Source: an uncultured Staphylococcaceae bacterium
GTDB taxonomy: Bacteria > Bacillota_I > Bacilli_A > RFN20 > CAG-826
Length of the DNA stretch: 42,828 nucleotides
NCBI GenBank assembly: GCA_964507285.1
Contig: CAZDPH010000002.1
Coordinates: 1 to 42,828, forward strand
Direction of reading: 5' to 3'
The notes beneath the pieces are model-generated. The model was given only the letters and a program-made list of their open reading frames with translations. It ran no database searches and was not told where the DNA came from. Positions 1 through 42,828 of this stretch are shown one piece after another; position 1 is the stretch's first letter; the number at the start of each line of letters is the position of its first letter. The translations under genes were made by a program, and so were the position numbers.

Positions 1-602
1 CTTTCGTGTGTATGTGCAGGCATTGTATTCCAAGCATTTCCTGGATGCAATACAGTTAAACCCATTGATAATTGAGCAGTATCTAAAACATCGCCATGAA
101 TAAATTGATTAATTGTTCTTTCATTTAAATGTTCTTGATCGCCAACATTTCTCTTAACTGCATTTTCCATTTTTAATAATTTAGTAGGATATGCTTTTTG
201 AGCTGGACATGAGCACATATAGAATTTAGCTGGATTTTTAGGATCTACAGAAGAAAATACAACTTCTTTAACTCCCATTCCAATATAAATACAATCTGTT
301 TTATCTAATTCATATGCAACACCATCTAAAGTAACGATACCTTTTCCAGCAATGTTGAATACACCCATTTCTCTTCTTTCTAAGAAATAATTTGCTCTTA
401 AAGCATCACCAGCTTCTAATTTTAAAGCTTTAGTGACAGGATAAGCTCCACCAGCAATCATTCTATCTTGATATGAGTAAGTTAAAGAAATTTCATCTTT
501 AACGAAAACGTTTTCAATTAAATAATTTTTTCTTAATTCTTCAGTTGTATAGTGTTTTGAATCATTAGGATGACTTACGTATCTAATATCTAATTCTTTC
601 AT
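1..602 (-). CDS. kduI: 4-deoxy-L-threo-5-hexosulose-uronate ketol-isomerase (KduI), first ~200 codons; 3' end runs off the window
   Basis: Own translation from ATG at 602-600: MKELDIRYVSHPNDSKHYTTEELRKNYLIENVFVKDE..MIAGGAYP..YFLERREMGVFNIAG, and at the window edge HPGNAWNTMPAHTHE. Colinear with E. coli KduI (YFLERRELGVINIGG, LWNTMPCHTHERR). Open-ended, so absent from the ORF track. Confidence 0.9.
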   Translation of the reverse strand, partial: MKELDIRYVSHPNDSKHYTTEELRKNYLIENVFVKDEISLTYSYQDRMIAGGAYPVTKALKLEAGDALRANYFLERREMGVFNIAGKGIVTLDGVAYELDKTDCIYIGMGVKEVVFSSVDPKNPAKFYMCSCPAQKAYPTKLLKMENAVKRNVGDQEHLNERTINQFIHGDVLDTAQLSMGLTVLHPGNAWNTMPAHTHE

Positions 603-611
603 TTATAAAAC

Positions 612-1637
612 CTATCTTTGAACTCTACCTGAAGCATCTCCACCCATAAGAGCTAATACTTCACTTTCACTAACACAGTTAAAATCACCAGGAATTGTAT
701 GTTTTAAAGCACTTGCAGCAACAGCAAATTCTAATGCTTTTGCTTGATCGCCATTAAATTTAATTAAACCATGAATTAAACCACCAGCAAATGAATCTCC
801 GCCACCAACTCTATCGATAATTGGATTAATATCGTAATGTTTTGATTCATAGAATTCTTTTCCGTTATAAATTAATGCTTTCCAACCATTATGTGTTGCA
901 CTATAAGATTCTCTTAAAGTTGAAACAACATATTTAAAGCCAAATTCTTTAGCCATTTGTTCAAAAATTGCATGATAACCAGCAGCATCTGTTTTTCCAC
1001 CAGTAACATCAGCATCTGGTTTAAAGCCTAAGCATAATTGAGCATCTTCTTCATTGCCAATACAAACATCAACATATTGCATTAATGGTTTCATAATTGA
1101 AATAGCTTTTTCGCTTGACCATAATTTCTTTCTGAAGTTTAAATCACATGAAACTGTAACATTATGTTTTTTAGCAGCAATTAAAGCAGCTTTTAAAATT
1201 TCAGCACTCTTATCTGAGATAGCTGGAGTAATTCCACTCCAATGGAACCATGTAGCACCTTCAAAAATCTTATCAAAATCAAAATCTGAGACACTTGCTT
1301 CAGCAATTGAAGAATTTTTTCTATCATAGATAACTTTTGAAGCTCTCATTGAAGCACCGGTTTCAAGATAGTAAATACCTAATCTTTCTCCACCACGAGC
1401 GATAAAATCTGTATGAACTCCATATTTTCTTAAAGCATTAACAGCACAATCGCCAATTTCGTGAGAAGGAACTTTTGAAACAAAATATGCATCATGTCCA
1501 TAATTTGATAATGAAACTGCAACATTTGCTTCTCCTCCACCATAATTAACATCAAAAACTTGTGATTGAACAAATCTTGAATTTAAAGGTGAAGATAATC
1601 TTAACATTATTTCACCCATTGTAACTACTTTAGCCAT
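612..1637 (-). CDS. kdgK: 2-dehydro-3-deoxygluconokinase (PfkB family)
   Basis: 341 aa. N-terminus MGEIMLRLS..GGGEANVAVSL and C-terminal DRVGGGDSFAGGL anion-hole/ATP motif are typical of KdgK. Sits between kdgA and kduI and overlaps kdgA by 8 nt. Confidence 0.9.
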   Translation of the reverse strand: MAKVVTMGEIMLRLSSPLNSRFVQSQVFDVNYGGGEANVAVSLSNYGHDAYFVSKVPSHEIGDCAVNALRKYGVHTDFIARGGERLGIYYLETGASMRASKVIYDRKNSSIAEASVSDFDFDKIFEGATWFHWSGITPAISDKSAEILKAALIAAKKHNVTVSCDLNFRKKLWSSEKAISIMKPLMQYVDVCIGNEEDAQLCLGFKPDADVTGGKTDAAGYHAIFEQMAKEFGFKYVVSTLRESYSATHNGWKALIYNGKEFYESKHYDINPIIDRVGGGDSFAGGLIHGLIKFNGDQAKALEFAVAASALKHTIPGDFNCVSESEVLALMGGDASGRVQR

Positions 1638-2253
1638 TTTTTCTTGTCTCCTTAATAATTGATCTTGCTTCTAAACAAACTTTCTTAATATCTTCAGCGC
1701 TTCCTTTAACTAACCAGCTTCCGCCACAAGCGACAATTTTTTTATTTTTAACAAATTCTGATAAATTGCTATTACTTACTCCGCCTGTAGGCATAAATTT
1801 AACTGTAGTAAATGCACTTCCTAAAGCATCAATTGCTTTTAATCCGCCAAATACTCCAGCTGGGAAGAATTTAACTGTTGTGATTCCTAAAGAAATTGCT
1901 TTCATAATTTCTGTAGGTGTAACAACACCAGGAAGATATGGAACATTATGAGCTTTACAAACTAATGCAACTTCTTCAGATAATCCTGGAGAAACAATAA
2001 ATTTTGCTCCACAGTGAATTGCTTCTTCACATTGAATTGCATTGATAACTGTTCCAGCACCAACTAAAACATCTTTACATTTTTCACTTGCGACTTTAAT
2101 ACATTCTGCAGCACATGGTGTTCTAAAACAAATTTCTGCAACTGGAACATCTCCATCCTTTAATGCGTTTAAAGTTGGAACAGTATCCTCTACATTATTT
2201 AAAACAACAACAGGTACTAAACCGATTTCATGAACTTGATCTAATAAATTCAT
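1630..2253 (-). CDS. eda: 2-dehydro-3-deoxyphosphogluconate (KDPG) aldolase
   Basis: 207 aa. GLVPVVV..AEICFRT..VGAGTV..FIVSPG..PGVVTPTE..VKFFPA..KFMPTGGV matches the Eda/KdgA class I aldolase layout. GGAGG SD lies 8 nt upstream. Confidence 0.9.
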   Translation of the reverse strand: MNLLDQVHEIGLVPVVVLNNVEDTVPTLNALKDGDVPVAEICFRTPCAAECIKVASEKCKDVLVGAGTVINAIQCEEAIHCGAKFIVSPGLSEEVALVCKAHNVPYLPGVVTPTEIMKAISLGITTVKFFPAGVFGGLKAIDALGSAFTTVKFMPTGGVSNSNLSEFVKNKKIVACGGSWLVKGSAEDIKKVCLEARSIIKETRKNG

Positions 2254-2303
2254 TTATAATAACCTCCGATCTATAATCTATTATATTATATAAAATTTTA
2301 TAA

Positions 2304-2315
2304 TTGTTGTATACA
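2304..2315 (-). promoter_or_regulatory. Candidate operator: TTGTTGTATACA (plus strand), containing the palindrome TGTATACA (extended TTGTATACAA)
   Basis: Lies about 50 nt upstream of the kdgA start and overlaps a plausible -35 (TATACA-17-TATAAT on the minus strand). The identical 12-mer recurs at 18477..18488 upstream of the transporter operon. Confidence 0.45.
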
Positions 2316-2353
2316 ATAAGAAAATTAAAAATGATTGTTTGTGTTAATAAAAT

Positions 2354-2379
2354 AAAAATCACACTTTCGTGTGATTTTT
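2354..2379 (-). terminator. Rho-independent terminator downstream of hup (bidirectional shape)
   Basis: aaaaatcacac-tttc-gtgtgattttt: perfect stem flanked by an A-tract and a T-tract, 8 nt after the hup stop. Confidence 0.7.
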
Positions 2380-2386
2380 TTATTAA

Positions 2387-2662
2387 TTATTTGTTTAATT
2401 CGTCTTTTAAAGTTTTACTAACTTTAAACCCAACGCCTTTCTTTGAAGGAATATGTACTTTAGCGCCTGTTTGAGGATTAACACCTTCTCTTTCACTTGA
2501 AACTTTTACTTTAAAAGTACCAAATCCAGGAACTGCAACAGCTTCACCATTTAATAAAGATTCACTTGTAGCTTCAAATACAGCTTTTAAGCTTTCTTCA
2601 GCATCTTTTTTTGATCCGCCTTTCTTTTCTGCAATTTTTGCAATTAATTCTGCTTTTGTCAT
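2387..2662 (-). CDS. hup: HU-family nucleoid DNA-binding protein
   Basis: MTKAELIAKIAEK..GFGTFKV..REGVNPQTG..IPSKK..FKVSK is classic HU. Start moved from the track's 2677 to the ATG at 2662-2660 because GGAGG sits 8 nt upstream of it (atggaggtcaaatttATG). Confidence 0.9.
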   Translation of the reverse strand: MTKAELIAKIAEKKGGSKKDAEESLKAVFEATSESLLNGEAVAVPGFGTFKVKVSSEREGVNPQTGAKVHIPSKKGVGFKVSKTLKDELNK

Positions 2663-2737
2663 AAATTTGACCTCCATTTTTTACTATTATAACATAATTT
2701 AATAAAAATAAATAAAAATTATATTATAATAAATATT

Positions 2738-3637
2738 ATGAAAATCATACATGTTGGAAAAAACTTTGAATTTAAAAGAATTAATGATTGTTTAAAAACA
2801 ATTAATTCTCCAACTTTAATTATTTTAGAAGATGAATTATATTTTGAAAAAGTAGTAATAGATAAAGAAAATGTCATTATTGATGGAAAAAATAAAGCTA
2901 CTATTGAATTTAATGACTACGCTAATAAAATACATAAAGATGGTAGAGAATACATAACATTTAGAACATATACGTGTTTAATAAAATCAAAAAATGTTAT
3001 TTTAAAAAACTTAACAATTAAAAATTCTATCGGAGAAGGTAAAGAAATTGGTCAAGCGGTTGCTTTACATTTATACAATGATAATATTACTTTAATAAAT
3101 TGTACATTAGATGCTTATCAAGATACATTATTTTGTGGTCCGTTTTCTCCTGATTTAATAGAAAGATATATTGATTTATTACCTGAAGACGAAAGAATTC
3201 ATAATGGGGAATTTCATAATAATTTTTATAATTGCACTATAAAAGGTACTGTGGACTTTATATTTGGAGGTGCAAGTGCTGATTTTATTAATTGTAATAT
3301 TGTAACTAAAAAAACAAATCGAATAACCTATATAGCAGCACCTGATCACGATAAAGAAAATGAACATGGTTTTAATTTTATTAATTGTAATATTTATAGC
3401 GACGATCCTAATGCTATTCAAAATACATATCTTGCAAGACCTTGGAGAGAATATGGGCTTGTCAGATTTATTGACTGTAATTTATCAAAACATATAAAAA
3501 AAGAAGGTTTTTCTATTTGGGAAGGCACCTCAAGACATGAAAATTGTAGATTTTACGAAATAAATTCTAAAGGCGAGGGAGCAATTGATAATAGTAAAAA
3601 TAGACCTTCATGGGCTCATATAATAAATGAAAAATAA
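2738..3637 (+). CDS. Pectinesterase (carbohydrate esterase family 8), no signal peptide
   Basis: 299 aa with the CE8 catalytic motifs QAVALH, YQDTLF, DFIFGG, LARPW. The N-terminus MKIIHVGKNFEF is not a signal peptide. Confidence 0.9.
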   Translation: MKIIHVGKNFEFKRINDCLKTINSPTLIILEDELYFEKVVIDKENVIIDGKNKATIEFNDYANKIHKDGREYITFRTYTCLIKSKNVILKNLTIKNSIGEGKEIGQAVALHLYNDNITLINCTLDAYQDTLFCGPFSPDLIERYIDLLPEDERIHNGEFHNNFYNCTIKGTVDFIFGGASADFINCNIVTKKTNRITYIAAPDHDKENEHGFNFINCNIYSDDPNAIQNTYLARPWREYGLVRFIDCNLSKHIKKEGFSIWEGTSRHENCRFYEINSKGEGAIDNSKNRPSWAHIINEK

Positions 3638-3666
3638 AATGTCGCGAATATTTCGCGACATTTTTT
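3636..3666. terminator. Bidirectional rho-independent terminator between convergent genes
   Basis: aaaatgtcgcgaa-tat-ttcgcgacatttt: GC-rich perfect stem with flanking A/T tracts, between the pectinesterase stop and the CE12 esterase stop. Confidence 0.75.
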
Positions 3667-4333
3667 AAATAATTTCTTTTAATAAATCTATTTTTTTAAT
3701 TTCATCAACTAATAATTCACAAATTAATCTAGCGCCTTTTTCTCTTAAATGTGTATTATCTTCTTTTCCTTCAGGATAATTTGGATAAATATCTTTATCA
3801 AAATTCATAAAATAATCTCTAGATTTTTTTTCTCCAATCTCTTCTAAAGCTTTTTTACTAATGGAAGTCATATCAATATAAATAATATTTTTCTTTTTTG
3901 CTAATTCTTCCATTGCTTTTGGATAATCATAATGACAAATAGGATCTAAAGTATGTTCATCAATAAATTTTCTTCGATAAATAGATGAAATTAATACAGG
4001 TTTAGCACCTTTTTTTAAAGCATAGTCAATATAATAAGATAATTGTTCTTGATAAGTAGTAAAAGGATCAGTATGTCTTTCTATATCTTCTTTTTCATCG
4101 TTGTGACCAAATTGAATAAATAAAAAATCACCATTTTCAATTGTATCTTCACAATATTTAAATAATCCTTCATTATAAAAACTTTTTGAAGATCTTCCAT
4201 TTTTTGCAAGATTAATTACTTTATATTTAGGGCTAATATATTCATTAAATAATTGACCCCATCCAGTTTGAGGATAAGTATCATCAAAGTTTCTTTGACA
4301 AGTAGAATCCCCAATTAAATATATCTTATTCAT
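3665..4333 (-). CDS. SGNH/GDSL hydrolase, rhamnogalacturonan acetylesterase-like (CE12)
   Basis: 222 aa. Block I IYLIGDSTC, GWGQ, block III FGHNDE, block V DNTHL, as in B. subtilis RhgT/YesT-type esterases. No signal peptide. Confidence 0.75.
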   Translation of the reverse strand: MNKIYLIGDSTCQRNFDDTYPQTGWGQLFNEYISPKYKVINLAKNGRSSKSFYNEGLFKYCEDTIENGDFLFIQFGHNDEKEDIERHTDPFTTYQEQLSYYIDYALKKGAKPVLISSIYRRKFIDEHTLDPICHYDYPKAMEELAKKKNIIYIDMTSISKKALEEIGEKKSRDYFMNFDKDIYPNYPEGKEDNTHLREKGARLICELLVDEIKKIDLLKEII

Positions 4334-5745
4334 TATCTTGATGAATCAAAGTATGCTTTAGCATTATTAAAGCAAATATCTTCGACAACTTTTCCTAAGA
4401 ATTCAATATCATTTGGATATTCACCATTTTCTACTAAATGACCTAATTTGTTACATAATATTCTTCTGAAATATTCATGTCTTGTATAAGATAAGAAACT
4501 TCTTGAATCTGTTAACATACCAACAAATCTAGATAATAATCCTAAGTTAGATAAAGCTGTTAATTGTTTTTCCATACCATCTTTTTGATCTAAGAACCAC
4601 CAAGCAGAACCAAGTTGCATTTTTCCTGGTACTCCTTCTTGAGTAAAGCAAAATGCTAAAGTAGCTAATACTTCATTATCACTAGGATTTAATGAGTATA
4701 AAATAGTTTTTGGCAATTCATTTGTAGAATCTAATTTATTTAAGATCTTTGATAAAGCTGGAGCAAAATTTCCATCATTAATAGAATCAAATCCTGTATC
4801 TGGACCAACTTTTTCCATCATTCTTCCAGAATTATTTCTTAAAGCTTTAATATGGTATTGTTGAACCCATCCATGATGAGAATATTCTTTTCCTAAAAAT
4901 ACAATAATATAACCTCTATATTGAGCAGCTTCACTAGAAGTTAAAGTTTCACCTTTTAATGCTTTTTTAATAATAGCATCAACTTTTTCAGGAGTTGTTT
5001 CTTCATAAACAACAACATCTAAAGCGTGATCTGAAACTCTACAATCATGATTATGGAAATATTCAATTCTTTCTTTTAAAGCTTTTTCTAAAGCTTTTAA
5101 ACCATCAATTTTATAACCAACTACTTCACTTAATTGAGCAATATAAGGTACATAAGAATTCCAATCAATATTTATAACTTTATCAGGTCTAAATGCTGGA
5201 TAAACATGCACTTTAAATGATTTATCTTCTTTTAATAATGCATGATAATGTAAATCATCGATTGGATCATCTGTTGTACAAAGAGTATCAACATTACTCA
5301 TTGAAATAATTTGTCTTGCAGACATATTTTTTAATTTTTCATTCATTGTATCATAAATTTTTTCAGCTGTTTTTGGAGAAAAAATATCCTTAATACCAAA
5401 ATAGTTATTTAATTCTAAATGGGTCCAATGATATAAAGGATTGCCAACTGTATATGGAATAGTTTCTGCCCATTTTAAGAATTTTTCTTTCTTTGAAGCA
5501 TCTCCAGTAATATATTTTTCACTAACGCCATTATTACGCATTGCTCTCCATTTATAATGATCTCCAAAATGACCTTCTACTAACCAAATATCTGTAGCAG
5601 ATTCAAATTTACGATCTTCATAAATTTCTTTAATTGGTAAATGACAATGATAATCATAAATAGGCATATGTTCAGCATAATTATGATATAAAGTTTTAGC
5701 AGTTTCTGTTTCTAATAAAAAATCTTTTCCTAAAAATTCTTTCAT
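4333..5745 (-). CDS. uxaC: Uronate (glucuronate/galacturonate) isomerase
   Basis: 470 aa. FLLETETAKTLYH..MPIYDYHCHL and C-terminal LSYTRHEYFRRILC are colinear with UxaC. Confidence 0.95.
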   Translation of the reverse strand: MKEFLGKDFLLETETAKTLYHNYAEHMPIYDYHCHLPIKEIYEDRKFESATDIWLVEGHFGDHYKWRAMRNNGVSEKYITGDASKKEKFLKWAETIPYTVGNPLYHWTHLELNNYFGIKDIFSPKTAEKIYDTMNEKLKNMSARQIISMSNVDTLCTTDDPIDDLHYHALLKEDKSFKVHVYPAFRPDKVINIDWNSYVPYIAQLSEVVGYKIDGLKALEKALKERIEYFHNHDCRVSDHALDVVVYEETTPEKVDAIIKKALKGETLTSSEAAQYRGYIIVFLGKEYSHHGWVQQYHIKALRNNSGRMMEKVGPDTGFDSINDGNFAPALSKILNKLDSTNELPKTILYSLNPSDNEVLATLAFCFTQEGVPGKMQLGSAWWFLDQKDGMEKQLTALSNLGLLSRFVGMLTDSRSFLSYTRHEYFRRILCNKLGHLVENGEYPNDIEFLGKVVEDICFNNAKAYFDSSR

Positions 5746-5746
5746 T

Positions 5747-6829
5747 TTATTTTCCTTCCCTTAATGTTTCTGAATAAAGCATGATAAATGGAGCACATCC
5801 TTTAACTTCATTTTCACTTATTTTTTCACTATAGTAATAATCTCTTGTACCATTTCTCTTTTCATTATCAAGTCCTGCAACTTGACAAATTCCACCTAAA
5901 GAATAATGGTTAGATGAATCTATTTTAAGATATTTTTTACAAATATTATTAAACATAGTGTTCCCTAATATTTTATAACCATCATCAATTAAATGTAATC
6001 TATTTGCTTTAATTAATGAATATGCCATCATAGCACTTCCACTTGTTTCTAAATAATTGCCTTTATCTTCTTTATGATCAATAACTTGATAAAGCATTGT
6101 ATATTCTTTATCTAAGTAAGGAATTAATCCATCAATCATCTCTTTATACATTTTTAAAAGCTCAATACTTGCATAATGGTCTTTACCCAATATTTCAATG
6201 ATATCAACAAGAGCCATCATACACCATCCACAAGCTCTACTCCATGAGTTTTCACTTTTGCCATCTTCTTTATTAGCCCATTGCATAATTTTTTGTTCAT
6301 CGTATGCATGAACATATAAATGACGTTTTTCATCATAGAGATATTTTCTAACATTACTAAATTGAGATAATGTATCTTCGATTACTTTATCGTTACCTCT
6401 TTTTAAACCTTCAATAATATAAAAAGGTTGCGCCATATATAATCCATCCATCCAAACTTGATATGGATATCTAGCTTTATGAAAGAAATTTCCACATTTA
6501 CAGCGAGGTTGTTCTTCTAATTGAGAATAAAATATATCAATTGCTTTTTTGAATTTTTCCTTATGTGTAATTTCATATGCCCAAGGAAGAACAAATGCAG
6601 CTTGGCAATCATCAGTAGAATAATCACTTTTTGGATATCCTAAAGCATTTCCTTCTTCATCAATAAATTTATCTAAATAATTTAATATAAAATCTTTATA
6701 ATAATCATTTTTAGTAGCGTTATACATATCGAGACTAGCTTTTAATAAAATACCATCTTCATAACACCATCTTTTTGCCTTATAAGGGACAAATTCATCA
6801 AAATATTGTTTAACAAATTCTTCTACCAT
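5747..6829 (-). CDS. Unsaturated rhamnogalacturonyl/galacturonyl hydrolase (GH105, YteR/YesR-like)
   Basis: RWCYEDGILLKA, DDCQAAF, VWMDGLYMAQPFY, CGWCMMAL resemble the GH105 (alpha/alpha)6 barrel. Start moved to MVEEF (ATG 6829) with AAAGGAG 8 nt upstream. This removes the overlap with the GntR ORF that the 6901 start would create. Confidence 0.8.
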   Translation of the reverse strand: MVEEFVKQYFDEFVPYKAKRWCYEDGILLKASLDMYNATKNDYYKDFILNYLDKFIDEEGNALGYPKSDYSTDDCQAAFVLPWAYEITHKEKFKKAIDIFYSQLEEQPRCKCGNFFHKARYPYQVWMDGLYMAQPFYIIEGLKRGNDKVIEDTLSQFSNVRKYLYDEKRHLYVHAYDEQKIMQWANKEDGKSENSWSRACGWCMMALVDIIEILGKDHYASIELLKMYKEMIDGLIPYLDKEYTMLYQVIDHKEDKGNYLETSGSAMMAYSLIKANRLHLIDDGYKILGNTMFNNICKKYLKIDSSNHYSLGGICQVAGLDNEKRNGTRDYYYSEKISENEVKGCAPFIMLYSETLREGK

Positions 6830-6842
6830 TTTATTCTCCTTT

Positions 6843-7493
6843 TTATTTAAAGTAATTAGGATATTTCTTTTTAACATTATCCATTCCTTCAAAACCAACA
6901 TTTAAATGTTCTTCAAATAATGATATTGCTTTTTTTACATCGTTATTTATTAATGAATTTAATAATTCCTTATGATAATTTAAAATAATTTTTAAATCAT
7001 CATCTCTTCTTAAATTTGACATAATTCTAAATCTATTAAGAGGAATTAATAAGTTATTAGCATATTCCCAAACTTCTTTTTTATTTGCAATTTCAAATAA
7101 AGTTTTATGAAATTCATTATCATTTTCGTATAATTTTCTAGATTTATCAATAGATTCATCTAATTTAATTATCTCTTCTTGGTTTTTTAATATTTCATTT
7201 AATAAAGATATTTTTTCATTATTAATGTTACCTACAATTTCATAATAAACCTTTTCTTCAATTGCTATTCTAATTGCTAAAGCATTAGAAATGTCTTTAG
7301 TATCAATTTTAGTAACAAAAGTGCCTTTTTTAGGTTTAACTTCTAATAATCCATCTTTTACTAATTGAATTATTGCACTTCTTACTGGAGTTCTAGATAA
7401 ACAAAATCGATTAACTAGTTCTTCTTCAGTAATTTTTGTACCTGGAATTATTTTACAATTTATTATTTCATTTAATAATGCTTCATAAATCAT
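6843..7493 (-). CDS. GntR-family transcriptional regulator with FadR-type C-terminal (FCD) domain; ExuR/UxuR-like by context
   Basis: 216 aa. Winged-HTH EEELVNRFCLSRTPVRSAIIQLVKDGLLEVKPKKGTFV followed by an all-helical roughly 140 aa domain. Embedded in the hexuronate locus. Confidence 0.85.
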   Translation of the reverse strand: MIYEALLNEIINCKIIPGTKITEEELVNRFCLSRTPVRSAIIQLVKDGLLEVKPKKGTFVTKIDTKDISNALAIRIAIEEKVYYEIVGNINNEKISLLNEILKNQEEIIKLDESIDKSRKLYENDNEFHKTLFEIANKKEVWEYANNLLIPLNRFRIMSNLRRDDDLKIILNYHKELLNSLINNDVKKAISLFEEHLNVGFEGMDNVKKKYPNYFK

Positions 7494-8077
7494 AATAATT
7501 CCCCTAAATTATTTTCTTCATATAAATAAATTAAAAATCTAGTTAAAAGTATATTTTTACCATTTTTAAGATTAATTCCACTTAATTCAGAGAATCTACT
7601 AATTCGATAATTTATAGTATTGCGATGAGTAAATAAATATAAGCTTGTATAATGAACAGATTCTTCAAAATCAATATATACTTTAGCAGTTTCAAATATA
7701 TATTTATCAACTTTAGAAAAAACATCTTTAACAAAATCTAAATTAATATCATTATTTTTATATTGTTGAAGTAATAATTCATATAAAGATAAATGACCTG
7801 ATTCATTAGATTTTAATACTAATTTCAAAGAATCTTTATAAAAAGGGGTTTCTACCAATAATAATTGATTTAAATTCAAATCATTCTTAATTGTTTTAAT
7901 AGAAAGACATATTTTTATAAAATCTTCTTTTTCAAGAGAACTTACTTTTATTAATCCGTCTTGAATTTTAGTCAAAGTAAAATCTTTATTAATAATTAAA
8001 AACATATATTTTTTCAATATTTCTAAATTATCGTATGTTTTATCAATTATTAAATAAGATTTTACTAAATTATTCAT
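7490..8077 (-). CDS. Short PucR/CdaR-type HTH protein (unrecognised N-domain plus C-terminal HTH)
   Basis: 195 aa. The C-terminus LFTHRNTINYRISRFSELSGINLKNGKNILLTRFLIY matches the PucR C-terminal HTH signature (H-RNT-x-YR-x4-E-x-G). ATGA overlap with the GntR gene and 8-nt overlap with the GH28 gene. Confidence 0.6.
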   Translation of the reverse strand: MNNLVKSYLIIDKTYDNLEILKKYMFLIINKDFTLTKIQDGLIKVSSLEKEDFIKICLSIKTIKNDLNLNQLLLVETPFYKDSLKLVLKSNESGHLSLYELLLQQYKNNDINLDFVKDVFSKVDKYIFETAKVYIDFEESVHYTSLYLFTHRNTINYRISRFSELSGINLKNGKNILLTRFLIYLYEENNLGELL

Positions 8078-9593
8078 CTTTAACCTTCTTTACATCGTGA
8101 GCTACTACTCTTTCACCATTAATTCCTTTTAAAGAAACATTTTTTAAACATAAAGTGTCAACATTATATGCTACAAATCCTTGTTTAGAACAAGTTTCTG
8201 CAAATGACATCATTGCAGGTTTCCCTTCTCCAGCATTAGGATTAAATTCAAAAGAAGAATCTATAATATTAACTTCTTTAATGAATTTTTCAGGTAACCC
8301 ATAAAAATATCCAGCAGCATATTCACAATTTTTTGCTTCAATATTAGAAAAAGTAAACTTACCTAAATAAGGTGTTCTATTATCAACTGGTAATTTTTCT
8401 TTTGTATAAACGTACTCAGTTTTACCATCAGGATCGCAGAAATAAAACATATTCATTGTAATAGGAGTTAAAACACCATCCATTTTAATATTATCAAATT
8501 CAACATTATCAATTTGACAAATATCTCCTCTTCCTCTTCTAACTTTAATTCTTAGCCCTCTATCAGTATGATCAAAGAAACATCTATCACATTTCATATT
8601 AGATAATCCACATGAAATTTCACTTCCTAAAACAACTGCGCCATGTCCATATTGCATCCAACAATTTCTAATTACAATATTTTCGCTCTTTTTATTATGC
8701 TTTCTTCCAAGCTCAACTTTCCCAGATTTAATTGCAATACAATCATCTCCAACAGAAAAATGTACACCAATAATTTCACAATTCTTAACAAATTGAGGAT
8801 CAATTCCATCTGTATTTGGACTATCTTTAGGGTTTTCAATATACATATCATAAACGCCTAGATCGTTTACGAAATAAGGATGAATTGTCCATGAAGGAGA
8901 ATTTTTTATACTTATTCCTTGTAAATTGATTTTTTCACTATTGTTAATAAAAATTAAATGTGGTCTAACATAAGGTAAATTTTTAACATTAATCCACCAA
9001 GGTCCTAAATTACCTCTTCCATCAATTATTCCTTCACCTACAATTGAAGTATTTTTACAATCTATTAAATTAATAATTGAAAGCATCATTGGTGAAGCAA
9101 TGCCTTCCCAAATTCCTCTTTCTTTAAACTCGCCATCAATAAATTCATTAGCAGGTATATATTCATAATCTTTTGGATTAGTATTTCCTAAAATCATTGC
9201 ACCTTTTTTTAAATATACTGTTAAATCACTTTTGAATTTTAAACTTGTAATAAAATATGTCCCTTCTTCAAAAACAAATAAAGCATCTTTTTTGCAAGAA
9301 TCAATTAACTTTTGAAGTTCTTCAGTAACATTGACTTCACCATTATTACAAATTCCCTTTGTAGTAACAACTTCACTTACTTTTTTTGTTTTAAAAGAAT
9401 AACTTTTTTCATTTACATTAATTTGATATTCAGTATCTGGTTCCAAATTAAAAACGGAAAAGCAATTAGTTTTATTGTTGCTAATTACTTCTTTTCCGTT
9501 TATATAGACATTAAAAGGTTTTGGAGCATAATAAACATTATTATTTTCTAATTCAAATGTAGCGCTTACAGGTGATATAAATAAAATTTTCAT
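8070..9593 (-). CDS. GH28 exo-polygalacturonase-like glycoside hydrolase with N-terminal FN3-like domain, no signal peptide
   Basis: 507 aa. GH28 motifs NTDGIDP, GDDCIAIKSG, GHGAVVLGSE, RGLRIK. The roughly 75 aa N-terminal beta-sandwich-like segment is as in exo-acting GH28 enzymes. Confidence 0.9.
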   Translation of the reverse strand: MKILFISPVSATFELENNNVYYAPKPFNVYINGKEVISNNKTNCFSVFNLEPDTEYQINVNEKSYSFKTKKVSEVVTTKGICNNGEVNVTEELQKLIDSCKKDALFVFEEGTYFITSLKFKSDLTVYLKKGAMILGNTNPKDYEYIPANEFIDGEFKERGIWEGIASPMMLSIINLIDCKNTSIVGEGIIDGRGNLGPWWINVKNLPYVRPHLIFINNSEKINLQGISIKNSPSWTIHPYFVNDLGVYDMYIENPKDSPNTDGIDPQFVKNCEIIGVHFSVGDDCIAIKSGKVELGRKHNKKSENIVIRNCWMQYGHGAVVLGSEISCGLSNMKCDRCFFDHTDRGLRIKVRRGRGDICQIDNVEFDNIKMDGVLTPITMNMFYFCDPDGKTEYVYTKEKLPVDNRTPYLGKFTFSNIEAKNCEYAAGYFYGLPEKFIKEVNIIDSSFEFNPNAGEGKPAMMSFAETCSKQGFVAYNVDTLCLKNVSLKGINGERVVAHDVKKVKDE

Positions 9594-9596
9594 AAT

Positions 9597-10133
9597 TTAA
9601 CCTCTTTTCTTTTCTTTAATTTTAAAAATTATAATACGGATAACATACTTTATTAATAAAAGAAATTCATCTACTATTAAAGCGATTAAAGCCATTGATA
9701 ATGGTTCTTGGAACCACCAGTTAGTTGCAAATCCATTTTCATTTGGAAATAATGAAACAATCCAAATGCAAAGATAAGCAGTAGCAAAAAAAACAGCTAG
9801 TTGAAATAGAATATTAAATATAACAGAATAAATTTTTTTTGATTTATAAATAATATGATTTTCGTGCTCTCCTGGTTCAGTTTCCATTAATAAAAGTAGA
9901 TTGCCATACATAAAATCAAAAACAATTCCACCAATTAAGCCTCCAGCAATAGCTAAATTTTCTCCAGTTAAACTTAAGCCCATCGCTACAAAGAAAAATA
10001 AAGCTCCATAAAACCAATATTTTAAAAATATTGCTTTTACCCAATATGGTATTTTTTGGAAAAAGCTAGTTTTTTGATAACTAGCTATTTCCTCATCTTT
10101 TTCTATTTGTTCTTTGGTTTTATTTTTCTTCAT
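9597..10133 (-). CDS. Hypothetical polytopic membrane protein (about 4 TM), family not recognised
   Basis: 178 aa. Lys/Glu-rich N-terminus, then hydrophobic spans (YWFYGALFFFVAMGL, IAGGLIGGIVFDF, IFNILFQLAVFFATAYLCIWIV, MALIALIVDEFLLLI). 14-nt overlap with the upstream ORF and 3 nt from the GH28 start. Confidence 0.5.
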   Translation of the reverse strand: MKKNKTKEQIEKDEEIASYQKTSFFQKIPYWVKAIFLKYWFYGALFFFVAMGLSLTGENLAIAGGLIGGIVFDFMYGNLLLLMETEPGEHENHIIYKSKKIYSVIFNILFQLAVFFATAYLCIWIVSLFPNENGFATNWWFQEPLSMALIALIVDEFLLLIKYVIRIIIFKIKEKKRG

Positions 10134-10752
10134 TTTGCTTTACTTCAATAGGTTTAAATGTAATTTTCTTTAATAAATTTTGAACAAGTGGAGCTGTAGC
10201 AACAACAACGCCAGTAATAATTGAAAGAATTATATGAACTAAAAGTAATGTTTTAGTTTGTCTTGCGTAACTAACATAATTTTGAATAATTTGGCTACTT
10301 GGATCTTTGCTTAAAGAAATTAATTCATCTTCTAAGTTAATAGCGTTTGATTTATAAATAAATAATAATAAAAGAATATTAATACCCCATAAAACAAAGA
10401 AAATAATTAACATATGTAATGGTCTTTTCTTACCGAATTTTTTCATAGCATATTGTAAATATGCAACACAATATAAAATTGTAAATAAAGTAATTATAAA
10501 TAAGAAAATACAATTATAAGGCCAGAAAATACTAAACAAAGATTTCATTCCTTCTGACATAGATAAAACGATAGGATTTGCACTATTTACACTTGAAAAA
10601 TTAACATCAAGTCTAGAAAATGCAGGAGAAAAAATAAATAATGAACATAAGAATTGTAAACAACATACGAATACAAACATTAATGGGATTACATAATAAT
10701 TTCTTTTTAAAGAAATAGCTATTTTTCTCATTTTAAGTTTAAATTTATTCAT
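10120..10752 (-). CDS. Hypothetical polytopic membrane protein (about 4 TM), family not recognised
   Basis: 210 aa. Very strong SD (AGGAGGAGGGG) 4 nt upstream, immediately after the ABC ATPase stop. Hydrophobic spans and positively charged loops. Confidence 0.55.
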   Translation of the reverse strand: MNKFKLKMRKIAISLKRNYYVIPLMFVFVCCLQFLCSLFIFSPAFSRLDVNFSSVNSANPIVLSMSEGMKSLFSIFWPYNCIFLFIITLFTILYCVAYLQYAMKKFGKKRPLHMLIIFFVLWGINILLLLFIYKSNAINLEDELISLSKDPSSQIIQNYVSYARQTKTLLLVHIILSIITGVVVATAPLVQNLLKKITFKPIEVKQNEEK

Positions 10753-10763
10753 ATCCCCTCCTC

Positions 10764-11843
10764 CTATCTAATTCTATTTGTAGTTTCTTCATCAAAGAAA
10801 CAAATTAAATCTTGATTAAAACCAACTTTTAAGGTTTCGCCTGCTTTATTATCAAGCCACCCTGGAAGTTTTAATTTTAATTTTTGATCACCATTATGAC
10901 AAATAAATAATGTACTACTGCCAAGATGTTCAACTAAATCAATATCAAACGATAATTCATCACTTTGAATTGAATGTTCTGGTCTAATACCTAAGCAAAC
11001 TTTTTTCCCAAAATATCCATTTCTCTTTAATAAATCAGCTCTCTTTTCGTCTAATTTAAATTTAATATCGTCTTTAACAAACCATCCGTCTTCGCTAACT
11101 TCTCCATGAATGAAGTTCATTGGAGGATTTCCAATAAATGAAGCAACGAAAATATTATTTGGGTCAGAATAAACTTCAATTGGAGTACCAATTTGTTGAA
11201 CTTTACCCATACTCATAACAACAATTCTATCTGCTAAAGTTAAAGCTTCAATTTGATCGTGAGTAACATAAATCATTGTTGCATCTAACTTTTGATGTAA
11301 TAATTTAATTTCTCTTCTCATAGATACTCTTAATTTAGCATCTAAATTACTTAAAGGCTCATCAAATAAGAAAACTTTAGGATTTCTAACAATTGCTCTT
11401 CCTAAAGCAACTCTTTGTCTTTGTCCACCAGACAATTGTTTTGGTTTTTTATTCAATTGTTCGTTTAAACCTAAAATTTCACTAGCATGCATGACTTTTT
11501 CATGAATTTCTTCTTTTGGTGTTTTTCTTAATGTTAAAGAAAAAGCCATATTTTGATAAATTGTCATATGAGCATATAAAGCATAGTTTTGGAAAACCAT
11601 TGCCATATCTCTATCTTTACTTGCTAAGTTAGTAACATCTTTACCACCAACAAAAGCTCTACCAGCAGTAATATCTTCAAGTCCAGCAATCATTCTTAAT
11701 GTAGTAGATTTACCACATCCAGAAGGTCCAACAATAACAATAAATTCACCGTCTTTGATATCAATATCAAAGTCTTCAACTGCTAAGACTCCACCATTAG
11801 TGTTATAAACTTTTCTTAAGTGTTCTAATTTTAAATCTGCCAT
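10764..11843 (-). CDS. msmX: MsmX/MalK-type sugar ABC transporter ATP-binding protein
   Basis: 359 aa. Walker A GPSGCGKST, signature LSGGQRQRV, Walker B FLFDEPLSNLD, H-loop YVTHDQ, then a MalK-like C-terminal regulatory domain (GNPPMNF...). Confidence 0.9.
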   Translation of the reverse strand: MADLKLEHLRKVYNTNGGVLAVEDFDIDIKDGEFIVIVGPSGCGKSTTLRMIAGLEDITAGRAFVGGKDVTNLASKDRDMAMVFQNYALYAHMTIYQNMAFSLTLRKTPKEEIHEKVMHASEILGLNEQLNKKPKQLSGGQRQRVALGRAIVRNPKVFLFDEPLSNLDAKLRVSMRREIKLLHQKLDATMIYVTHDQIEALTLADRIVVMSMGKVQQIGTPIEVYSDPNNIFVASFIGNPPMNFIHGEVSEDGWFVKDDIKFKLDEKRADLLKRNGYFGKKVCLGIRPEHSIQSDELSFDIDLVEHLGSSTLFICHNGDQKLKLKLPGWLDNKAGETLKVGFNQDLICFFDEETTNRIR

Positions 11844-11845
11844 AA

Positions 11846-12673
11846 TTATTTACCACCATTTTCAATATTTTTTAAATGTTCAGTTAATCTCTTACTCTTT
11901 TGTAAACAAATAAGTCCAGCAGAAATTAATGAAATAGCACCACAAATTAATAAAGCAACGCACCAAACAAATTTAGAAGTCGTTAATCCAGTTACTGTTT
12001 CAGTATTTAGACTTTCAATATATACTAAATAATAACGTAATGGAATCCAAAAAATTCTTAATAATTCAACCACTCCAAGTCCAATTGCAAAATATCCACC
12101 TTTAACATTATATGTTTTTGTTCTTTCTGCAATTAAGAAAGCAGCAAGTAAAACTAAAATATTAATCAATAAATCTAATCCCAATTGAACATCTGGAGTA
12201 CAATTTTTATCTTTATAAATAATTAAAAACATTGCAACATTTAAACAAATAGCTAAAATGCATAACCAAAAAGATGAAGTATTATTTTTATAACGCATAA
12301 TATCACTATGAGTTTCATGTAATTCGCCTTCTAAATCTAACTTTAAATATTTAGCATTTAATTGTAAATTTTCAACTTTTATTAATAAAGAATTATATTT
12401 TTCACTTATTTTAGAAGCTTTTTTTGTAACAATCTTAAATTTACTTTGGAAAACAGAATAATCTTTTTTAGCAACTTTATATTCTAAAGATTTAGGGTCT
12501 AAATTATTTAATTCATTATTTCTTGTTAATGCTTCTTCTTTATATTCAGAAAGTTCAGCTTGAGTATCTTCAAATTTAACTTTTAATTCTGGCAAAACAG
12601 CTTCAATATTTTTAATTGTTCTTTCAATTCTTTTTAATTTACCAGTAACTCTTATTCTTTTAAATTTATTCAT
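11846..12673 (-). CDS. Hypothetical membrane protein: roughly 125 aa N-terminal coiled-coil region plus about 4 TM
   Basis: 275 aa. The N-terminus is heptad-like and K/E/L-rich (KLKRIERTIKNIEAVLPELKVKFEDTQAELSEYKEE...), followed by FWLCILAICLNVAMFLII and three more hydrophobic spans. 2 nt from the ATPase start. Confidence 0.55.
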   Translation of the reverse strand: MNKFKRIRVTGKLKRIERTIKNIEAVLPELKVKFEDTQAELSEYKEEALTRNNELNNLDPKSLEYKVAKKDYSVFQSKFKIVTKKASKISEKYNSLLIKVENLQLNAKYLKLDLEGELHETHSDIMRYKNNTSSFWLCILAICLNVAMFLIIYKDKNCTPDVQLGLDLLINILVLLAAFLIAERTKTYNVKGGYFAIGLGVVELLRIFWIPLRYYLVYIESLNTETVTGLTTSKFVWCVALLICGAISLISAGLICLQKSKRLTEHLKNIENGGK

Positions 12674-13409
12674 CGATAACTACCTCGCTTAAATCCATTG
12701 AAGGATTTTTCTTTTGATATATAAATCTAAAGATACAATAAATAATTGCACCAAGAGAAAGTAAAACAATAATTCCGAATACTACAAATCCTAAAATAAA
12801 TACCCAACTAAATGTATTATAGGAGAAATATTCTTTAATTGCATCAACCCCTAATCCGTTTTGATAACTATAATAAGCATTAATAATATTATATGCAACG
12901 TTATTTTTACAATAATTACTCCATGAAATCAATTGATAAATTCCATATCCAGCAGTACCACATCCAAATAAGCCAGCAGCGCCTAATGTAATGTAATTAG
13001 ATATATAAAATACTTCTCTTTTTTGTGAATGGAATAAAAAACCAATAGCAGTAAGAATAATACCGATTAATCCAAAATTGAATAAAAAGTGATTAAAACC
13101 TTGAAGTTCACCACCAACCCCTGTGGTTTGATTTTGTTTACAGAAATTTACAAAATAAGATAAATTATAACCAACTAATTTGCCACTTCTATAAGCATAT
13201 GCAGCATCTGCGAAATCTGTGCTCCAAACTCCGTATGTTGTTGCATTACTTTTACTAAAAACAGCGTCAGTAATGTAAAAATCATAAAAAGGAGTCATAA
13301 ATATTAAACTATAGACAAATAAAAGTATCATAGAAAAAAAGATGGCAAAAACAATTGGTTTTTGTAATTTAAATATGAGACTTTTATTTGTATTTGGATT
13401 TTCCTTCAT
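12666..13409 (-). CDS. Hypothetical membrane protein (about 4 TM) with aromatic-rich extracytoplasmic loops
   Basis: 247 aa. TM1 IVFAIFFSMILLFVYSLIF, then a Y/W/F-rich roughly 65 aa loop, then three further TM spans. GGAGAG SD. 8-nt overlap with the next ORF. Confidence 0.55.
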   Translation of the reverse strand: MKENPNTNKSLIFKLQKPIVFAIFFSMILLFVYSLIFMTPFYDFYITDAVFSKSNATTYGVWSTDFADAAYAYRSGKLVGYNLSYFVNFCKQNQTTGVGGELQGFNHFLFNFGLIGIILTAIGFLFHSQKREVFYISNYITLGAAGLFGCGTAGYGIYQLISWSNYCKNNVAYNIINAYYSYQNGLGVDAIKEYFSYNTFSWVFILGFVVFGIIVLLSLGAIIYCIFRFIYQKKNPSMDLSEVVIDE

Positions 13410-13427
13410 AATTTTCTCTCCATAATT

Positions 13428-13450
13428 GTTAGGGCCAAAAAGGCCCTAAC
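13428..13450 (-). other. GC-rich intercistronic stem-loop after the binding-protein gene (no U-tract)
   Basis: gttagggcc-aaaaa-ggccctaac: perfect 9-bp stem, 19 nt after the SBP stop and just before the SD of the next gene. Followed by caattatgg on the minus strand, so not a canonical intrinsic terminator. Confidence 0.6.
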
Positions 13451-13468
13451 ATAATTTTAAATTTTTAA

Positions 13469-15661
13469 TTATTTCATTAAATCGTAAGCATCATTATAAA
13501 TAGTAACTGCTTTCTTTAAATTTAATGTTTCGTTGATATATGTTAAATATCCTGATTTAGTATATAAGACTTCACCAGTTGATGTTGTTCCACCAAATCC
13601 ATACATAACATATTTATTCCAAATATTATAATTTGAAGTAGATGAATTTGTATGAATATTTCCTAAACCAGCACTTTCTAATGTAGAAAGTTGTGTTGAT
13701 TCACCAGCAGATAAATTAAATGAGCTTGGTGTAATAGTGTAGAATCCATTGTCTGTGAAATCTAATTCAACATGTTTAAATGTTCCAACTTCTAATGCAT
13801 GAGCAACAATGTTACAACCATTAACTGCATTAGCATTTGTACATTGTACTTCAACACCATAATTCTTAACAGATCCAATATTTAAACCTGCACCAACATA
13901 TTTTCTGAAATAGTTAGTATAGTTATCTTTACCGATTGTTGTATCATGGAATTGAGCTAATGTTTCTTCTGATAATTGTGGGACACCATTAACAATTTCT
14001 GTATAATATCCTTCGCTTACTGGACCTGCTGTATATAAAGCTTGTCCTTCTTCAGAATAGAAGAAATCAAATAATTTTAATGCCTTAGCTAATTTAGCTT
14101 CATCTTTAACAATACTTGCATTAATACACCAGCCTTCTGTTTTAACACTTCTCCAGCTTTCTGTGAATTGCATCCACTTTGTTTTATATGTTCCAGTTTT
14201 TTCATCATATGATTCTTTCCATTCAGCAACAGCATTGATAATTGGTCTAAAATCATAACCTTCAACTGCTTTTGACCCAGCTTTATCATTCCAAGCACCT
14301 TGAGATTGAGAATAATCATATTCCATAAATCCACAATATGTTTTTCCTTCAACTGTAGCACCATTACCATTGAAAATTGCACTTGCGAATTTACCATCAG
14401 TAGCACCATTACTTGCTTTTGTTTCGAAATCTTTAGCAATCAAGCCTTCATCGTATAATTCATTTAAATATTCAAGTAATTCAGTTACATCTTCTTCACC
14501 TCTAGCATCATGAATCTTACCATCAGCACCAACATATAAGTAACCTTTTCTTGATTCTAATCCTTTAATGCCCCACATTTGAGCGCCCCATCTATAAAGA
14601 TCAGAAATTCTTGAGTTATTGTATTCTCTAGGAACAAATGCAATCATGTTTGTCTCTGCATTTCCTGTTAATGCTTTTGGTGAAGCTTTAACAATTCTCA
14701 TTAAAGCAATCATTTCATCTGCATCATAAGAAGCATCAACACCTAAGAATAAATCAGATTTAGTAGCATATTGTGATCCATATCTATCACTAATATATTG
14801 TCTAAATTGAGCAACTAATGATTTAGCATCTGCTTTTCCAGCATCAATTAATTCATTTTGTAATTCAATAATGTTTTTATCTGTTGATTTCTTTGTAATA
14901 GTTTTTGTACCATCACTTTCCATTGATTCAGGAACAGAAACTTCATAATTTGTTTTACCCATTCCTTTGTAACTTGATTTAGTAACAAGACCAGTATTTG
15001 TATCCCAATCAACATTTTCTTCATCTAAGATTTTTCTAACAAAATCAGCTCTTACTAAAGTATATTTTTCAACATCATCAAAGCCATCAAAATATGGAGC
15101 ATAATAAATTGCACTCTTACTTGTATCTTTATAAGATGTTGATTCGATAGAAACTTTAACAATTGGATTTGCTTCCAAGAATGCTTTGAAATTTGGAAGA
15201 TAATCCATATATTCATTTAAATCTAAAATTGTTCCTGAAGATGTTCCATATGATGAAATATCTGTAACGTTACCAACAGCAATATCAGCAAATTGATTTG
15301 TTAACCAGTTATTTTTGAAATAATCAGTTGCTTTTCCACTTGAATCAGTAACATCATTAATTGTGAAATCTAATTGATCAGAAACAGCTTTCCAAACAGG
15401 TTTTAAATCACCTTGTTTAATTTTTGTTCCAGCTGGAGTTGAGTAGTCAACACTTTCATTAAAAGTTAAACCAGTTGATTTATCATAATTAACTGACATT
15501 GAAAGTGTACAATGTTCATCTGGTAATGGATCAACAGGATCGACTGGATCAACAGGATCGACTGGATCAACAGGATCTACAGTTGAACCTCCTCCACATG
15601 CAGTTAGTACTAAGCCTAATAATCCTGCGCTTAATACACTTAAAAATCTTTTATTTTTCAT
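13469..15661 (-). CDS. Lipoprotein, extracellular solute-binding protein of the LplA/YtcQ-type (CUT1) family, unusually long
   Basis: 730 aa. Signal peptide plus lipobox LVLTAC-GGG, a (DPV)6 linker, then an SBP-like body. Sits directly downstream of the two permease genes. Confidence 0.8.
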   Translation of the reverse strand: MKNKRFLSVLSAGLLGLVLTACGGGSTVDPVDPVDPVDPVDPVDPLPDEHCTLSMSVNYDKSTGLTFNESVDYSTPAGTKIKQGDLKPVWKAVSDQLDFTINDVTDSSGKATDYFKNNWLTNQFADIAVGNVTDISSYGTSSGTILDLNEYMDYLPNFKAFLEANPIVKVSIESTSYKDTSKSAIYYAPYFDGFDDVEKYTLVRADFVRKILDEENVDWDTNTGLVTKSSYKGMGKTNYEVSVPESMESDGTKTITKKSTDKNIIELQNELIDAGKADAKSLVAQFRQYISDRYGSQYATKSDLFLGVDASYDADEMIALMRIVKASPKALTGNAETNMIAFVPREYNNSRISDLYRWGAQMWGIKGLESRKGYLYVGADGKIHDARGEEDVTELLEYLNELYDEGLIAKDFETKASNGATDGKFASAIFNGNGATVEGKTYCGFMEYDYSQSQGAWNDKAGSKAVEGYDFRPIINAVAEWKESYDEKTGTYKTKWMQFTESWRSVKTEGWCINASIVKDEAKLAKALKLFDFFYSEEGQALYTAGPVSEGYYTEIVNGVPQLSEETLAQFHDTTIGKDNYTNYFRKYVGAGLNIGSVKNYGVEVQCTNANAVNGCNIVAHALEVGTFKHVELDFTDNGFYTITPSSFNLSAGESTQLSTLESAGLGNIHTNSSTSNYNIWNKYVMYGFGGTTSTGEVLYTKSGYLTYINETLNLKKAVTIYNDAYDLMK
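15528..15581 (-). repeat. Tandem 9-bp repeat x6 (GGATCRACW; also readable as 18-bp x3) encoding the (DPV)6 linker
   Basis: ggatcaaca ggatcgact ggatcaaca ggatcgact ggatcaaca ggatctaca read directly from the sequence. In frame within the SBP lipoprotein gene just after the lipobox Cys. Confidence 0.95.
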
Positions 15662-15727
15662 TTTTAAAGTCTCCTTTTTATTATATAAGATTTTTTATAT
15701 TTTATAAGTAGATACTACTTTATAAAC

Positions 15728-16612
15728 CTATTCCTTAACGCCACCTAAATTAACACCAGCAGCAAAATATTTTTGAATAAATGGATAAATAATAATGATA
15801 GGTATAATTGCAGCAACAATCATACAATAAAATAACGATGTCATTGAGAAATTACCAAAATCTGGACGTGAATCTAATGAGTTCATTTGATCTAAGAAGT
15901 TTTTAATATAGACTTGTAAAGGTTGTTGTAATTCATCAGAGACAACTTGAGCTGCCCAGAAATAACCATTCCATCTAGAAATACCATAGAATAAACCAAC
16001 AGTAGCAATAGTAGCTTTACTCATAGGAATATAAACTTTATTACAAATTTGAGTTTCAGTAGCTCCATCAACAATAGCAGCTTCTTCAACTTCCTTAGGA
16101 ACACCTGCAAAACCATTTCTTAAAAGAATAACATTGTAAGCATTTAACCCCATTGCAATAACAACTAACCATTTATCATCAATAATTCCTATTGCGTGGA
16201 AAATATCTTTAGTATTATCATAGTTTAATTTTGTAGCAAATAAACCTGCCGAGAACCACATTGTGAATACAAGTAAGAAATTTAATACTCTATTAAATGG
16301 CATTCTCTTTTTACTTAATGCATAACCACCATAAATAGAAACAACCATTGCGAATATTGTACCTAAAGCAGTCAAGAATAATGTATTTGAATAAGAAATC
16401 CAGAATGTTTTTTGTTGGAATGTATAAATAAATGCATCAAATTGGAAAGCATTTGGAAATAAAATTAAACTTCCGGCTTCCATTTGTTCCTTTCCAGCTA
16501 TCGCAGCACAAATTGAATAAACGAAAGGATATAAACAAAATAATGCAAATATAGTTAAGAAGGTATAAGCTAAAATTTTAAATATAATTTCTGATGCGTC
16601 TAAACGTTTCAT
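15728..16612 (-). CDS. ABC sugar transporter permease (LplC/YtcP-like, BPD_transp_1)
   Basis: 294 aa, 6 TM. EAA-loop region EEAAIVDGATETQICNKVYIPMSK. Confidence 0.9.
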   Translation of the reverse strand: MKRLDASEIIFKILAYTFLTIFALFCLYPFVYSICAAIAGKEQMEAGSLILFPNAFQFDAFIYTFQQKTFWISYSNTLFLTALGTIFAMVVSIYGGYALSKKRMPFNRVLNFLLVFTMWFSAGLFATKLNYDNTKDIFHAIGIIDDKWLVVIAMGLNAYNVILLRNGFAGVPKEVEEAAIVDGATETQICNKVYIPMSKATIATVGLFYGISRWNGYFWAAQVVSDELQQPLQVYIKNFLDQMNSLDSRPDFGNFSMTSLFYCMIVAAIIPIIIIYPFIQKYFAAGVNLGGVKE

Positions 16613-16630
16613 ATTTTAATTTAACCTCCA

Positions 16631-17647
16631 TTAATATAAAGATGTATCGCTAATCTTACGAGCTATCATATTACTACCAATAACAAGTAACATTGCAATA
16701 ATTGCATTAAATAAATCAGCACTAGCAGCAATAGCTTTTGATAAAACGTTAATTGCGCCATCTGATGTAGCCATACCAGCATTTCTCATGACATAAGTTG
16801 AAACGATATCTGCTGTTTCATAAATACTATTATTATATAAGAGGTAAACTTTTTCATAACCAACAGTAAATAATTTACCAATTTCAAGAATTAACATAAT
16901 AGTTAAAGTTGAACCAATTCCTGGGAATGTAACATATCTAATTTGAGCTAATTTACTTGCTCCATCCATTCTAGCAGCTTCATAGCTTGTAGGAGAAATA
17001 GATAAAATAGCAGCAAAATAAACAATTGAACCATAACCTGCAGCTTCCCAAATACCTGAAACTTGATATACAGCTCTAAAGTATTGAGGATCTTGTAATA
17101 ATTTAGCACCTTCAGGAATTAAGTGAATTGTAGTTAAGAATTGAGTTAAAACACCACCATTATAAGAACTTGTTTGAGGAGCAACTAATAATTGAACAAG
17201 TGTAGTAACAACAACTAATGAGACAAATTTAGGAAGATATGAGAAAATTTGAACAATACTTCTATAAATTTGATTTTTAACTTCACTAAATAATAAAGCT
17301 AAGATAATAGGAAATGGGAATCCAAATAACAATCCATAGAAAGCTAACATAAATGTATTTCTAAATGCTCTCCAGAATAATGGGTCGGTCATAATAGCTT
17401 TAAATCCAGCTAAACCAACGAAATTACTACCCATAATACCTAAACCAGTATCAAAATCTTTAAATGCAACAGTTAAACCATACATTGGTAAATATCTCCA
17501 GAAGATAAATACTAAGACAAGTGGCAAAAGCATTACATATAAACGCCAATCTTTTAAGACACGTTTACCAACAAATTTCCAATAATTTTTTTCGTAATAG
17601 AGTTGGACACGTTTTCTTTCAAATTCAGTTTTATTTTTTTCTTCCAT
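16631..17647 (-). CDS. ABC sugar transporter permease (LplB/YteP-like)
   Basis: EAA loop YEAARMDGASKLAQIRYVTFPGI. Start moved to MEEKNK (ATG 17647) with AAAGGAATAGG upstream. This removes the overlap produced by the 17677 start. Confidence 0.9.
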   Translation of the reverse strand: MEEKNKTEFERKRVQLYYEKNYWKFVGKRVLKDWRLYVMLLPLVLVFIFWRYLPMYGLTVAFKDFDTGLGIMGSNFVGLAGFKAIMTDPLFWRAFRNTFMLAFYGLLFGFPFPIILALLFSEVKNQIYRSIVQIFSYLPKFVSLVVVTTLVQLLVAPQTSSYNGGVLTQFLTTIHLIPEGAKLLQDPQYFRAVYQVSGIWEAAGYGSIVYFAAILSISPTSYEAARMDGASKLAQIRYVTFPGIGSTLTIMLILEIGKLFTVGYEKVYLLYNNSIYETADIVSTYVMRNAGMATSDGAINVLSKAIAASADLFNAIIAMLLVIGSNMIARKISDTSLY

Positions 17648-17651
17648 AAAC

Positions 17652-18416
17652 CTATTCCTTTTTATCTTTATTCTCATTATCTAAATGAGATTTATATAAG
17701 TCATCCAATTCCTTTAACTCTCTTGCAGTTAATTCACCACCATCAAGTAAATTTGAATTATCAATTTGTCCAAATTCTGTGAAGGGTTTGTCACTATTGA
17801 AATTTGGAGATTCTTGATATTCTTTTAAATGACCTAATTTATTTCTTTCTTGAACATATTTAATATATTCTTTGCTTTCAACAATAAGTTGAGATTTTTT
17901 ATTATTAGCAATAAGCAAAATTATAATTGATATTACTAAACTCATACTTTCTAAGACACATTCAACTCTTAAATTATTAATAAATGTATCAAGAAATGTT
18001 GAATAATTGAACAAGCCAAGAATGAAACATCTTGTTAGAATTACAAAACCATATGAAATTATCAAATATGGAACAAAAACATAATTCTTTTTTAGTTTTT
18101 TTCTACCTATTAAGTATTGAAATATCAAAACTGGAATAATTAATGATATTGCTCCACCTATATAGGCAACATATTGAGAAAGTTCTGAAGACTTCCCTGC
18201 AATACATGCTGCAAGAGCTCCTCCTATTCCAACAATTATTCCCATAATTCCATTTCTATAAATACAAATTAAGGATAAAATTACCGAATAAGATAAAAAA
18301 ATTATTCTATACTCACCTAAAACGGTAGTAGTCGCAAAATAATTTAATAATTCAAATATAACAGCTAGGAAAGTAAAAACACATAAATCGAGAAATTTAT
18401 ATTTTCCTAAACTCAT
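17652..18416 (-). CDS. Hypothetical polytopic membrane protein (5-6 TM) with roughly 75 aa acidic cytoplasmic tail; first gene of the importer operon
   Basis: 254 aa. The hydrophobic core is faintly reminiscent of ECF S-components (not demonstrable by eye). The tail is ...ELTARELKELDDLYKSHLDNENKDKKE. Confidence 0.55.
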   Translation of the reverse strand: MSLGKYKFLDLCVFTFLAVIFELLNYFATTTVLGEYRIIFLSYSVILSLICIYRNGIMGIIVGIGGALAACIAGKSSELSQYVAYIGGAISLIIPVLIFQYLIGRKKLKKNYVFVPYLIISYGFVILTRCFILGLFNYSTFLDTFINNLRVECVLESMSLVISIIILLIANNKKSQLIVESKEYIKYVQERNKLGHLKEYQESPNFNSDKPFTEFGQIDNSNLLDGGELTARELKELDDLYKSHLDNENKDKKE

Positions 18417-18443
18417 CTTCTTGAAACCCCTTACATTGATAAT

Positions 18444-18472
18444 ATTTTAAAATAAATAAAACTTAATGTAAA
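18444..18472 (-). promoter_or_regulatory. Putative sigma-70-type promoter of the importer operon (TTTACA-17-TAAAAT)
   Basis: Read on the minus strand: tttaca ttaagttttatttattt taaaat, about 28 nt upstream of the ATG at 18416. Confidence 0.45.
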
Positions 18473-18476
18473 GAGT

Positions 18477-18488
18477 TTGTTGTATACA
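18477..18488 (-). promoter_or_regulatory. Candidate operator, second copy of TTGTTGTATACA
   Basis: Identical 12-mer to 2304..2315, in the same orientation relative to the downstream operon. It ends 4 nt upstream of the putative -35. Confidence 0.45.
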
Positions 18489-18519
18489 TTAATTTTATTT
18501 TATAATTAAAAAGAAAAAA

Positions 18520-18536
18520 GTTCGTAAAACACGAAC
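18520..18536 (-). terminator. Rho-independent terminator of trpS
   Basis: Minus strand: gttcgt-gtttt-acgaac followed by ttttttcttttt, 9 nt after the trpS stop. Confidence 0.7.
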
Positions 18537-18544
18537 TCTCTTTA

Positions 18545-19633
18545 CTATTTCTTATACTTTTCTTCCATTAATTGAATTAAAGAATCATCATCAAAATAGT
18601 TAATTTTCATACAATCTTTTAATTCTTTTAAATTCTTAGAAGCAATACTTTTAGCGTATTTTGTGCCTTCTTTTAAAGATTCATAGACATAAGGAATATT
18701 ATTTTCTAATTCATGACGTTTAATTCTAATAGGTTCTAAAAAATCATTTAACACATTTTCTAAGAAACGTTTGCATTTAACATCTCCTAAACCACCTTTT
18801 CTATAATGAGTTTTTAATTCTTCTAAATTATTATATTCAGGCCAATATTTTTTAAACATTTCGTCATTACAAAAAGCATCTAAATAAGTAAATACAGCGT
18901 TATTTTCAGTAGATCCTGGATCTTCTATTTTTAAATGATTTGGATCTGTAAACATAGACATAACTTTTTTATGAAGTTCTTCTTTTGTATCGCTTAAATA
19001 TATACAATTACCTAAAGATTTTGACATTTTAGCTTTCCCATCAGTACCAGGAAGTCTTCTTGAATTTAAATTATCTGGAATTAATGCTTTAGGTTCAATT
19101 AAATTCCCATTATATATAGAATTAAATTTTCTAACTATCTCACGAGTTTGTTCAATCATTGGAAGTTGATCTTCTCCTACTGGAACAATATTTGCTTTAA
19201 ATGCCGTAATATCTGCAGCTTGAGAAATTGGATAAGTTAAAAACCCAGTAGGAATTGAATCTCCAAATGCTCTTAATTTTAATTCATTTTTAACAGTAGG
19301 ATTTCTTTCTAATGTAGATAATGTTACTAAATTTAAATAATAGAAAGTAAATTCAGTTAATTCAGATACTTCTGATTGAATAAAAATGTGACATTTTTTA
19401 GGATCTAATCCACAAGACATATAATCTAAAGCTACTTCTAAAATATTTTCTCTAATTTTAGAAGGATTATCATAATTATCTGTTAAAGCTTGAGCATCTG
19501 CAATCATAATAAACATATCATCATAATCACCAGTATTTTGAATTTCTACTCTTCTTTTTAAACTTCCTATATAATGACCTATATGTAATTTTCCTGTAGG
19601 TCTATCTCCGGTTAAAATAATTTTCTTTTCCAT
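18545..19633 (-). CDS. trpS: Tryptophan--tRNA ligase
   Basis: 362 aa. HIGH motif GKLHIGHY, KMSKS motif present verbatim, and the TrpRS-typical GEDQ. Confidence 0.95.
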   Translation of the reverse strand: MEKKIILTGDRPTGKLHIGHYIGSLKRRVEIQNTGDYDDMFIMIADAQALTDNYDNPSKIRENILEVALDYMSCGLDPKKCHIFIQSEVSELTEFTFYYLNLVTLSTLERNPTVKNELKLRAFGDSIPTGFLTYPISQAADITAFKANIVPVGEDQLPMIEQTREIVRKFNSIYNGNLIEPKALIPDNLNSRRLPGTDGKAKMSKSLGNCIYLSDTKEELHKKVMSMFTDPNHLKIEDPGSTENNAVFTYLDAFCNDEMFKKYWPEYNNLEELKTHYRKGGLGDVKCKRFLENVLNDFLEPIRIKRHELENNIPYVYESLKEGTKYAKSIASKNLKELKDCMKINYFDDDSLIQLMEEKYKK

Positions 19634-19708
19634 ATTAAATATTCTTTCCTTAATAATTCTTAATTATTTTATCATAAATATTTATAAAAGTTATTTAAAT
19701 AATAAAAA

Positions 19709-19728
19709 AAGTAAGCCTAAGCTTACTT
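19709..19728 (-). terminator. Rho-independent terminator ending the uxaB-fusion/uxaA/TIM-barrel operon
   Basis: Minus strand: aagtaagc-ttag-gcttactt followed by tttttatt. Overlaps the TAA stop of the 279-aa ORF. Confidence 0.65.
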
Positions 19729-20562
19729 TTTATTAATTATTTTTTTAATTAATTCTAATGAAGTAAGAATATCTTCTCCAGTTACTCCTTCAAAAGTTAA
19801 AACAGCATCATTACAATATTTTTTAACATTATCGATAATAAAATTAAAATCAATAATACCTTTTCCTAATCCACATTGTTTTAATGATTCATTTTCAACA
19901 TAAAAATCTTTTAAATGAATAACTTTAATATTATCTTTAAATGTTGATAAGGCTTCAATAAAAATTTCTTTATAATTTTTATAATTACCAATATATAAAA
20001 GATTATATATATCAATTGTAATTTTTAAATTTGGAGAATTAATTTCATCATAACATCTTTTTAATGTTTCAACATTATACATAATATGCCCATATGCTGG
20101 TTCCATTAAAACTGTTTTATTACATTTTTCAGCATACATTACTAAATCTTTAAAGATTTCGATACTTTCCATGTAACCAGTTTCAGTTTGATTTTTAGGA
20201 TTATATGTCCATTTATCATCATTATAAGATCCAGTTTCACTTCCTACATAATCACAATCTAATAAAGAAGCATATTTAAGATGTTCTTTAAAGTATTTAA
20301 TATTGTTTTTAACTAATTCTTTATTTGAGTGAACTGGATTAAAATACGCTCCAAGCATTGAAACTTTTAATCCAGATTCTTTTAAATAAGGTGCTACTTT
20401 TAATGCATTTTCTTTTGAAAATAACATTATTTCATTATTATCATCTAATAATGCTTTTTTAAATACAAGTTGAATATAATCAAATCCTACGTCCTTACAT
20501 TTTTTAAAAATTGTTTTATATGATTCTTTTGCTAAATCATGTAATCTAATTCCAATTTTCAT
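19723..20562 (-). CDS. Sugar phosphate isomerase/epimerase, xylose-isomerase-like TIM barrel (AP_endonuc_2 fold)
   Basis: 279 aa. MKIGIRLHD...GFDYIQL...VSMLGAY...LMEPAYGH...VIHLKD...TFEG resembles the family's beta-strand/metal-ligand pattern. Specific activity cannot be assigned. Confidence 0.65.
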   Translation of the reverse strand: MKIGIRLHDLAKESYKTIFKKCKDVGFDYIQLVFKKALLDDNNEIMLFSKENALKVAPYLKESGLKVSMLGAYFNPVHSNKELVKNNIKYFKEHLKYASLLDCDYVGSETGSYNDDKWTYNPKNQTETGYMESIEIFKDLVMYAEKCNKTVLMEPAYGHIMYNVETLKRCYDEINSPNLKITIDIYNLLYIGNYKNYKEIFIEALSTFKDNIKVIHLKDFYVENESLKQCGLGKGIIDFNFIIDNVKKYCNDAVLTFEGVTGEDILTSLELIKKIINKK

Positions 20563-20564
20563 TT

Positions 20565-22043
20565 TTATAATGTAACTCCATCTTTAAAGATTGAAATTTC
20601 TTCAAATTTATTAATTTCATTTTTAGCTTTCTTTTCTCCATTAATAATAGAGATAACTAAATCTTTAAAATCATTAAATACTTTTTCTTTATCGATTCCA
20701 TCTACAATTTGACCAGCATTAAAATCAATCCAAGAATGTTTTTTAGATGCTAAATCGCTATTTGTAGCAATTTTTAATGTAGGAACAAATGTTCCAAAAG
20801 GAGTACCTCTTCCTGTAGTAAATAAAATTAAATGACATCCAATACATGCTAAATTTGTACATGCCATTAAATCATTACCAGGTCCATTTAATAAATTTAA
20901 TCCTTTTTGAGTTAATTCATCACCTAAATATAAACAATCATTAACTTGACTTGTTCCAGCTTTTTGAACACATCCTAAAGATTTATCTTCTAAAGTTGTA
21001 ATTCCACCAGCTCTATTTCCTGGAGATGGATTTTCATAACAAACTTGATTATGTGCAGCATAATAAGCTTTAAAACCATTAATTAAATGAACAATTTTAT
21101 TAAATGTTTCTTCATCTTTACTTCTTGCCATTAAAATTTGTTCAGCTCCAAACATTTCAGGAACTTCACTTAAAACAGTTGTGCCACCTTGAGAAACCAT
21201 AAAATCACTCATCATACCAACTAATGGATTTGCACTGATTCCACTAAATCCATCAGATCCACCGCATTTTAAGCCGATATTTATAACTGATAAAGGAGCT
21301 TCAACTCGTTTATCATTAATCATATTAAAATATAATTCTTTTAATAATTTTACGCCTTCTTCGATTTCATCCTCAACATCTTGAGCTTTTAAGAATCTAA
21401 CTCTAGATTCATCATATTCTCCAAGAGTCTTTTTAAATTCATCAAGTTGATTATTTTCACAACCTAAAGCAAAAACTAATACACCACCATTATTTGGATG
21501 TTTAACTATTGCTTGTAAAGTTTCAATAGTATTTTTAAAATCATCTCCAAGTTGAGAACATCCAAATGGATGTTTAGTTACAATAACTTCATCAATTTTG
21601 GATGTATCAACTTCTTTTTCAAATCTTGATTTAATTAAATCTCCAATTGAATTAACGCAGCCTACCATTGGAACAATTAATAAATTATTTCTTATTCCAT
21701 ATTTATTAAATTTTCTTTTAAAAACATTAACTTTAATATCGCAAATACGTTTAAAGTTATCTTTAAAATCGCCACTAAACTTATATTCAAGTTCGCCACT
21801 TAAATTAGTTTCGACATTATGTTCATGAACATGTTCACCTTTTTTAATATCTTTAGTAGCTCTTCCAATTGGATAGCCGTATTTAATAATATTTTCTTTT
21901 ATTGAAATATCTTTTAATGCAAATTTATGACCTTGAGTAATATCTTCAAGTAATGTTACTCCATTATATACTTCACCTTTTTTTAAATTAGCTAAAGCAA
22001 CTGCAACATTATCAATATTATTAATAATAAGAGTTTTATTCAT
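20565..22043 (-). CDS. uxaA: Altronate dehydratase
   Basis: 492 aa. N-terminal SAF domain (NVAVALANLKKGE...GHKFALKDI), then a GD_AH_C-type domain (GCVN...GCEN...KCGGSD...GC..FTTGRGTP). Confidence 0.9.
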   Translation of the reverse strand: MNKTLIINNIDNVAVALANLKKGEVYNGVTLLEDITQGHKFALKDISIKENIIKYGYPIGRATKDIKKGEHVHEHNVETNLSGELEYKFSGDFKDNFKRICDIKVNVFKRKFNKYGIRNNLLIVPMVGCVNSIGDLIKSRFEKEVDTSKIDEVIVTKHPFGCSQLGDDFKNTIETLQAIVKHPNNGGVLVFALGCENNQLDEFKKTLGEYDESRVRFLKAQDVEDEIEEGVKLLKELYFNMINDKRVEAPLSVINIGLKCGGSDGFSGISANPLVGMMSDFMVSQGGTTVLSEVPEMFGAEQILMARSKDEETFNKIVHLINGFKAYYAAHNQVCYENPSPGNRAGGITTLEDKSLGCVQKAGTSQVNDCLYLGDELTQKGLNLLNGPGNDLMACTNLACIGCHLILFTTGRGTPFGTFVPTLKIATNSDLASKKHSWIDFNAGQIVDGIDKEKVFNDFKDLVISIINGEKKAKNEINKFEEISIFKDGVTL

Positions 22044-22052
22044 ATTATTAGA

Positions 22053-24593
22053 TTAGGCTCCAAATTTTGAATTTAAAGCTTCTTTCATTCCTTTTTTACA
22101 AATTAAATCGTAATTTGCTAATACTTTATCTTCTAATCCTGCAATTAAAGTTAAATCTTCACCCCAGAATGCTTTGTTAGCTAAGACACTATGTACTAAT
22201 TCTTTTGAAGATAAACCTTTTGAATATAAATCTGCAAAGAATGCTAAATATTCTGGATTATCATTTAATTTAATATCTTCTTCTCCACGTTTTCCACCAT
22301 AGAATTTAATTAAAGCAGCAAGTGAGAATAATGCATGTTCTGGTAATTCATTTTTAATTTCAATATATTTTTTAACAGTTCTTAAAACTCTTTCTTTATA
22401 TTTTGAAATTGAATTTAATGCAATTGACATTAATTCATGTCTTACGAATGGATTTAAATATCTATCAAAGACACTATCAGCAAATGCAACCATATCATCA
22501 TGAGGTAAATCAATTGTAGGAATAACTTCATTATATACGAAATCTCTTGCAAATTTACCAACTACTGGATTATCAATTGATTCTTTAACAGTATCAATGC
22601 CTGCTAAATAGCTTACTGGAACAATTGTAGTATGGCAGCCATTTAAAATAGAAACTTTTCTTTGTTTATATGGTTTAATATCATCAACATAACGAGCATC
22701 AACTCCACTATTTTCACCACATTTATTTACAGGGAAATGTTCTTCAATCCATGGTTCTTTTCTTAAACACCATAAATTAAAGATTTCGCCAACTACTAAG
22801 TTATTATCAACATAGCCTAATTCTCTTGTAATTTTTGCAAAATCATCACGTGGGAAACCAGGAACAATTCTATCAACTAATGTTGAAGTGAAATGACATG
22901 CTTCATTAACCCATGCAATAAAATCTTCACTTAAAGAAGCAGTTTTAGCTAATTCTAAAACACATCTCTTTAATTCATCACCATTATTATCAATTAATTC
23001 ACAAGCAACAAATCCTAAACCTTTTGATCTATCACCTTTAAAATGTTCGTATCTATGTTTTAATAAAGCAACAACTTTTCCAGGGAATGTTTTTGGAGTA
23101 ACATCAAAATTAATATCACTTCTATCTAATGTAATACCTGCTTCTGTTGTATTAGAAACAACAATTTCTAAATCTTCACTTTCAGCATATTTTAAATATT
23201 TTTCCCAATCTCTATATGGATTAATAAAATCATCTAAAACATCAATAACTTGGTGTTCTCTGACTTTTTTACCATCTTTAATACCTTGTAAGAATAATGT
23301 ATATAAGCCATCTTGTTTTGCTAAATCATCAACTCTACCAAAATCAAGAGGTTGAACAACTACAACGTGTCCATCATAGTTTCCACTATCATTCATTTTT
23401 TGAATCATCCAATCAGTGAATGCTCTTAAGAAGTTACCTTCACCAAATTGCATAATTTTAATTTTACTTTCTTTCTTTTCATGAATTTTTTTACTTAACC
23501 CACCAAAGACAATTTCTTCAGTATCAGCGTTAAATAAAATTGTATTTTTATAATCTACCACAAACTTTAATTCCTTATTAACTTCAAATTTTTCAAATGG
23601 GCTACATTTGATAACCATATTTTTAGTACCAAAGTATCCATAAATATTCATTGTATCACCGAGTAATTCATTAACTTCTACAAGCATAGAAGATTCAAAT
23701 GAATTGTTACGTTTTTCAACTCCGAGTTCACAATGTTCAGGTCTAAAACCTAAAACAACTCTTTCTAATTTAGAAGCACTTTCTAATTTAGATTCATCAT
23801 AACCTGCTAAAGAAACTTTAATTCCTTCATCGCTAATAAAATCAGTTCCTTCAACTTTACCATAAATAAAATTCATTTGAGGATCTCCGATGAATCCAGC
23901 AACGAACATATTTCTTGGTTCAAAATATAATTCTTTTGGTGTACCAATTTGTTGAATGTATCCATCTTTCATAACAACGATTCTATCAGCCATAGTCATA
24001 GCTTCAATTTGATCGTGAGTAACATAAATTGTTGTAGAACCAACTTCATTATGAATTCTTCTAATTTCACTACGCATATTGACTCTTTGAATAGCATCCA
24101 AATTACTTAAAGGTTCATCCATTAAGAAAACTCTAGAATTTTGAATTAATGCTCTGCCTAAAGCAACTCTTTGTTGTTGACCACCAGAAAGTTCTTTTGG
24201 TTGTCTTGCTAAATATGTTTCAATACCTAACATTTTAGCAGTATCATTAACTCTTTTTTCAATTTCATCTTCATCAAATCCAGCAATTCTTAATGCGAAC
24301 GCTAAATTATCATAAACAGACATTGTTGGATATAAAGCATAGCTTTGGAAACACATTGAAACGCCTCTTTCACGAGGTGATAATTTATTACATACTTGAT
24401 CATTAATAATTAATTTTCCACCACTAATATCTTCAAGTCCAGCAATCATTCTTAATGTAGTAGATTTACCACATCCAGAAGGACCAACAAGAATTATAAA
24501 TTCCTTATCTTTAATATTTAAATTAAAATCATGAACAGCATGGAAACCGTTATCATAAATTTTATTTAAATTTTCAATATTGATTGTTGACAT
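22053..24593 (-). CDS. uxaB: Fusion protein: complete MsmX/MalK-type ABC ATPase (aa 1-362) plus full-length tagaturonate reductase/altronate oxidoreductase UxaB (aa ~379-846)
   Basis: Single 846-codon ORF. N-terminal part: GPSGCGKST, LSGGQQQRV, FLMDEPLSNLD, YVTHDQ, and a MalK-like regulatory domain ending ..ILFNADTEEIVF. The linker is GGLSKKIHEKKESKIK. C-terminal part: IMQFGEGNFLRAFTDW..SNTTEAGI..CELIDNNGD..STLVDRIVPG..DDIKPYKQRKVSILNGCHT, colinear with E. coli UxaB. AAAGGAG SD upstream of aa 1. Confidence 0.9.
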   Translation of the reverse strand: MSTINIENLNKIYDNGFHAVHDFNLNIKDKEFIILVGPSGCGKSTTLRMIAGLEDISGGKLIINDQVCNKLSPRERGVSMCFQSYALYPTMSVYDNLAFALRIAGFDEDEIEKRVNDTAKMLGIETYLARQPKELSGGQQQRVALGRALIQNSRVFLMDEPLSNLDAIQRVNMRSEIRRIHNEVGSTTIYVTHDQIEAMTMADRIVVMKDGYIQQIGTPKELYFEPRNMFVAGFIGDPQMNFIYGKVEGTDFISDEGIKVSLAGYDESKLESASKLERVVLGFRPEHCELGVEKRNNSFESSMLVEVNELLGDTMNIYGYFGTKNMVIKCSPFEKFEVNKELKFVVDYKNTILFNADTEEIVFGGLSKKIHEKKESKIKIMQFGEGNFLRAFTDWMIQKMNDSGNYDGHVVVVQPLDFGRVDDLAKQDGLYTLFLQGIKDGKKVREHQVIDVLDDFINPYRDWEKYLKYAESEDLEIVVSNTTEAGITLDRSDINFDVTPKTFPGKVVALLKHRYEHFKGDRSKGLGFVACELIDNNGDELKRCVLELAKTASLSEDFIAWVNEACHFTSTLVDRIVPGFPRDDFAKITRELGYVDNNLVVGEIFNLWCLRKEPWIEEHFPVNKCGENSGVDARYVDDIKPYKQRKVSILNGCHTTIVPVSYLAGIDTVKESIDNPVVGKFARDFVYNEVIPTIDLPHDDMVAFADSVFDRYLNPFVRHELMSIALNSISKYKERVLRTVKKYIEIKNELPEHALFSLAALIKFYGGKRGEEDIKLNDNPEYLAFFADLYSKGLSSKELVHSVLANKAFWGEDLTLIAGLEDKVLANYDLICKKGMKEALNSKFGA

Positions 24594-24670
24594 ATTATTC
24601 TCCTTTTTACTCTATTATTATATTTATTTAAAAAAAATAATTCATTAAGATTAAGTTTTTATAATTATTC

Positions 24671-24689
24671 ATTGTGTTTAAAACACAAT
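24671..24689. promoter_or_regulatory. Perfect 9+1+9 palindrome ATTGTGTTT-A-AAACACAAT in a divergent promoter region
   Basis: Verified base by base. It lies 78-96 nt upstream of the uxaB-fusion ATG (minus strand) and 61-79 nt upstream of the MATE-esterase ATG (plus strand). Confidence 0.5.
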
Positions 24690-24712
24690 AAAAATAATAA
24701 AAAATAAATAAT

Positions 24713-24741
24713 TTTACAGTTTAATAAGTATTATTTATAAT
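24713..24741 (+). promoter_or_regulatory. Putative promoter TTTACA-17-TATAAT, ending 8 nt before the MATE-esterase ATG
   Basis: tttaca gtttaataagtattatt tataat acttaggt ATG, read directly. The spacer is exactly 17 nt. Confidence 0.5.
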
Positions 24742-24749
24742 ACTTAGGT

Positions 24750-26966
24750 ATGAATTCAAGCACTATTACAAAAGAAGAGAAAATAAGAAGACAAGTATTA
24801 ACTGGTAACATTCGGAAAGTAATAATTTACATTACTTTACCATTATTTTTATATCAATTTATGAATTCTTTCTTCAATTTATTAGATCAAATAATGGTTG
24901 CTCAAATTGGAGATAGTAGTGTTTCTGCCGTTGCAACAATTTCTCAAATTAAAACTTTAATTTCATCATTAGGCCTTGGAATTGCAGGAGGTGGAGCAAT
25001 TTTAGTATCTAGAAAATATGGAGCAGGCGATATTAAAGAAGCAAGAAAATACGCTAATAATATGTTTACTATGTCATTAATAGTAAATGCAATTTTTATA
25101 ATTTTAATACCTTTTTCTACATTAATATTAAAAATATGCCAAGTACCAGATGATTTATTATCTATTAGCGATGGTTATTTTAAATTACAAATGTTAGAAC
25201 AAATTCTTATTGTTTTTAATAACATTGCAATTGCATTAGAAAAATCAAAAGGTAATACTAAAATTATTTTAATAATGAACATTGTTAATATGGCAGTTAA
25301 ATTATTATTAAATTTATTATTTATTTATGGATTTAAAGTTGATAGTTTAATTTACATTGAACTTGCAAGTATAATTGCTCAACTCTCAATGTCAATAATT
25401 GCAGGCATATTAATGTTTAGAAAATCTAATATTTTTAGAATTACTTTTAAGGAATTAACTTTAAAATGGTCTTATTCTAAAGAAGTAATTAAAATTTCTT
25501 TTCCTTTATTTTTAGGAAAATGTATTATTTCTTTAGGTAAAGTTTCTGTAAATGCAATGTGTGGAGTTTATGGATCTTTTACAGTAGGAGCATTAGGTAT
25601 TTCAAATAATATATGTGGATTAGTTACTAATCCAGGAGCAGCTTTTGAAGATTCTCAATCATCTATTGTTTCTCAAAATCTTGGAAATCATAATATAAAA
25701 AGAACCTTTAAAGTTTTTTTAAGAAGTGTAGTAATTCTTGGAATTTGGGCATTGCTCGGATTTTTAGTTACTAGAGTGTTTTTTGAAGATCAAATTATAT
25801 CTTTATTTTCTACCGAAAATGTTGATCCAGAATTTTTAAATCAAATTAAAAATATTTATCAATATGATTGTTTATCAATTCCTGCTTTAGCAATTAATTC
25901 AGTAATATTAGGTTTACTTTATGGATATGGACAAACCTTTTTAGCTACTATTAATAATCTTTTAAGAATTGCAATTAGAGTATTAACTTTATTTATTTTA
26001 CAAACATTCTTTCCTGAAATTGGTGCAGAAGCTGCAGGTATTTCGATGGGAATTTCAAATATTGCAATTGGATTAATGGCAATTATATTCTTAATAATTT
26101 TCTTTATTAAAGTAAAAACAAAAGGATATAAAGGAATGAAATTGGATGATCCAGAACCATTAATGTTTGAAAAAGATGGAATATTAATTAGTCAAGATTA
26201 CACTAAACTTAATCCTCCTAATAATATTAAAAAAATATTATTAAAAGATTTAAATTCTTCTTTAAAAGGTGAATTAATAATTTCTTCTAATTTTAATAAC
26301 TCTACTCCAATTATAGTTATTTATCCAGGAGGAGGATATAGTCACTTATCTCCTAGAGAAAGTTATCCTATAATGCATAAATTTAATTCTTTAGGATATA
26401 ATACTGCTTTATTTAATTATAGTGTTTATCCTGATCATTATCCTTTAATAGAAAAAGAAAGTGAAGAAGTAATTAAATATTTATCAAAAACATATAAAAG
26501 TATTTATTTAATAGGTTTTAGTGCAGGAGGTCATTTAGTAGGTTTAACTTCTACCAATAAAAATATTAATAACTTAATTAAGGGATCTATATATTGTTAT
26601 CCTGTTATTACATTTAATAAATATACTCATGAAACAAGTAGAAATAACTTCTTAAATAATGAAATTAATGAATTAAATATTAATAATTATTCAATAGAAA
26701 ATAGAATTGATAATTCTACTCCTCCTTCATTTATATGGACTACAATTAATGATAAAGTTGTTCCTTGGATGAACACTTTACTTTATAAATATAATATGGA
26801 TTTATCTTCTAGATATTGTGAAATGATTATATATAGAGATGGAGTTCATGGAAGTGCTTTAGCAGATCTTTCAAGTATTACTGAAGATAATTTAGATTAT
26901 TATAATGAAGACTTGATGTCTTGGGTAATATACGCAGATGAATTTATTAAAAAAAATAGAAAGTAA
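24750..26966 (+). CDS. Fusion protein: MATE-family transporter (aa 1-~455, 12 TM) plus alpha/beta-hydrolase esterase domain (aa ~500-738)
   Basis: The N-terminal half has the MATE/NorM-like layout (LPLFLYQFMNSFFNLLDQIMVAQIGD..; internal repeat FPLFLGKCIISLGK..). The C-terminal half has the oxyanion motif IYPGGGY, nucleophile elbow GFSAGGH, acidic residue in TTINDKVVP, and His in DGVHGSA. Confidence 0.85.
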   Translation: MNSSTITKEEKIRRQVLTGNIRKVIIYITLPLFLYQFMNSFFNLLDQIMVAQIGDSSVSAVATISQIKTLISSLGLGIAGGGAILVSRKYGAGDIKEARKYANNMFTMSLIVNAIFIILIPFSTLILKICQVPDDLLSISDGYFKLQMLEQILIVFNNIAIALEKSKGNTKIILIMNIVNMAVKLLLNLLFIYGFKVDSLIYIELASIIAQLSMSIIAGILMFRKSNIFRITFKELTLKWSYSKEVIKISFPLFLGKCIISLGKVSVNAMCGVYGSFTVGALGISNNICGLVTNPGAAFEDSQSSIVSQNLGNHNIKRTFKVFLRSVVILGIWALLGFLVTRVFFEDQIISLFSTENVDPEFLNQIKNIYQYDCLSIPALAINSVILGLLYGYGQTFLATINNLLRIAIRVLTLFILQTFFPEIGAEAAGISMGISNIAIGLMAIIFLIIFFIKVKTKGYKGMKLDDPEPLMFEKDGILISQDYTKLNPPNNIKKILLKDLNSSLKGELIISSNFNNSTPIIVIYPGGGYSHLSPRESYPIMHKFNSLGYNTALFNYSVYPDHYPLIEKESEEVIKYLSKTYKSIYLIGFSAGGHLVGLTSTNKNINNLIKGSIYCYPVITFNKYTHETSRNNFLNNEINELNINNYSIENRIDNSTPPSFIWTTINDKVVPWMNTLLYKYNMDLSSRYCEMIIYRDGVHGSALADLSSITEDNLDYYNEDLMSWVIYADEFIKKNRK

Positions 26967-26984
26967 TTAAACTTTCTATTTTTA
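26955..26984. terminator. Bidirectional rho-independent terminator between convergent genes
   Basis: aatagaaagt-aattaa-actttctatt followed by tttt. 10-bp perfect stem overlapping the MATE-esterase TAA, with an A-tract on the other side facing the lipoprotein gene. Confidence 0.75.
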
Positions 26985-27533
26985 TTAAATACAATACTTA
27001 TCATTACAAATATATTCAATATCAAAATTATCTTGAAACTTATAAATATAATAATAATCAGTTTTAAAATTATAATTATTCATAAAATCTCTATAAATTT
27101 CATGATATGATTTTACCTCATTTAAAGATAATAATTTATTTTCATAAGCTTCTTTTAAAGTATAAGAATGATTATTAATGAAAACTCTTCCTAATGCTAA
27201 AGATCTTCTTACTTTATAATTAAAATTATACTCTTCTATTTGTTCTTCATATTTATTATCTAAAAATATTTCTTTTTTATCTTTAGTGCCATATTCAAAA
27301 GTTAATACAGGATAAATTCCATTTATTTTATTAAAATAACCAGTTAGAGATATATAATGATTATTTAAATCAGTAACATTAAATTCATCTTTTAAATATA
27401 TTTTTGAATATTCTTTTAATTTTGAAACAGTTAAATCATCAATAATTATTTTATTATTAATATCATTACAACTAGTTAATAATAAAATAGGAATAAATGA
27501 AATAATAATTCTTCTAATTCTTTTTATAATCAT
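26985..27533 (-). CDS. Small lipoprotein, unknown family (paralogue of 27514..28059)
   Basis: 182 aa. Signal peptide plus lipobox ILLLTSC. Shares with its neighbour the blocks I-E-E-Y-N-F-N-Y / I-G-N-Y-E-F-N-W and L-K-E-A-Y-E / L-S-K-A-Y-E at equivalent positions. Confidence 0.6.
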   Translation of the reverse strand: MIIKRIRRIIISFIPILLLTSCNDINNKIIIDDLTVSKLKEYSKIYLKDEFNVTDLNNHYISLTGYFNKINGIYPVLTFEYGTKDKKEIFLDNKYEEQIEEYNFNYKVRRSLALGRVFINNHSYTLKEAYENKLLSLNEVKSYHEIYRDFMNNYNFKTDYYYIYKFQDNFDIEYICNDKYCI

Positions 27534-28059
27534 TGGTTTCTCCTGTCATTCTTATATATAAAGAGTACTCATTTAAATAGTTATCCCATATATTTTTAAT
27601 ATTATTTAATATAGAATCATCTATATAATTACATTCATAAGCTTTACTTAATTTAACACTTATTCCTTCACTTATGTAAACAGGTACTCTTTGATATAAA
27701 ACTTGTGATTCTTTTAAAGACCAATTAAATTCATAATTACCTATTTTTTCTATTAAATCTCCATCTCCGTGACCTTCTAACATTCTATCACCAGTTTCAT
27801 AATCATCTAATAATAATATAAAACTATTATTAGTTAACCCTTTTCCTAAATAATAATAAAAATCTATTGTTCTACTACTAGAGCCAGTTAACATAGACAT
27901 ATAATTTTCAAAACAAAATTTTAAATCTTTATAAGTAAAATCTTTTACTAATATTTTATTATCATCTTCAATATAACTATTATTATTTGAATAATTACTA
28001 CATGAAAAAAGAAATGGTAAACATAATGTTATTAAACTTATTTTTTTAATTTTATTCAT
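27514..28059 (-). CDS. Small lipoprotein, unknown family (paralogue of 26985..27533)
   Basis: 181 aa. Signal peptide plus lipobox FLFSC. 8-nt overlap with the protease gene and 20-nt overlap with the next lipoprotein gene. Confidence 0.6.
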   Translation of the reverse strand: MNKIKKISLITLCLPFLFSCSNYSNNNSYIEDDNKILVKDFTYKDLKFCFENYMSMLTGSSSRTIDFYYYLGKGLTNNSFILLLDDYETGDRMLEGHGDGDLIEKIGNYEFNWSLKESQVLYQRVPVYISEGISVKLSKAYECNYIDDSILNNIKNIWDNYLNEYSLYIRMTGETNDYKKN

Positions 28060-29554
28060 ATTTTAAAGAGTCCTCATAACTTAAATCAACAATATCATTA
28101 ATAACTTGTGTTATTTTTGGATAATATAAACCATTTATAAAATCATATTCTTCTAAATATAACGATCTAGAATTATTTATAAATCCAATTTCAACTTTTC
28201 CTCCACATTTAATACAAATTCCATATCTATTTCCAGATATAATAGTTCCACCTTTTAAGACATGTCCTTCTTCTATCGTATTTTCACAATAATTACATAA
28301 TCCAAGATGCTTAGAAGTACTTAATGTAGAATACGTATATTCATGATTTGATGCATGAATTGAATTAAAGACATTTAATCTATTTCCATCAACACAATAA
28401 TCTTTTAAAGAATCTAGTTTATCTGCATATTTCATTATTTGATTTTTAACTTGAGATGAAGATAAATTTTTATTTTTCGATAACATTAACGCACAAGCCC
28501 CTGTAACAAGTGGTGCTGCAAAACTAGTACCATAACAATCTTGAAATTCATCATTATCATCTATAGAATAAATTCCATAACTTGGAGCAAATATATCAAC
28601 TAAAGAATCACTATAGTTGCTAATTGAACTTTTAGAATCATAAATAGTAGATTCTCCTACTACAATCATATTTTCTAAACTATATTTCGCAGGATAAACA
28701 AAATTAGTATCTAGATTCAAATTATCATTTGCAGCACTACAAATAAATAAACCATCAAAATTTTGAATAGAATTTTTAAAACTTAAAGAATTATCTCCGC
28801 CCATTGAATAAGAACAATTAATTAATTGAATATCAATAGGCAAATTATTAATATAATTCATAGCACTTATAAAATCCCACAACTCACAATCTTTTGGAAT
28901 CATTATGGATATTATATTTATATTTTCACACACGCCAGATTCAAACAATGAATTATTACTAGACCCGCCAATTATATAAGATACAGTGGTTCCATGACTA
29001 CTTCTAAAATTATCATAATCTCTTCCATCGATAAAGCTTTTAGAATAAGTATTATCTAATTTATTTGTCAACAGTGTAGAATTAAAATTAACTCCACTAT
29101 CAATCACAGCAACATTAATAACATCATTATTACCAGGTAATTCTTTTGCACTTTCGGATTCAATTATTTCATAGTTTACCTTTTTTGATAAAATACGTAA
29201 ATTGTTATTTGAAACATTGTTATCAGCTGATTCATCAATCGAGTAAGTTTTATTTTCTTCAACAAATAAAATGTTATCTTCATTATTTAAAATTTGTAAC
29301 GCAATTTCATAATGTATTTGTGATTGAAAATTAATTTTATAATAATTAGATTTCAAATTATTTAACGATTCAACATTATTAAAGCGAATATCCTTAATGT
29401 TTAAATAAGAAAGAAATTCATTCATTCTTATAAAATCTGAATTATTATTTACACAAACAATCATTTCCTTTTCATAGCTTTTATTATTAATACTATTAAA
29501 ATTAGTTAATGAAGAAATTAAAGGAAATAATATAAATATATTAAAAAGTTTCAT
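28052..29554 (-). CDS. Secreted subtilisin-like serine protease (peptidase S8) with C-terminal CxxC..CxxC extension
   Basis: 500 aa. N-terminal signal-like MKLFNIFILFPLISSL. Catalytic triad motifs VAVIDSGV (Asp), SHGTTVS (His), GTSFAAPLVTG (Ser). Tail: CNYC-x23-CIKC. Confidence 0.85.
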   Translation of the reverse strand: MKLFNIFILFPLISSLTNFNSINNKSYEKEMIVCVNNNSDFIRMNEFLSYLNIKDIRFNNVESLNNLKSNYYKINFQSQIHYEIALQILNNEDNILFVEENKTYSIDESADNNVSNNNLRILSKKVNYEIIESESAKELPGNNDVINVAVIDSGVNFNSTLLTNKLDNTYSKSFIDGRDYDNFRSSHGTTVSYIIGGSSNNSLFESGVCENINIISIMIPKDCELWDFISAMNYINNLPIDIQLINCSYSMGGDNSLSFKNSIQNFDGLFICSAANDNLNLDTNFVYPAKYSLENMIVVGESTIYDSKSSISNYSDSLVDIFAPSYGIYSIDDNDEFQDCYGTSFAAPLVTGACALMLSKNKNLSSSQVKNQIMKYADKLDSLKDYCVDGNRLNVFNSIHASNHEYTYSTLSTSKHLGLCNYCENTIEEGHVLKGGTIISGNRYGICIKCGGKVEIGFINNSRSLYLEEYDFINGLYYPKITQVINDIVDLSYEDSLKYE

Positions 29555-29559
29555 AATTG

Positions 29560-29588
29560 ATTATATCAAAACAAAAAAATAAAATCAA
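29560..29588 (-). promoter_or_regulatory. Near-consensus promoter TTGATT-17-(TGa)TATAAT, ending 5 nt before the protease ATG (leaderless-type arrangement)
   Basis: Minus strand read base by base: ttgatt ttatttttttgttttga tataat caatt ATG. Includes an extended -10 TG. No SD is possible in the 5-nt gap. Confidence 0.55.
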
Positions 29589-29589
29589 T

Positions 29590-30525
29590 TTAAAATTTCT
29601 TTTTAATCTTCGAAAAATCAATCTGAGAAATAATAACACTTATAAATACTAAAATACCTCCAATTATTTGAGGTATACTCATAAATTGATTAACATCACT
29701 ATATTTATAAAATGAATAAATAATAACTGAAAAACAAGATCCAAATACGCTTTCTAAAGACATAATTAAACTTGCTTTAGTAGGATCATAATTTTTTTGT
29801 CCAAGAAGTTGAAAAGTATAAGCAACTCCACTAGACATAATTCCTATAAATAATATAGATATTATAGATTCAATATTATAAGTATTTAAACTTAACCAAT
29901 TACTTCCTTTAAATAAAAACCCAAATATTAATGAAACAATCGCTTGAACAAATAATTGCTCACATGATAATAATAAACAATTTACTTTTTTAGAAAATAT
30001 TCCACAACTTATTATTTGAAATGCAAATAATATCGCTCCTCCAAATATAATTAAATCACTAACATTAAAAGAATTATCTTCATTAAAATTAAAAGATAAT
30101 AAAAATAATCCTATAAACGCAATAATTACAGAAAATAATATATTTAAATGAAGTTTTTTATAAATAAAAAAACTAAAAATAGGTACTAAAACAATATAAA
30201 CTGAAGTAATAAAACTAGTTTTACTTGCACTAGTGTTTTCAAGTCCTATTTGTTGTAATAAACTAGAAAATACTAAGAATAATCCACAAAGAAATCCTCC
30301 TAGAATTACATCTTTAAGTTTATATTTAATTCCATTTTTCTTATCTTTAATTAAACTATAAATAGTAATAGGTAAAAGAGTAATTATTCCTATAATACTT
30401 CTAAAAAATAGGACACTATAAGCATCCATGTATTTAGCACTTATTGATTGAGGTACAAAAGTAATTCCCCATATTAAAGCTGCTAAAAATAAAAAAATTA
30501 CATTTTTTAAACTACTTTTTTTCAT
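29590..30525 (-). CDS. EamA/DMT-superfamily transporter (10 TM)
   Basis: 311 aa. Two repeated 5-TM EamA-like halves (FLAALIWGITFV.., ..GVAYTFQLLGQK). Confidence 0.8.
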   Translation of the reverse strand: MKKSSLKNVIFLFLAALIWGITFVPQSISAKYMDAYSVLFFRSIIGIITLLPITIYSLIKDKKNGIKYKLKDVILGGFLCGLFLVFSSLLQQIGLENTSASKTSFITSVYIVLVPIFSFFIYKKLHLNILFSVIIAFIGLFLLSFNFNEDNSFNVSDLIIFGGAILFAFQIISCGIFSKKVNCLLLSCEQLFVQAIVSLIFGFLFKGSNWLSLNTYNIESIISILFIGIMSSGVAYTFQLLGQKNYDPTKASLIMSLESVFGSCFSVIIYSFYKYSDVNQFMSIPQIIGGILVFISVIISQIDFSKIKKKF

Positions 30526-30528
30526 ATT

Positions 30529-32931
30529 TTATTTTTTAGAAATTTCTTTTAATCTATTTAAAAATTTAATTAAATTCTTAATAACACTTTTATTATTAAA
30601 TATATTAATTATTAAATCTAAATCAGAATCATCAATTCCAGGAACAAATAATTTAAATTGTCTTAATGGAGTTCCAAAAATATATGCTTGAACTTCTTCA
30701 CTATTTTTAATTTTTTTGATACTCATTAAAATTTTCTTAACTTTTTTAGCACCTCTACTACCTTTATATATTGCAAAATTAAAACTAGATGAATAATCAT
30801 AATTTATTTCATTTATATCATGAATTACTATTTTAGAATCTATCTCTTTAAATTCTTCATTAGATAATGAAGTAATATCTTTTAAGAAATATTTATTACA
30901 AGCTAATTTATTTTCATTATCTAAATAAGGACTAATTATATCTTCTCCATCAATATAAATATCAAATTCTTTTATATCATTTAAAGAATCTTTAGAAACA
31001 TAAATCTTGTAATTACCTTTTTGAACTCTAAATCTATTTTCTTTAATATCAAAATATGCAAAATCTTTATAATCTAATTTTAAAGTTAAATGATAATTGT
31101 TATGAGATTTAACTTCTACTTTATCAAAATTAATTAATTCTTTATCAGGATTAAATATTAAATCATTAGGTTTTTTAATATAAATTTCTACTACTTCTTT
31201 AGAATCAATATTAGAATTATTAATTAAATCTAAATAAACACATAAAGATTCATCTTTATGTAAAGTATTTCTATCAATATTAATATTTTGATATTCAATA
31301 TTAGAATAAGATAATCCATATCCAAAAGGAAATAATACTTTATCTTTAAAAGATACAAAATATCTATAACCTACAAAAATAGATTCAAAATGTAAATTAT
31401 CATAATAATTATTTTTTAAATAATTAAAAGAAGGATGATCACTTAATTTTTTAAAGAATGTTTCAGATAATCTTCCACTAGGATTATTAAATCCAAATAA
31501 AGTATTAATTAATCCTTTAGAAATTCCTTCTCCTCCTAAATAAGTTAGAATTAATCCTTTAATATTATTAATAAATGGTAATTCTTTTACATTACCAGTT
31601 TCTAAAATTACTATAATATTTTTATTAACTTCACTTAATCTATTAATTAATTCTATTTGATTAATATTTAAAGAAGCATCTTTACAATCAAATCCTTCAC
31701 TATCATCTTCTTTTCTTGTACCTAAAAATACAACAACTTTATCTTTATTTTTAGCAAGTCTAATAGATTCATTAATTAATTTATTATTAATTGAAGAAGA
31801 ATTATCATATCCTTTAAAATATGTATAATGAGTATTTATTTTATTAAATTCAAATAAAAAATCATCTACTTTATAAGGATTTATCTCACTACTTCCTTTA
31901 CCTTGAAAATGAGGATTTTTAGCAAGTTCTCCTAAAATTAAGATAGTTTCATCTTTTCTTAATGGTAAAACATTATCGTCATTTTTAAGTAATACTAAAG
32001 ATTCTTCAATAGCTTTAATTGCAAATTCATGATTAGATTCATAATCTACTTTAGTATTTAAATCAATATTTTGATATTTATAAATAAAATTTAAAACATT
32101 TCTTAAAGGCTTATTAATATCTTCCTCACTTATTAATTTATTATTATAAGCATCTAATAATTTAAAGAAATTATAATTACCTGAATTAGGCATTTCTAAA
32201 TCAAGTCCATTAAATAAAGATTTAATAGAATCATTAACTCCCATCCAATCAGACATAATAAGTCCTTTATAGTTATATTCATCTTTTAAAACATCTTTTA
32301 ATAAATATTTATTTTCACATGCATATTCTCCATTAATTTTATTATAAGATGCCATAACTGCAGCTACATCAGCATTACTAATAATATTTTTAAAAGCACT
32401 TAAATAAATTTCATGAAGTGCTCTAGTATCTACTACTTCATTAATTCTAGCTCTTTCATTTTCAGTAGAATTACAAGCAAAATGTTTTAAAGTAGCACCT
32501 ACTTTTTCTGCTTCTAAACCAATACAATAATTTTTAGCAAGTTCACCAGTTAAATAAGGATCTTCACTAAAATATTCAAAATTTCTTCCACATAAAGGAT
32601 TTCTTTTAATATTTATTCCAGGACCTAAAACAACATTAATTCCTTTTGCTTTAGCGTCTTTCCCAACTCTAATACCAACTTCTTTTAATAAATCTCTAGA
32701 AAAAGAACATGCTAAAGCACTACTTGTTGGATAACAAGTAGAAACTTCTGCTTTTGTATTTAATCCAACTTCTAAGCCTACTTTTCTAATTCCATTTGTA
32801 GTATCACTCATTCTAATTCCATTTAAATTAAAACGATCATCTTTTTTAGTTTCCCAAAAATTAATACCACGTAAAAATTCTATCTTTTCATTAATTGATA
32901 ATTTATTTATTACTTCTTCAATTTTATCCAT
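30529..32931 (-). CDS. GH3 beta-glucosidase-like glycoside hydrolase with FN3-like and extra C-terminal domain, cytoplasmic
   Basis: 800 aa. KLSINEKIEFLRG, GPGINIKRNPLCGRNFEYFSEDP, nucleophile region GLIMSDWMG, later FPFGYGLSYS. No signal peptide. Confidence 0.9.
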   Translation of the reverse strand: MDKIEEVINKLSINEKIEFLRGINFWETKKDDRFNLNGIRMSDTTNGIRKVGLEVGLNTKAEVSTCYPTSSALACSFSRDLLKEVGIRVGKDAKAKGINVVLGPGINIKRNPLCGRNFEYFSEDPYLTGELAKNYCIGLEAEKVGATLKHFACNSTENERARINEVVDTRALHEIYLSAFKNIISNADVAAVMASYNKINGEYACENKYLLKDVLKDEYNYKGLIMSDWMGVNDSIKSLFNGLDLEMPNSGNYNFFKLLDAYNNKLISEEDINKPLRNVLNFIYKYQNIDLNTKVDYESNHEFAIKAIEESLVLLKNDDNVLPLRKDETILILGELAKNPHFQGKGSSEINPYKVDDFLFEFNKINTHYTYFKGYDNSSSINNKLINESIRLAKNKDKVVVFLGTRKEDDSEGFDCKDASLNINQIELINRLSEVNKNIIVILETGNVKELPFINNIKGLILTYLGGEGISKGLINTLFGFNNPSGRLSETFFKKLSDHPSFNYLKNNYYDNLHFESIFVGYRYFVSFKDKVLFPFGYGLSYSNIEYQNINIDRNTLHKDESLCVYLDLINNSNIDSKEVVEIYIKKPNDLIFNPDKELINFDKVEVKSHNNYHLTLKLDYKDFAYFDIKENRFRVQKGNYKIYVSKDSLNDIKEFDIYIDGEDIISPYLDNENKLACNKYFLKDITSLSNEEFKEIDSKIVIHDINEINYDYSSSFNFAIYKGSRGAKKVKKILMSIKKIKNSEEVQAYIFGTPLRQFKLFVPGIDDSDLDLIINIFNNKSVIKNLIKFLNRLKEISKK

Positions 32932-32932
32932 A

Positions 32933-34084
32933 TTAAATTAATTTAAAAGTTAATTTTGTAGGTTGATGATCGCTATAGCTAAAAGAATTATCATATGCAA
33001 TAACTTCTTCTACTAATATATTATTTGAAACAATAAAACCATCAACAGTAGTTACAAAACTAACCCCCTCCCTATAAACTTCATTAGCGTTTCTGCATGT
33101 AGGATTATTTTCTGCACCATAAACTTTAAAATTACTATCTATTTTACTAGTACCATTACTATCAAACATATTAGAAACCCAATCAGGTGTTTTTTGATTA
33201 TGTCTTGATGAAAATGGTAATTCTTCATTAGAATATTTTCCTTTTGTATTAGGATTATATTTTAATAAATCATGATTAAAATCTCCTCCTACAATAACAT
33301 AATTTCCTTTATCGTATTCATTTTTAATAAAAGAATTTAATTCATTAAGTTGAGTATTTCTTATATATCCACTTTCATCATATGCTGACATATGATTATT
33401 AATTAATACAAATTCTTTTGATGAATCTTTAATAGAAATTCTATTAACTTCAAAACATCTATCTAAATCAAAAAATTTATCAAATGAATTAGAAATTGTA
33501 TAACTTTTTCTAATAGATTCATTAATTTTATATTTACTTAATGTATTTAATCCACTTAAAGATTTTCCAATAGGATCATATAAAGGATATAAAAGATACG
33601 CACTATTATAATTAATAGCAAAAACATTATCGTAATCTTTAAAATAATCATTAATCATATCTTTTTGATTAACTTTATAATTTCTATCTGATTCAATATC
33701 TACTTCTTGAAATAAATAAAAATCACTATCTAAAAAGTAGGAATCTTCTATTATTCCATTAGTATTTCTTAATACTTCTTCTTTACTTCTTGCTTTACCA
33801 GAATGACCTGTAACTTCATTTCCAAATTCATCATATCCTGAATCCATAAAGAAAGTAAAATCATTTGAATATGCTCCAAAACCAATATTGTAACTTGTTA
33901 TTGATAAAGTTTCACTTAAACTAATTTCATTTTTATTAGAATTATGATTAATTTCTAAAACTTTATTATCTTCAATTCTAGAATAACTTCCTGCAACATA
34001 TCCAACATAACTTCCTACTACAAGAATAGGAACTAATATAACTCCAAGAGTTATAAAAACTGCAATTTTAACACCTTTTTTCAT
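32933..34084 (-). CDS. Membrane-anchored endonuclease/exonuclease/phosphatase (EEP) family protein
   Basis: 383 aa. N-terminal TM anchor IAVFITLGVILVPILVV. EEP motifs SYNIGFG, LFQEVD, VGGDFNH, C-terminal SDHQP. Confidence 0.75.
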   Translation of the reverse strand: MKKGVKIAVFITLGVILVPILVVGSYVGYVAGSYSRIEDNKVLEINHNSNKNEISLSETLSITSYNIGFGAYSNDFTFFMDSGYDEFGNEVTGHSGKARSKEEVLRNTNGIIEDSYFLDSDFYLFQEVDIESDRNYKVNQKDMINDYFKDYDNVFAINYNSAYLLYPLYDPIGKSLSGLNTLSKYKINESIRKSYTISNSFDKFFDLDRCFEVNRISIKDSSKEFVLINNHMSAYDESGYIRNTQLNELNSFIKNEYDKGNYVIVGGDFNHDLLKYNPNTKGKYSNEELPFSSRHNQKTPDWVSNMFDSNGTSKIDSNFKVYGAENNPTCRNANEVYREGVSFVTTVDGFIVSNNILVEEVIAYDNSFSYSDHQPTKLTFKLI

Positions 34085-34121
34085 ATTATTTATTTTAACA
34101 AAATTAAATAAATAATTGTAG

Positions 34122-35387
34122 TTAAAGCATTAATTTAGAACTAAACTTTTCATTAATAAATTCATTAATTGAATAAATAGGTAGCACTTTAAATAATATA
34201 TAGCTTATTGAAATAGATATAATTAAAGGAGGAAGTAAAATAATAGGATTTCCAAAAGAAAATATTAAAGATGCTCCTACAAATAATTCTTTAAAAGTAA
34301 AAGAATAAAATAAGCATCCTGAAATTATTGAAATTACAATAAGTTCATCATTACTTAAAGGATAAATATAATTATTAATACATTCTGCTATTAATTTACC
34401 AAGCAAAAATCCTAATGTAACACTAGGAATAACTATTCCACCTTTAAATTTAGAAGTAAATGATAAAATTAAAAATATAAATCTAATTAAAAAATAAATT
34501 AATAAACTAGATAAAGAAGTAATAGTTAAAATATTATTAATAATACTAGATCCGCTTCCCTTTAAAGCAGGATAATATATTTTTAAAATAATTGCTAATA
34601 CTAAAATAACAAAAGGATAAATAAAATAACTAAATATTTTATGTTTATTAACTATTTTATTTATTCTTTTACAAATTCTTTTAAAAATAAAAGAAAAAAT
34701 AAAAATAATAAATGGTAATATTAAAAAGATAAGTGAAACAGGAGTAGTAATTTTATTATCTAAATCAAAATATAAAAAATAATGAAAATCTTTTTTTAAT
34801 AAAGATAATAAAATATAAGAAAGAACAAGTGAATAAATAACTCTTAAATATTCTCTTATTGATTTAGATAAATTTTCATTATATTTATGATATTTTAAAA
34901 GACCTGCTATTGGATTTAAAAATGCTAAAGAAAATCCAATTGCACCACCTAAATTAGTTAATTTAATTTCTTCTTCATCCTTAGATGCAATTCTACCTAC
35001 TACAAGCCCTATAATAGATCCAATTAATACACTAGGACCTTCTTCTCCTAAAGCAAGACCAATAAAAAAAGATATTAAACAAGTTATAAAAATTACTAAT
35101 ATTTTAAATAATAAAAATCTTTTTTTATTTTTTTTATTTCTTAAGCTTAAAGAAGATAAATTATCTTCTTTCTTATCATAAAAAAAGACAATAGATAATT
35201 CAAATATACCTAAAACTAATACTAAAATTGAATATAATGATATTTCTAAAATATTATTTGTACTAAATAAATTATTTAAAGAATTAACATAATGTGATAA
35301 TAATTGAAAAAGATATATTACTAAAGTAATAACTACTAAAACTATCGTATCTTTTAATATTTGAATTAAATCTTTTTTAAAACACAT
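34122..35387 (-). CDS. ClC-family chloride channel/H+-Cl- antiporter homologue
   Basis: 421 aa polytopic. Selectivity-filter motifs GEEGPSV (GxEGP) and GGIVIPS (GxFxP-like). Confidence 0.8.
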   Translation of the reverse strand: MCFKKDLIQILKDTIVLVVITLVIYLFQLLSHYVNSLNNLFSTNNILEISLYSILVLVLGIFELSIVFFYDKKEDNLSSLSLRNKKNKKRFLLFKILVIFITCLISFFIGLALGEEGPSVLIGSIIGLVVGRIASKDEEEIKLTNLGGAIGFSLAFLNPIAGLLKYHKYNENLSKSIREYLRVIYSLVLSYILLSLLKKDFHYFLYFDLDNKITTPVSLIFLILPFIIFIFSFIFKRICKRINKIVNKHKIFSYFIYPFVILVLAIILKIYYPALKGSGSSIINNILTITSLSSLLIYFLIRFIFLILSFTSKFKGGIVIPSVTLGFLLGKLIAECINNYIYPLSNDELIVISIISGCLFYSFTFKELFVGASLIFSFGNPIILLPPLIISISISYILFKVLPIYSINEFINEKFSSKLML

Positions 35388-35426
35388 AAAAATATTTTAT
35401 TCTTTTTAACTATATAATTAAATTAA

Positions 35427-35459
35427 AAAAGAAGGAAAAATTATTTTTTTCCTTCTTTT
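35427..35459 (-). terminator. Rho-independent terminator of the atp operon, overlapping the atpC stop
   Basis: aaaagaaggaaaaa-ttat-tttttccttctttt: long A/T-G/C stem with a T-run on the minus strand after the stem. Confidence 0.6.
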
Positions 35460-35857
35460 AAATTGATATTATTAATTGTTTTTTTGAGTTCTCTTTCAAC
35501 ATTTTTATGTTCACTAGTAGATAAATTATTTTCTAATTTCTCTTCTAGATACTTTTTATTCTTTTTAGCAATTTCTAAATCAATACTACTAGCAGAATTA
35601 ATTGATCCTACAATTAATTTAACTTCATTTAAAGAAGCAATAACATGAATTGCTCCTCCTCCAATTGAATATTCTTCAATTGTCTCATCTAAATTAATTA
35701 TTTTAATAATAGAAATTTCAAGATTTGCTAAATACTCACTATGAAAAGAGAGAATTTCTATTTCTCCTTCTTCACTTTTACAAGATATTGAATATATTTC
35801 TTTCTCTAAATAAATTCCACTTGGTGTTAAAATAACTAATTTTAAATTATTATTCAT
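35441..35857 (-). CDS. atpC: F1 ATP synthase epsilon subunit
   Basis: 138 aa. N-terminal beta-sandwich (LKLVILTPSG...) plus C-terminal helical hairpin. Position is directly after atpD. Confidence 0.85.
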   Translation of the reverse strand: MNNNLKLVILTPSGIYLEKEIYSISCKSEEGEIEILSFHSEYLANLEISIIKIINLDETIEEYSIGGGAIHVIASLNEVKLIVGSINSASSIDLEIAKKNKKYLEEKLENNLSTSEHKNVERELKKTINNINLKEGKK

Positions 35858-35858
35858 A

Positions 35859-38187
<2,329 letters not shown>

Positions 38188-38190
38188 ATA

Positions 38191-39717
38191 TTAATTTTCT
38201 TCTTTTTCTAAATAATGTATTTTAATTGTACTTAAAATAGATTTAATTCTATCTTTAATTTTTTCATCAAATATACCTTCTTTTTCTATTTTAATAGATA
38301 AATCAGGCATTTCTGTTTGAATTGCGTTATCTAAGACCTTTAAACATTCATGAATATCATTAACATCTAAATCGTCAAGTAATCCTTCTTGAGCAACATA
38401 AATATCAATAACTTCTTGAGTTAAACTTAAAGGCATATATTGTTTTTGTTTTAAAACATCAAGTAAAACTGCTCCATGTCTTAAAATATTTTTAGTAGTA
38501 TCATCTAAATCACTTCCGAATCTAGAGAAATCTAACATTTCATTATAATTTGCAAGTGCCATTCTTAAATTAGAAGATACTTTTTTCATAACTTTAGTTT
38601 GTGCACTGCTACCAACTCTACTAACTGATAAACTAGAATCAATTGCAGGTCTTTGACCACTATTAAATAATTCGCTATTTAAAAATAATTGTCCATCAGT
38701 AATAGAAATAATATTTGTAGGAATATAATCACTAATATCACCTGCTTGAGTTTCAACAATAGGTAAAGAAGTAATACTTCCTCCACCTAATTCTTTTGAT
38801 AATTTACAACTTCTTTCTAATAATCTTGAATGTAAGTAGAAAATATCACCAGGGTAAGCTTCTCTTCCTGGGCTTCTTCTTAAAAGTAATGATAATGTTC
38901 TATATGCAACTGCGTGTTTTGATAAATCATCATAAACTACTAAAACATCTTTTCCTTGATACATCCAATATTCTGCTAAACTAGTAGCAGCATAAGGAGC
39001 AAGATAAAGCATAGGAGCAGGTTCACTTGCACTAGCACTAACAATAACTGTATATTTTAAAGCATCATGAATTTTAAGTTTATTAACAATTTGAGCAATT
39101 GTAGAATTTTTTTGACCAATTCCACAATAAACACAAATAACATCTTTTCCTTTTTGATTTAAAATAGTATCAATAGCAATTGCAGTTTTACCTGTTTGTC
39201 TATCTCCAATAATTAATTCTCTTTGACCTTTTCCAATCGGAATCATAGAATCAATAGCTTTTATACCAGTTTCTAAAGGAGTATTGACACTTTCTCTATC
39301 CATAATTTCAGGAGCATTCATTTCTAATGGACGAGTTTCACTAGTAATAATTTCACCCTTTCCATCAATTGGTTCTCCTAAAGTATTAACAACTCTTCCA
39401 AGCATATTATCACCTACTGGAATAGAAACAACTTTTGATGTTCTTTTTGCAATATCCCCTTCTTTAATAGGAGTAGATGACGAAAATAATGCACAATCAA
39501 TTGAATCTTCATTGATATTCATGACCATTCCAAAATTATTATTAGGAAATTCAATCATTTCTCCATACATTGCTTCATCTAATCCATAGACACTTGCAAT
39601 ACAATCTCCTACAGAAATAACTTGACCAACGTTAGTAGCATTTACATTATTACTAGTTTTACTAATTTCATCTTTAATAATTTGAGATAAAGAATTTAAG
39701 TTTTTGATATTTTCCAT
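38191..39717 (-). CDS. atpA: F1 ATP synthase alpha subunit
   Basis: Walker A GDRQTGKT, full colinearity. Start moved to MENIKNL (ATG 39717) with AAGGAGAG upstream. Confidence 0.95.
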   Translation of the reverse strand: MENIKNLNSLSQIIKDEISKTSNNVNATNVGQVISVGDCIASVYGLDEAMYGEMIEFPNNNFGMVMNINEDSIDCALFSSSTPIKEGDIAKRTSKVVSIPVGDNMLGRVVNTLGEPIDGKGEIITSETRPLEMNAPEIMDRESVNTPLETGIKAIDSMIPIGKGQRELIIGDRQTGKTAIAIDTILNQKGKDVICVYCGIGQKNSTIAQIVNKLKIHDALKYTVIVSASASEPAPMLYLAPYAATSLAEYWMYQGKDVLVVYDDLSKHAVAYRTLSLLLRRSPGREAYPGDIFYLHSRLLERSCKLSKELGGGSITSLPIVETQAGDISDYIPTNIISITDGQLFLNSELFNSGQRPAIDSSLSVSRVGSSAQTKVMKKVSSNLRMALANYNEMLDFSRFGSDLDDTTKNILRHGAVLLDVLKQKQYMPLSLTQEVIDIYVAQEGLLDDLDVNDIHECLKVLDNAIQTEMPDLSIKIEKEGIFDEKIKDRIKSILSTIKIHYLEKEEN

Positions 39718-39727
39718 AATTCTCTCC

Positions 39728-40273
39728 TTATTTAATATTTTTAACAAGTTTATCTTTTACATCATTTAATTTAGATTCAATTGAGTAATCATAAACTTTA
39801 TCTTTAATAAATACTTTAATTCCACAAATTAAAGTAGTATCTATTTTTAAATTTAATATTATTTTTTTATTTAAAATAGATGAGAATATATCTTCCATTT
39901 TAGAAATTCTTTCTTTATCAATTTCAAAAGGAGAATAAATTGTACCTTCTACTATATTTTTAGATTCGTTAGCTAATCGATCATAGTTTTTTCTAATATC
40001 TTCAATATATTCTATAAAATTTCTTTCAAGTAACATTTTAATAAAATGTAAAATCTCATTAGATAATATATCTTTAAATAAATCATCTAATGTATTACAT
40101 TTATCTTTATAATCATTAAATGTACTTTTAAGGTAATCAAAAAGTTCTGGATTTTTATTTAAATTCCATATAAAAAACTTTAATTCTGCTTGAATTAAAT
40201 CTACTTTATTAATTTCTAAAGCACCATCATATAATCCTTCAGCAATTTTTAAAATTAAAGTATTATTATTCAT
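39728..40273 (-). CDS. atpH: F1 ATP synthase delta (OSCP) subunit
   Basis: 181 aa, helical N-domain. Call rests on its position between atpF and atpA and its size. Sequence is divergent. Confidence 0.75.
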   Translation of the reverse strand: MNNNTLILKIAEGLYDGALEINKVDLIQAELKFFIWNLNKNPELFDYLKSTFNDYKDKCNTLDDLFKDILSNEILHFIKMLLERNFIEYIEDIRKNYDRLANESKNIVEGTIYSPFEIDKERISKMEDIFSSILNKKIILNLKIDTTLICGIKVFIKDKVYDYSIESKLNDVKDKLVKNIK

Positions 40274-40874
40274 CTTTTTTCTTTGCCTCTTTAGTTAATT
40301 CATCAATAAAATCATCTACAAAACGATTATTATCATCAACATTAACATCTCTTTTTAACATTTCTTTGCTTGTTAAAATAGCAGCTTCAATAATATCAGC
40401 TTTAGCGTCTTTTAAAGTTTTATTTCTTTCAGCTTCAATATCTTTATGTGCTTGAGTTTTTTGCTTTTCAATAGAAACTTGAACTTCTTTTTGAGATTCT
40501 AAAGAATATTCTTCTGCAGTTTTTTGAGCAGTTTGAATAATTTTTGAAGCATTCTTTTTACTTTCATCAATATAAGCAGCACTTTTTCTTAAGTTTTCTT
40601 CTGCTTCTTTTTTATATTCTTCACTATCTTTAATATTTTTTTCAATGTATACACTTCTTTCATTTAATTTTTTCTTTAAAGGTTTATATGCTAAAAAGAA
40701 AATAACTAAGAAAGTAATGATAAATAAAGCAAGTTGAAGAAGAGTATACCATAAATTAGGTAACATATTATTTACAGTAGTAGAAATTCTTTCTCCAATT
40801 TCTTCAGTATCACAACTTGTTAATGATAAAAGACCTACAAAAGATAATGAAGTTATTAATAACTTCTTTTTCAT
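40266..40874 (-). CDS. atpF: Fo ATP synthase b subunit, with N-terminal lipoprotein signal peptide
   Basis: 202 aa. MKKKLLITSLSFVGLLSLTSC (lipobox LTSC), then the TM helix LLQLALFIITFLVIFFLAY, then a long charged coiled coil typical of subunit b. Confidence 0.85.
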   Translation of the reverse strand: MKKKLLITSLSFVGLLSLTSCDTEEIGERISTTVNNMLPNLWYTLLQLALFIITFLVIFFLAYKPLKKKLNERSVYIEKNIKDSEEYKKEAEENLRKSAAYIDESKKNASKIIQTAQKTAEEYSLESQKEVQVSIEKQKTQAHKDIEAERNKTLKDAKADIIEAAILTSKEMLKRDVNVDDNNRFVDDFIDELTKEAKKKDE

Positions 40875-40879
40875 ATTTC

Positions 40880-41098
40880 TTAAGCAGCAACAACGAATGC
40901 CATTAAAATAGCAACAACTAAGATGTAAATAGCAACTGATTCAATTAAGCCTAAACCAATAATCATAGTTGTTCTAACATCTTTTGAACATGATGGGTTT
41001 CTTCCAATTGCTTCCATAGCTTTAGAGACTGATAAACCTTCTCCAATAGCAGCAAGACCCATACCAATACATGCAATACCTAATCCAATAAAATTCAT
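40880..41098 (-). CDS. atpE: Fo ATP synthase c subunit
   Basis: 72 aa helical hairpin. GRNP loop, ion-binding carboxylate in GLIESVAIY. Confidence 0.9.
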   Translation of the reverse strand: MNFIGLGIACIGMGLAAIGEGLSVSKAMEAIGRNPSCSKDVRTTMIIGLGLIESVAIYILVVAILMAFVVAA

Positions 41099-41140
41099 AT
41101 ATAATTCTCCTTTTTTAATATATTTTAAATTAAGTTAAAC

Positions 41141-41965
41141 TTAATTTTTTATCTTTTTATGTTTTAATTTTCTTTTTAATTTCTTTTCTTTTTTCTCATT
41201 TACCATATTTTCATATGCTTCAATAGACACATATTCATTTGATACATTAATCATTGTAAGTATTGTAAATACTGCAAGTTGAATTAATCCATCAAATATA
41301 TCAAAATAAAGATGTGCAACAGGTGCTAAAACAGGAACAATTGCAAGTCCTGCCATATTTCCTGGAATTATTGTACCAATACCTACATAAATTAAAGTAA
41401 TAATACAATAGCCTGCTAAAGCATTACCAAATAAACGTAAGGTTAAAGATAAAACACTACTCCACATTGTTACTAAGTTAATTGGTAAAAACATTGGGAA
41501 TGGTTCTAAATATCTTTCAAAATAAAATTTCTTTTTATATTTAATCGCTGTAAAGTGAGTTAATACAAAAGTAATAATAGCAAGCGATAATGGCATTGCA
41601 AGATTAGTAAATGGATTAGGAAGTGGTTTTAAAAATTCTTCAGATCCAGGTTGGAATACATTAGGAATTCCTATCATTCCTACTATAAATCCAATAATAA
41701 TATATAATCCTACACATAAGATATATCCTGCAAAATTAGGAAAAGCATTTCCCATAATGCTCGATACTTGTTTATCTGTAAATTCATAAACAACTTCACA
41801 AATATGTATAAATCCTTTAGGTTTTTTTAAAGGATCATAATTCTTTAACTTAATTTTAATAATAACTGCAATAATAATAACAATTAACATTGTAAGCCAA
41901 GAAGAAAGAAATTCAGGAGGAATTTCATTCCAAGAATAAAATTTTAACATCTTAGAAAAATCCAT
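41141..41965 (-). CDS. atpB: Fo ATP synthase a subunit
   Basis: 274 aa polytopic. Essential Arg motif LSLTLRLFGNALAG. Confidence 0.9.
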   Translation of the reverse strand: MDFSKMLKFYSWNEIPPEFLSSWLTMLIVIIIAVIIKIKLKNYDPLKKPKGFIHICEVVYEFTDKQVSSIMGNAFPNFAGYILCVGLYIIIGFIVGMIGIPNVFQPGSEEFLKPLPNPFTNLAMPLSLAIITFVLTHFTAIKYKKKFYFERYLEPFPMFLPINLVTMWSSVLSLTLRLFGNALAGYCIITLIYVGIGTIIPGNMAGLAIVPVLAPVAHLYFDIFDGLIQLAVFTILTMINVSNEYVSIEAYENMVNEKKEKKLKRKLKHKKIKN

Positions 41966-41969
41966 ATTC

Positions 41970-42359
41970 TTACCTCAAAACATTTCCAAATAAATATCCT
42001 ACTAATAATAAAGTAGGTGAAATAAATATATAATAAATATTAGGTTTACTCATATTATTTGTTAAATACATAAAAAGAATAGTTAATCCAACTGCTAAAA
42101 TAATTGAAATAAATCTAATTAAAGTAGATATTACCATTCCCTTTTTATAAGTATCAGTATTTTCAAAAGCATGATATACAAATACTAATGCAAAATAAAT
42201 TAAAAAAGAAAAAATAAAATTAATTCCAAAAATAGATAATGGAATATATGTATTTAAAGTAAAATATAATGTTAATCCAATTATTAATAAAATTAATAAA
42301 AAAATTGAATATCCAATAATACCTTTTTTATAATGAATAAACTTAAAATCAAATTTCAT
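41970..42359 (-). CDS. atpI: AtpI-like small membrane protein (first gene of the atp operon)
   Basis: 129 aa, 4 hydrophobic spans. Call is by position immediately upstream of atpB. No sequence motif recognised. Confidence 0.55.
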   Translation of the reverse strand: MKFDFKFIHYKKGIIGYSIFLLILLIIGLTLYFTLNTYIPLSIFGINFIFSFLIYFALVFVYHAFENTDTYKKGMVISTLIRFISIILAVGLTILFMYLTNNMSKPNIYYIFISPTLLLVGYLFGNVLR

Positions 42360-42459
42360 AACATATATTTTACTTTTTTAATTTCTATATTCAATAAGAA
42401 AGCACTTACAAATTAAAAAAATATAATATTTTATTTAAGTATATATTTATAATATATCT

Positions 42460-42828
42460 ATGAATATTTTAATTACTGCTTTTGAACCTTTTGGAAATAG
42501 AAATATTAATAATTCTTTATTAGTATTAAATGATTTAATTTTTTCTGACTATAAAGTTACAAAAATTAAATTACCTGTTGTATTTTTAGAATCTTTTATT
42601 CCTTTAAAAGATGAATTAAATAATAACAATTTTGATTATATCTTTTTACTTGGAGAAGCTCCATATGATAAAGATTTTACATTAGAATTAGAAGCACATA
42701 ATATTATGAATTCTAAAAGTAAAGATAATAAAGGTAACATAAAAATAAATGAATCAATCTATTTAAATGAAGAATACACATTAACTACTAAATTTAATAT
42801 AAATAATTTAAATAATATTAAAAATAAA
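42460..42828 (+). CDS. pcp: Pyrrolidone-carboxylate (pyroglutamyl) peptidase I, N-terminal 123 codons; runs off the window
   Basis: Own translation: MNILITAFEPFGNRNINNSLLVLNDL...YIFLLGEAPYDKDFTLELEAHNI. This matches the Pcp N-terminus (VLVTGFEPFGGE.INPS...GQAGGR..ERVAIN). Open-ended, so absent from the ORF track. Confidence 0.85.
   Translation, partial: MNILITAFEPFGNRNINNSLLVLNDLIFSDYKVTKIKLPVVFLESFIPLKDELNNNNFDYIFLLGEAPYDKDFTLELEAHNIMNSKSKDNKGNIKINESIYLNEEYTLTTKFNINNLNNIKNK

Follow-up and report, generated by a model that had tools for sequence, protein, structure and literature searches.

The closest described relatives of the locus reported here are ABC importers with few parts. The alginate (Alg) importer of Sphingomonas sp. 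A1 (AlgM1M2SS-AlgQ1/AlgQ2; PDB 4TQU, 4XIG) and the glycosaminoglycan-disaccharide importer Smon0120-0123 of Streptobacillus moniliformis, to which we take the solute-binding protein (SBP) chains 5GUB/5GX8 to belong, are each built from one SBP, a pair of permeases and a single ATPase that acts as a homodimer. We know of no extra membrane subunits, second ATPase or tethered enzymes in either. CUT1-type importers are also found in pectin/rhamnogalacturonan loci, namely the oligogalacturonide importer TogMNAB in Dickeya and YesOPQ and LplABC/YtcPQ in Bacillus subtilis, and these loci also hold cytoplasmic GH28/GH105 and Uxa/Kdu enzymes. In MalFGK2, the C-terminal regulatory (OB/TOBE) domain of MalK is the docking site for EIIAGlc and MalT. 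Here we describe a predicted pectin-fragment importer of uncultured gut/rumen bacteria whose genes stand together with those of five membrane proteins that belong to no known family. We found no earlier description of this system.

Results

Organization of the locus

The locus lies in the window, by which we mean the whole stretch of 42,828 nucleotides that was analysed. Its features are:

18542-18514, minus strand: terminator-like hairpin after the upstream trpS (consensus scan)
18472-18444, minus strand: promoter-like site ahead of mp254 (consensus scan)
17652-18416, minus strand: mp254, first gene of the unit (ORF call)
16631-17677, minus strand: permease A (Pfam PF00528; BPD_transp_1, LplB/UgpA-like, EAA loop)
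15728-16612, minus strand: permease B (Pfam and NCBIfam; BPD_transp_1, MalG/UgpE-like, EAA loop)
13469-15661, minus strand: lipoprotein SBP, 730 aa (lipobox LTAC; family profile match)
13427-13451, no strand: GC-rich hairpin with a 10 bp stem, SBP/mp247 intergenic region
12666-13409, minus strand: mp247 (ORF call)
11846-12673, minus strand: mp275 (ORF call)
10764-11843, minus strand: ATPase1 (ORF; Pfam and NCBIfam matches)
10120-10752, minus strand: mp210 (ORF call)
9597-10133, minus strand: mp178 (ORF call)
8070-9593, minus strand: GH28 polygalacturonase (Pfam PF00295)
7490-8077, minus strand: HTH_30 gene, downstream in the importer unit (Pfam)
6843-7493, minus strand: GntR/FCD regulator, downstream in the importer unit (Pfam)
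5747-6901, minus strand: GH88-family hydrolase, downstream in the importer unit (Pfam)
3664-3636: terminator closing the importer transcription unit (consensus scan)
22053-24593, minus strand: ATPase2-UxaB fusion (Pfam ABC_tran, OB_MalK, Mannitol_dh, Mannitol_dh_C)

The five accessory proteins (mp254, mp247, mp275, mp210 and mp178) are polytopic, and their genes are interleaved with those of a type I ABC importer. All ORFs in 9597-13409 lie on the minus strand where a preliminary description of this DNA had placed them. Its count of four membrane-protein genes is right for that interval, but mp254 at 17652-18416 raises the total to five. The coordinates also reproduce the gaps and overlaps that it listed: -8 nt for mp247/mp275, +2 and +11 nt around ATPase1, which is thus embedded among the accessory genes with gaps of 2-11 nt, -14 nt for mp210/mp178, and +3 nt for mp178/GH28, the GH28 gene starting 3 nt past the mp178 stop. 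Judged by this spacing, the accessory genes are co-transcribed and translationally coupled with the importer, in line with the co-expression that had been proposed.

The promoter-like site before mp254 and the terminator at 3664-3636 mark the putative limits of the transcription unit, although terminator and promoter positions come from consensus scans only. The hairpin at 13427-13451 has no T-tract on the coding strand. The start of permease A is ambiguous: a start at the ATG at 17677 produces an overlap of 26 nt, and the public gene call of 338 aa implies an alternative start, which we computed as ~17647. The HTH_30, GntR/FCD and GH88-family genes recur in related loci.

The importer core and its two ATPases

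The two permeases match PF00528 (E 2.5e-12 and 2.1e-9) and carry one EAA-type loop each (EEAAIVDGA... and YEAARMDGA...). ATPase1 is of the MalK/UgpC type with an OB-fold C-terminal domain (ABC_tran, E 2e-32; OB_MalK, E 3e-14) and scores 464 bits against the NCBIfam UgpC subfamily NF008653, whose cut-off is 432 bits. With two EAA permeases, a MalK-type ATPase and an extracytoplasmic SBP, the importer belongs to the CUT1 class, and because the EAA loops and the canonical ATPase motifs are kept, the core is complete without extra proteins. ATPase2 is a second MalK-type ABC ATPase, fused in the window to a UxaB-like oxidoreductase of the mannitol-dehydrogenase family. The ATPase2-UxaB ORF is contiguous in the loci of the window's clade, among them L010, L011, L012 and L014. 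In other clades ATPase2 is stand-alone, as in L015, L016 and rumen loci; it is present in 29/33 loci. Both ATPases have OB-fold regulatory domains and canonical motifs.

The 730-aa SBP as a single sequence gave no Pfam and no PDB match, whereas its family profile (A10) matched AlgQ1/AlgQ2 (E 7e-25) and the chains 5gub/5gx8 (deposited under the title ‘Extracellular solute-binding protein family 1’, E 5e-15). Just two stretches of the profile match AlgQ-type proteins (~490-515 aa); the N-terminal, central and C-terminal regions of the SBP have no AlgQ-type match. The lipobox Cys is invariant in A10, making the SBP a lipoprotein in all clades. From its sequence, the protein is an AlgQ-like lipoprotein that probably binds uronate oligosaccharides. 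The original SBP call stands by family profile, but not by a Pfam match of the single sequence. The SBP's lack of a Pfam match, the second ATPase and the putative S-component-like fold of mp254 (see below) are points absent from the preliminary description.

Linkage of the accessory genes to the importer

Linkage was assessed in 81 gut/rumen metagenome loci with a GC content of 26-64%, and presence ratios count the loci with enough DNA to reach each gene. ATPase1 was present in 54/54, mp275 in 40/40, mp247 in 38/38, the SBP in 35/35, permease B in 30/30, permease A in 27/27 and mp254 in 12/12 loci. The gene order was shared by 12/12 genome loci, with accessory proteins down to 25-47% identity, as well as by the distant loci L017, L019 and L021, and it recurred in the longer loci among the 80 from rumen/gut metagenomes. 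Accessory genes without the permeases and SBP were never seen where the DNA allowed checking; the sub-block ATPase1-mp210-mp178-(GH)-ATPase2 recurs alone on L023, a contig whose upstream part is cut off. The module extends beyond the low-GC lineage to loci of 40-64% GC and is also found in a MAG named ‘Bacilli bacterium’ (protein on a ~2.08 Mb contig). Linkage to the transporter, whose absence from all related genomes would have spoken against the preliminary description, had no exception in related loci with enough DNA, and the same order recurs.

Five accessory proteins outside known families

None of the five accessory proteins gave a meaningful E-value match in Pfam or NCBIfam or a match to PDB sequences, and they are not paralogous to one another. 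Pfam returned no DUF624 match among the five proteins, 10 mp254 orthologues and 10 divergent relatives, and the Pfam/NCBIfam searches detected no signalling domain, be it kinase, PAS, HAMP or another. This agrees with the earlier impression that the proteins lack a DUF624 signature and lie outside known families; a membership in known housekeeping families, which would have spoken against the importer module proposed there, did not emerge from the curated families. Hydropathy gives four TM segments each for mp247, mp275, mp210 and mp178 and ~6 for mp254. The dN/dS of the five genes against three orthologous loci is 0.12-0.56, indicating purifying selection, and together with the conserved gene order this argues that the genes are real.

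For mp254, six TM helices and a conserved 80-residue cytoplasmic C-terminal tail are predicted. When its AF2 model (pLDDT 79) was compared with the PDB using Foldseek, the best ten matches were all ECF S-components, e.g. ThiT and RibU (prob 0.77-1.0, target-normalised TM 0.49-0.64, weak E 0.1-2); the alignments with ThiT and RibU span ~175-205 columns. The predicted fold may thus resemble that of an ECF S-component. S-component families in Pfam/NCBIfam matched neither mp254 nor 10 orthologues (E up to 1), nor two divergent relatives (E up to 0.1). The locus lacks an EcfT-like protein, and its two ATPases are of the MalK type. Conserved intramembrane polar or charged residues are E22, R54 and R129.

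mp247 has four TM helices, an acidic C-terminal tail and two outer loops that are aromatic-rich, as had been noticed (18% and 27% vs 12% across locus proteins). In the rumen clade the protein is ~196 aa and these loops are much shorter. Its TM2-TM3 cytoplasmic loop carries a conserved QKR..Y..N, and R131 in this loop is Arg in at least 90% of sequences. The conserved C-terminal tail overlaps the mp275 SD and start codon, so its conservation may be partly nucleotide-level. mp275 begins with a charged helical region (1-117), after which come a juxtamembrane motif that is conserved and a core of four TM helices; the coiled coil followed by four TM segments that was described earlier is present here, but the coiled coil is limited to this clade and absent elsewhere. 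Against three orthologous loci, dN/dS is 0.20-0.37 for mp247 and 0.44-0.56 for mp275. In both proteins, residues conserved at 90% or more include cytoplasmic TM2-TM3 loop residues, and many universally conserved residues sit in cytoplasmic loops or juxtamembrane positions. mp210 has four TM helices, the conserved motifs KRNYY..P and Y..G.KRP..M, and R110 in the TM2-TM3 loop, which is invariant within the low-GC clade. Its SD is as strong as had been stated (GGAGGAGGGG), and in related loci an ORF of ~190 aa occupies its position.

Fusion of mp178 to GH28

mp178, whose family comprises 333 clusters, is predicted to be a four-helix membrane bundle with cytoplasmic N and C termini. Its AF2 model (pLDDT 88) has no structural neighbour among PDB structures. 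D73, N107 and D155 are conserved within the membrane, and the N terminus, TM2-TM3 loop and C terminus are K/R-rich; the linker in the fusions is basic. Like mp275, mp178 has almost no external mass. Seventeen of the 81 loci end at mp178, and among the 64 informative ones the following gene is GH28 in 49, GH88 in 10 and ATPase2 in 4.

In at least five sequences (L015, L016, P0157, P0155 and P0165), mp178 and GH28 form an in-frame single ORF joined via the mp178 C terminus. These fusions occur in only one sub-lineage, other than the window's, and no accessory protein besides mp178 is fused to an enzyme. The catalytic motifs of the GH28 family are NTD, G/QDD, G/SHG and RIK. The window GH28, which has no signal peptide, retains them intact as NTD, GDD, GHG and RIK; all four are also kept in three other aligned stand-alone copies and in the fusion P0157, and all four are lost in the fusions L015, L016, P0155 and P0165. 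The motif-less GH28 domains of L015 and L016 are 81% identical with a dN/dS of 0.12. Since it is dead in 4/5 fusions yet still selected, the GH28 body has a non-catalytic membrane role. The fusions suggest a combined, hitherto undescribed uptake-and-digestion machine and lend direct support to an assembly scaffold, one of the options raised in the preliminary description.

Discussion

Our favoured reading, which we hold tentatively at a probability of roughly 0.4, is that the five proteins are dedicated accessory subunits of an AlgQ-type pectin-uronate importer and form a membrane platform that couples import to processing. The five proteins, two permeases and two MalK-type ATPases would make up this platform, which would anchor at the importer's inner mouth the cytoplasmic enzymes that act first in processing. 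Because the enzymes would be kept there, the imported chain could pass directly to hydrolysis and then to uronate catabolism, as a transport metabolon. Unfused mp178 would bind GH28 (or GH88) non-covalently; the conserved cytoplasmic loops between TM2 and TM3 of mp247, mp275 and mp210 would be their points of contact with the ATPases or permeases; and mp254, given its putative S-component-like fold, may bind a small ligand or be a further docking subunit. We infer a physical association of the accessory proteins with the permeases or ATPase1; the support for contact with permeases, ATPases or enzymes is indirect and comes from the mp178-GH28 and ATPase2-UxaB fusions and the strict synteny. Against a platform, the fusions are limited to one sub-lineage and to mp178, nothing links mp247, mp275 or mp210 to an enzyme, and in 4 loci ATPase2, not a hydrolase, follows mp178. 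The possible nucleotide-level component of mp247 tail conservation, from the overlap with the mp275 SD/start, also counts against it. Furthermore, mp178 D73/D155 and the transporter-like mp254 fold exceed the needs of a passive anchor and fit transport, and a second translocator would likewise require two ATPases in one CUT1 operon.

These last points bear on the main rival, which we consider unlikely: a second, ECF-like translocation unit parallel to the SBP-dependent importer. mp254 would be its membrane-embedded, S-like substrate-binding subunit, the four 4-TM proteins would stand in for the EcfT scaffold and give the coupling loops, and one or both MalK-type ATPases would power it, with a small pectin-derived solute or counter-ion as cargo. 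That only ECF S-components appear among the top ten matches of the mp254 model is consistent with such a unit, but the Foldseek E values are weak (0.1-2), no S-component sequence family matches and an EcfT homologue is absent from the locus. Two distinct ATPases are a constant feature, ATPase1 lying inside the accessory block; both, however, are MalK-type with OB domains, a class that to our knowledge occurs solely with EAA-loop permeases. The sub-block on the upstream-truncated L023 stands alone, whereas in every locus that could be checked the accessory genes came with the permeases and SBP. Conserved intramembrane residues in mp178 (D73, N107, D155) and mp254 (E22, R54, R129), and TM2-TM3 loops with mp247 R131 and mp210 R110 that by eye look like coupling loops, would also fit, yet the mp178-GH28 pseudoenzyme fusions would be left unexplained.

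An extracytoplasmic role is improbable; the fusions indicate the cytoplasmic side. In this reading the outer loops, above all those of mp247, would capture pectic oligosaccharides, or else would help to dock or place the unusually large SBP on the permeases in cells without a retaining wall. The aromatic content of the mp247 loops (18-27% vs 12% background), a 730-aa SBP with regions lacking an AlgQ-type match, its lipoprotein nature in all clades and the hairpin between its gene and mp247 are in favour; however, conservation is lowest in the outer loops, which are far shorter in the rumen clade, conserved mp247/mp275 residues are often cytoplasmic or juxtamembrane, and mp178 and mp275 are nearly without external mass. 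Least probable, with only a slim chance of being right, is a regulatory device in which sensing of transport or substrate by the membrane proteins would govern HTH_30 and GntR, or in which they would gate the ATPase regulatory domains. EIIAGlc and MalT, which act with MalK, are a precedent, both ATPases carry OB-fold regulatory domains, dead GH28 could serve as a ligand sensor, and HTH_30 and GntR/FCD follow GH28 in those low-GC and 44-51% GC loci that have public Pfam annotation. The rumen loci, which run mp178, GH28 and/or GH88, ATPase2, add no support. Five separate conserved membrane proteins go far beyond what known sensors of this kind need, and Pfam/NCBIfam detect in them no signalling domain of the kinase, PAS, HAMP or any other type.

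Like the Alg importer, the locus appears to encode an ABC importer of type I that takes up acidic uronate oligo- or polysaccharides, with an SBP family match (AlgQ1/AlgQ2, E 7e-25), two EAA permeases and a MalK-type ATPase; the SBP family also matches the 5GUB/5GX8 chains (E 5e-15). In contrast to the Alg and Smon0120-0123 proteins, the locus SBP is a lipoprotein and ~240 aa longer. B. subtilis also has small polytopic membrane proteins (DUF624 YesL/YesV) beside importer genes, but the locus proteins and their divergent relatives match neither DUF624 nor another Pfam family, and they represent not one family but five, in fixed order with an ATPase amid them. The predicted six-helix fold of mp254 may be like that of ECF S-components (ThiT, RibU, BioY), whereas the locus has no EcfT, ECF-type ATPases or S-component sequence match, and mp254 adds a conserved 80-residue cytoplasmic tail, its translation being coupled to that of a type I permease. 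As in MalFGK2, where partners dock at the C-terminal end of MalK, ATPase2 is joined to UxaB through that same end; here, however, the partner is a catabolic enzyme attached by gene fusion, and there are two ATPase paralogues.

Results

Layout of the operon and selection on its genes

The importer operon on the minus strand contains five genes for membrane proteins, named here mp254, mp247, mp275, mp210 and mp178 by their length in amino acids, interspersed with those for the importer itself.

Gene order of the importer operon, from mp254, first in minus-strand order, to GH28, the last of the genes listed
17652-18416, minus strand, mp254
16631-17677, minus strand, permease, following mp254
15728-16612, minus strand, permease
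13469-15661, minus strand, lipoprotein (SBP), 730 aa
12666-13409, minus strand, mp247
11846-12673, minus strand, mp275
10764-11843, minus strand, ABC ATPase (ATPase1)
10120-10752, minus strand, mp210
9597-10133, minus strand, mp178
8070-9593, minus strand, GH28

The preliminary description had reported unassigned membrane proteins in an oligogalacturonide importer operon. They do exist, although there are five and not the four it placed at 9597-13409, as mp254 lies beyond that interval. Its junction lengths were reproduced (-8, +2, +11, -14 and +3 nt along mp247/mp275/ATPase1/mp210/mp178/GH28), as was the very strong SD of mp210. Hydropathy indicates four TM segments each in mp247, mp275, mp210 and mp178 and about six in mp254. 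Consensus scans, which are indicative only, place a terminator-like hairpin 3' of the upstream trpS gene, a promoter-like site just before mp254 and the next minus-strand terminator at 3664-3636. The same scans, again only as an indication, found a perfect 10-bp GC-rich hairpin at 13427-13451, separating mp247 from the SBP gene. This hairpin lacks a T-tract on the coding strand and could determine how strongly the SBP is expressed relative to the membrane subunits.

The tryptophanyl-tRNA synthetase-like gene (tRNA-synt_1b, 18545-19633, minus strand) separates the uxaA/TIM-barrel genes from the importer operon here and likewise in the related loci L001, L002 and L005. The mp210/mp178 junction is a 14-nt overlap in the low-GC clade, whereas the high-GC loci L101, L084, L060 and L024 have a 57-96 nt spacer with a GC-rich hairpin (GGGAGGCC...GGCCTCCC) at this position.

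The five accessory genes are real and under selection. Measured against the orthologous loci L005, L007 and L012, dN/dS was 0.13-0.14 for mp254, 0.20-0.37 for mp247, 0.44-0.56 for mp275, 0.16-0.27 for mp210 and 0.12-0.25 for mp178, compared with 0.05-0.14 for the permeases and ATPase.

Importer core and surrounding pectin locus

Both permeases belong to BPD_transp_1 by their matches and have visible EAA loops, and ATPase1 is of the MalK/UgpC type with an OB domain (Pfam, NCBIfam). The SBP had no Pfam match and, as a single sequence, no PDB match, but a profile of 13 orthologues retrieved AlgQ1/AlgQ2 (E 7e-25) and the SBP chains 5GUB/5GX8 (E 5e-15), which we take to be the SBPs of a glycosaminoglycan-disaccharide importer. 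Around the importer are genes for polysaccharide processing (GH28, a GH88-family hydrolase, a pectinesterase and a GDSL esterase), for uronate catabolism (UxaC, UxaA, a UxaB-like domain, KdgK and KdgA) and for regulators (GntR, HTH_30). By these homologies the core is predicted to be a uronate-oligosaccharide importer within a complete pectin locus.

Directly behind the SBP lipobox, at residues about 27-46, is a run of VDP repeats (VDPVDPVDPVDPVDP) that varies among orthologues and resembles a flexible tether. In the ATP-synthase cluster, an ORF that is apparently the b subunit (40266-40874, minus strand) starts with a lipoprotein-type signal (LSLTSC), a feature known from Mollicutes; several further small proteins with a lipobox are encoded nearby (26985-28059). 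A 738-aa ORF (24750-26966, plus strand) combines a MatE (MATE efflux) membrane domain with a C-terminal BD-FAE esterase domain and is the third fusion of an enzyme with a membrane-transport protein or transporter ATPase in or beside the pectin locus.

Distribution and linkage

A word-indexed search of 5.8 billion proteins returned only 24 mp247 relatives. It led to 12 genome loci, in each of which the complete gene order is preserved up to the contig ends; at the greatest distance among them, the permeases and ATPase share about 70% identity and the accessory proteins 25-47%. An exhaustive profile search extended the mp178 family to 333 clusters at 50% identity, and its most distant members placed on contigs (L017, L019 and L021, 24-30% identity) again showed the same order; the short contig L023 reads ATPase1-mp210-mp178-GH88-ATPase2. 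Scanning metagenomes with the family alignment A9 yielded 80 further loci with GC contents of 40-64%, apparently mostly from rumen and gut, judging by contig names. We then counted linkage with family HMMs on stop-to-stop translations of 81 loci with distinct mp178 sequences.

Presence of importer and accessory genes (denominators are loci with enough DNA)
ATPase1, 54/54 loci
mp275, 40/40 loci
mp247, 38/38 loci
SBP, 35/35 loci
permease B, 30/30 loci
permease A, 27/27 loci
mp254, 12/12 loci

The claimed linkage to the transporter is thus conserved, with the expected genes in every related locus that has enough upstream DNA. This synteny excludes hitch-hiking housekeeping genes, and the loci of 40-64% GC weaken an explanation restricted to a wall-less, low-GC lineage. 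Organism names attached to the loci are limited to MAGs called 'Bacilli bacterium' or 'Bacillales bacterium', and a protein of one of these MAGs lies on a 2.08-Mb contig. Contigs with the low-GC locus (L006, L007, L008, L009 and L011) also sit in bins with unrelated taxon names (Bacteroidaceae, Phocaeicola dorei, Parabacteroides goldsteinii, Acutalibacteraceae and Slackia) and are probably mis-binned.

Fusions of mp178 to GH28 and a pseudoenzyme

In loci L015 (13076-15103) and L016 (11635-13647), mp178 and GH28 are encoded together in a single unbroken ORF (675 and 670 aa, respectively). Three more fusion clusters (P0157, P0155 and P0165) emerged from the exhaustive mp178 search, and all such fusions are confined to one sub-lineage. 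mp178 is rich in K/R at its N terminus, in the TM3-proximal part of the TM2-TM3 loop and at its C terminus, while its TM3-TM4 loop is acidic and lacks K/R; the fusion linker is basic. Because of this charge pattern, the established positive-inside rule predicts that the fused GH28 is on the cytoplasmic side. The lack of a signal peptide on stand-alone GH28 fits this placement.

All four GH28 catalytic motifs are gone in four of the five fused domains (L015, L016, P0155 and P0165) but are retained in P0157 and in every stand-alone copy examined. The dead domains of L015 and L016 are 81% identical, with a dN/dS of 0.12. Loss of the motifs under this degree of constraint marks a selected, membrane-anchored pseudoenzyme within a transporter operon, in which GH28 serves the membrane in some way besides catalysis. 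Seventeen of the 81 loci end just beyond mp178; in the 64 that are informative, the next gene is GH28 (49), GH88 (10), ATPase2 (4) or another gene (1).

A second ATPase

ATPase2 is a constant member of the locus, present in 29/33 loci with enough DNA. It is 45-55% identical to ATPase1, and both are MalK-type. In the window it is part of an 846-aa ORF (22053-24593, minus strand) in which a complete MalK-type ATPase (ABC_tran and OB_MalK) is fused to a UxaB-like oxidoreductase of the mannitol-dehydrogenase family. The two parts are also contiguous in L010, L011, L012 and L014, which belong to the window's clade, whereas ATPase2 stands alone in L015, L016 and rumen loci.

Family assignment and predicted structures

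The view that the membrane proteins have no assignable family was upheld. Pfam and NCBIfam gave nothing above noise for the window's five proteins, including no match to DUF624. Nothing significant came from Pfam for 10 mp254 orthologues or for 10 divergent relatives whose loci have about 50% and 62% GC, or from PDB profile searches with all five families. Weak matches to SLATT, Claudin, MASE9 and Piezo were all far below cut-off and were taken as noise. Paralogy among the five families was rejected, as the probability did not exceed about 2% in hhalign comparisons of their alignments (A1 with A3, A2 with A4, A5 with A2).

The AF2 model of mp178 is confident (pLDDT 88); it has short N-terminal helices followed by four long helices and no structural neighbour in the PDB. 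For the mp254 model (pLDDT 79), the top ten Foldseek hits were all ECF S-components (ThiT, RibU and others; probability 0.77-1.0, target-normalised TM 0.49-0.64, weak E-values of 0.1-2), which we treat as a likeness of predicted fold and not as membership.

The conserved residues of the accessory proteins point inward. Those kept in all clades include some in the TM2-TM3 loops that mp247 and mp275 expose to the cytoplasm, a motif of mp275 next to the membrane (juxtamembrane) and the intramembrane polar residues D73, N107 and D155 of mp178 and E22, R54 and R129 of mp254.

In the low-GC clade, mp247 has an acidic motif, 'ID(L/I)S(E/G)', at its C terminus; in the rumen clade the motif is on mp210, as read from mp210 C termini in metagenome loci among L024-L101 that have both mp247 and mp210. 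In the window it (12666-12710) overlaps the SD and ATG of mp275; because of this overlap we did not count it there as a shared docking peptide or use conservation of the mp247 tail as evidence. In the rumen clade it could be a genuine peptide motif, since a 57-96 nt spacer follows it in 4/7 rumen loci examined.

Discussion

The reading we consider most likely, with a probability of about 0.4, makes the five proteins accessory subunits of the importer, which would form a membrane platform for cytoplasmic pectin-processing enzymes. Such a platform would keep these enzymes at the importer's inner face, with GH28 or GH88 attached via mp178 and UxaB via ATPase2. The loci themselves show that the genes are inherited together and that the fusions and the pseudoenzyme exist, and they show the topology; for lineages without fusions we infer non-covalent contacts, as we do any role of mp247, mp275, mp210 and mp254.

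A more ambitious proposal, which we regard as doubtful, is an unprecedented ABC importer architecture in which a type I uronate-oligosaccharide importer in a permanent supercomplex would thread, hold and degrade long acidic chains during entry. Such a supercomplex would comprise one S-component-like subunit, four new subunits of four helices each, two MalK-type ATPases that differ from each other, and enzymes or pseudoenzymes tethered to the membrane (GH28 on mp178, UxaB on ATPase2). The main rival to a platform is a second, ECF-like translocation unit. The S-component-like fold of mp254, albeit with weak Foldseek E-values, the presence of two ATPases and the acidic residues conserved within the membrane are all consistent with it, but there is no EcfT homologue, both ATPases are of the MalK class and the accessory genes were never found without the permeases and SBP in loci with enough DNA, and we consider such a unit unlikely. 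Of two weaker readings, extracytoplasmic capture or SBP docking seems improbable and regulation very improbable.

A textbook type I ABC importer has four parts: an SBP, two permeases and an ATPase dimer. If five extra membrane subunits, two ATPases and tethered enzymes are a conserved arrangement, this four-part minimum would be incomplete for polymeric acidic substrates. The analysis also defines five protein families without annotation, identifies a selected, membrane-anchored GH28 pseudoenzyme, and offers a concrete hypothesis for dietary pectin use by small-genome, uncultured Bacilli of the gut and rumen. Many metagenomic pectin loci whose genes are currently 'hypothetical' would gain annotation.

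We found no prior description in the searchable literature (RFN20/RF39, GH28/oligogalacturonide, DUF624). For unexplained membrane proteins in loci of this kind, DUF624 is the only known precedent, and the proteins here do not match it. To our knowledge, comparable extra conserved membrane subunits, a second ATPase or tethered enzymes are absent from AlgM1M2SS-AlgQ, the 5GUB/5GX8-type importers, TogMNAB and the Bacillus importers. Among these systems, AlgM1M2SS-AlgQ and the importers with SBPs matching 5GUB/5GX8 are closest to the core described here, which fills the role of TogMNAB and the importers of Bacillus pectin loci.

Follow-up and report, generated by a model that had tools for sequence, protein, structure and literature searches.

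An in-frame msmX-uxaB gene fusion joining a sugar-importer ATPase to tagaturonate reductase in uncultured gut bacteria

A single ORF in the window (the whole 42,828-nt stretch of DNA analyzed here) is a true in-frame join of a complete MalK/MsmX-type ABC ATPase and, downstream of it, an essentially full-length tagaturonate reductase, UxaB (Table 1). Four Pfam domains score above their gathering cut-offs in the 846-codon product: ABC_tran (residues 21-162; 105 bits, cut-off 25), OB_MalK (38.7 bits, cut-off 27), Mannitol_dh (residues 379-613; 96.7 bits), and Mannitol_dh_C (residues 638-830; 118.4 bits). Two NCBIfam profiles are covered nearly to their ends: residues 1-361 correspond to positions 1-354 of the 357 in NF008653 (UgpC-type ATPase), and residues 366-842 correspond to positions 4-480 of the 482 in NF002969 (tagaturonate reductase; 586 bits vs. 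the cut-off of 359). This coverage bears out the first-pass annotation, which had read the ORF as two complete proteins joined together, and a tblastn search agrees with its statement that the window contains no separate uxaB gene. No stop codon is present across the msmX/uxaB junction, as had also been reported. The fusion gene thus encodes a predicted bifunctional protein of ~97 kDa, whose junction would be spanned by peptides such as NTILFNADTEEIVFGGLSK. An identical copy of the protein is encoded on an independent ENA contig.

Table 1. Features of the msmX-uxaB fusion gene and its surroundings in the window
Feature	Coordinates	Strand	Details
msmX::uxaB fusion ORF	22053..24593	-	846 codons, ATG start; TAA stop at 22053..22055
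ABC nucleotide-binding domain (NBD), aa 1-235	23889..24593	-	Pfam ABC_tran
MalK-type C-terminal regulatory (OB/TOBE-like) domain, aa 236-363	23505..23888	-	Pfam OB_MalK 236-287; ends ..NADTEEIVF
True joint, two codons, G364 and G365	23499..23504	-	From the sister junctions L083 and L091 and the orthologue alignment
Native UxaB N-terminal tail, L366-K379, LSKKIHEKKESKIK	23457..23498	-	Same tail in stand-alone UxaBs P0040, P0063, P0057
UxaB body, aa 380-846	22056..23456	-	Rossmann domain with QFGEGNFLRAF, catalytic K646-x4-N651-x2-H654, C-terminal helical domain
Shine-Dalgarno AGGAGA of the fusion gene	24599..24604	-	Kept in the orthologue upstream alignment
uxaA (altronate dehydratase)	20565..22043	-	Pfam SAF/GD_AH; 9 nt downstream of the fusion; 71% identical to sister uxaA
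uxaC (glucuronate/galacturonate isomerase)	4333..5745	-	Pathway step 1, unfused; Pfam UxaC, 681 bits
Two CUT1-type permeases (BPD_transp_1)	15728..16612 and 16631..17677	-	Candidate partners of the fused ATPase
Lipoprotein, 730 aa	13469..15661	-	Signal ..LTAC/GGGS (slash, cleavage site), (DPV)5 spacer; probably solute-binding protein, judged by position
Second, unfused MsmX/UgpC-type ATPase, 359 aa	10764..11843	-	Paralogue, 44% identical to the fused ATPase
Palindrome TTGTGTTT-A-AAACACAA	24672..24688	.	Divergent promoter region; candidate operator

Six motifs of the ATPase half are intact, as first noted, and invariant in 11 orthologues: Walker A (GPSGCGKS at 37), the Q-loop (82-83), LSGGQ (135), Walker B (FLMDEP at 156), the D-loop (SNLD at 163), and the H-loop (VTHDQ at 191). 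The Q-loop region is a variant one, with YPTM in place of YPHM. The best PDB matches to this half are 7x0q_A and MsmX of B. subtilis (6yir_A); the latter aligns with residues 2-359 (346 bits), and the alignment reaches residues 2-361 of the 373 in 6yir_A. The regulatory domain, which aligns with the C-terminal end of stand-alone homologues, ends at F363, in agreement with the first-pass annotation, and is modeled by AF2 as a beta-rich fold (pLDDT around 90).

The UxaB half carries the Rossmann GxGxxxxR motif, as in the long-chain mannitol-dehydrogenase family. Its N-terminal motif IMQFGEGNFLRAF starts at I380, the position initially given, and the 11 orthologues show no variation in QFGEGNFLRAF (382) or K646-x4-N651-x2-H654. 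By analogy with P. fluorescens mannitol 2-dehydrogenase, the Lys/Asn/His triad is taken to be catalytic. The PDB search returned no solved UxaB structure, the nearest relatives being 4im7 (YdfI), 7rk4, and 1lj8, with mannitol 2-dehydrogenases among them; PDB chains spanning both halves of the fusion were not found either.

The region between the two halves had been interpreted as an added Lys/Glu-rich linker of ~16 residues. Alignments correct this view: residues 366-379 are evidently the N-terminal tail of UxaB itself, and only two residues are new, since stand-alone UxaB proteins share this tail (for example, MEQLSKKIHEKKYKKIKVMQFGEGNF in P0040) and the NF002969 alignment starts at residue 366. 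In the orthologues, the joint is occupied by G-[G/E/N/S]. As judged from sister lineages, the two-codon joint stands in for (i) the acidic tail of MsmX, (ii) its stop codon, (iii) a spacer of 1-4 nt, (iv) a Shine-Dalgarno sequence, and (v) the initial Met-Lys of UxaB.

The sister loci (L083-L086 and L091/L092) consist of msmX (371/373 aa), a spacer of 4 or 1 nt, uxaB (481 aa), uxaA, and an AP_endonuc_2 gene, and upstream of msmX the MatE and esterase genes are found again in divergent orientation. Across the operon, the fused clade and the sister lineages show similar levels of identity (69-71% for msmX, 67% for uxaB, and 71% for uxaA). No permease gene was found within 8 kb of msmX in the sister loci. 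Since msmX and uxaB are separate genes in these lineages, with only 1-4 nt between them within the operon, the fusion was most simply made by a small deletion of 3n+1 nt. The ancestor would have had msmX and uxaB as neighboring genes of one galacturonate operon, spaced in this way. The deletion (34 nt relative to L083) would have taken away the end of msmX (the acidic C-terminal tail and the stop codon), the spacer, and the start of uxaB (the Shine-Dalgarno sequence and the first 2-3 codons), leaving UxaB in frame behind the regulatory domain of the ATPase.

The search for orthologous two-domain proteins in related genomes, proposed in the first-pass annotation, was successful. Proteins of the same architecture (841-846 aa) form five 90%-identity clusters with 78-100% identity; more than 70 distinct variants were found on more than 100 contigs (NCBI, ENA, JGI, and Logan), and the fusion is present in 10 GTDB species-representative assemblies. 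The fused frame is kept across both synonymous and non-synonymous changes at the junction, with no reversal among the sampled variants.

These orthologues bear on the possibility of a sequencing or assembly artifact, namely, that a +/-1 error in a homopolymer, or a chimeric join, merged two genes. An A7 run (T7 on the plus strand) is indeed located where it had been reported, at 23486..23492, inside the UxaB tail and five codons downstream of the joint, and a +1 or -1 shift there leads to stop codons within 3-20 codons. Nevertheless, the chance of such an artifact is vanishingly small: (i) the contigs carrying the fusion come from independent projects and assemblers, (ii) the run is interrupted in 8 of the 10 orthologues, which are still in frame, and (iii) the ancestral N-terminal sequence of UxaB continues in frame on both sides of the run. 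Because the orthologous fusions recur so widely, most of them without A7, the homopolymer caveat can be set aside. We also rejected two related candidates. One extra A in 'gaaaag' (~23476-23480) would restore an msmX stop (after ..HEKERK) and a uxaB start (MKKKESKIK..), but the upstream in-frame LSKKIHEKK belongs to the native UxaB N-terminus and the frame is kept in all orthologues. Programmed slippage on A7, giving an ATPase-only product, was discarded in view of the same interruptions of the run.

The dN/dS values of the protein parts (0.065 for the NBD, 0.19 for both the regulatory domain and UxaB, and 0.30 for the tail) identify the NBD as the most constrained part and the tail as the least constrained one, and they indicate that purifying selection maintains both halves in every descendant species sampled. 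From the available genomes, the fusion is limited to a clade of uncultured, very AT-rich gut bacteria: contigs of the fused clade have 25-30% GC, and Bacilli is the one label that fits them throughout (UBA6877 under Caryophanales/Bacillales). Among the best 150 of the matches in 1.84 billion representatives, none covers both halves. A literature search revealed no paper joining MsmX with UxaB or tagaturonate reductase, in line with the initial impression that this architecture had not been described.

Downstream of the fusion, at 4.4-8 kb and on the same strand in both the window and L088, are the genes for the two CUT1-type permeases and the lipoprotein; the latter has no Pfam or NCBIfam match. 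The permease gene order is the same in L088, the most divergent fused species. The second, canonical ATPase gene, which is absent from the first-pass annotation, is a conserved member of this cluster. The exact palindrome of the window, located in the divergent promoter region, is not conserved, whereas its orthologue form ATTGTGC-N5-GCACAAT is; the palindrome is common to fused and unfused lineages and is also found upstream of the unfused msmX in L083.

One gene does not necessarily mean one working bifunctional protein. Separate products could arise from a start near Met381 or by proteolysis of the tail, or one half could have lost its role; for example, the fused ATPase might no longer energize a transporter if its paralogue does that job. 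The conserved paralogue is consistent with such a loss, and the fused ATPase may not power the adjacent permeases, because a more canonical ATPase is encoded in the same cluster: the paralogue scores 464 bits against NF008653 and the fused ATPase 429.2 bits, 3 bits below the cut-off of 432. Against a lost role, the ATP-binding and hydrolysis motifs are invariant and the NBD is the part under the strongest constraint. The tail, predicted to be flexible and rich in Lys, could be protease-sensitive. As for a second start, a weak purine run resembling an SD precedes Met381 in some orthologues (-4.5 to -5.1 kcal/mol vs. the gene-start median of -5.7). However, no conserved SD was found before this codon, the signal being at background level in 5 of the 11 orthologues, and the ancestral start codon and SD of uxaB have been deleted. 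Met381 (23451..23453, as first mapped) also belongs to the family motif, being conserved in stand-alone UxaBs, and lies within Rossmann strand beta1 (378-383) of the AF2 model, so that a product starting from it would miss half of the first Rossmann strand. Thus, the internal start suggested in the first-pass annotation is unlikely, and we regard the whole class of explanations by split products or a lost role as very improbable.

Several other gene fusions were found in related pectin loci. In the clade that carries msmX-uxaB, the adjacent MatE and esterase genes are also fused (24750..26966); the sister lineage has them as two genes. In the GH88-MsmX fusion (P0097, on 8 contigs), the ATPase belongs to the orthologous group that is also joined to UxaB, and the MsmX-GH88 (P0238) and MatE-GH88 (L016 and L095) fusions again combine a transport component with a cytoplasmic pectin enzyme. 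UxaB-UxaA and aldose epimerase-UxaB fusions occur elsewhere (P0237, P0310, P0211, and P0225). The transporter-enzyme fusions among them point either to strong compaction of genes or to a benefit from enzyme-transporter tethering.

The second possibility leads to a selected coupling, in which a transporter-tethered pectin metabolon raises the local flux, or the ligand or redox state of UxaB tunes uptake via the regulatory domain. In the redox version, the state of NADH/NAD+, tagaturonate, or altronate would be passed through the MalK-type domain to ATP hydrolysis, as in ATPases with accessory C-terminal domains. The attachment point of UxaB is consistent with this idea: the regulatory domain of MalK is a site of regulatory protein contacts, and one ABC ATPase with an additional domain at its C-terminus, CmpC, is available in the PDB (9u9z_C, 665 aa). 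The independent origin of the related transporter-enzyme fusions and the retention of the msmX-uxaB fusion in all sampled variants point in the same direction. Other observations argue against coupling. UxaB catalyzes the second step of the pathway, and UxaC, UxaA, and the glycosidases are unfused, which makes a direct hand-over of the imported substrate impossible. The AF2 model consists of two well-folded halves with pLDDT <50 at residues 364-376, so the joint is predicted to be flexible and the tether disordered, and no confident inter-domain packing is predicted (pTM 0.51). The tether is also the least constrained region, sister lineages do without the fusion, with a gap of 1-4 nt between the genes, and the fusions of UxaB to non-transport neighbors (UxaA and aldose epimerase) fit a generic tendency to fuse neighboring genes. 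On balance, a selected coupling appears unlikely. In particular, the channeling at the transporter proposed in the first-pass annotation received no support from any computed result: tagaturonate arises only after hydrolysis and isomerization by UxaC, the joint is probably flexible, and a small deletion would suffice for its origin. Nor did any computed result support the proposed sensing of NADH through the regulatory domain. We consider rather improbable the broadest version, according to which pectin catabolism in low-GC gut Bacilli and their relatives is organized around transporters, MsmX-UxaB is one selected tether, and UxaB occupancy feeds back on ATP hydrolysis; if true, it would provide a natural importer whose power unit senses the downstream catabolic or redox state.

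The probable explanation overall is an inherited, genuine gene fusion that places an ordinary pathway enzyme on a working ATPase, with no new coupled mechanism. The N-terminal half would still dimerize and dock under CUT1 permeases, likely the nearby pair with its lipoprotein, and would drive the import of oligo- or monogalacturonides released from pectin. Every ATPase subunit would bear one NADH-dependent tagaturonate reductase on a flexible tether of ~13 residues, UxaB's own tail. The role of UxaB would be that of a normal enzyme of the pathway, which is synthesized in a 1:1 ratio with the ATPase and is in part kept close to the membrane. The fusion may have been fixed as harmless or mildly useful in a gene-compacting lineage, with one translation start fewer and guaranteed co-expression. 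This near-neutral reading plays down the repeated fusions of transporters and pectin enzymes (five combinations), which could mean that tethering itself was selected.

If made as predicted, the protein is a natural experiment on the size of cargo that a MalK-type ATPase can carry: the regulatory domain is followed by a 53-kDa enzyme, so that two copies of UxaB would be present per transporter. The split msmX and uxaB genes of the sister lineages are matched controls for the effect of tethering on flux or regulation, and together with the other transporter-enzyme fusions in pectin loci they offer a direct route to test the idea of a bacterial transport metabolon. Annotation pipelines are likely to name the fusion after one of its halves or to call a frameshift. 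As a result, UxaB or the importer ATPase could be wrongly scored as missing in metabolic reconstructions of gut bacteria.

Each half of the fusion resembles a known protein. The reductase matches the tagaturonate reductase (altronate oxidoreductase) family of long-chain mannitol dehydrogenases over its full length and shares its locus with uxaA and uxaC. Unlike stand-alone UxaB, it lacks its own start codon and ribosome-binding site, and the ATPase takes the place of its first 2-3 residues. The ATPase half shares with B. subtilis MsmX (6YIR) the domain plan of an NBD followed by a MalK-type regulatory domain, and every motif is present. MsmX of B. subtilis is a multitask ATPase for CUT1 sugar importers and is needed for the uptake of pectin-derived oligosaccharides (PMC5730181, PMC7658222). 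Like multitask ATPases, the fused one is encoded in a pectin/galacturonate locus away from permease genes. It differs from B. subtilis MsmX in (i) the 483-residue C-terminal enzyme, (ii) its membership in a diverged orthologous group (YPTM, LSGGQQQR, LDAIQR), and (iii) the presence of a more canonical paralogue in its own cluster. For MsmX-GFP transposon fusions in B. subtilis, only punctate fluorescence has been reported, which has little bearing on cargo tolerance (PMC13599486, PMC9241775).

As a gene fusion, msmX-uxaB is similar to Rosetta stone proteins, which arise from adjacent operon genes: the parts are separate neighbors in relatives, they are joined through the loss of a stop codon and of the downstream start, and both are under selection. 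In contrast to the UxaB-UxaA and aldose epimerase-UxaB fusions, UxaB is joined in this case to a subunit of a transporter and not to the next pathway enzyme; therefore, the fusion links membrane transport machinery to cytoplasmic catabolism.

ATPases with accessory domains provide another comparison. NrtC/CmpC, MetN, and ModC carry C-terminal ligand-binding domains, which are sensors of the transported solute that inhibit transport; CmpC chains of 665-690 aa were found in the PDB search. In these proteins, as in the fusion, the extra module is at the C-terminal end, away from the contact surface for the membrane domains, whereas the module in the fusion is a complete catalytic oxidoreductase with no predicted interface. 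Finally, SulP anion transporters fused to carbonic anhydrase were described by Felce and Saier (2004), as cited and discussed in PMC6458275. Like msmX-uxaB, they place a transport component in one polypeptide with an enzyme from its own pathway, and the juxtaposed genes are fused in some genomes but not in others. Two differences set them apart: carbonic anhydrase acts directly on the transported species, whereas at least two steps separate uptake from the UxaB reaction, and the fused partner of UxaB is a soluble ATPase subunit rather than a membrane domain.

The msmX::uxaB gene is a single ORF of 846 codons, as the first-pass annotation had described it, and both Pfam and NCBIfam recognize two complete partners in it. 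All four Pfam domains, ABC_tran (residues 21-162), OB_MalK (236-287), Mannitol_dh (379-613), and Mannitol_dh_C (638-830), exceed their gathering thresholds. Residues 1-361 match positions 1-354 of 357 in the UgpC-type NCBIfam profile NF008653 (429.2 bits vs. a cut-off of 432), and residues 366-842 match positions 4-480 of 482 in the UxaB profile NF002969 (586 bits vs. a cut-off of 359); therefore, both partners are complete to within approximately three residues. The reported junction details (F363, I380, Met381 at 23451..23453, an A7 run at 23486..23492, and no stop codon) are all correct, and tblastn of the window finds no second uxaB copy, as stated earlier. The 42,828-bp window is GC-poor (25.5%), with very tightly packed and frequently overlapping genes, and the stop codons of its 38 long ORFs are TAA (31), TAG (6), and TGA (1).

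Features of the hexuronate utilization locus (coordinates are window positions)
Feature	Coordinates	Strand	Remarks
UxaC	4333..5745		
GH88/105	5747..6901		
GntR/FCD regulator	6843..7493		Encoded in the locus
PucR-type HTH protein	7490..8077		Encoded in the locus
GH28	8070..9593		
Second MsmX/UgpC-type ATPase	10764..11843	-	359 aa; found by tblastn; 44% identical to the fused ATPase
Lipoprotein	13469..15661	-	730 aa; lipobox LTAC, DPVDPVDPVDPVDPV spacer; directly after the two permease genes
CUT1 permease pair	15728..17677		Candidate partners of the fused ATPase
Tryptophan--tRNA ligase	18545..19633	-	TIGR00233, 239 bits; mid-cluster, after the AP_endonuc_2 gene and ahead of the permeases
AP_endonuc_2 protein	19723..20562	-	Xylose-isomerase-like TIM barrel; weak similarity to sugar 3-epimerases
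msmX::uxaB fusion	22053..24593	-	One ORF, 846 codons
Candidate operator palindrome	24672..24688		Divergent promoter region; TTGTGTTT-A-AAACACAA; adjoins a TATAAT box
MatE-esterase fusion	24750..26966	+	738 aa; MatE ~aa 31-427, alpha/beta-hydrolase ~aa 515-735

The fusion is not an artefact. The protein is identical on one independent ENA contig, and a search of 5.8 billion proteins for orthologous fusions, a check proposed at first pass, revealed five clusters that share the four-domain architecture (78-100% identity, 841-846 aa). Across these clusters there are more than 70 different sequence variants, spread over well in excess of 100 contigs (NCBI, ENA, JGI, and Logan); apart from one fragment truncated at a contig end, every copy is full length. 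Ten GTDB species-representative assemblies, L002-L011, carry the fusion. The junction DNA of the orthologues varies both synonymously and non-synonymously with the frame preserved, and the A7 run is broken in 8 of 10 orthologues (AAGAAA, AAAAAG, AAGAAG, and others), which rules out the homopolymer error that had been raised as a caveat. Some assemblies titled Slackia, Phocaeicola, Gemmiger, or Parabacteroides carry fusion contigs of 25-30% GC; such high-GC or unrelated titles suggest mis-binned contigs or wrong labels, and the consistent label across fusion contigs is uncultured Bacilli. Because of this mismatch, we put the number of diverged lineages with the fusion at five or more, and do not count ten species.

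Database copies of the fusion have no protein names. When 1.84 billion cluster representatives were searched exhaustively with HMMER, none of the best 150 hits (lowest score 336 bits) covered both halves; a diverged second fusion is expected to score approximately 600 bits. The literature search found no paper combining MsmX with UxaB or tagaturonate reductase, in line with the first-pass remark that no description of this architecture was known. The MsmX-UxaB fusion is thus previously undescribed and clade-restricted.

The joint was originally described as a Lys/Glu-rich linker. Comparison with stand-alone UxaB proteins, whose N-termini read MEQLSKKIHEKKYKKIKVMQFGEGNF (P0040), MENLELLTKKIHEKKTAPVKIMQFGEGNF (P0063), and MELSKKIYDKKYKKIKIMQFGEGNF (P0057), demonstrates that this segment is the own N-terminus of UxaB. 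Across the joint the fusion reads ..EEIVF-GG-LSKKIHEKKESKIKIMQFGEGNF, and only G364 and G365 are new (G-[G/E/N/S] in orthologues). The same match disproves a missing A that would have fused two overlapping genes, since the in-frame joint sequence is the native N-terminus of stand-alone homologues. The junction-spanning tryptic peptide of the window protein is NTILFNADTEEIVFGGLSK, and each orthologue has its own variant.

An AlphaFold2 model of the fusion (24-sequence alignment, mean pLDDT 82) predicts well-folded ATPase (1-361) and UxaB (378-846) halves, joined by a segment (364-376) that has pLDDT below 50 and is predicted to be flexible. The pTM of 0.51 therefore gives no confident relative orientation of the halves, and the PDB search found no chain matching both of them. 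The suggested internal start at Met381 is not supported by these data: this residue, conserved among stand-alone UxaBs, lies inside the first predicted Rossmann strand (378-383), so that a product started there would be damaged. The purine-rich stretch 5' of Met381 has SD-duplex energies of -1.3 to -5.1 kcal/mol across orthologues (gene-start median -5.7, internal-codon mean -2.0 kcal/mol), and no conserved internal start is seen by this measure.

Substitution patterns indicate that both halves are maintained under selection. Pairwise Nei-Gojobori dN/dS values for 11 orthologues (mean dS approximately 0.6-0.8) are 0.065 for the nucleotide-binding domain, 0.19 for the regulatory domain, 0.19 for UxaB, and 0.30 for the joint plus tail. 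The ATPase half shows no variation in its Walker A, Q-loop, LSGGQ, Walker B, D-loop, and H-loop motifs, and the UxaB half none in QFGEGNFLRAF or K646-x4-N651-x2-H654.

Sister-lineage contigs retain the gene order of the fused clade with separate genes: msmX (371 or 373 aa), a spacer, uxaB (481 aa), uxaA, and an AP_endonuc_2 gene, with MatE (488 aa) and esterase (242 aa) genes divergently transcribed upstream. The msmX-uxaB spacer is 4 nt in L083-L086 and 1 nt in L091/L092; in L083, msmX occupies 6881-7996 and uxaB 8001-9446. The sister junction reads ...ENIIDEKFVVEEE, stop, TAAT ATG AAA CTA TTA ACT AAA GAA, with the uxaB Shine-Dalgarno sequence AGAGGA within the msmX 3' end, and the fusion junction reads ...GAA GAA ATT GTC TTT GGT GGG TTA AGT AAA AAA. 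The net loss relative to L083 is 34 nt (3n+1), removing the acidic MsmX tail, stop codon, spacer, SD, and the UxaB Met-Lys. When the fused clade is compared with the sister lineage, identities are similar for msmX (69-71%), uxaB (67%), and uxaA (71%); the operon has therefore descended as a single block. Among related loci, the ATPase is approximately 2.6 kb upstream of uxaB in L013-L017, the order in L016 and L095 is msmX, MatE::GH88, uxaB, uxaA, uxaC, and more than 60 more distant genomes have no same-strand MsmX-type ATPase within 10 kb. The trajectory was therefore from nearby to adjacent to fused genes. The fusion arose once, by a common mechanism, from two well-known families.

The fused gene is the first in its operon and has a conserved SD, AGGAGA. 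In L003-L011, the conserved candidate operator palindrome that precedes the fused gene has the form ATTGTGC-N5-GCACAAT; it is degenerate in L002 and is shared with the unfused msmX of L083 (~72 nt upstream), and the window contains no second copy. Whether or not the lineage has the fusion (L083, L088, L091, L093), the gene after uxaA is always AP_endonuc_2, and its product is a conserved member of the hexuronate operon. The tryptophan--tRNA ligase gene is missing from the equivalent position of L088, the most divergent fused species.

The gene cluster encodes two MsmX-type ATPases vs. one permease pair. The unfused paralogue is more canonical (464 vs. 429 bits for NF008653; YAHM vs. YPTM in the Q-loop region) and is embedded in a group of five small proteins (9597..10752, 11846..13409, 17652..18416) with predicted membrane or coiled-coil character; these match no Pfam or NCBIfam family and may be uncharacterised transporter components. 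L088 keeps the order SBP, two unknowns, ATPase, two unknowns, and that of L087 is similar. The lipoprotein, also lacking Pfam and NCBIfam matches, probably represents a divergent solute-binding protein of unusually large size; its arrangement with the permeases is kept in L088, and no permease occurs within 8 kb of msmX-uxaB in the sister loci.

Five transporter-enzyme combinations were found in this one pathway. The MatE-esterase protein, whose hydrolase is of the BD-FAE/acetylxylan-esterase/pectin-acetylesterase type, adjoins msmX::uxaB in divergent orientation and is also fused in L088, whereas the sister loci L083 and L091 have separate genes overlapping by 20 nt. The other combinations come from related loci. 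GH88/105-MsmX proteins with N-terminal GH88 (731 aa; P0097, L087 6001-8196, and P0089) occur on 8 contigs; one 90%-identity cluster includes an NCBI protein of 367 aa that bears a UgpC annotation, and this fusion may be variable or split by annotation. The reverse order, MsmX-GH88, is found in P0238 (720 aa), and MatE-GH88 proteins (845-848 aa; L016 7426-9963, L095 2410-4956) in at least two lineages. The ATPases of GH88-MsmX belong to the orthologous group of the UxaB-fused ATPase (53-55% identity vs. 47-48% to the paralogue group). This notable accumulation, the clade-specific joining of MatE and esterase, and the recurrent use of one ATPase group would fit functional coupling, as a metabolon or as allosteric feedback between transport and UxaB. 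However, UxaB is fused elsewhere to non-transport neighbours, in aldose 1-epimerase-UxaB (784-792 aa) and UxaB-UxaA (948-996 aa) proteins (P0211, P0225, P0237, P0310); a general propensity for adjacent genes to become fused is thus the simpler explanation, and we consider coupling unlikely.

The observation made at first pass is therefore confirmed, and its interpretation is supported only in part. An imported oligo- or monogalacturonide would undergo hydrolysis (GH28, GH88/105) and then UxaC isomerisation before reaching UxaB, and all these enzymes are unfused, which makes the proposed channelling at the transporter implausible. We favor, as the likely reading, a predicted bifunctional protein of ~97 kDa, in place of separate products of 41 and 53 kDa, whose fusion was fixed because it did no harm, or brought a slight advantage, in a genome undergoing compaction; the present evidence calls for no new mechanism. 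In B. subtilis, several importers of oligosaccharides derived from pectin are energized by MsmX (PMC5730181). By analogy, the ATPase half would dimerise and dock beneath CUT1 permeases, the nearest candidate partners being the permease pair and the lipoprotein, and each ATPase subunit would carry one UxaB on a tether of ~13 residues. A MalK-type ATPase naturally loaded with an enzyme, together with matched split controls, is worth an experiment by ABC-transporter specialists; the B. subtilis msmX yurJ background provides an assay system with pectin and arabinan oligosaccharides (PMC5730181, PMC7658222).

Follow-up and report, generated by a model that had tools for sequence, protein, structure and literature searches.

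Anatomy and probable origin of a MATE transporter-esterase fusion in a pectin locus of uncultured Bacilli

Why should a MATE-type exporter and an esterase share one reading frame beside the genes of uronate catabolism? The question is raised by a single gene in the 42,828-nt stretch of DNA analysed here (the window). Answering it requires knowing whether the fusion is real, how it arose and what the two domains may do together. The features discussed are the following.

24750..26966, + strand: MATE transporter::BD-FAE esterase fused gene, 738 codons plus stop (ORF list, sequence, Pfam, AF2)
24750..26123, + strand: MATE domain, aa 1-458 (~20-458), 12 TM helices (AF2 helices H21-51 through H427-458, Foldseek, residue conservation)
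26124..26204, + strand: conserved cytoplasmic C-tail of the MatE subfamily, aa 459-485 (GYKGMKLDDPEPLMFEKDGILISQDY), aligning to the C-termini of unfused MatE proteins
26205..26234, + strand: fusion junction, aa 486-495, site of the former MatE stop/esterase start overlap
26235..26963, + strand: alpha/beta-hydrolase esterase of BD-FAE type, aa 496-738 (Pfam, PDB matches, fold, conserved triad)
26328-26336, 26520-26522, 26751-26753 and 26847-26849, + strand: catalytic sites, namely the GGG oxyanion motif, Ser591, Asp668 and His700
22053..24593, - strand: ABC ATPase (MalK-type, aa 1-~360)::tagaturonate reductase UxaB (aa ~366-842), from Pfam and NCBIfam
24594..24749, no strand: divergent intergenic region, 156 nt, with the palindrome TTGTGTTTAAAACACAA at 24672-24688, probable shared operator

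The fused gene is one ATG-started ORF of 738 aa, and its raw sequence contains neither a stop codon nor a frame break. As originally predicted, it encodes a MATE domain and a complete esterase in a single frame, on which the ORF and the Pfam MatE and BD-FAE matches agree. A missed stop codon or frameshift near 26115..26250 was looked for and none was found. The read-level check of the junction is that given by Logan contigs only. An independent contig from another run, ~97% identical, spans 24750-26394 with 49 substitutions and 0 gaps, and further contigs cover 25887-26213 and 26234-26587 free of gaps. Raw reads from four runs of 2026 that share the sample label (X5, X9-X11) gave next to no coverage of the junction, and a transcript search returned no RNA run matching the fused gene. 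An assembly or sequencing error that erased a stop or frameshift between two genes is conceivable, since the genome is AT-rich, contains homopolymers and was assembled from a metagenome, and one Logan contig indeed lacks 1 nt of the A-run at 26949. However, this variant touches the last ~5 codons only, independent contigs cross 24750-26394 intact, and the fused frame is conserved in many assemblies with mostly synonymous substitutions. Dozens of independent assemblies contain full-length fused homologues of 53-99% identity, which fall into 11 protein clusters; two of these have 35 and 39 members. Between close pairs dN/dS is 0.03-0.18 in both domains alike (0.05-0.18 in the esterase), pointing to purifying selection on both. 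For these reasons the probability of an artefact is negligible, and our results confirm that the MATE::esterase fusion is real and selectively maintained.

The architecture is rare, its component parts being themselves ordinary. Among 1.84 billion proteins a junction-spanning search, which detects only fusions homologous to the present one, gave 1 representative. Four other long matches in that search (P0303, P0333, P0340 and P0275) were considered as MATE fusions and turned out to be tandem esterases or esterase-GDSL proteins. Two proteins of 682-687 aa (P0058 and P0060), taken as candidates for further C-terminal fusions, have their extra length at the N-terminus. A full-text literature search found no description of a MATE-esterase fusion and no source that gives this architecture a name; the only relevant paper was the one that founded the BD-FAE family.

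The N-terminal part is a MATE domain by several measures. Pfam MatE (PF01554) matches in two stretches (3.9e-40; 137.6 bits, gathering score 24.9), TIGR00797 scores 139.5 bits for aa 1-462, slightly below its cut-off of 147.4, and Foldseek aligns the domain to PfMATE (3wbn/6hfb/4mlb) with a TM-score of 0.88 on the target. Pro31, Tyr35 and Asp46 of TM1 are invariant in 75/75 homologues. Pro31 and Asp46 lie 15 residues apart and may be the counterparts of PfMATE Pro26 and Asp41, which are involved in cation coupling. A cytoplasmic C-terminal domain had been predicted from the presence of 12 TM helices. This agrees with the 12 helices of the AF2 model and with a strong positive-inside bias, the inside (even) loops having 28 Lys and Arg residues and the outside (odd) loops 3. 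The model topology is thus N-in/C-in, with the esterase predicted to face the cytoplasm.

The C-terminal domain matches Pfam BD-FAE (PF20434) over aa 512-675 with 38.3 bits (gathering score 26.8), and the same family is present in all fused and split orthologues. The predicted motifs are all in place: YPGGGY at aa 525-530, GFSAGGH at 589-595, NDKVVP at 667-672 and GVHGS at 698-702. Across 81-83 sequences there is no or hardly any variation at Ser591, Asp668, His700 and G527-G529. The best solved relatives are YeeB (3hxk; sequence match 1.6e-29, Foldseek TM-score 0.84, rmsd 2.5), an acetyl-ester/xyloside hydrolase (6a6o; 4.4e-27), Cest-2923 and BTAxe1. Accordingly the esterase is predicted to be catalytically intact and of the Ser-Asp-His carbohydrate type. 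The earlier assignment to acetyl/feruloyl-type esterases is borne out by the BD-FAE match and by the carbohydrate acetyl-esterases among its structural neighbours. Within PF20434, acetyl and/or feruloyl esterase activity on carbohydrates is known only for the founding enzyme, which has feruloyl-esterase activity (Hameleers et al. 2021, PMC8165983). The substrate is not defined by the family, since the scores are far below the NCBIfam equivalog cut-offs for PaeX (NF041902, 36.5 bits against 550, with only the C-terminal half aligned), AxeA1 (NF042968, 88.2 against 700) and the lp_1002 arylesterase (NF052620, 87.1 against 300). A distant homologue of the esterase in Clostridium acetobutylicum has no MATE neighbour.

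How the two domains are connected had to be revised. A linker of 45 aa had been proposed, whereas residues 459-485 belong to the conserved tail of the MatE family itself and the junction proper comprises only about aa 486-495. Its length varies among the three fused clades, and aa 486-490 are the only internal segment of the AF2 model with pLDDT <50. The model as a whole has a mean pLDDT of 91.5 and a pTM of 0.68; with a disordered junction and this pTM it gives no evidence for a fixed inter-domain interface. We considered the tail motif as an esterase-docking element and dropped this idea, because MatE homologues of ~46% identity carry the motif in unrelated contexts with no esterase neighbour.

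The original prediction also saw in Met463 (ATG 26136-26138, with AAAGGA 9 nt upstream) the relic start of a once-separate esterase gene. A separate ancestral gene is supported by the split operons described below; the relic start is not. Met463 and the Lys-Gly codons before it (AAA GGA) encode the tail motif KGYKGM..DPEP, in which the Met is conserved in 69/74 aligned MatE proteins, including unfused ones and ones without a nearby esterase. The former esterase start aligns to ~aa 488-497, about 25-35 codons downstream of Met463, and there is no in-frame ATG, GTG or TTG between aa 473 and 541. It has also been suggested that translation may still begin internally at Met463 (26136) and yield a free esterase. 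The AAAGGA spacing speaks for this, but the same Lys-Gly-Tyr/Phe-Lys-Gly-Met codons stand in split loci, where a start at this point would give no more than a ~30-aa peptide, as well as in MatE genes without any esterase, while the fused relative L007 has Leu at this position. Internal initiation is therefore very improbable.

The origin of the fusion can be read from the nearest relatives, in which the gene order is matE1 (482-510 aa), esterase (242-258 aa), matE2 (~460 aa). In these split loci (L012, L013, L014, L020, L103) neighbouring genes share 8-35 nt at their stop and start codons or stand 2 nt apart, and in every one examined the esterase is flanked by two MatE genes, with an overlap at either end. 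Most relatives, which are uncultured gut bacteria, keep MATE and esterase as unfused genes. In a tree of MatE domains the fused proteins fall into three clades with unfused proteins between them. Clade 1 has a bootstrap of 196/200, clade 3 groups with the unfused P0045-51 in 200/200, and monophyly of all fused proteins was recovered in 0/200. Clade 3 retains matE2 and a separate ATPase and UxaB; clade 1 does not. The phylogeny together with the differing junctions indicates that the fusion arose at least three times independently in uncultured low-GC Bacilli. In the ancestral state the two genes were separate and translationally coupled, and their reading frames became one through loss of the matE1 stop and of the overlap. 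Such a fusion is mechanistically cheap, since a single indel or the loss of one stop codon is enough where genes overlap. The junctions of fused and split forms are too diverged for the exact fusing mutation to be reconstructed. We hold this anatomy and this evolutionary origin with high confidence.

Divergent to the fused gene, the ATPase::UxaB gene is the first of the uronate operon, and the original prediction of a pairing with that operon across a palindrome is corroborated by relatives that keep both the arrangement and the palindrome. The split operon, too, is always transcribed away from the galacturonate operon, whose genes include those for the ABC ATPase, uxaB and uxaA. The perfect palindrome at 24672-24688 occurs once in the window, with no further copies. 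A single site is not significant (23/100 shuffles), and its weight comes from conservation across loci: ATTGTG(C/T)-N5-(G/A)CACAAT is found at the same position in 11/12 related loci, both fused and split ones among them, and is degenerate in L001 and L014. It is probably the shared operator of both operons. The window also encodes a GntR/FCD regulator, at 6843-7493. ATPase and UxaB are separate proteins (364-371 and 480-481 aa) in L012-L015, L020 and L103 and are fused in L001-L007 and L011. A genome scan with the 846-aa ATPase::UxaB protein gave no census of this fusion, the matches being swamped by ordinary MalK-type ATPases.

Linkage to uronate/pectin genes was seen in all 15 clade loci with readable flanks. 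In the window these genes specify a lipoprotein-dependent ABC importer, CE8, a GDSL esterase, GH28, GH88/105, UxaC/B/A and KdgK/A, and no signal peptides were found among the pectin enzymes. We infer with moderate confidence that the window encodes a complete cytoplasmic pathway for pectin oligosaccharides. In such a pathway the esterase would most likely de-esterify imported pectic oligosaccharides, and from the gene context we consider a pectin-linked de-esterase role probable. Moreover, in the same clade an unfused MatE that branches deeply adjoins KduI/KduD/KdgK/KdgA with no esterase there, which suggests that the pump itself is linked to pectin catabolism.

Based on these results we propose the following account. 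Pectic oligosaccharides would enter the cytoplasm through the ABC importer, and the esterase domain would remove acetyl or other acyl/aryl esters from them. The MATE domain, with MatE2 where this is retained, might then export a compound that this step releases or unmasks, for example an aromatic or organic acid or a residue that cannot be used. The flexible junction of ~10 residues would tether the esterase at the cytoplasmic mouth of the pump, and the fusion need add nothing beyond a fixed 1:1 stoichiometry and membrane localisation. To the account as a whole, i.e. origin from coupled genes, a pectic de-esterase and a tethered exporter, we assign a probability of about 60%. The position of the esterase between two overlapping MatE genes argues for co-function; operon conservation and recurrent fusion support co-function but not a particular chemistry. 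That the MATE domain expels the product of the esterase step is doubtful on its own. Acetate and methanol, the products expected from de-esterification of pectin, are not known to be MATE substrates and need no pump. Coupled hydrolysis and export is a reasonable hypothesis. Its strongest form is rather unlikely: a true hydrolysis-efflux machine, a complex in the split species and covalent here, in which an acyl or aryl acid or an aglycone is released from imported pectin fragments at the cytoplasmic entrance of the pump and expelled.

Two other explanations bear on function. The fusion may be neutral, a merger driven by gene overlap in a streamlined genome, with the MATE and esterase working independently, the tether bringing no benefit and adjacency reflecting shared regulation at most. 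With overlaps of 8-35 nt fusion is a one-mutation event, and the lack of rigid inter-domain packing in the model fits this explanation as well. The neighbouring gene likewise joins two proteins of unrelated function, the ABC ATPase and UxaB; as this second fusion has no obvious mechanistic logic and the majority of relatives remain unfused, fusion as such may be neutral in the lineage. Against neutrality stand the overlapping MatE genes on both sides of the esterase in every split locus examined and the at least three independent origins, with the fusion kept under purifying selection in clade 1 among proteins that are as little as 66% identical. We regard neutrality as possible and as the lesser alternative. 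Defence against plant xenobiotics is less probable still. Here the esterase would cleave dietary phenolic or aryl esters and the MATE would export toxic aromatics, the pectin operon being merely co-regulated because both are needed on a plant diet. Aromatic compounds are typical MATE substrates. The second-best NCBIfam match is the lp_1002 arylesterase family (1.2e-24), the PDB matches include the Lactobacillus plantarum arylesterases 3bjr (lp_1002) and 4bzw (Cest-2923), and the founding BD-FAE enzyme acts on feruloyl esters (PMC8165983). However, the arylesterase score is far under its cut-off (87 vs 300 bits), and linkage is tight and specific to uronate/pectin genes in 15/15 readable loci.

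Since work on bacterial MATE pumps has mostly dealt with drug export, few of their native substrates are known. The recurrent fusion and the conserved matE1-esterase-matE2 operon act as a "Rosetta stone" that ties a MATE subfamily to an enzyme class and a pathway. The resulting hypothesis, efflux of something derived from de-esterified pectic oligosaccharides, is testable. If the hydrolysis-efflux machine exists, it would give bacterial MATE pumps a physiological, non-drug substrate class. Together with the importer-ATPase::UxaB protein it would suggest that selection in gut Bacilli with small genomes favours catabolic enzymes carried on transporters (membrane "transport metabolons"). The locus is also an example of overlapping genes in streamlined genomes repeatedly yielding transporter-enzyme chimeras. 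If the fusion is neutral, it is an annotation curiosity of an uncultured gut lineage.

Soluble domains tethered to the cytoplasmic side of a transporter have precedents that likewise suggest coupling of chemistry to transport. In peptidase-containing ABC exporters a C39 domain processes the cargo before export, and SulP-carbonic anhydrase fusions also exist; both the transporter and the enzyme families are unrelated to the present ones, which makes this an analogy only. We know of no characterised MATE transporter with a fused catalytic domain. With DinF/PfMATE-type transporters (3wbn, 6hfb, 4mlb; PF01554) the present protein shares the 12-TM fold of two MatE repeats and the N-in/C-in arrangement, and its invariant Pro and Asp of TM1 may be a further common feature. 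Unlike PfMATE, it belongs to a Bacilli subfamily with the conserved tail KGYKGMxxxDPEP, bears an enzyme on a C-terminal extension of 280 residues and is encoded in a pectin locus, not in a drug-resistance context. PaeX, the Dickeya pectin acetylesterase that acts on oligogalacturonides, is of the same superfamily and from a pectin-catabolism locus; it is a plausible functional analogue of the esterase but not an orthologue. The BD-FAE family and the enzymes 3hxk, 6a6o (Caldicellulosiruptor), 4bzw (Cest-2923) and 7dwc (BTAxe1) have in common with it the alpha/beta-hydrolase fold, the triad, the GGG motif, a size of ~250 aa and a place in plant-polysaccharide loci. The present esterase is only 20-29% identical to the solved enzymes and, unlike these relatives, is tied to pectin instead of xylan, predicted to be cytoplasmic and covalently joined to a membrane transporter.

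A single unbroken ORF with an ATG start occupies 24750..26966 (+) and encodes 738 aa. Pfam recognises MatE (3.9e-40) in two stretches and then BD-FAE PF20434 at aa 512-675 (38.3 bits vs a gathering score of 26.8), confirming that a MATE transporter is joined to an esterase, as had been predicted from the DNA. The AlphaFold2 model, built from a 144-sequence alignment (mean pLDDT 91.5, pTM 0.68), has 12 long transmembrane helices at aa 21-458 and, after them, an alpha/beta domain; internally, pLDDT falls below 50 at aa 486-490 only. In Foldseek the MATE part matches the PfMATE-type structures 3wbn, 6hfb and 4mlb (TM-score 0.88 on target) and the esterase part matches YeeB 3hxk (TM-score 0.84). 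Further matches of the esterase part are Cest-2923, MGS-M1, BTAxe1 and the Caldicellulosiruptor acetyl-ester/xyloside hydrolase 6a6o, and PDB sequence matches are consistent with them. Together with the BD-FAE match, 6a6o bears out the proposed acetyl/feruloyl-type resemblance. N-in loops of the MATE part contain 28 Lys+Arg and the remaining loops 3; because of this bias and the 12 helices, the esterase domain is predicted to face the cytoplasm, in agreement with the original prediction. Orthologous esterases that are not fused lack a signal peptide.

Both halves look functional, judging by conservation. The motifs quoted earlier are all in place (YPGGGY 525-530, GFSAGGH 589-595, NDKVVP 667-672, GVHGS 698-702), and Ser591, Asp668 and His700, like the GGG oxyanion motif, are unchanged across 81 homologues. 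Similarly, TM1 residues Pro31, Tyr35 and Asp46 are invariant across 75 MatE homologues. Closely related pairs give dN/dS values of 0.03-0.06 over the MatE part and 0.05-0.18 over the esterase part.

The fusion is real, rare and unannotated, and both component families are ordinary. A Logan contig of independent origin (about 97% identity) covers 24750-26394 with 49 substitutions and 0 gaps, so the missed stop or frameshift near 26115..26250 that would have refuted the fusion is absent there; other contigs cover 25887-26213 and 26234-26587, also gap-free. Fused proteins form eleven 90%-identity clusters (731-771 aa, 53-99% identity), two of which comprise 35 and 39 members drawn from many contigs. 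An artefact is rejected by these gap-free contigs and eleven clusters. In one independent contig, from run X1, the A-run 26943-26950 is shorter by one A near 26949, which would alter only the last ~5 residues; P0001, a fused protein 99% identical to that of the window, has 739 aa. When aa 380-640, spanning the junction, were compared with 1.84 billion representative proteins, one representative only (P0008) matched both sides, which speaks for a rare architecture and not a common named family; this census reaches homologous fusions, MATE fusions to unrelated hydrolases being outside its reach. Other long matches were tandem esterases, not MATE fusions. The source databases give the fused proteins no name, and our literature search found no paper describing a MATE::esterase fusion of this kind.

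The fusion arose from translationally coupled neighbour genes. The nearest unfused MatE homologues (482-510 aa) are 60-67% identical over the MatE part. In all five split loci examined (L012, L013, L014, L020, L103) a BD-FAE esterase gene (242-258 aa) directly follows the corresponding gene, matE1, its start overlapping the end of matE1 by 8-35 nt or lying 2 nt beyond; the esterase was thus once a separate gene, as had been supposed. In the four split loci long enough to show it, a second MatE gene (matE2, ~460 aa) overlaps the esterase stop. In protein alignments, unfused MatE proteins, with the tail KGYKGMxxxDPEPxMxExxGILVR, reach the equivalent of window residue ~485-492, and unfused esterases start at ~488-497. 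The proposed 45-aa linker is therefore no linker as such: it consists of MatE tail and a junction of ~10 residues. The Met463 codon at 26136 is indeed preceded by AAAGGA, but its reading as a relic esterase start fails. Met463 lies within the MatE tail motif and is kept in 69 of 74 MatE sequences; fused L007 has Leu at this position; and the Lys-Gly-Tyr-Lys-Gly-Met codons, source of the SD-like AAAGGA, also occur in split matE genes and in MatE genes without any esterase neighbour. Between codons 473 and 541 no ATG, GTG or TTG occurs, so any internally started product would begin within the MatE tail, and we found nothing in favour of a free esterase made this way.

Judged from sequence comparison, there is clear evidence that the overlapping genes have fused repeatedly. 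The neighbour-joining tree of MatE domains (200 bootstrap replicates) contains three fused groups with unfused proteins between them: clade 1 (the window and P0001-P0006; 196/200), P0007, adjoining unfused P0016, and clade 3 (P0008-P0011), sister to unfused P0045-P0051 (joint bootstrap 200/200). Monophyly of all fused proteins received 0/200 and grouping of clade 1 with P0007 1/200. Three independent observations are in line with recurrent fusion. Junction length is unequal among the groups; the clade-3 locus retains matE2 and has separate ATPase and UxaB genes, whereas in clade 1 matE2 is gone from that position and ATPase is joined to UxaB; and the window esterase domain is 39-43% identical to other fused esterases vs 45-46% to unfused ones.

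A locus for using pectin oligosaccharides in the cytoplasm takes up the whole left half of the window (612-24593):

612-1637, KdgK
1630-2253, KDPG aldolase
2738-3637, CE8 pectinesterase
3665-4333, GDSL esterase
4333-5745, UxaC
5747-6901, GH88/105
6843-7493, GntR/FCD regulator
8070-9593, GH28
10764-11843, second MalK-like ATPase, standalone
13469-15661 (-), 730-aa lipoprotein with an LTAC lipobox and, after it, a run of PVD repeats
15728-17677, two ABC permeases
20565-22043, UxaA
22053-24593 (-), ATPase::UxaB

No signal peptides were found in the enzymes of the locus, including CE8, GDSL esterase, GH88/105 and GH28, which implies that esterified oligomers are imported and broken down wholly in the cytoplasm. 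The 730-aa lipoprotein and the membrane or other proteins of 254, 275 and 247 aa (17652-18416 and 11846-13409, all (-)) have no Pfam or NCBIfam match; related loci keep them together with the ABC permeases (723 and 247 aa in L016), and they probably serve the importer in substrate binding and accessory roles. After uxaA, related loci always have a gene for a xylose-isomerase-like TIM barrel (AP_endonuc_2), at 19723-20562 (-) in the window, although canonical UxaC is also encoded (4333-5745); its product may act in the pathway as an epimerase or isomerase of sugar acids. The window, L001, L002 and L011 have, within the uronate/ABC operon, a gene of the class-Ib (Trp/Tyr) tRNA-synthetase family (18545-19633 (-) in the window) that is missing from that position in L003-L007.

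The predicted divergent pairing with the uronate operon across a palindrome-bearing region is seen in the window, and in 13 of the 15 clade loci with readable flanks, fused or split, the operon diverges from a gene for a MalK-type ABC ATPase, after which come uxaB and uxaA. The exceptions are L016, facing ABC permease genes, and esterase-less L021. The divergent neighbour is a second transporter-enzyme fusion, of a MalK/UgpC-type ATPase (aa 1-~360) and tagaturonate reductase UxaB (aa ~366-842), fused in every clade-1 locus (L001-L007, L011) and encoded separately (364-371 and 480-481 aa), with 2-28 nt between the genes, in L012-L015, L020 and L103. The palindrome at 24672-24688, ATTGTG(C/T)-N5-(G/A)CACAAT, is kept in 11/12 related loci and degenerate in L001 and L014; from this conservation it is probably a shared operator. 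L016 has two copies of CTTGTATACAACAA instead. The window encodes candidate regulators: the GntR/FCD protein at 6843-7493 and, at 7490-8077, an HTH protein of PucR type. On the 3' side, where relatives have matE2, 26985-29554 (-) is occupied by two small lipoprotein-like ORFs of 182 and 181 aa, which are paralogous and match no family, and by a subtilase (S8); this side differs even from 93%-identical L001. P0042, a MatE that branches deeply in this clade and is unfused, is encoded in L021 (290-5775) next to genes for KduI, a KduD-like SDR, KdgK and KDPG aldolase; after the P0042 gene comes one of the DNA_alkylation family in place of an esterase. The pump's tie to pectin catabolism is thus independent of the esterase.

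As far as the sequence tells, an apparently intact MATE here carries a tethered esterase that faces the cytoplasm and whose catalytic site is intact. The esterase would probably de-esterify imported pectic oligosaccharides alongside CE8 and the GDSL enzyme and, more speculatively, the MATE(s) might export something released by this chemistry. Several points speak against tight MATE-esterase coupling: acetate and methanol, which the reaction should yield, are not known as usual MATE substrates; with a pTM of 0.68 and a disordered junction, the model does not point to a fixed interface; the majority of relatives have no fusion; and this lineage also joined the unrelated ATPase and UxaB. A neutral fusion of overlapping genes therefore has substantial weight as an alternative. 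That esterase and MATE together detoxify plant phenolic esters we regard as somewhat less likely.

The tethered esterase-transporter is of value for the functional link that fusion implies and as a clear case of repeated overlapping-gene fusion. Its sequence, fold and catalytic residues make it a member of both the MATE and the BD-FAE esterase families; orthology to PaeX, AxeA1 or lp_1002 is rejected (scores of 36-88 bits vs cut-offs of 300-700). Peptidase-containing ABC exporters and SulP-carbonic anhydrase fusions, in which a transporter likewise carries a tethered enzyme, are alike by analogy only.
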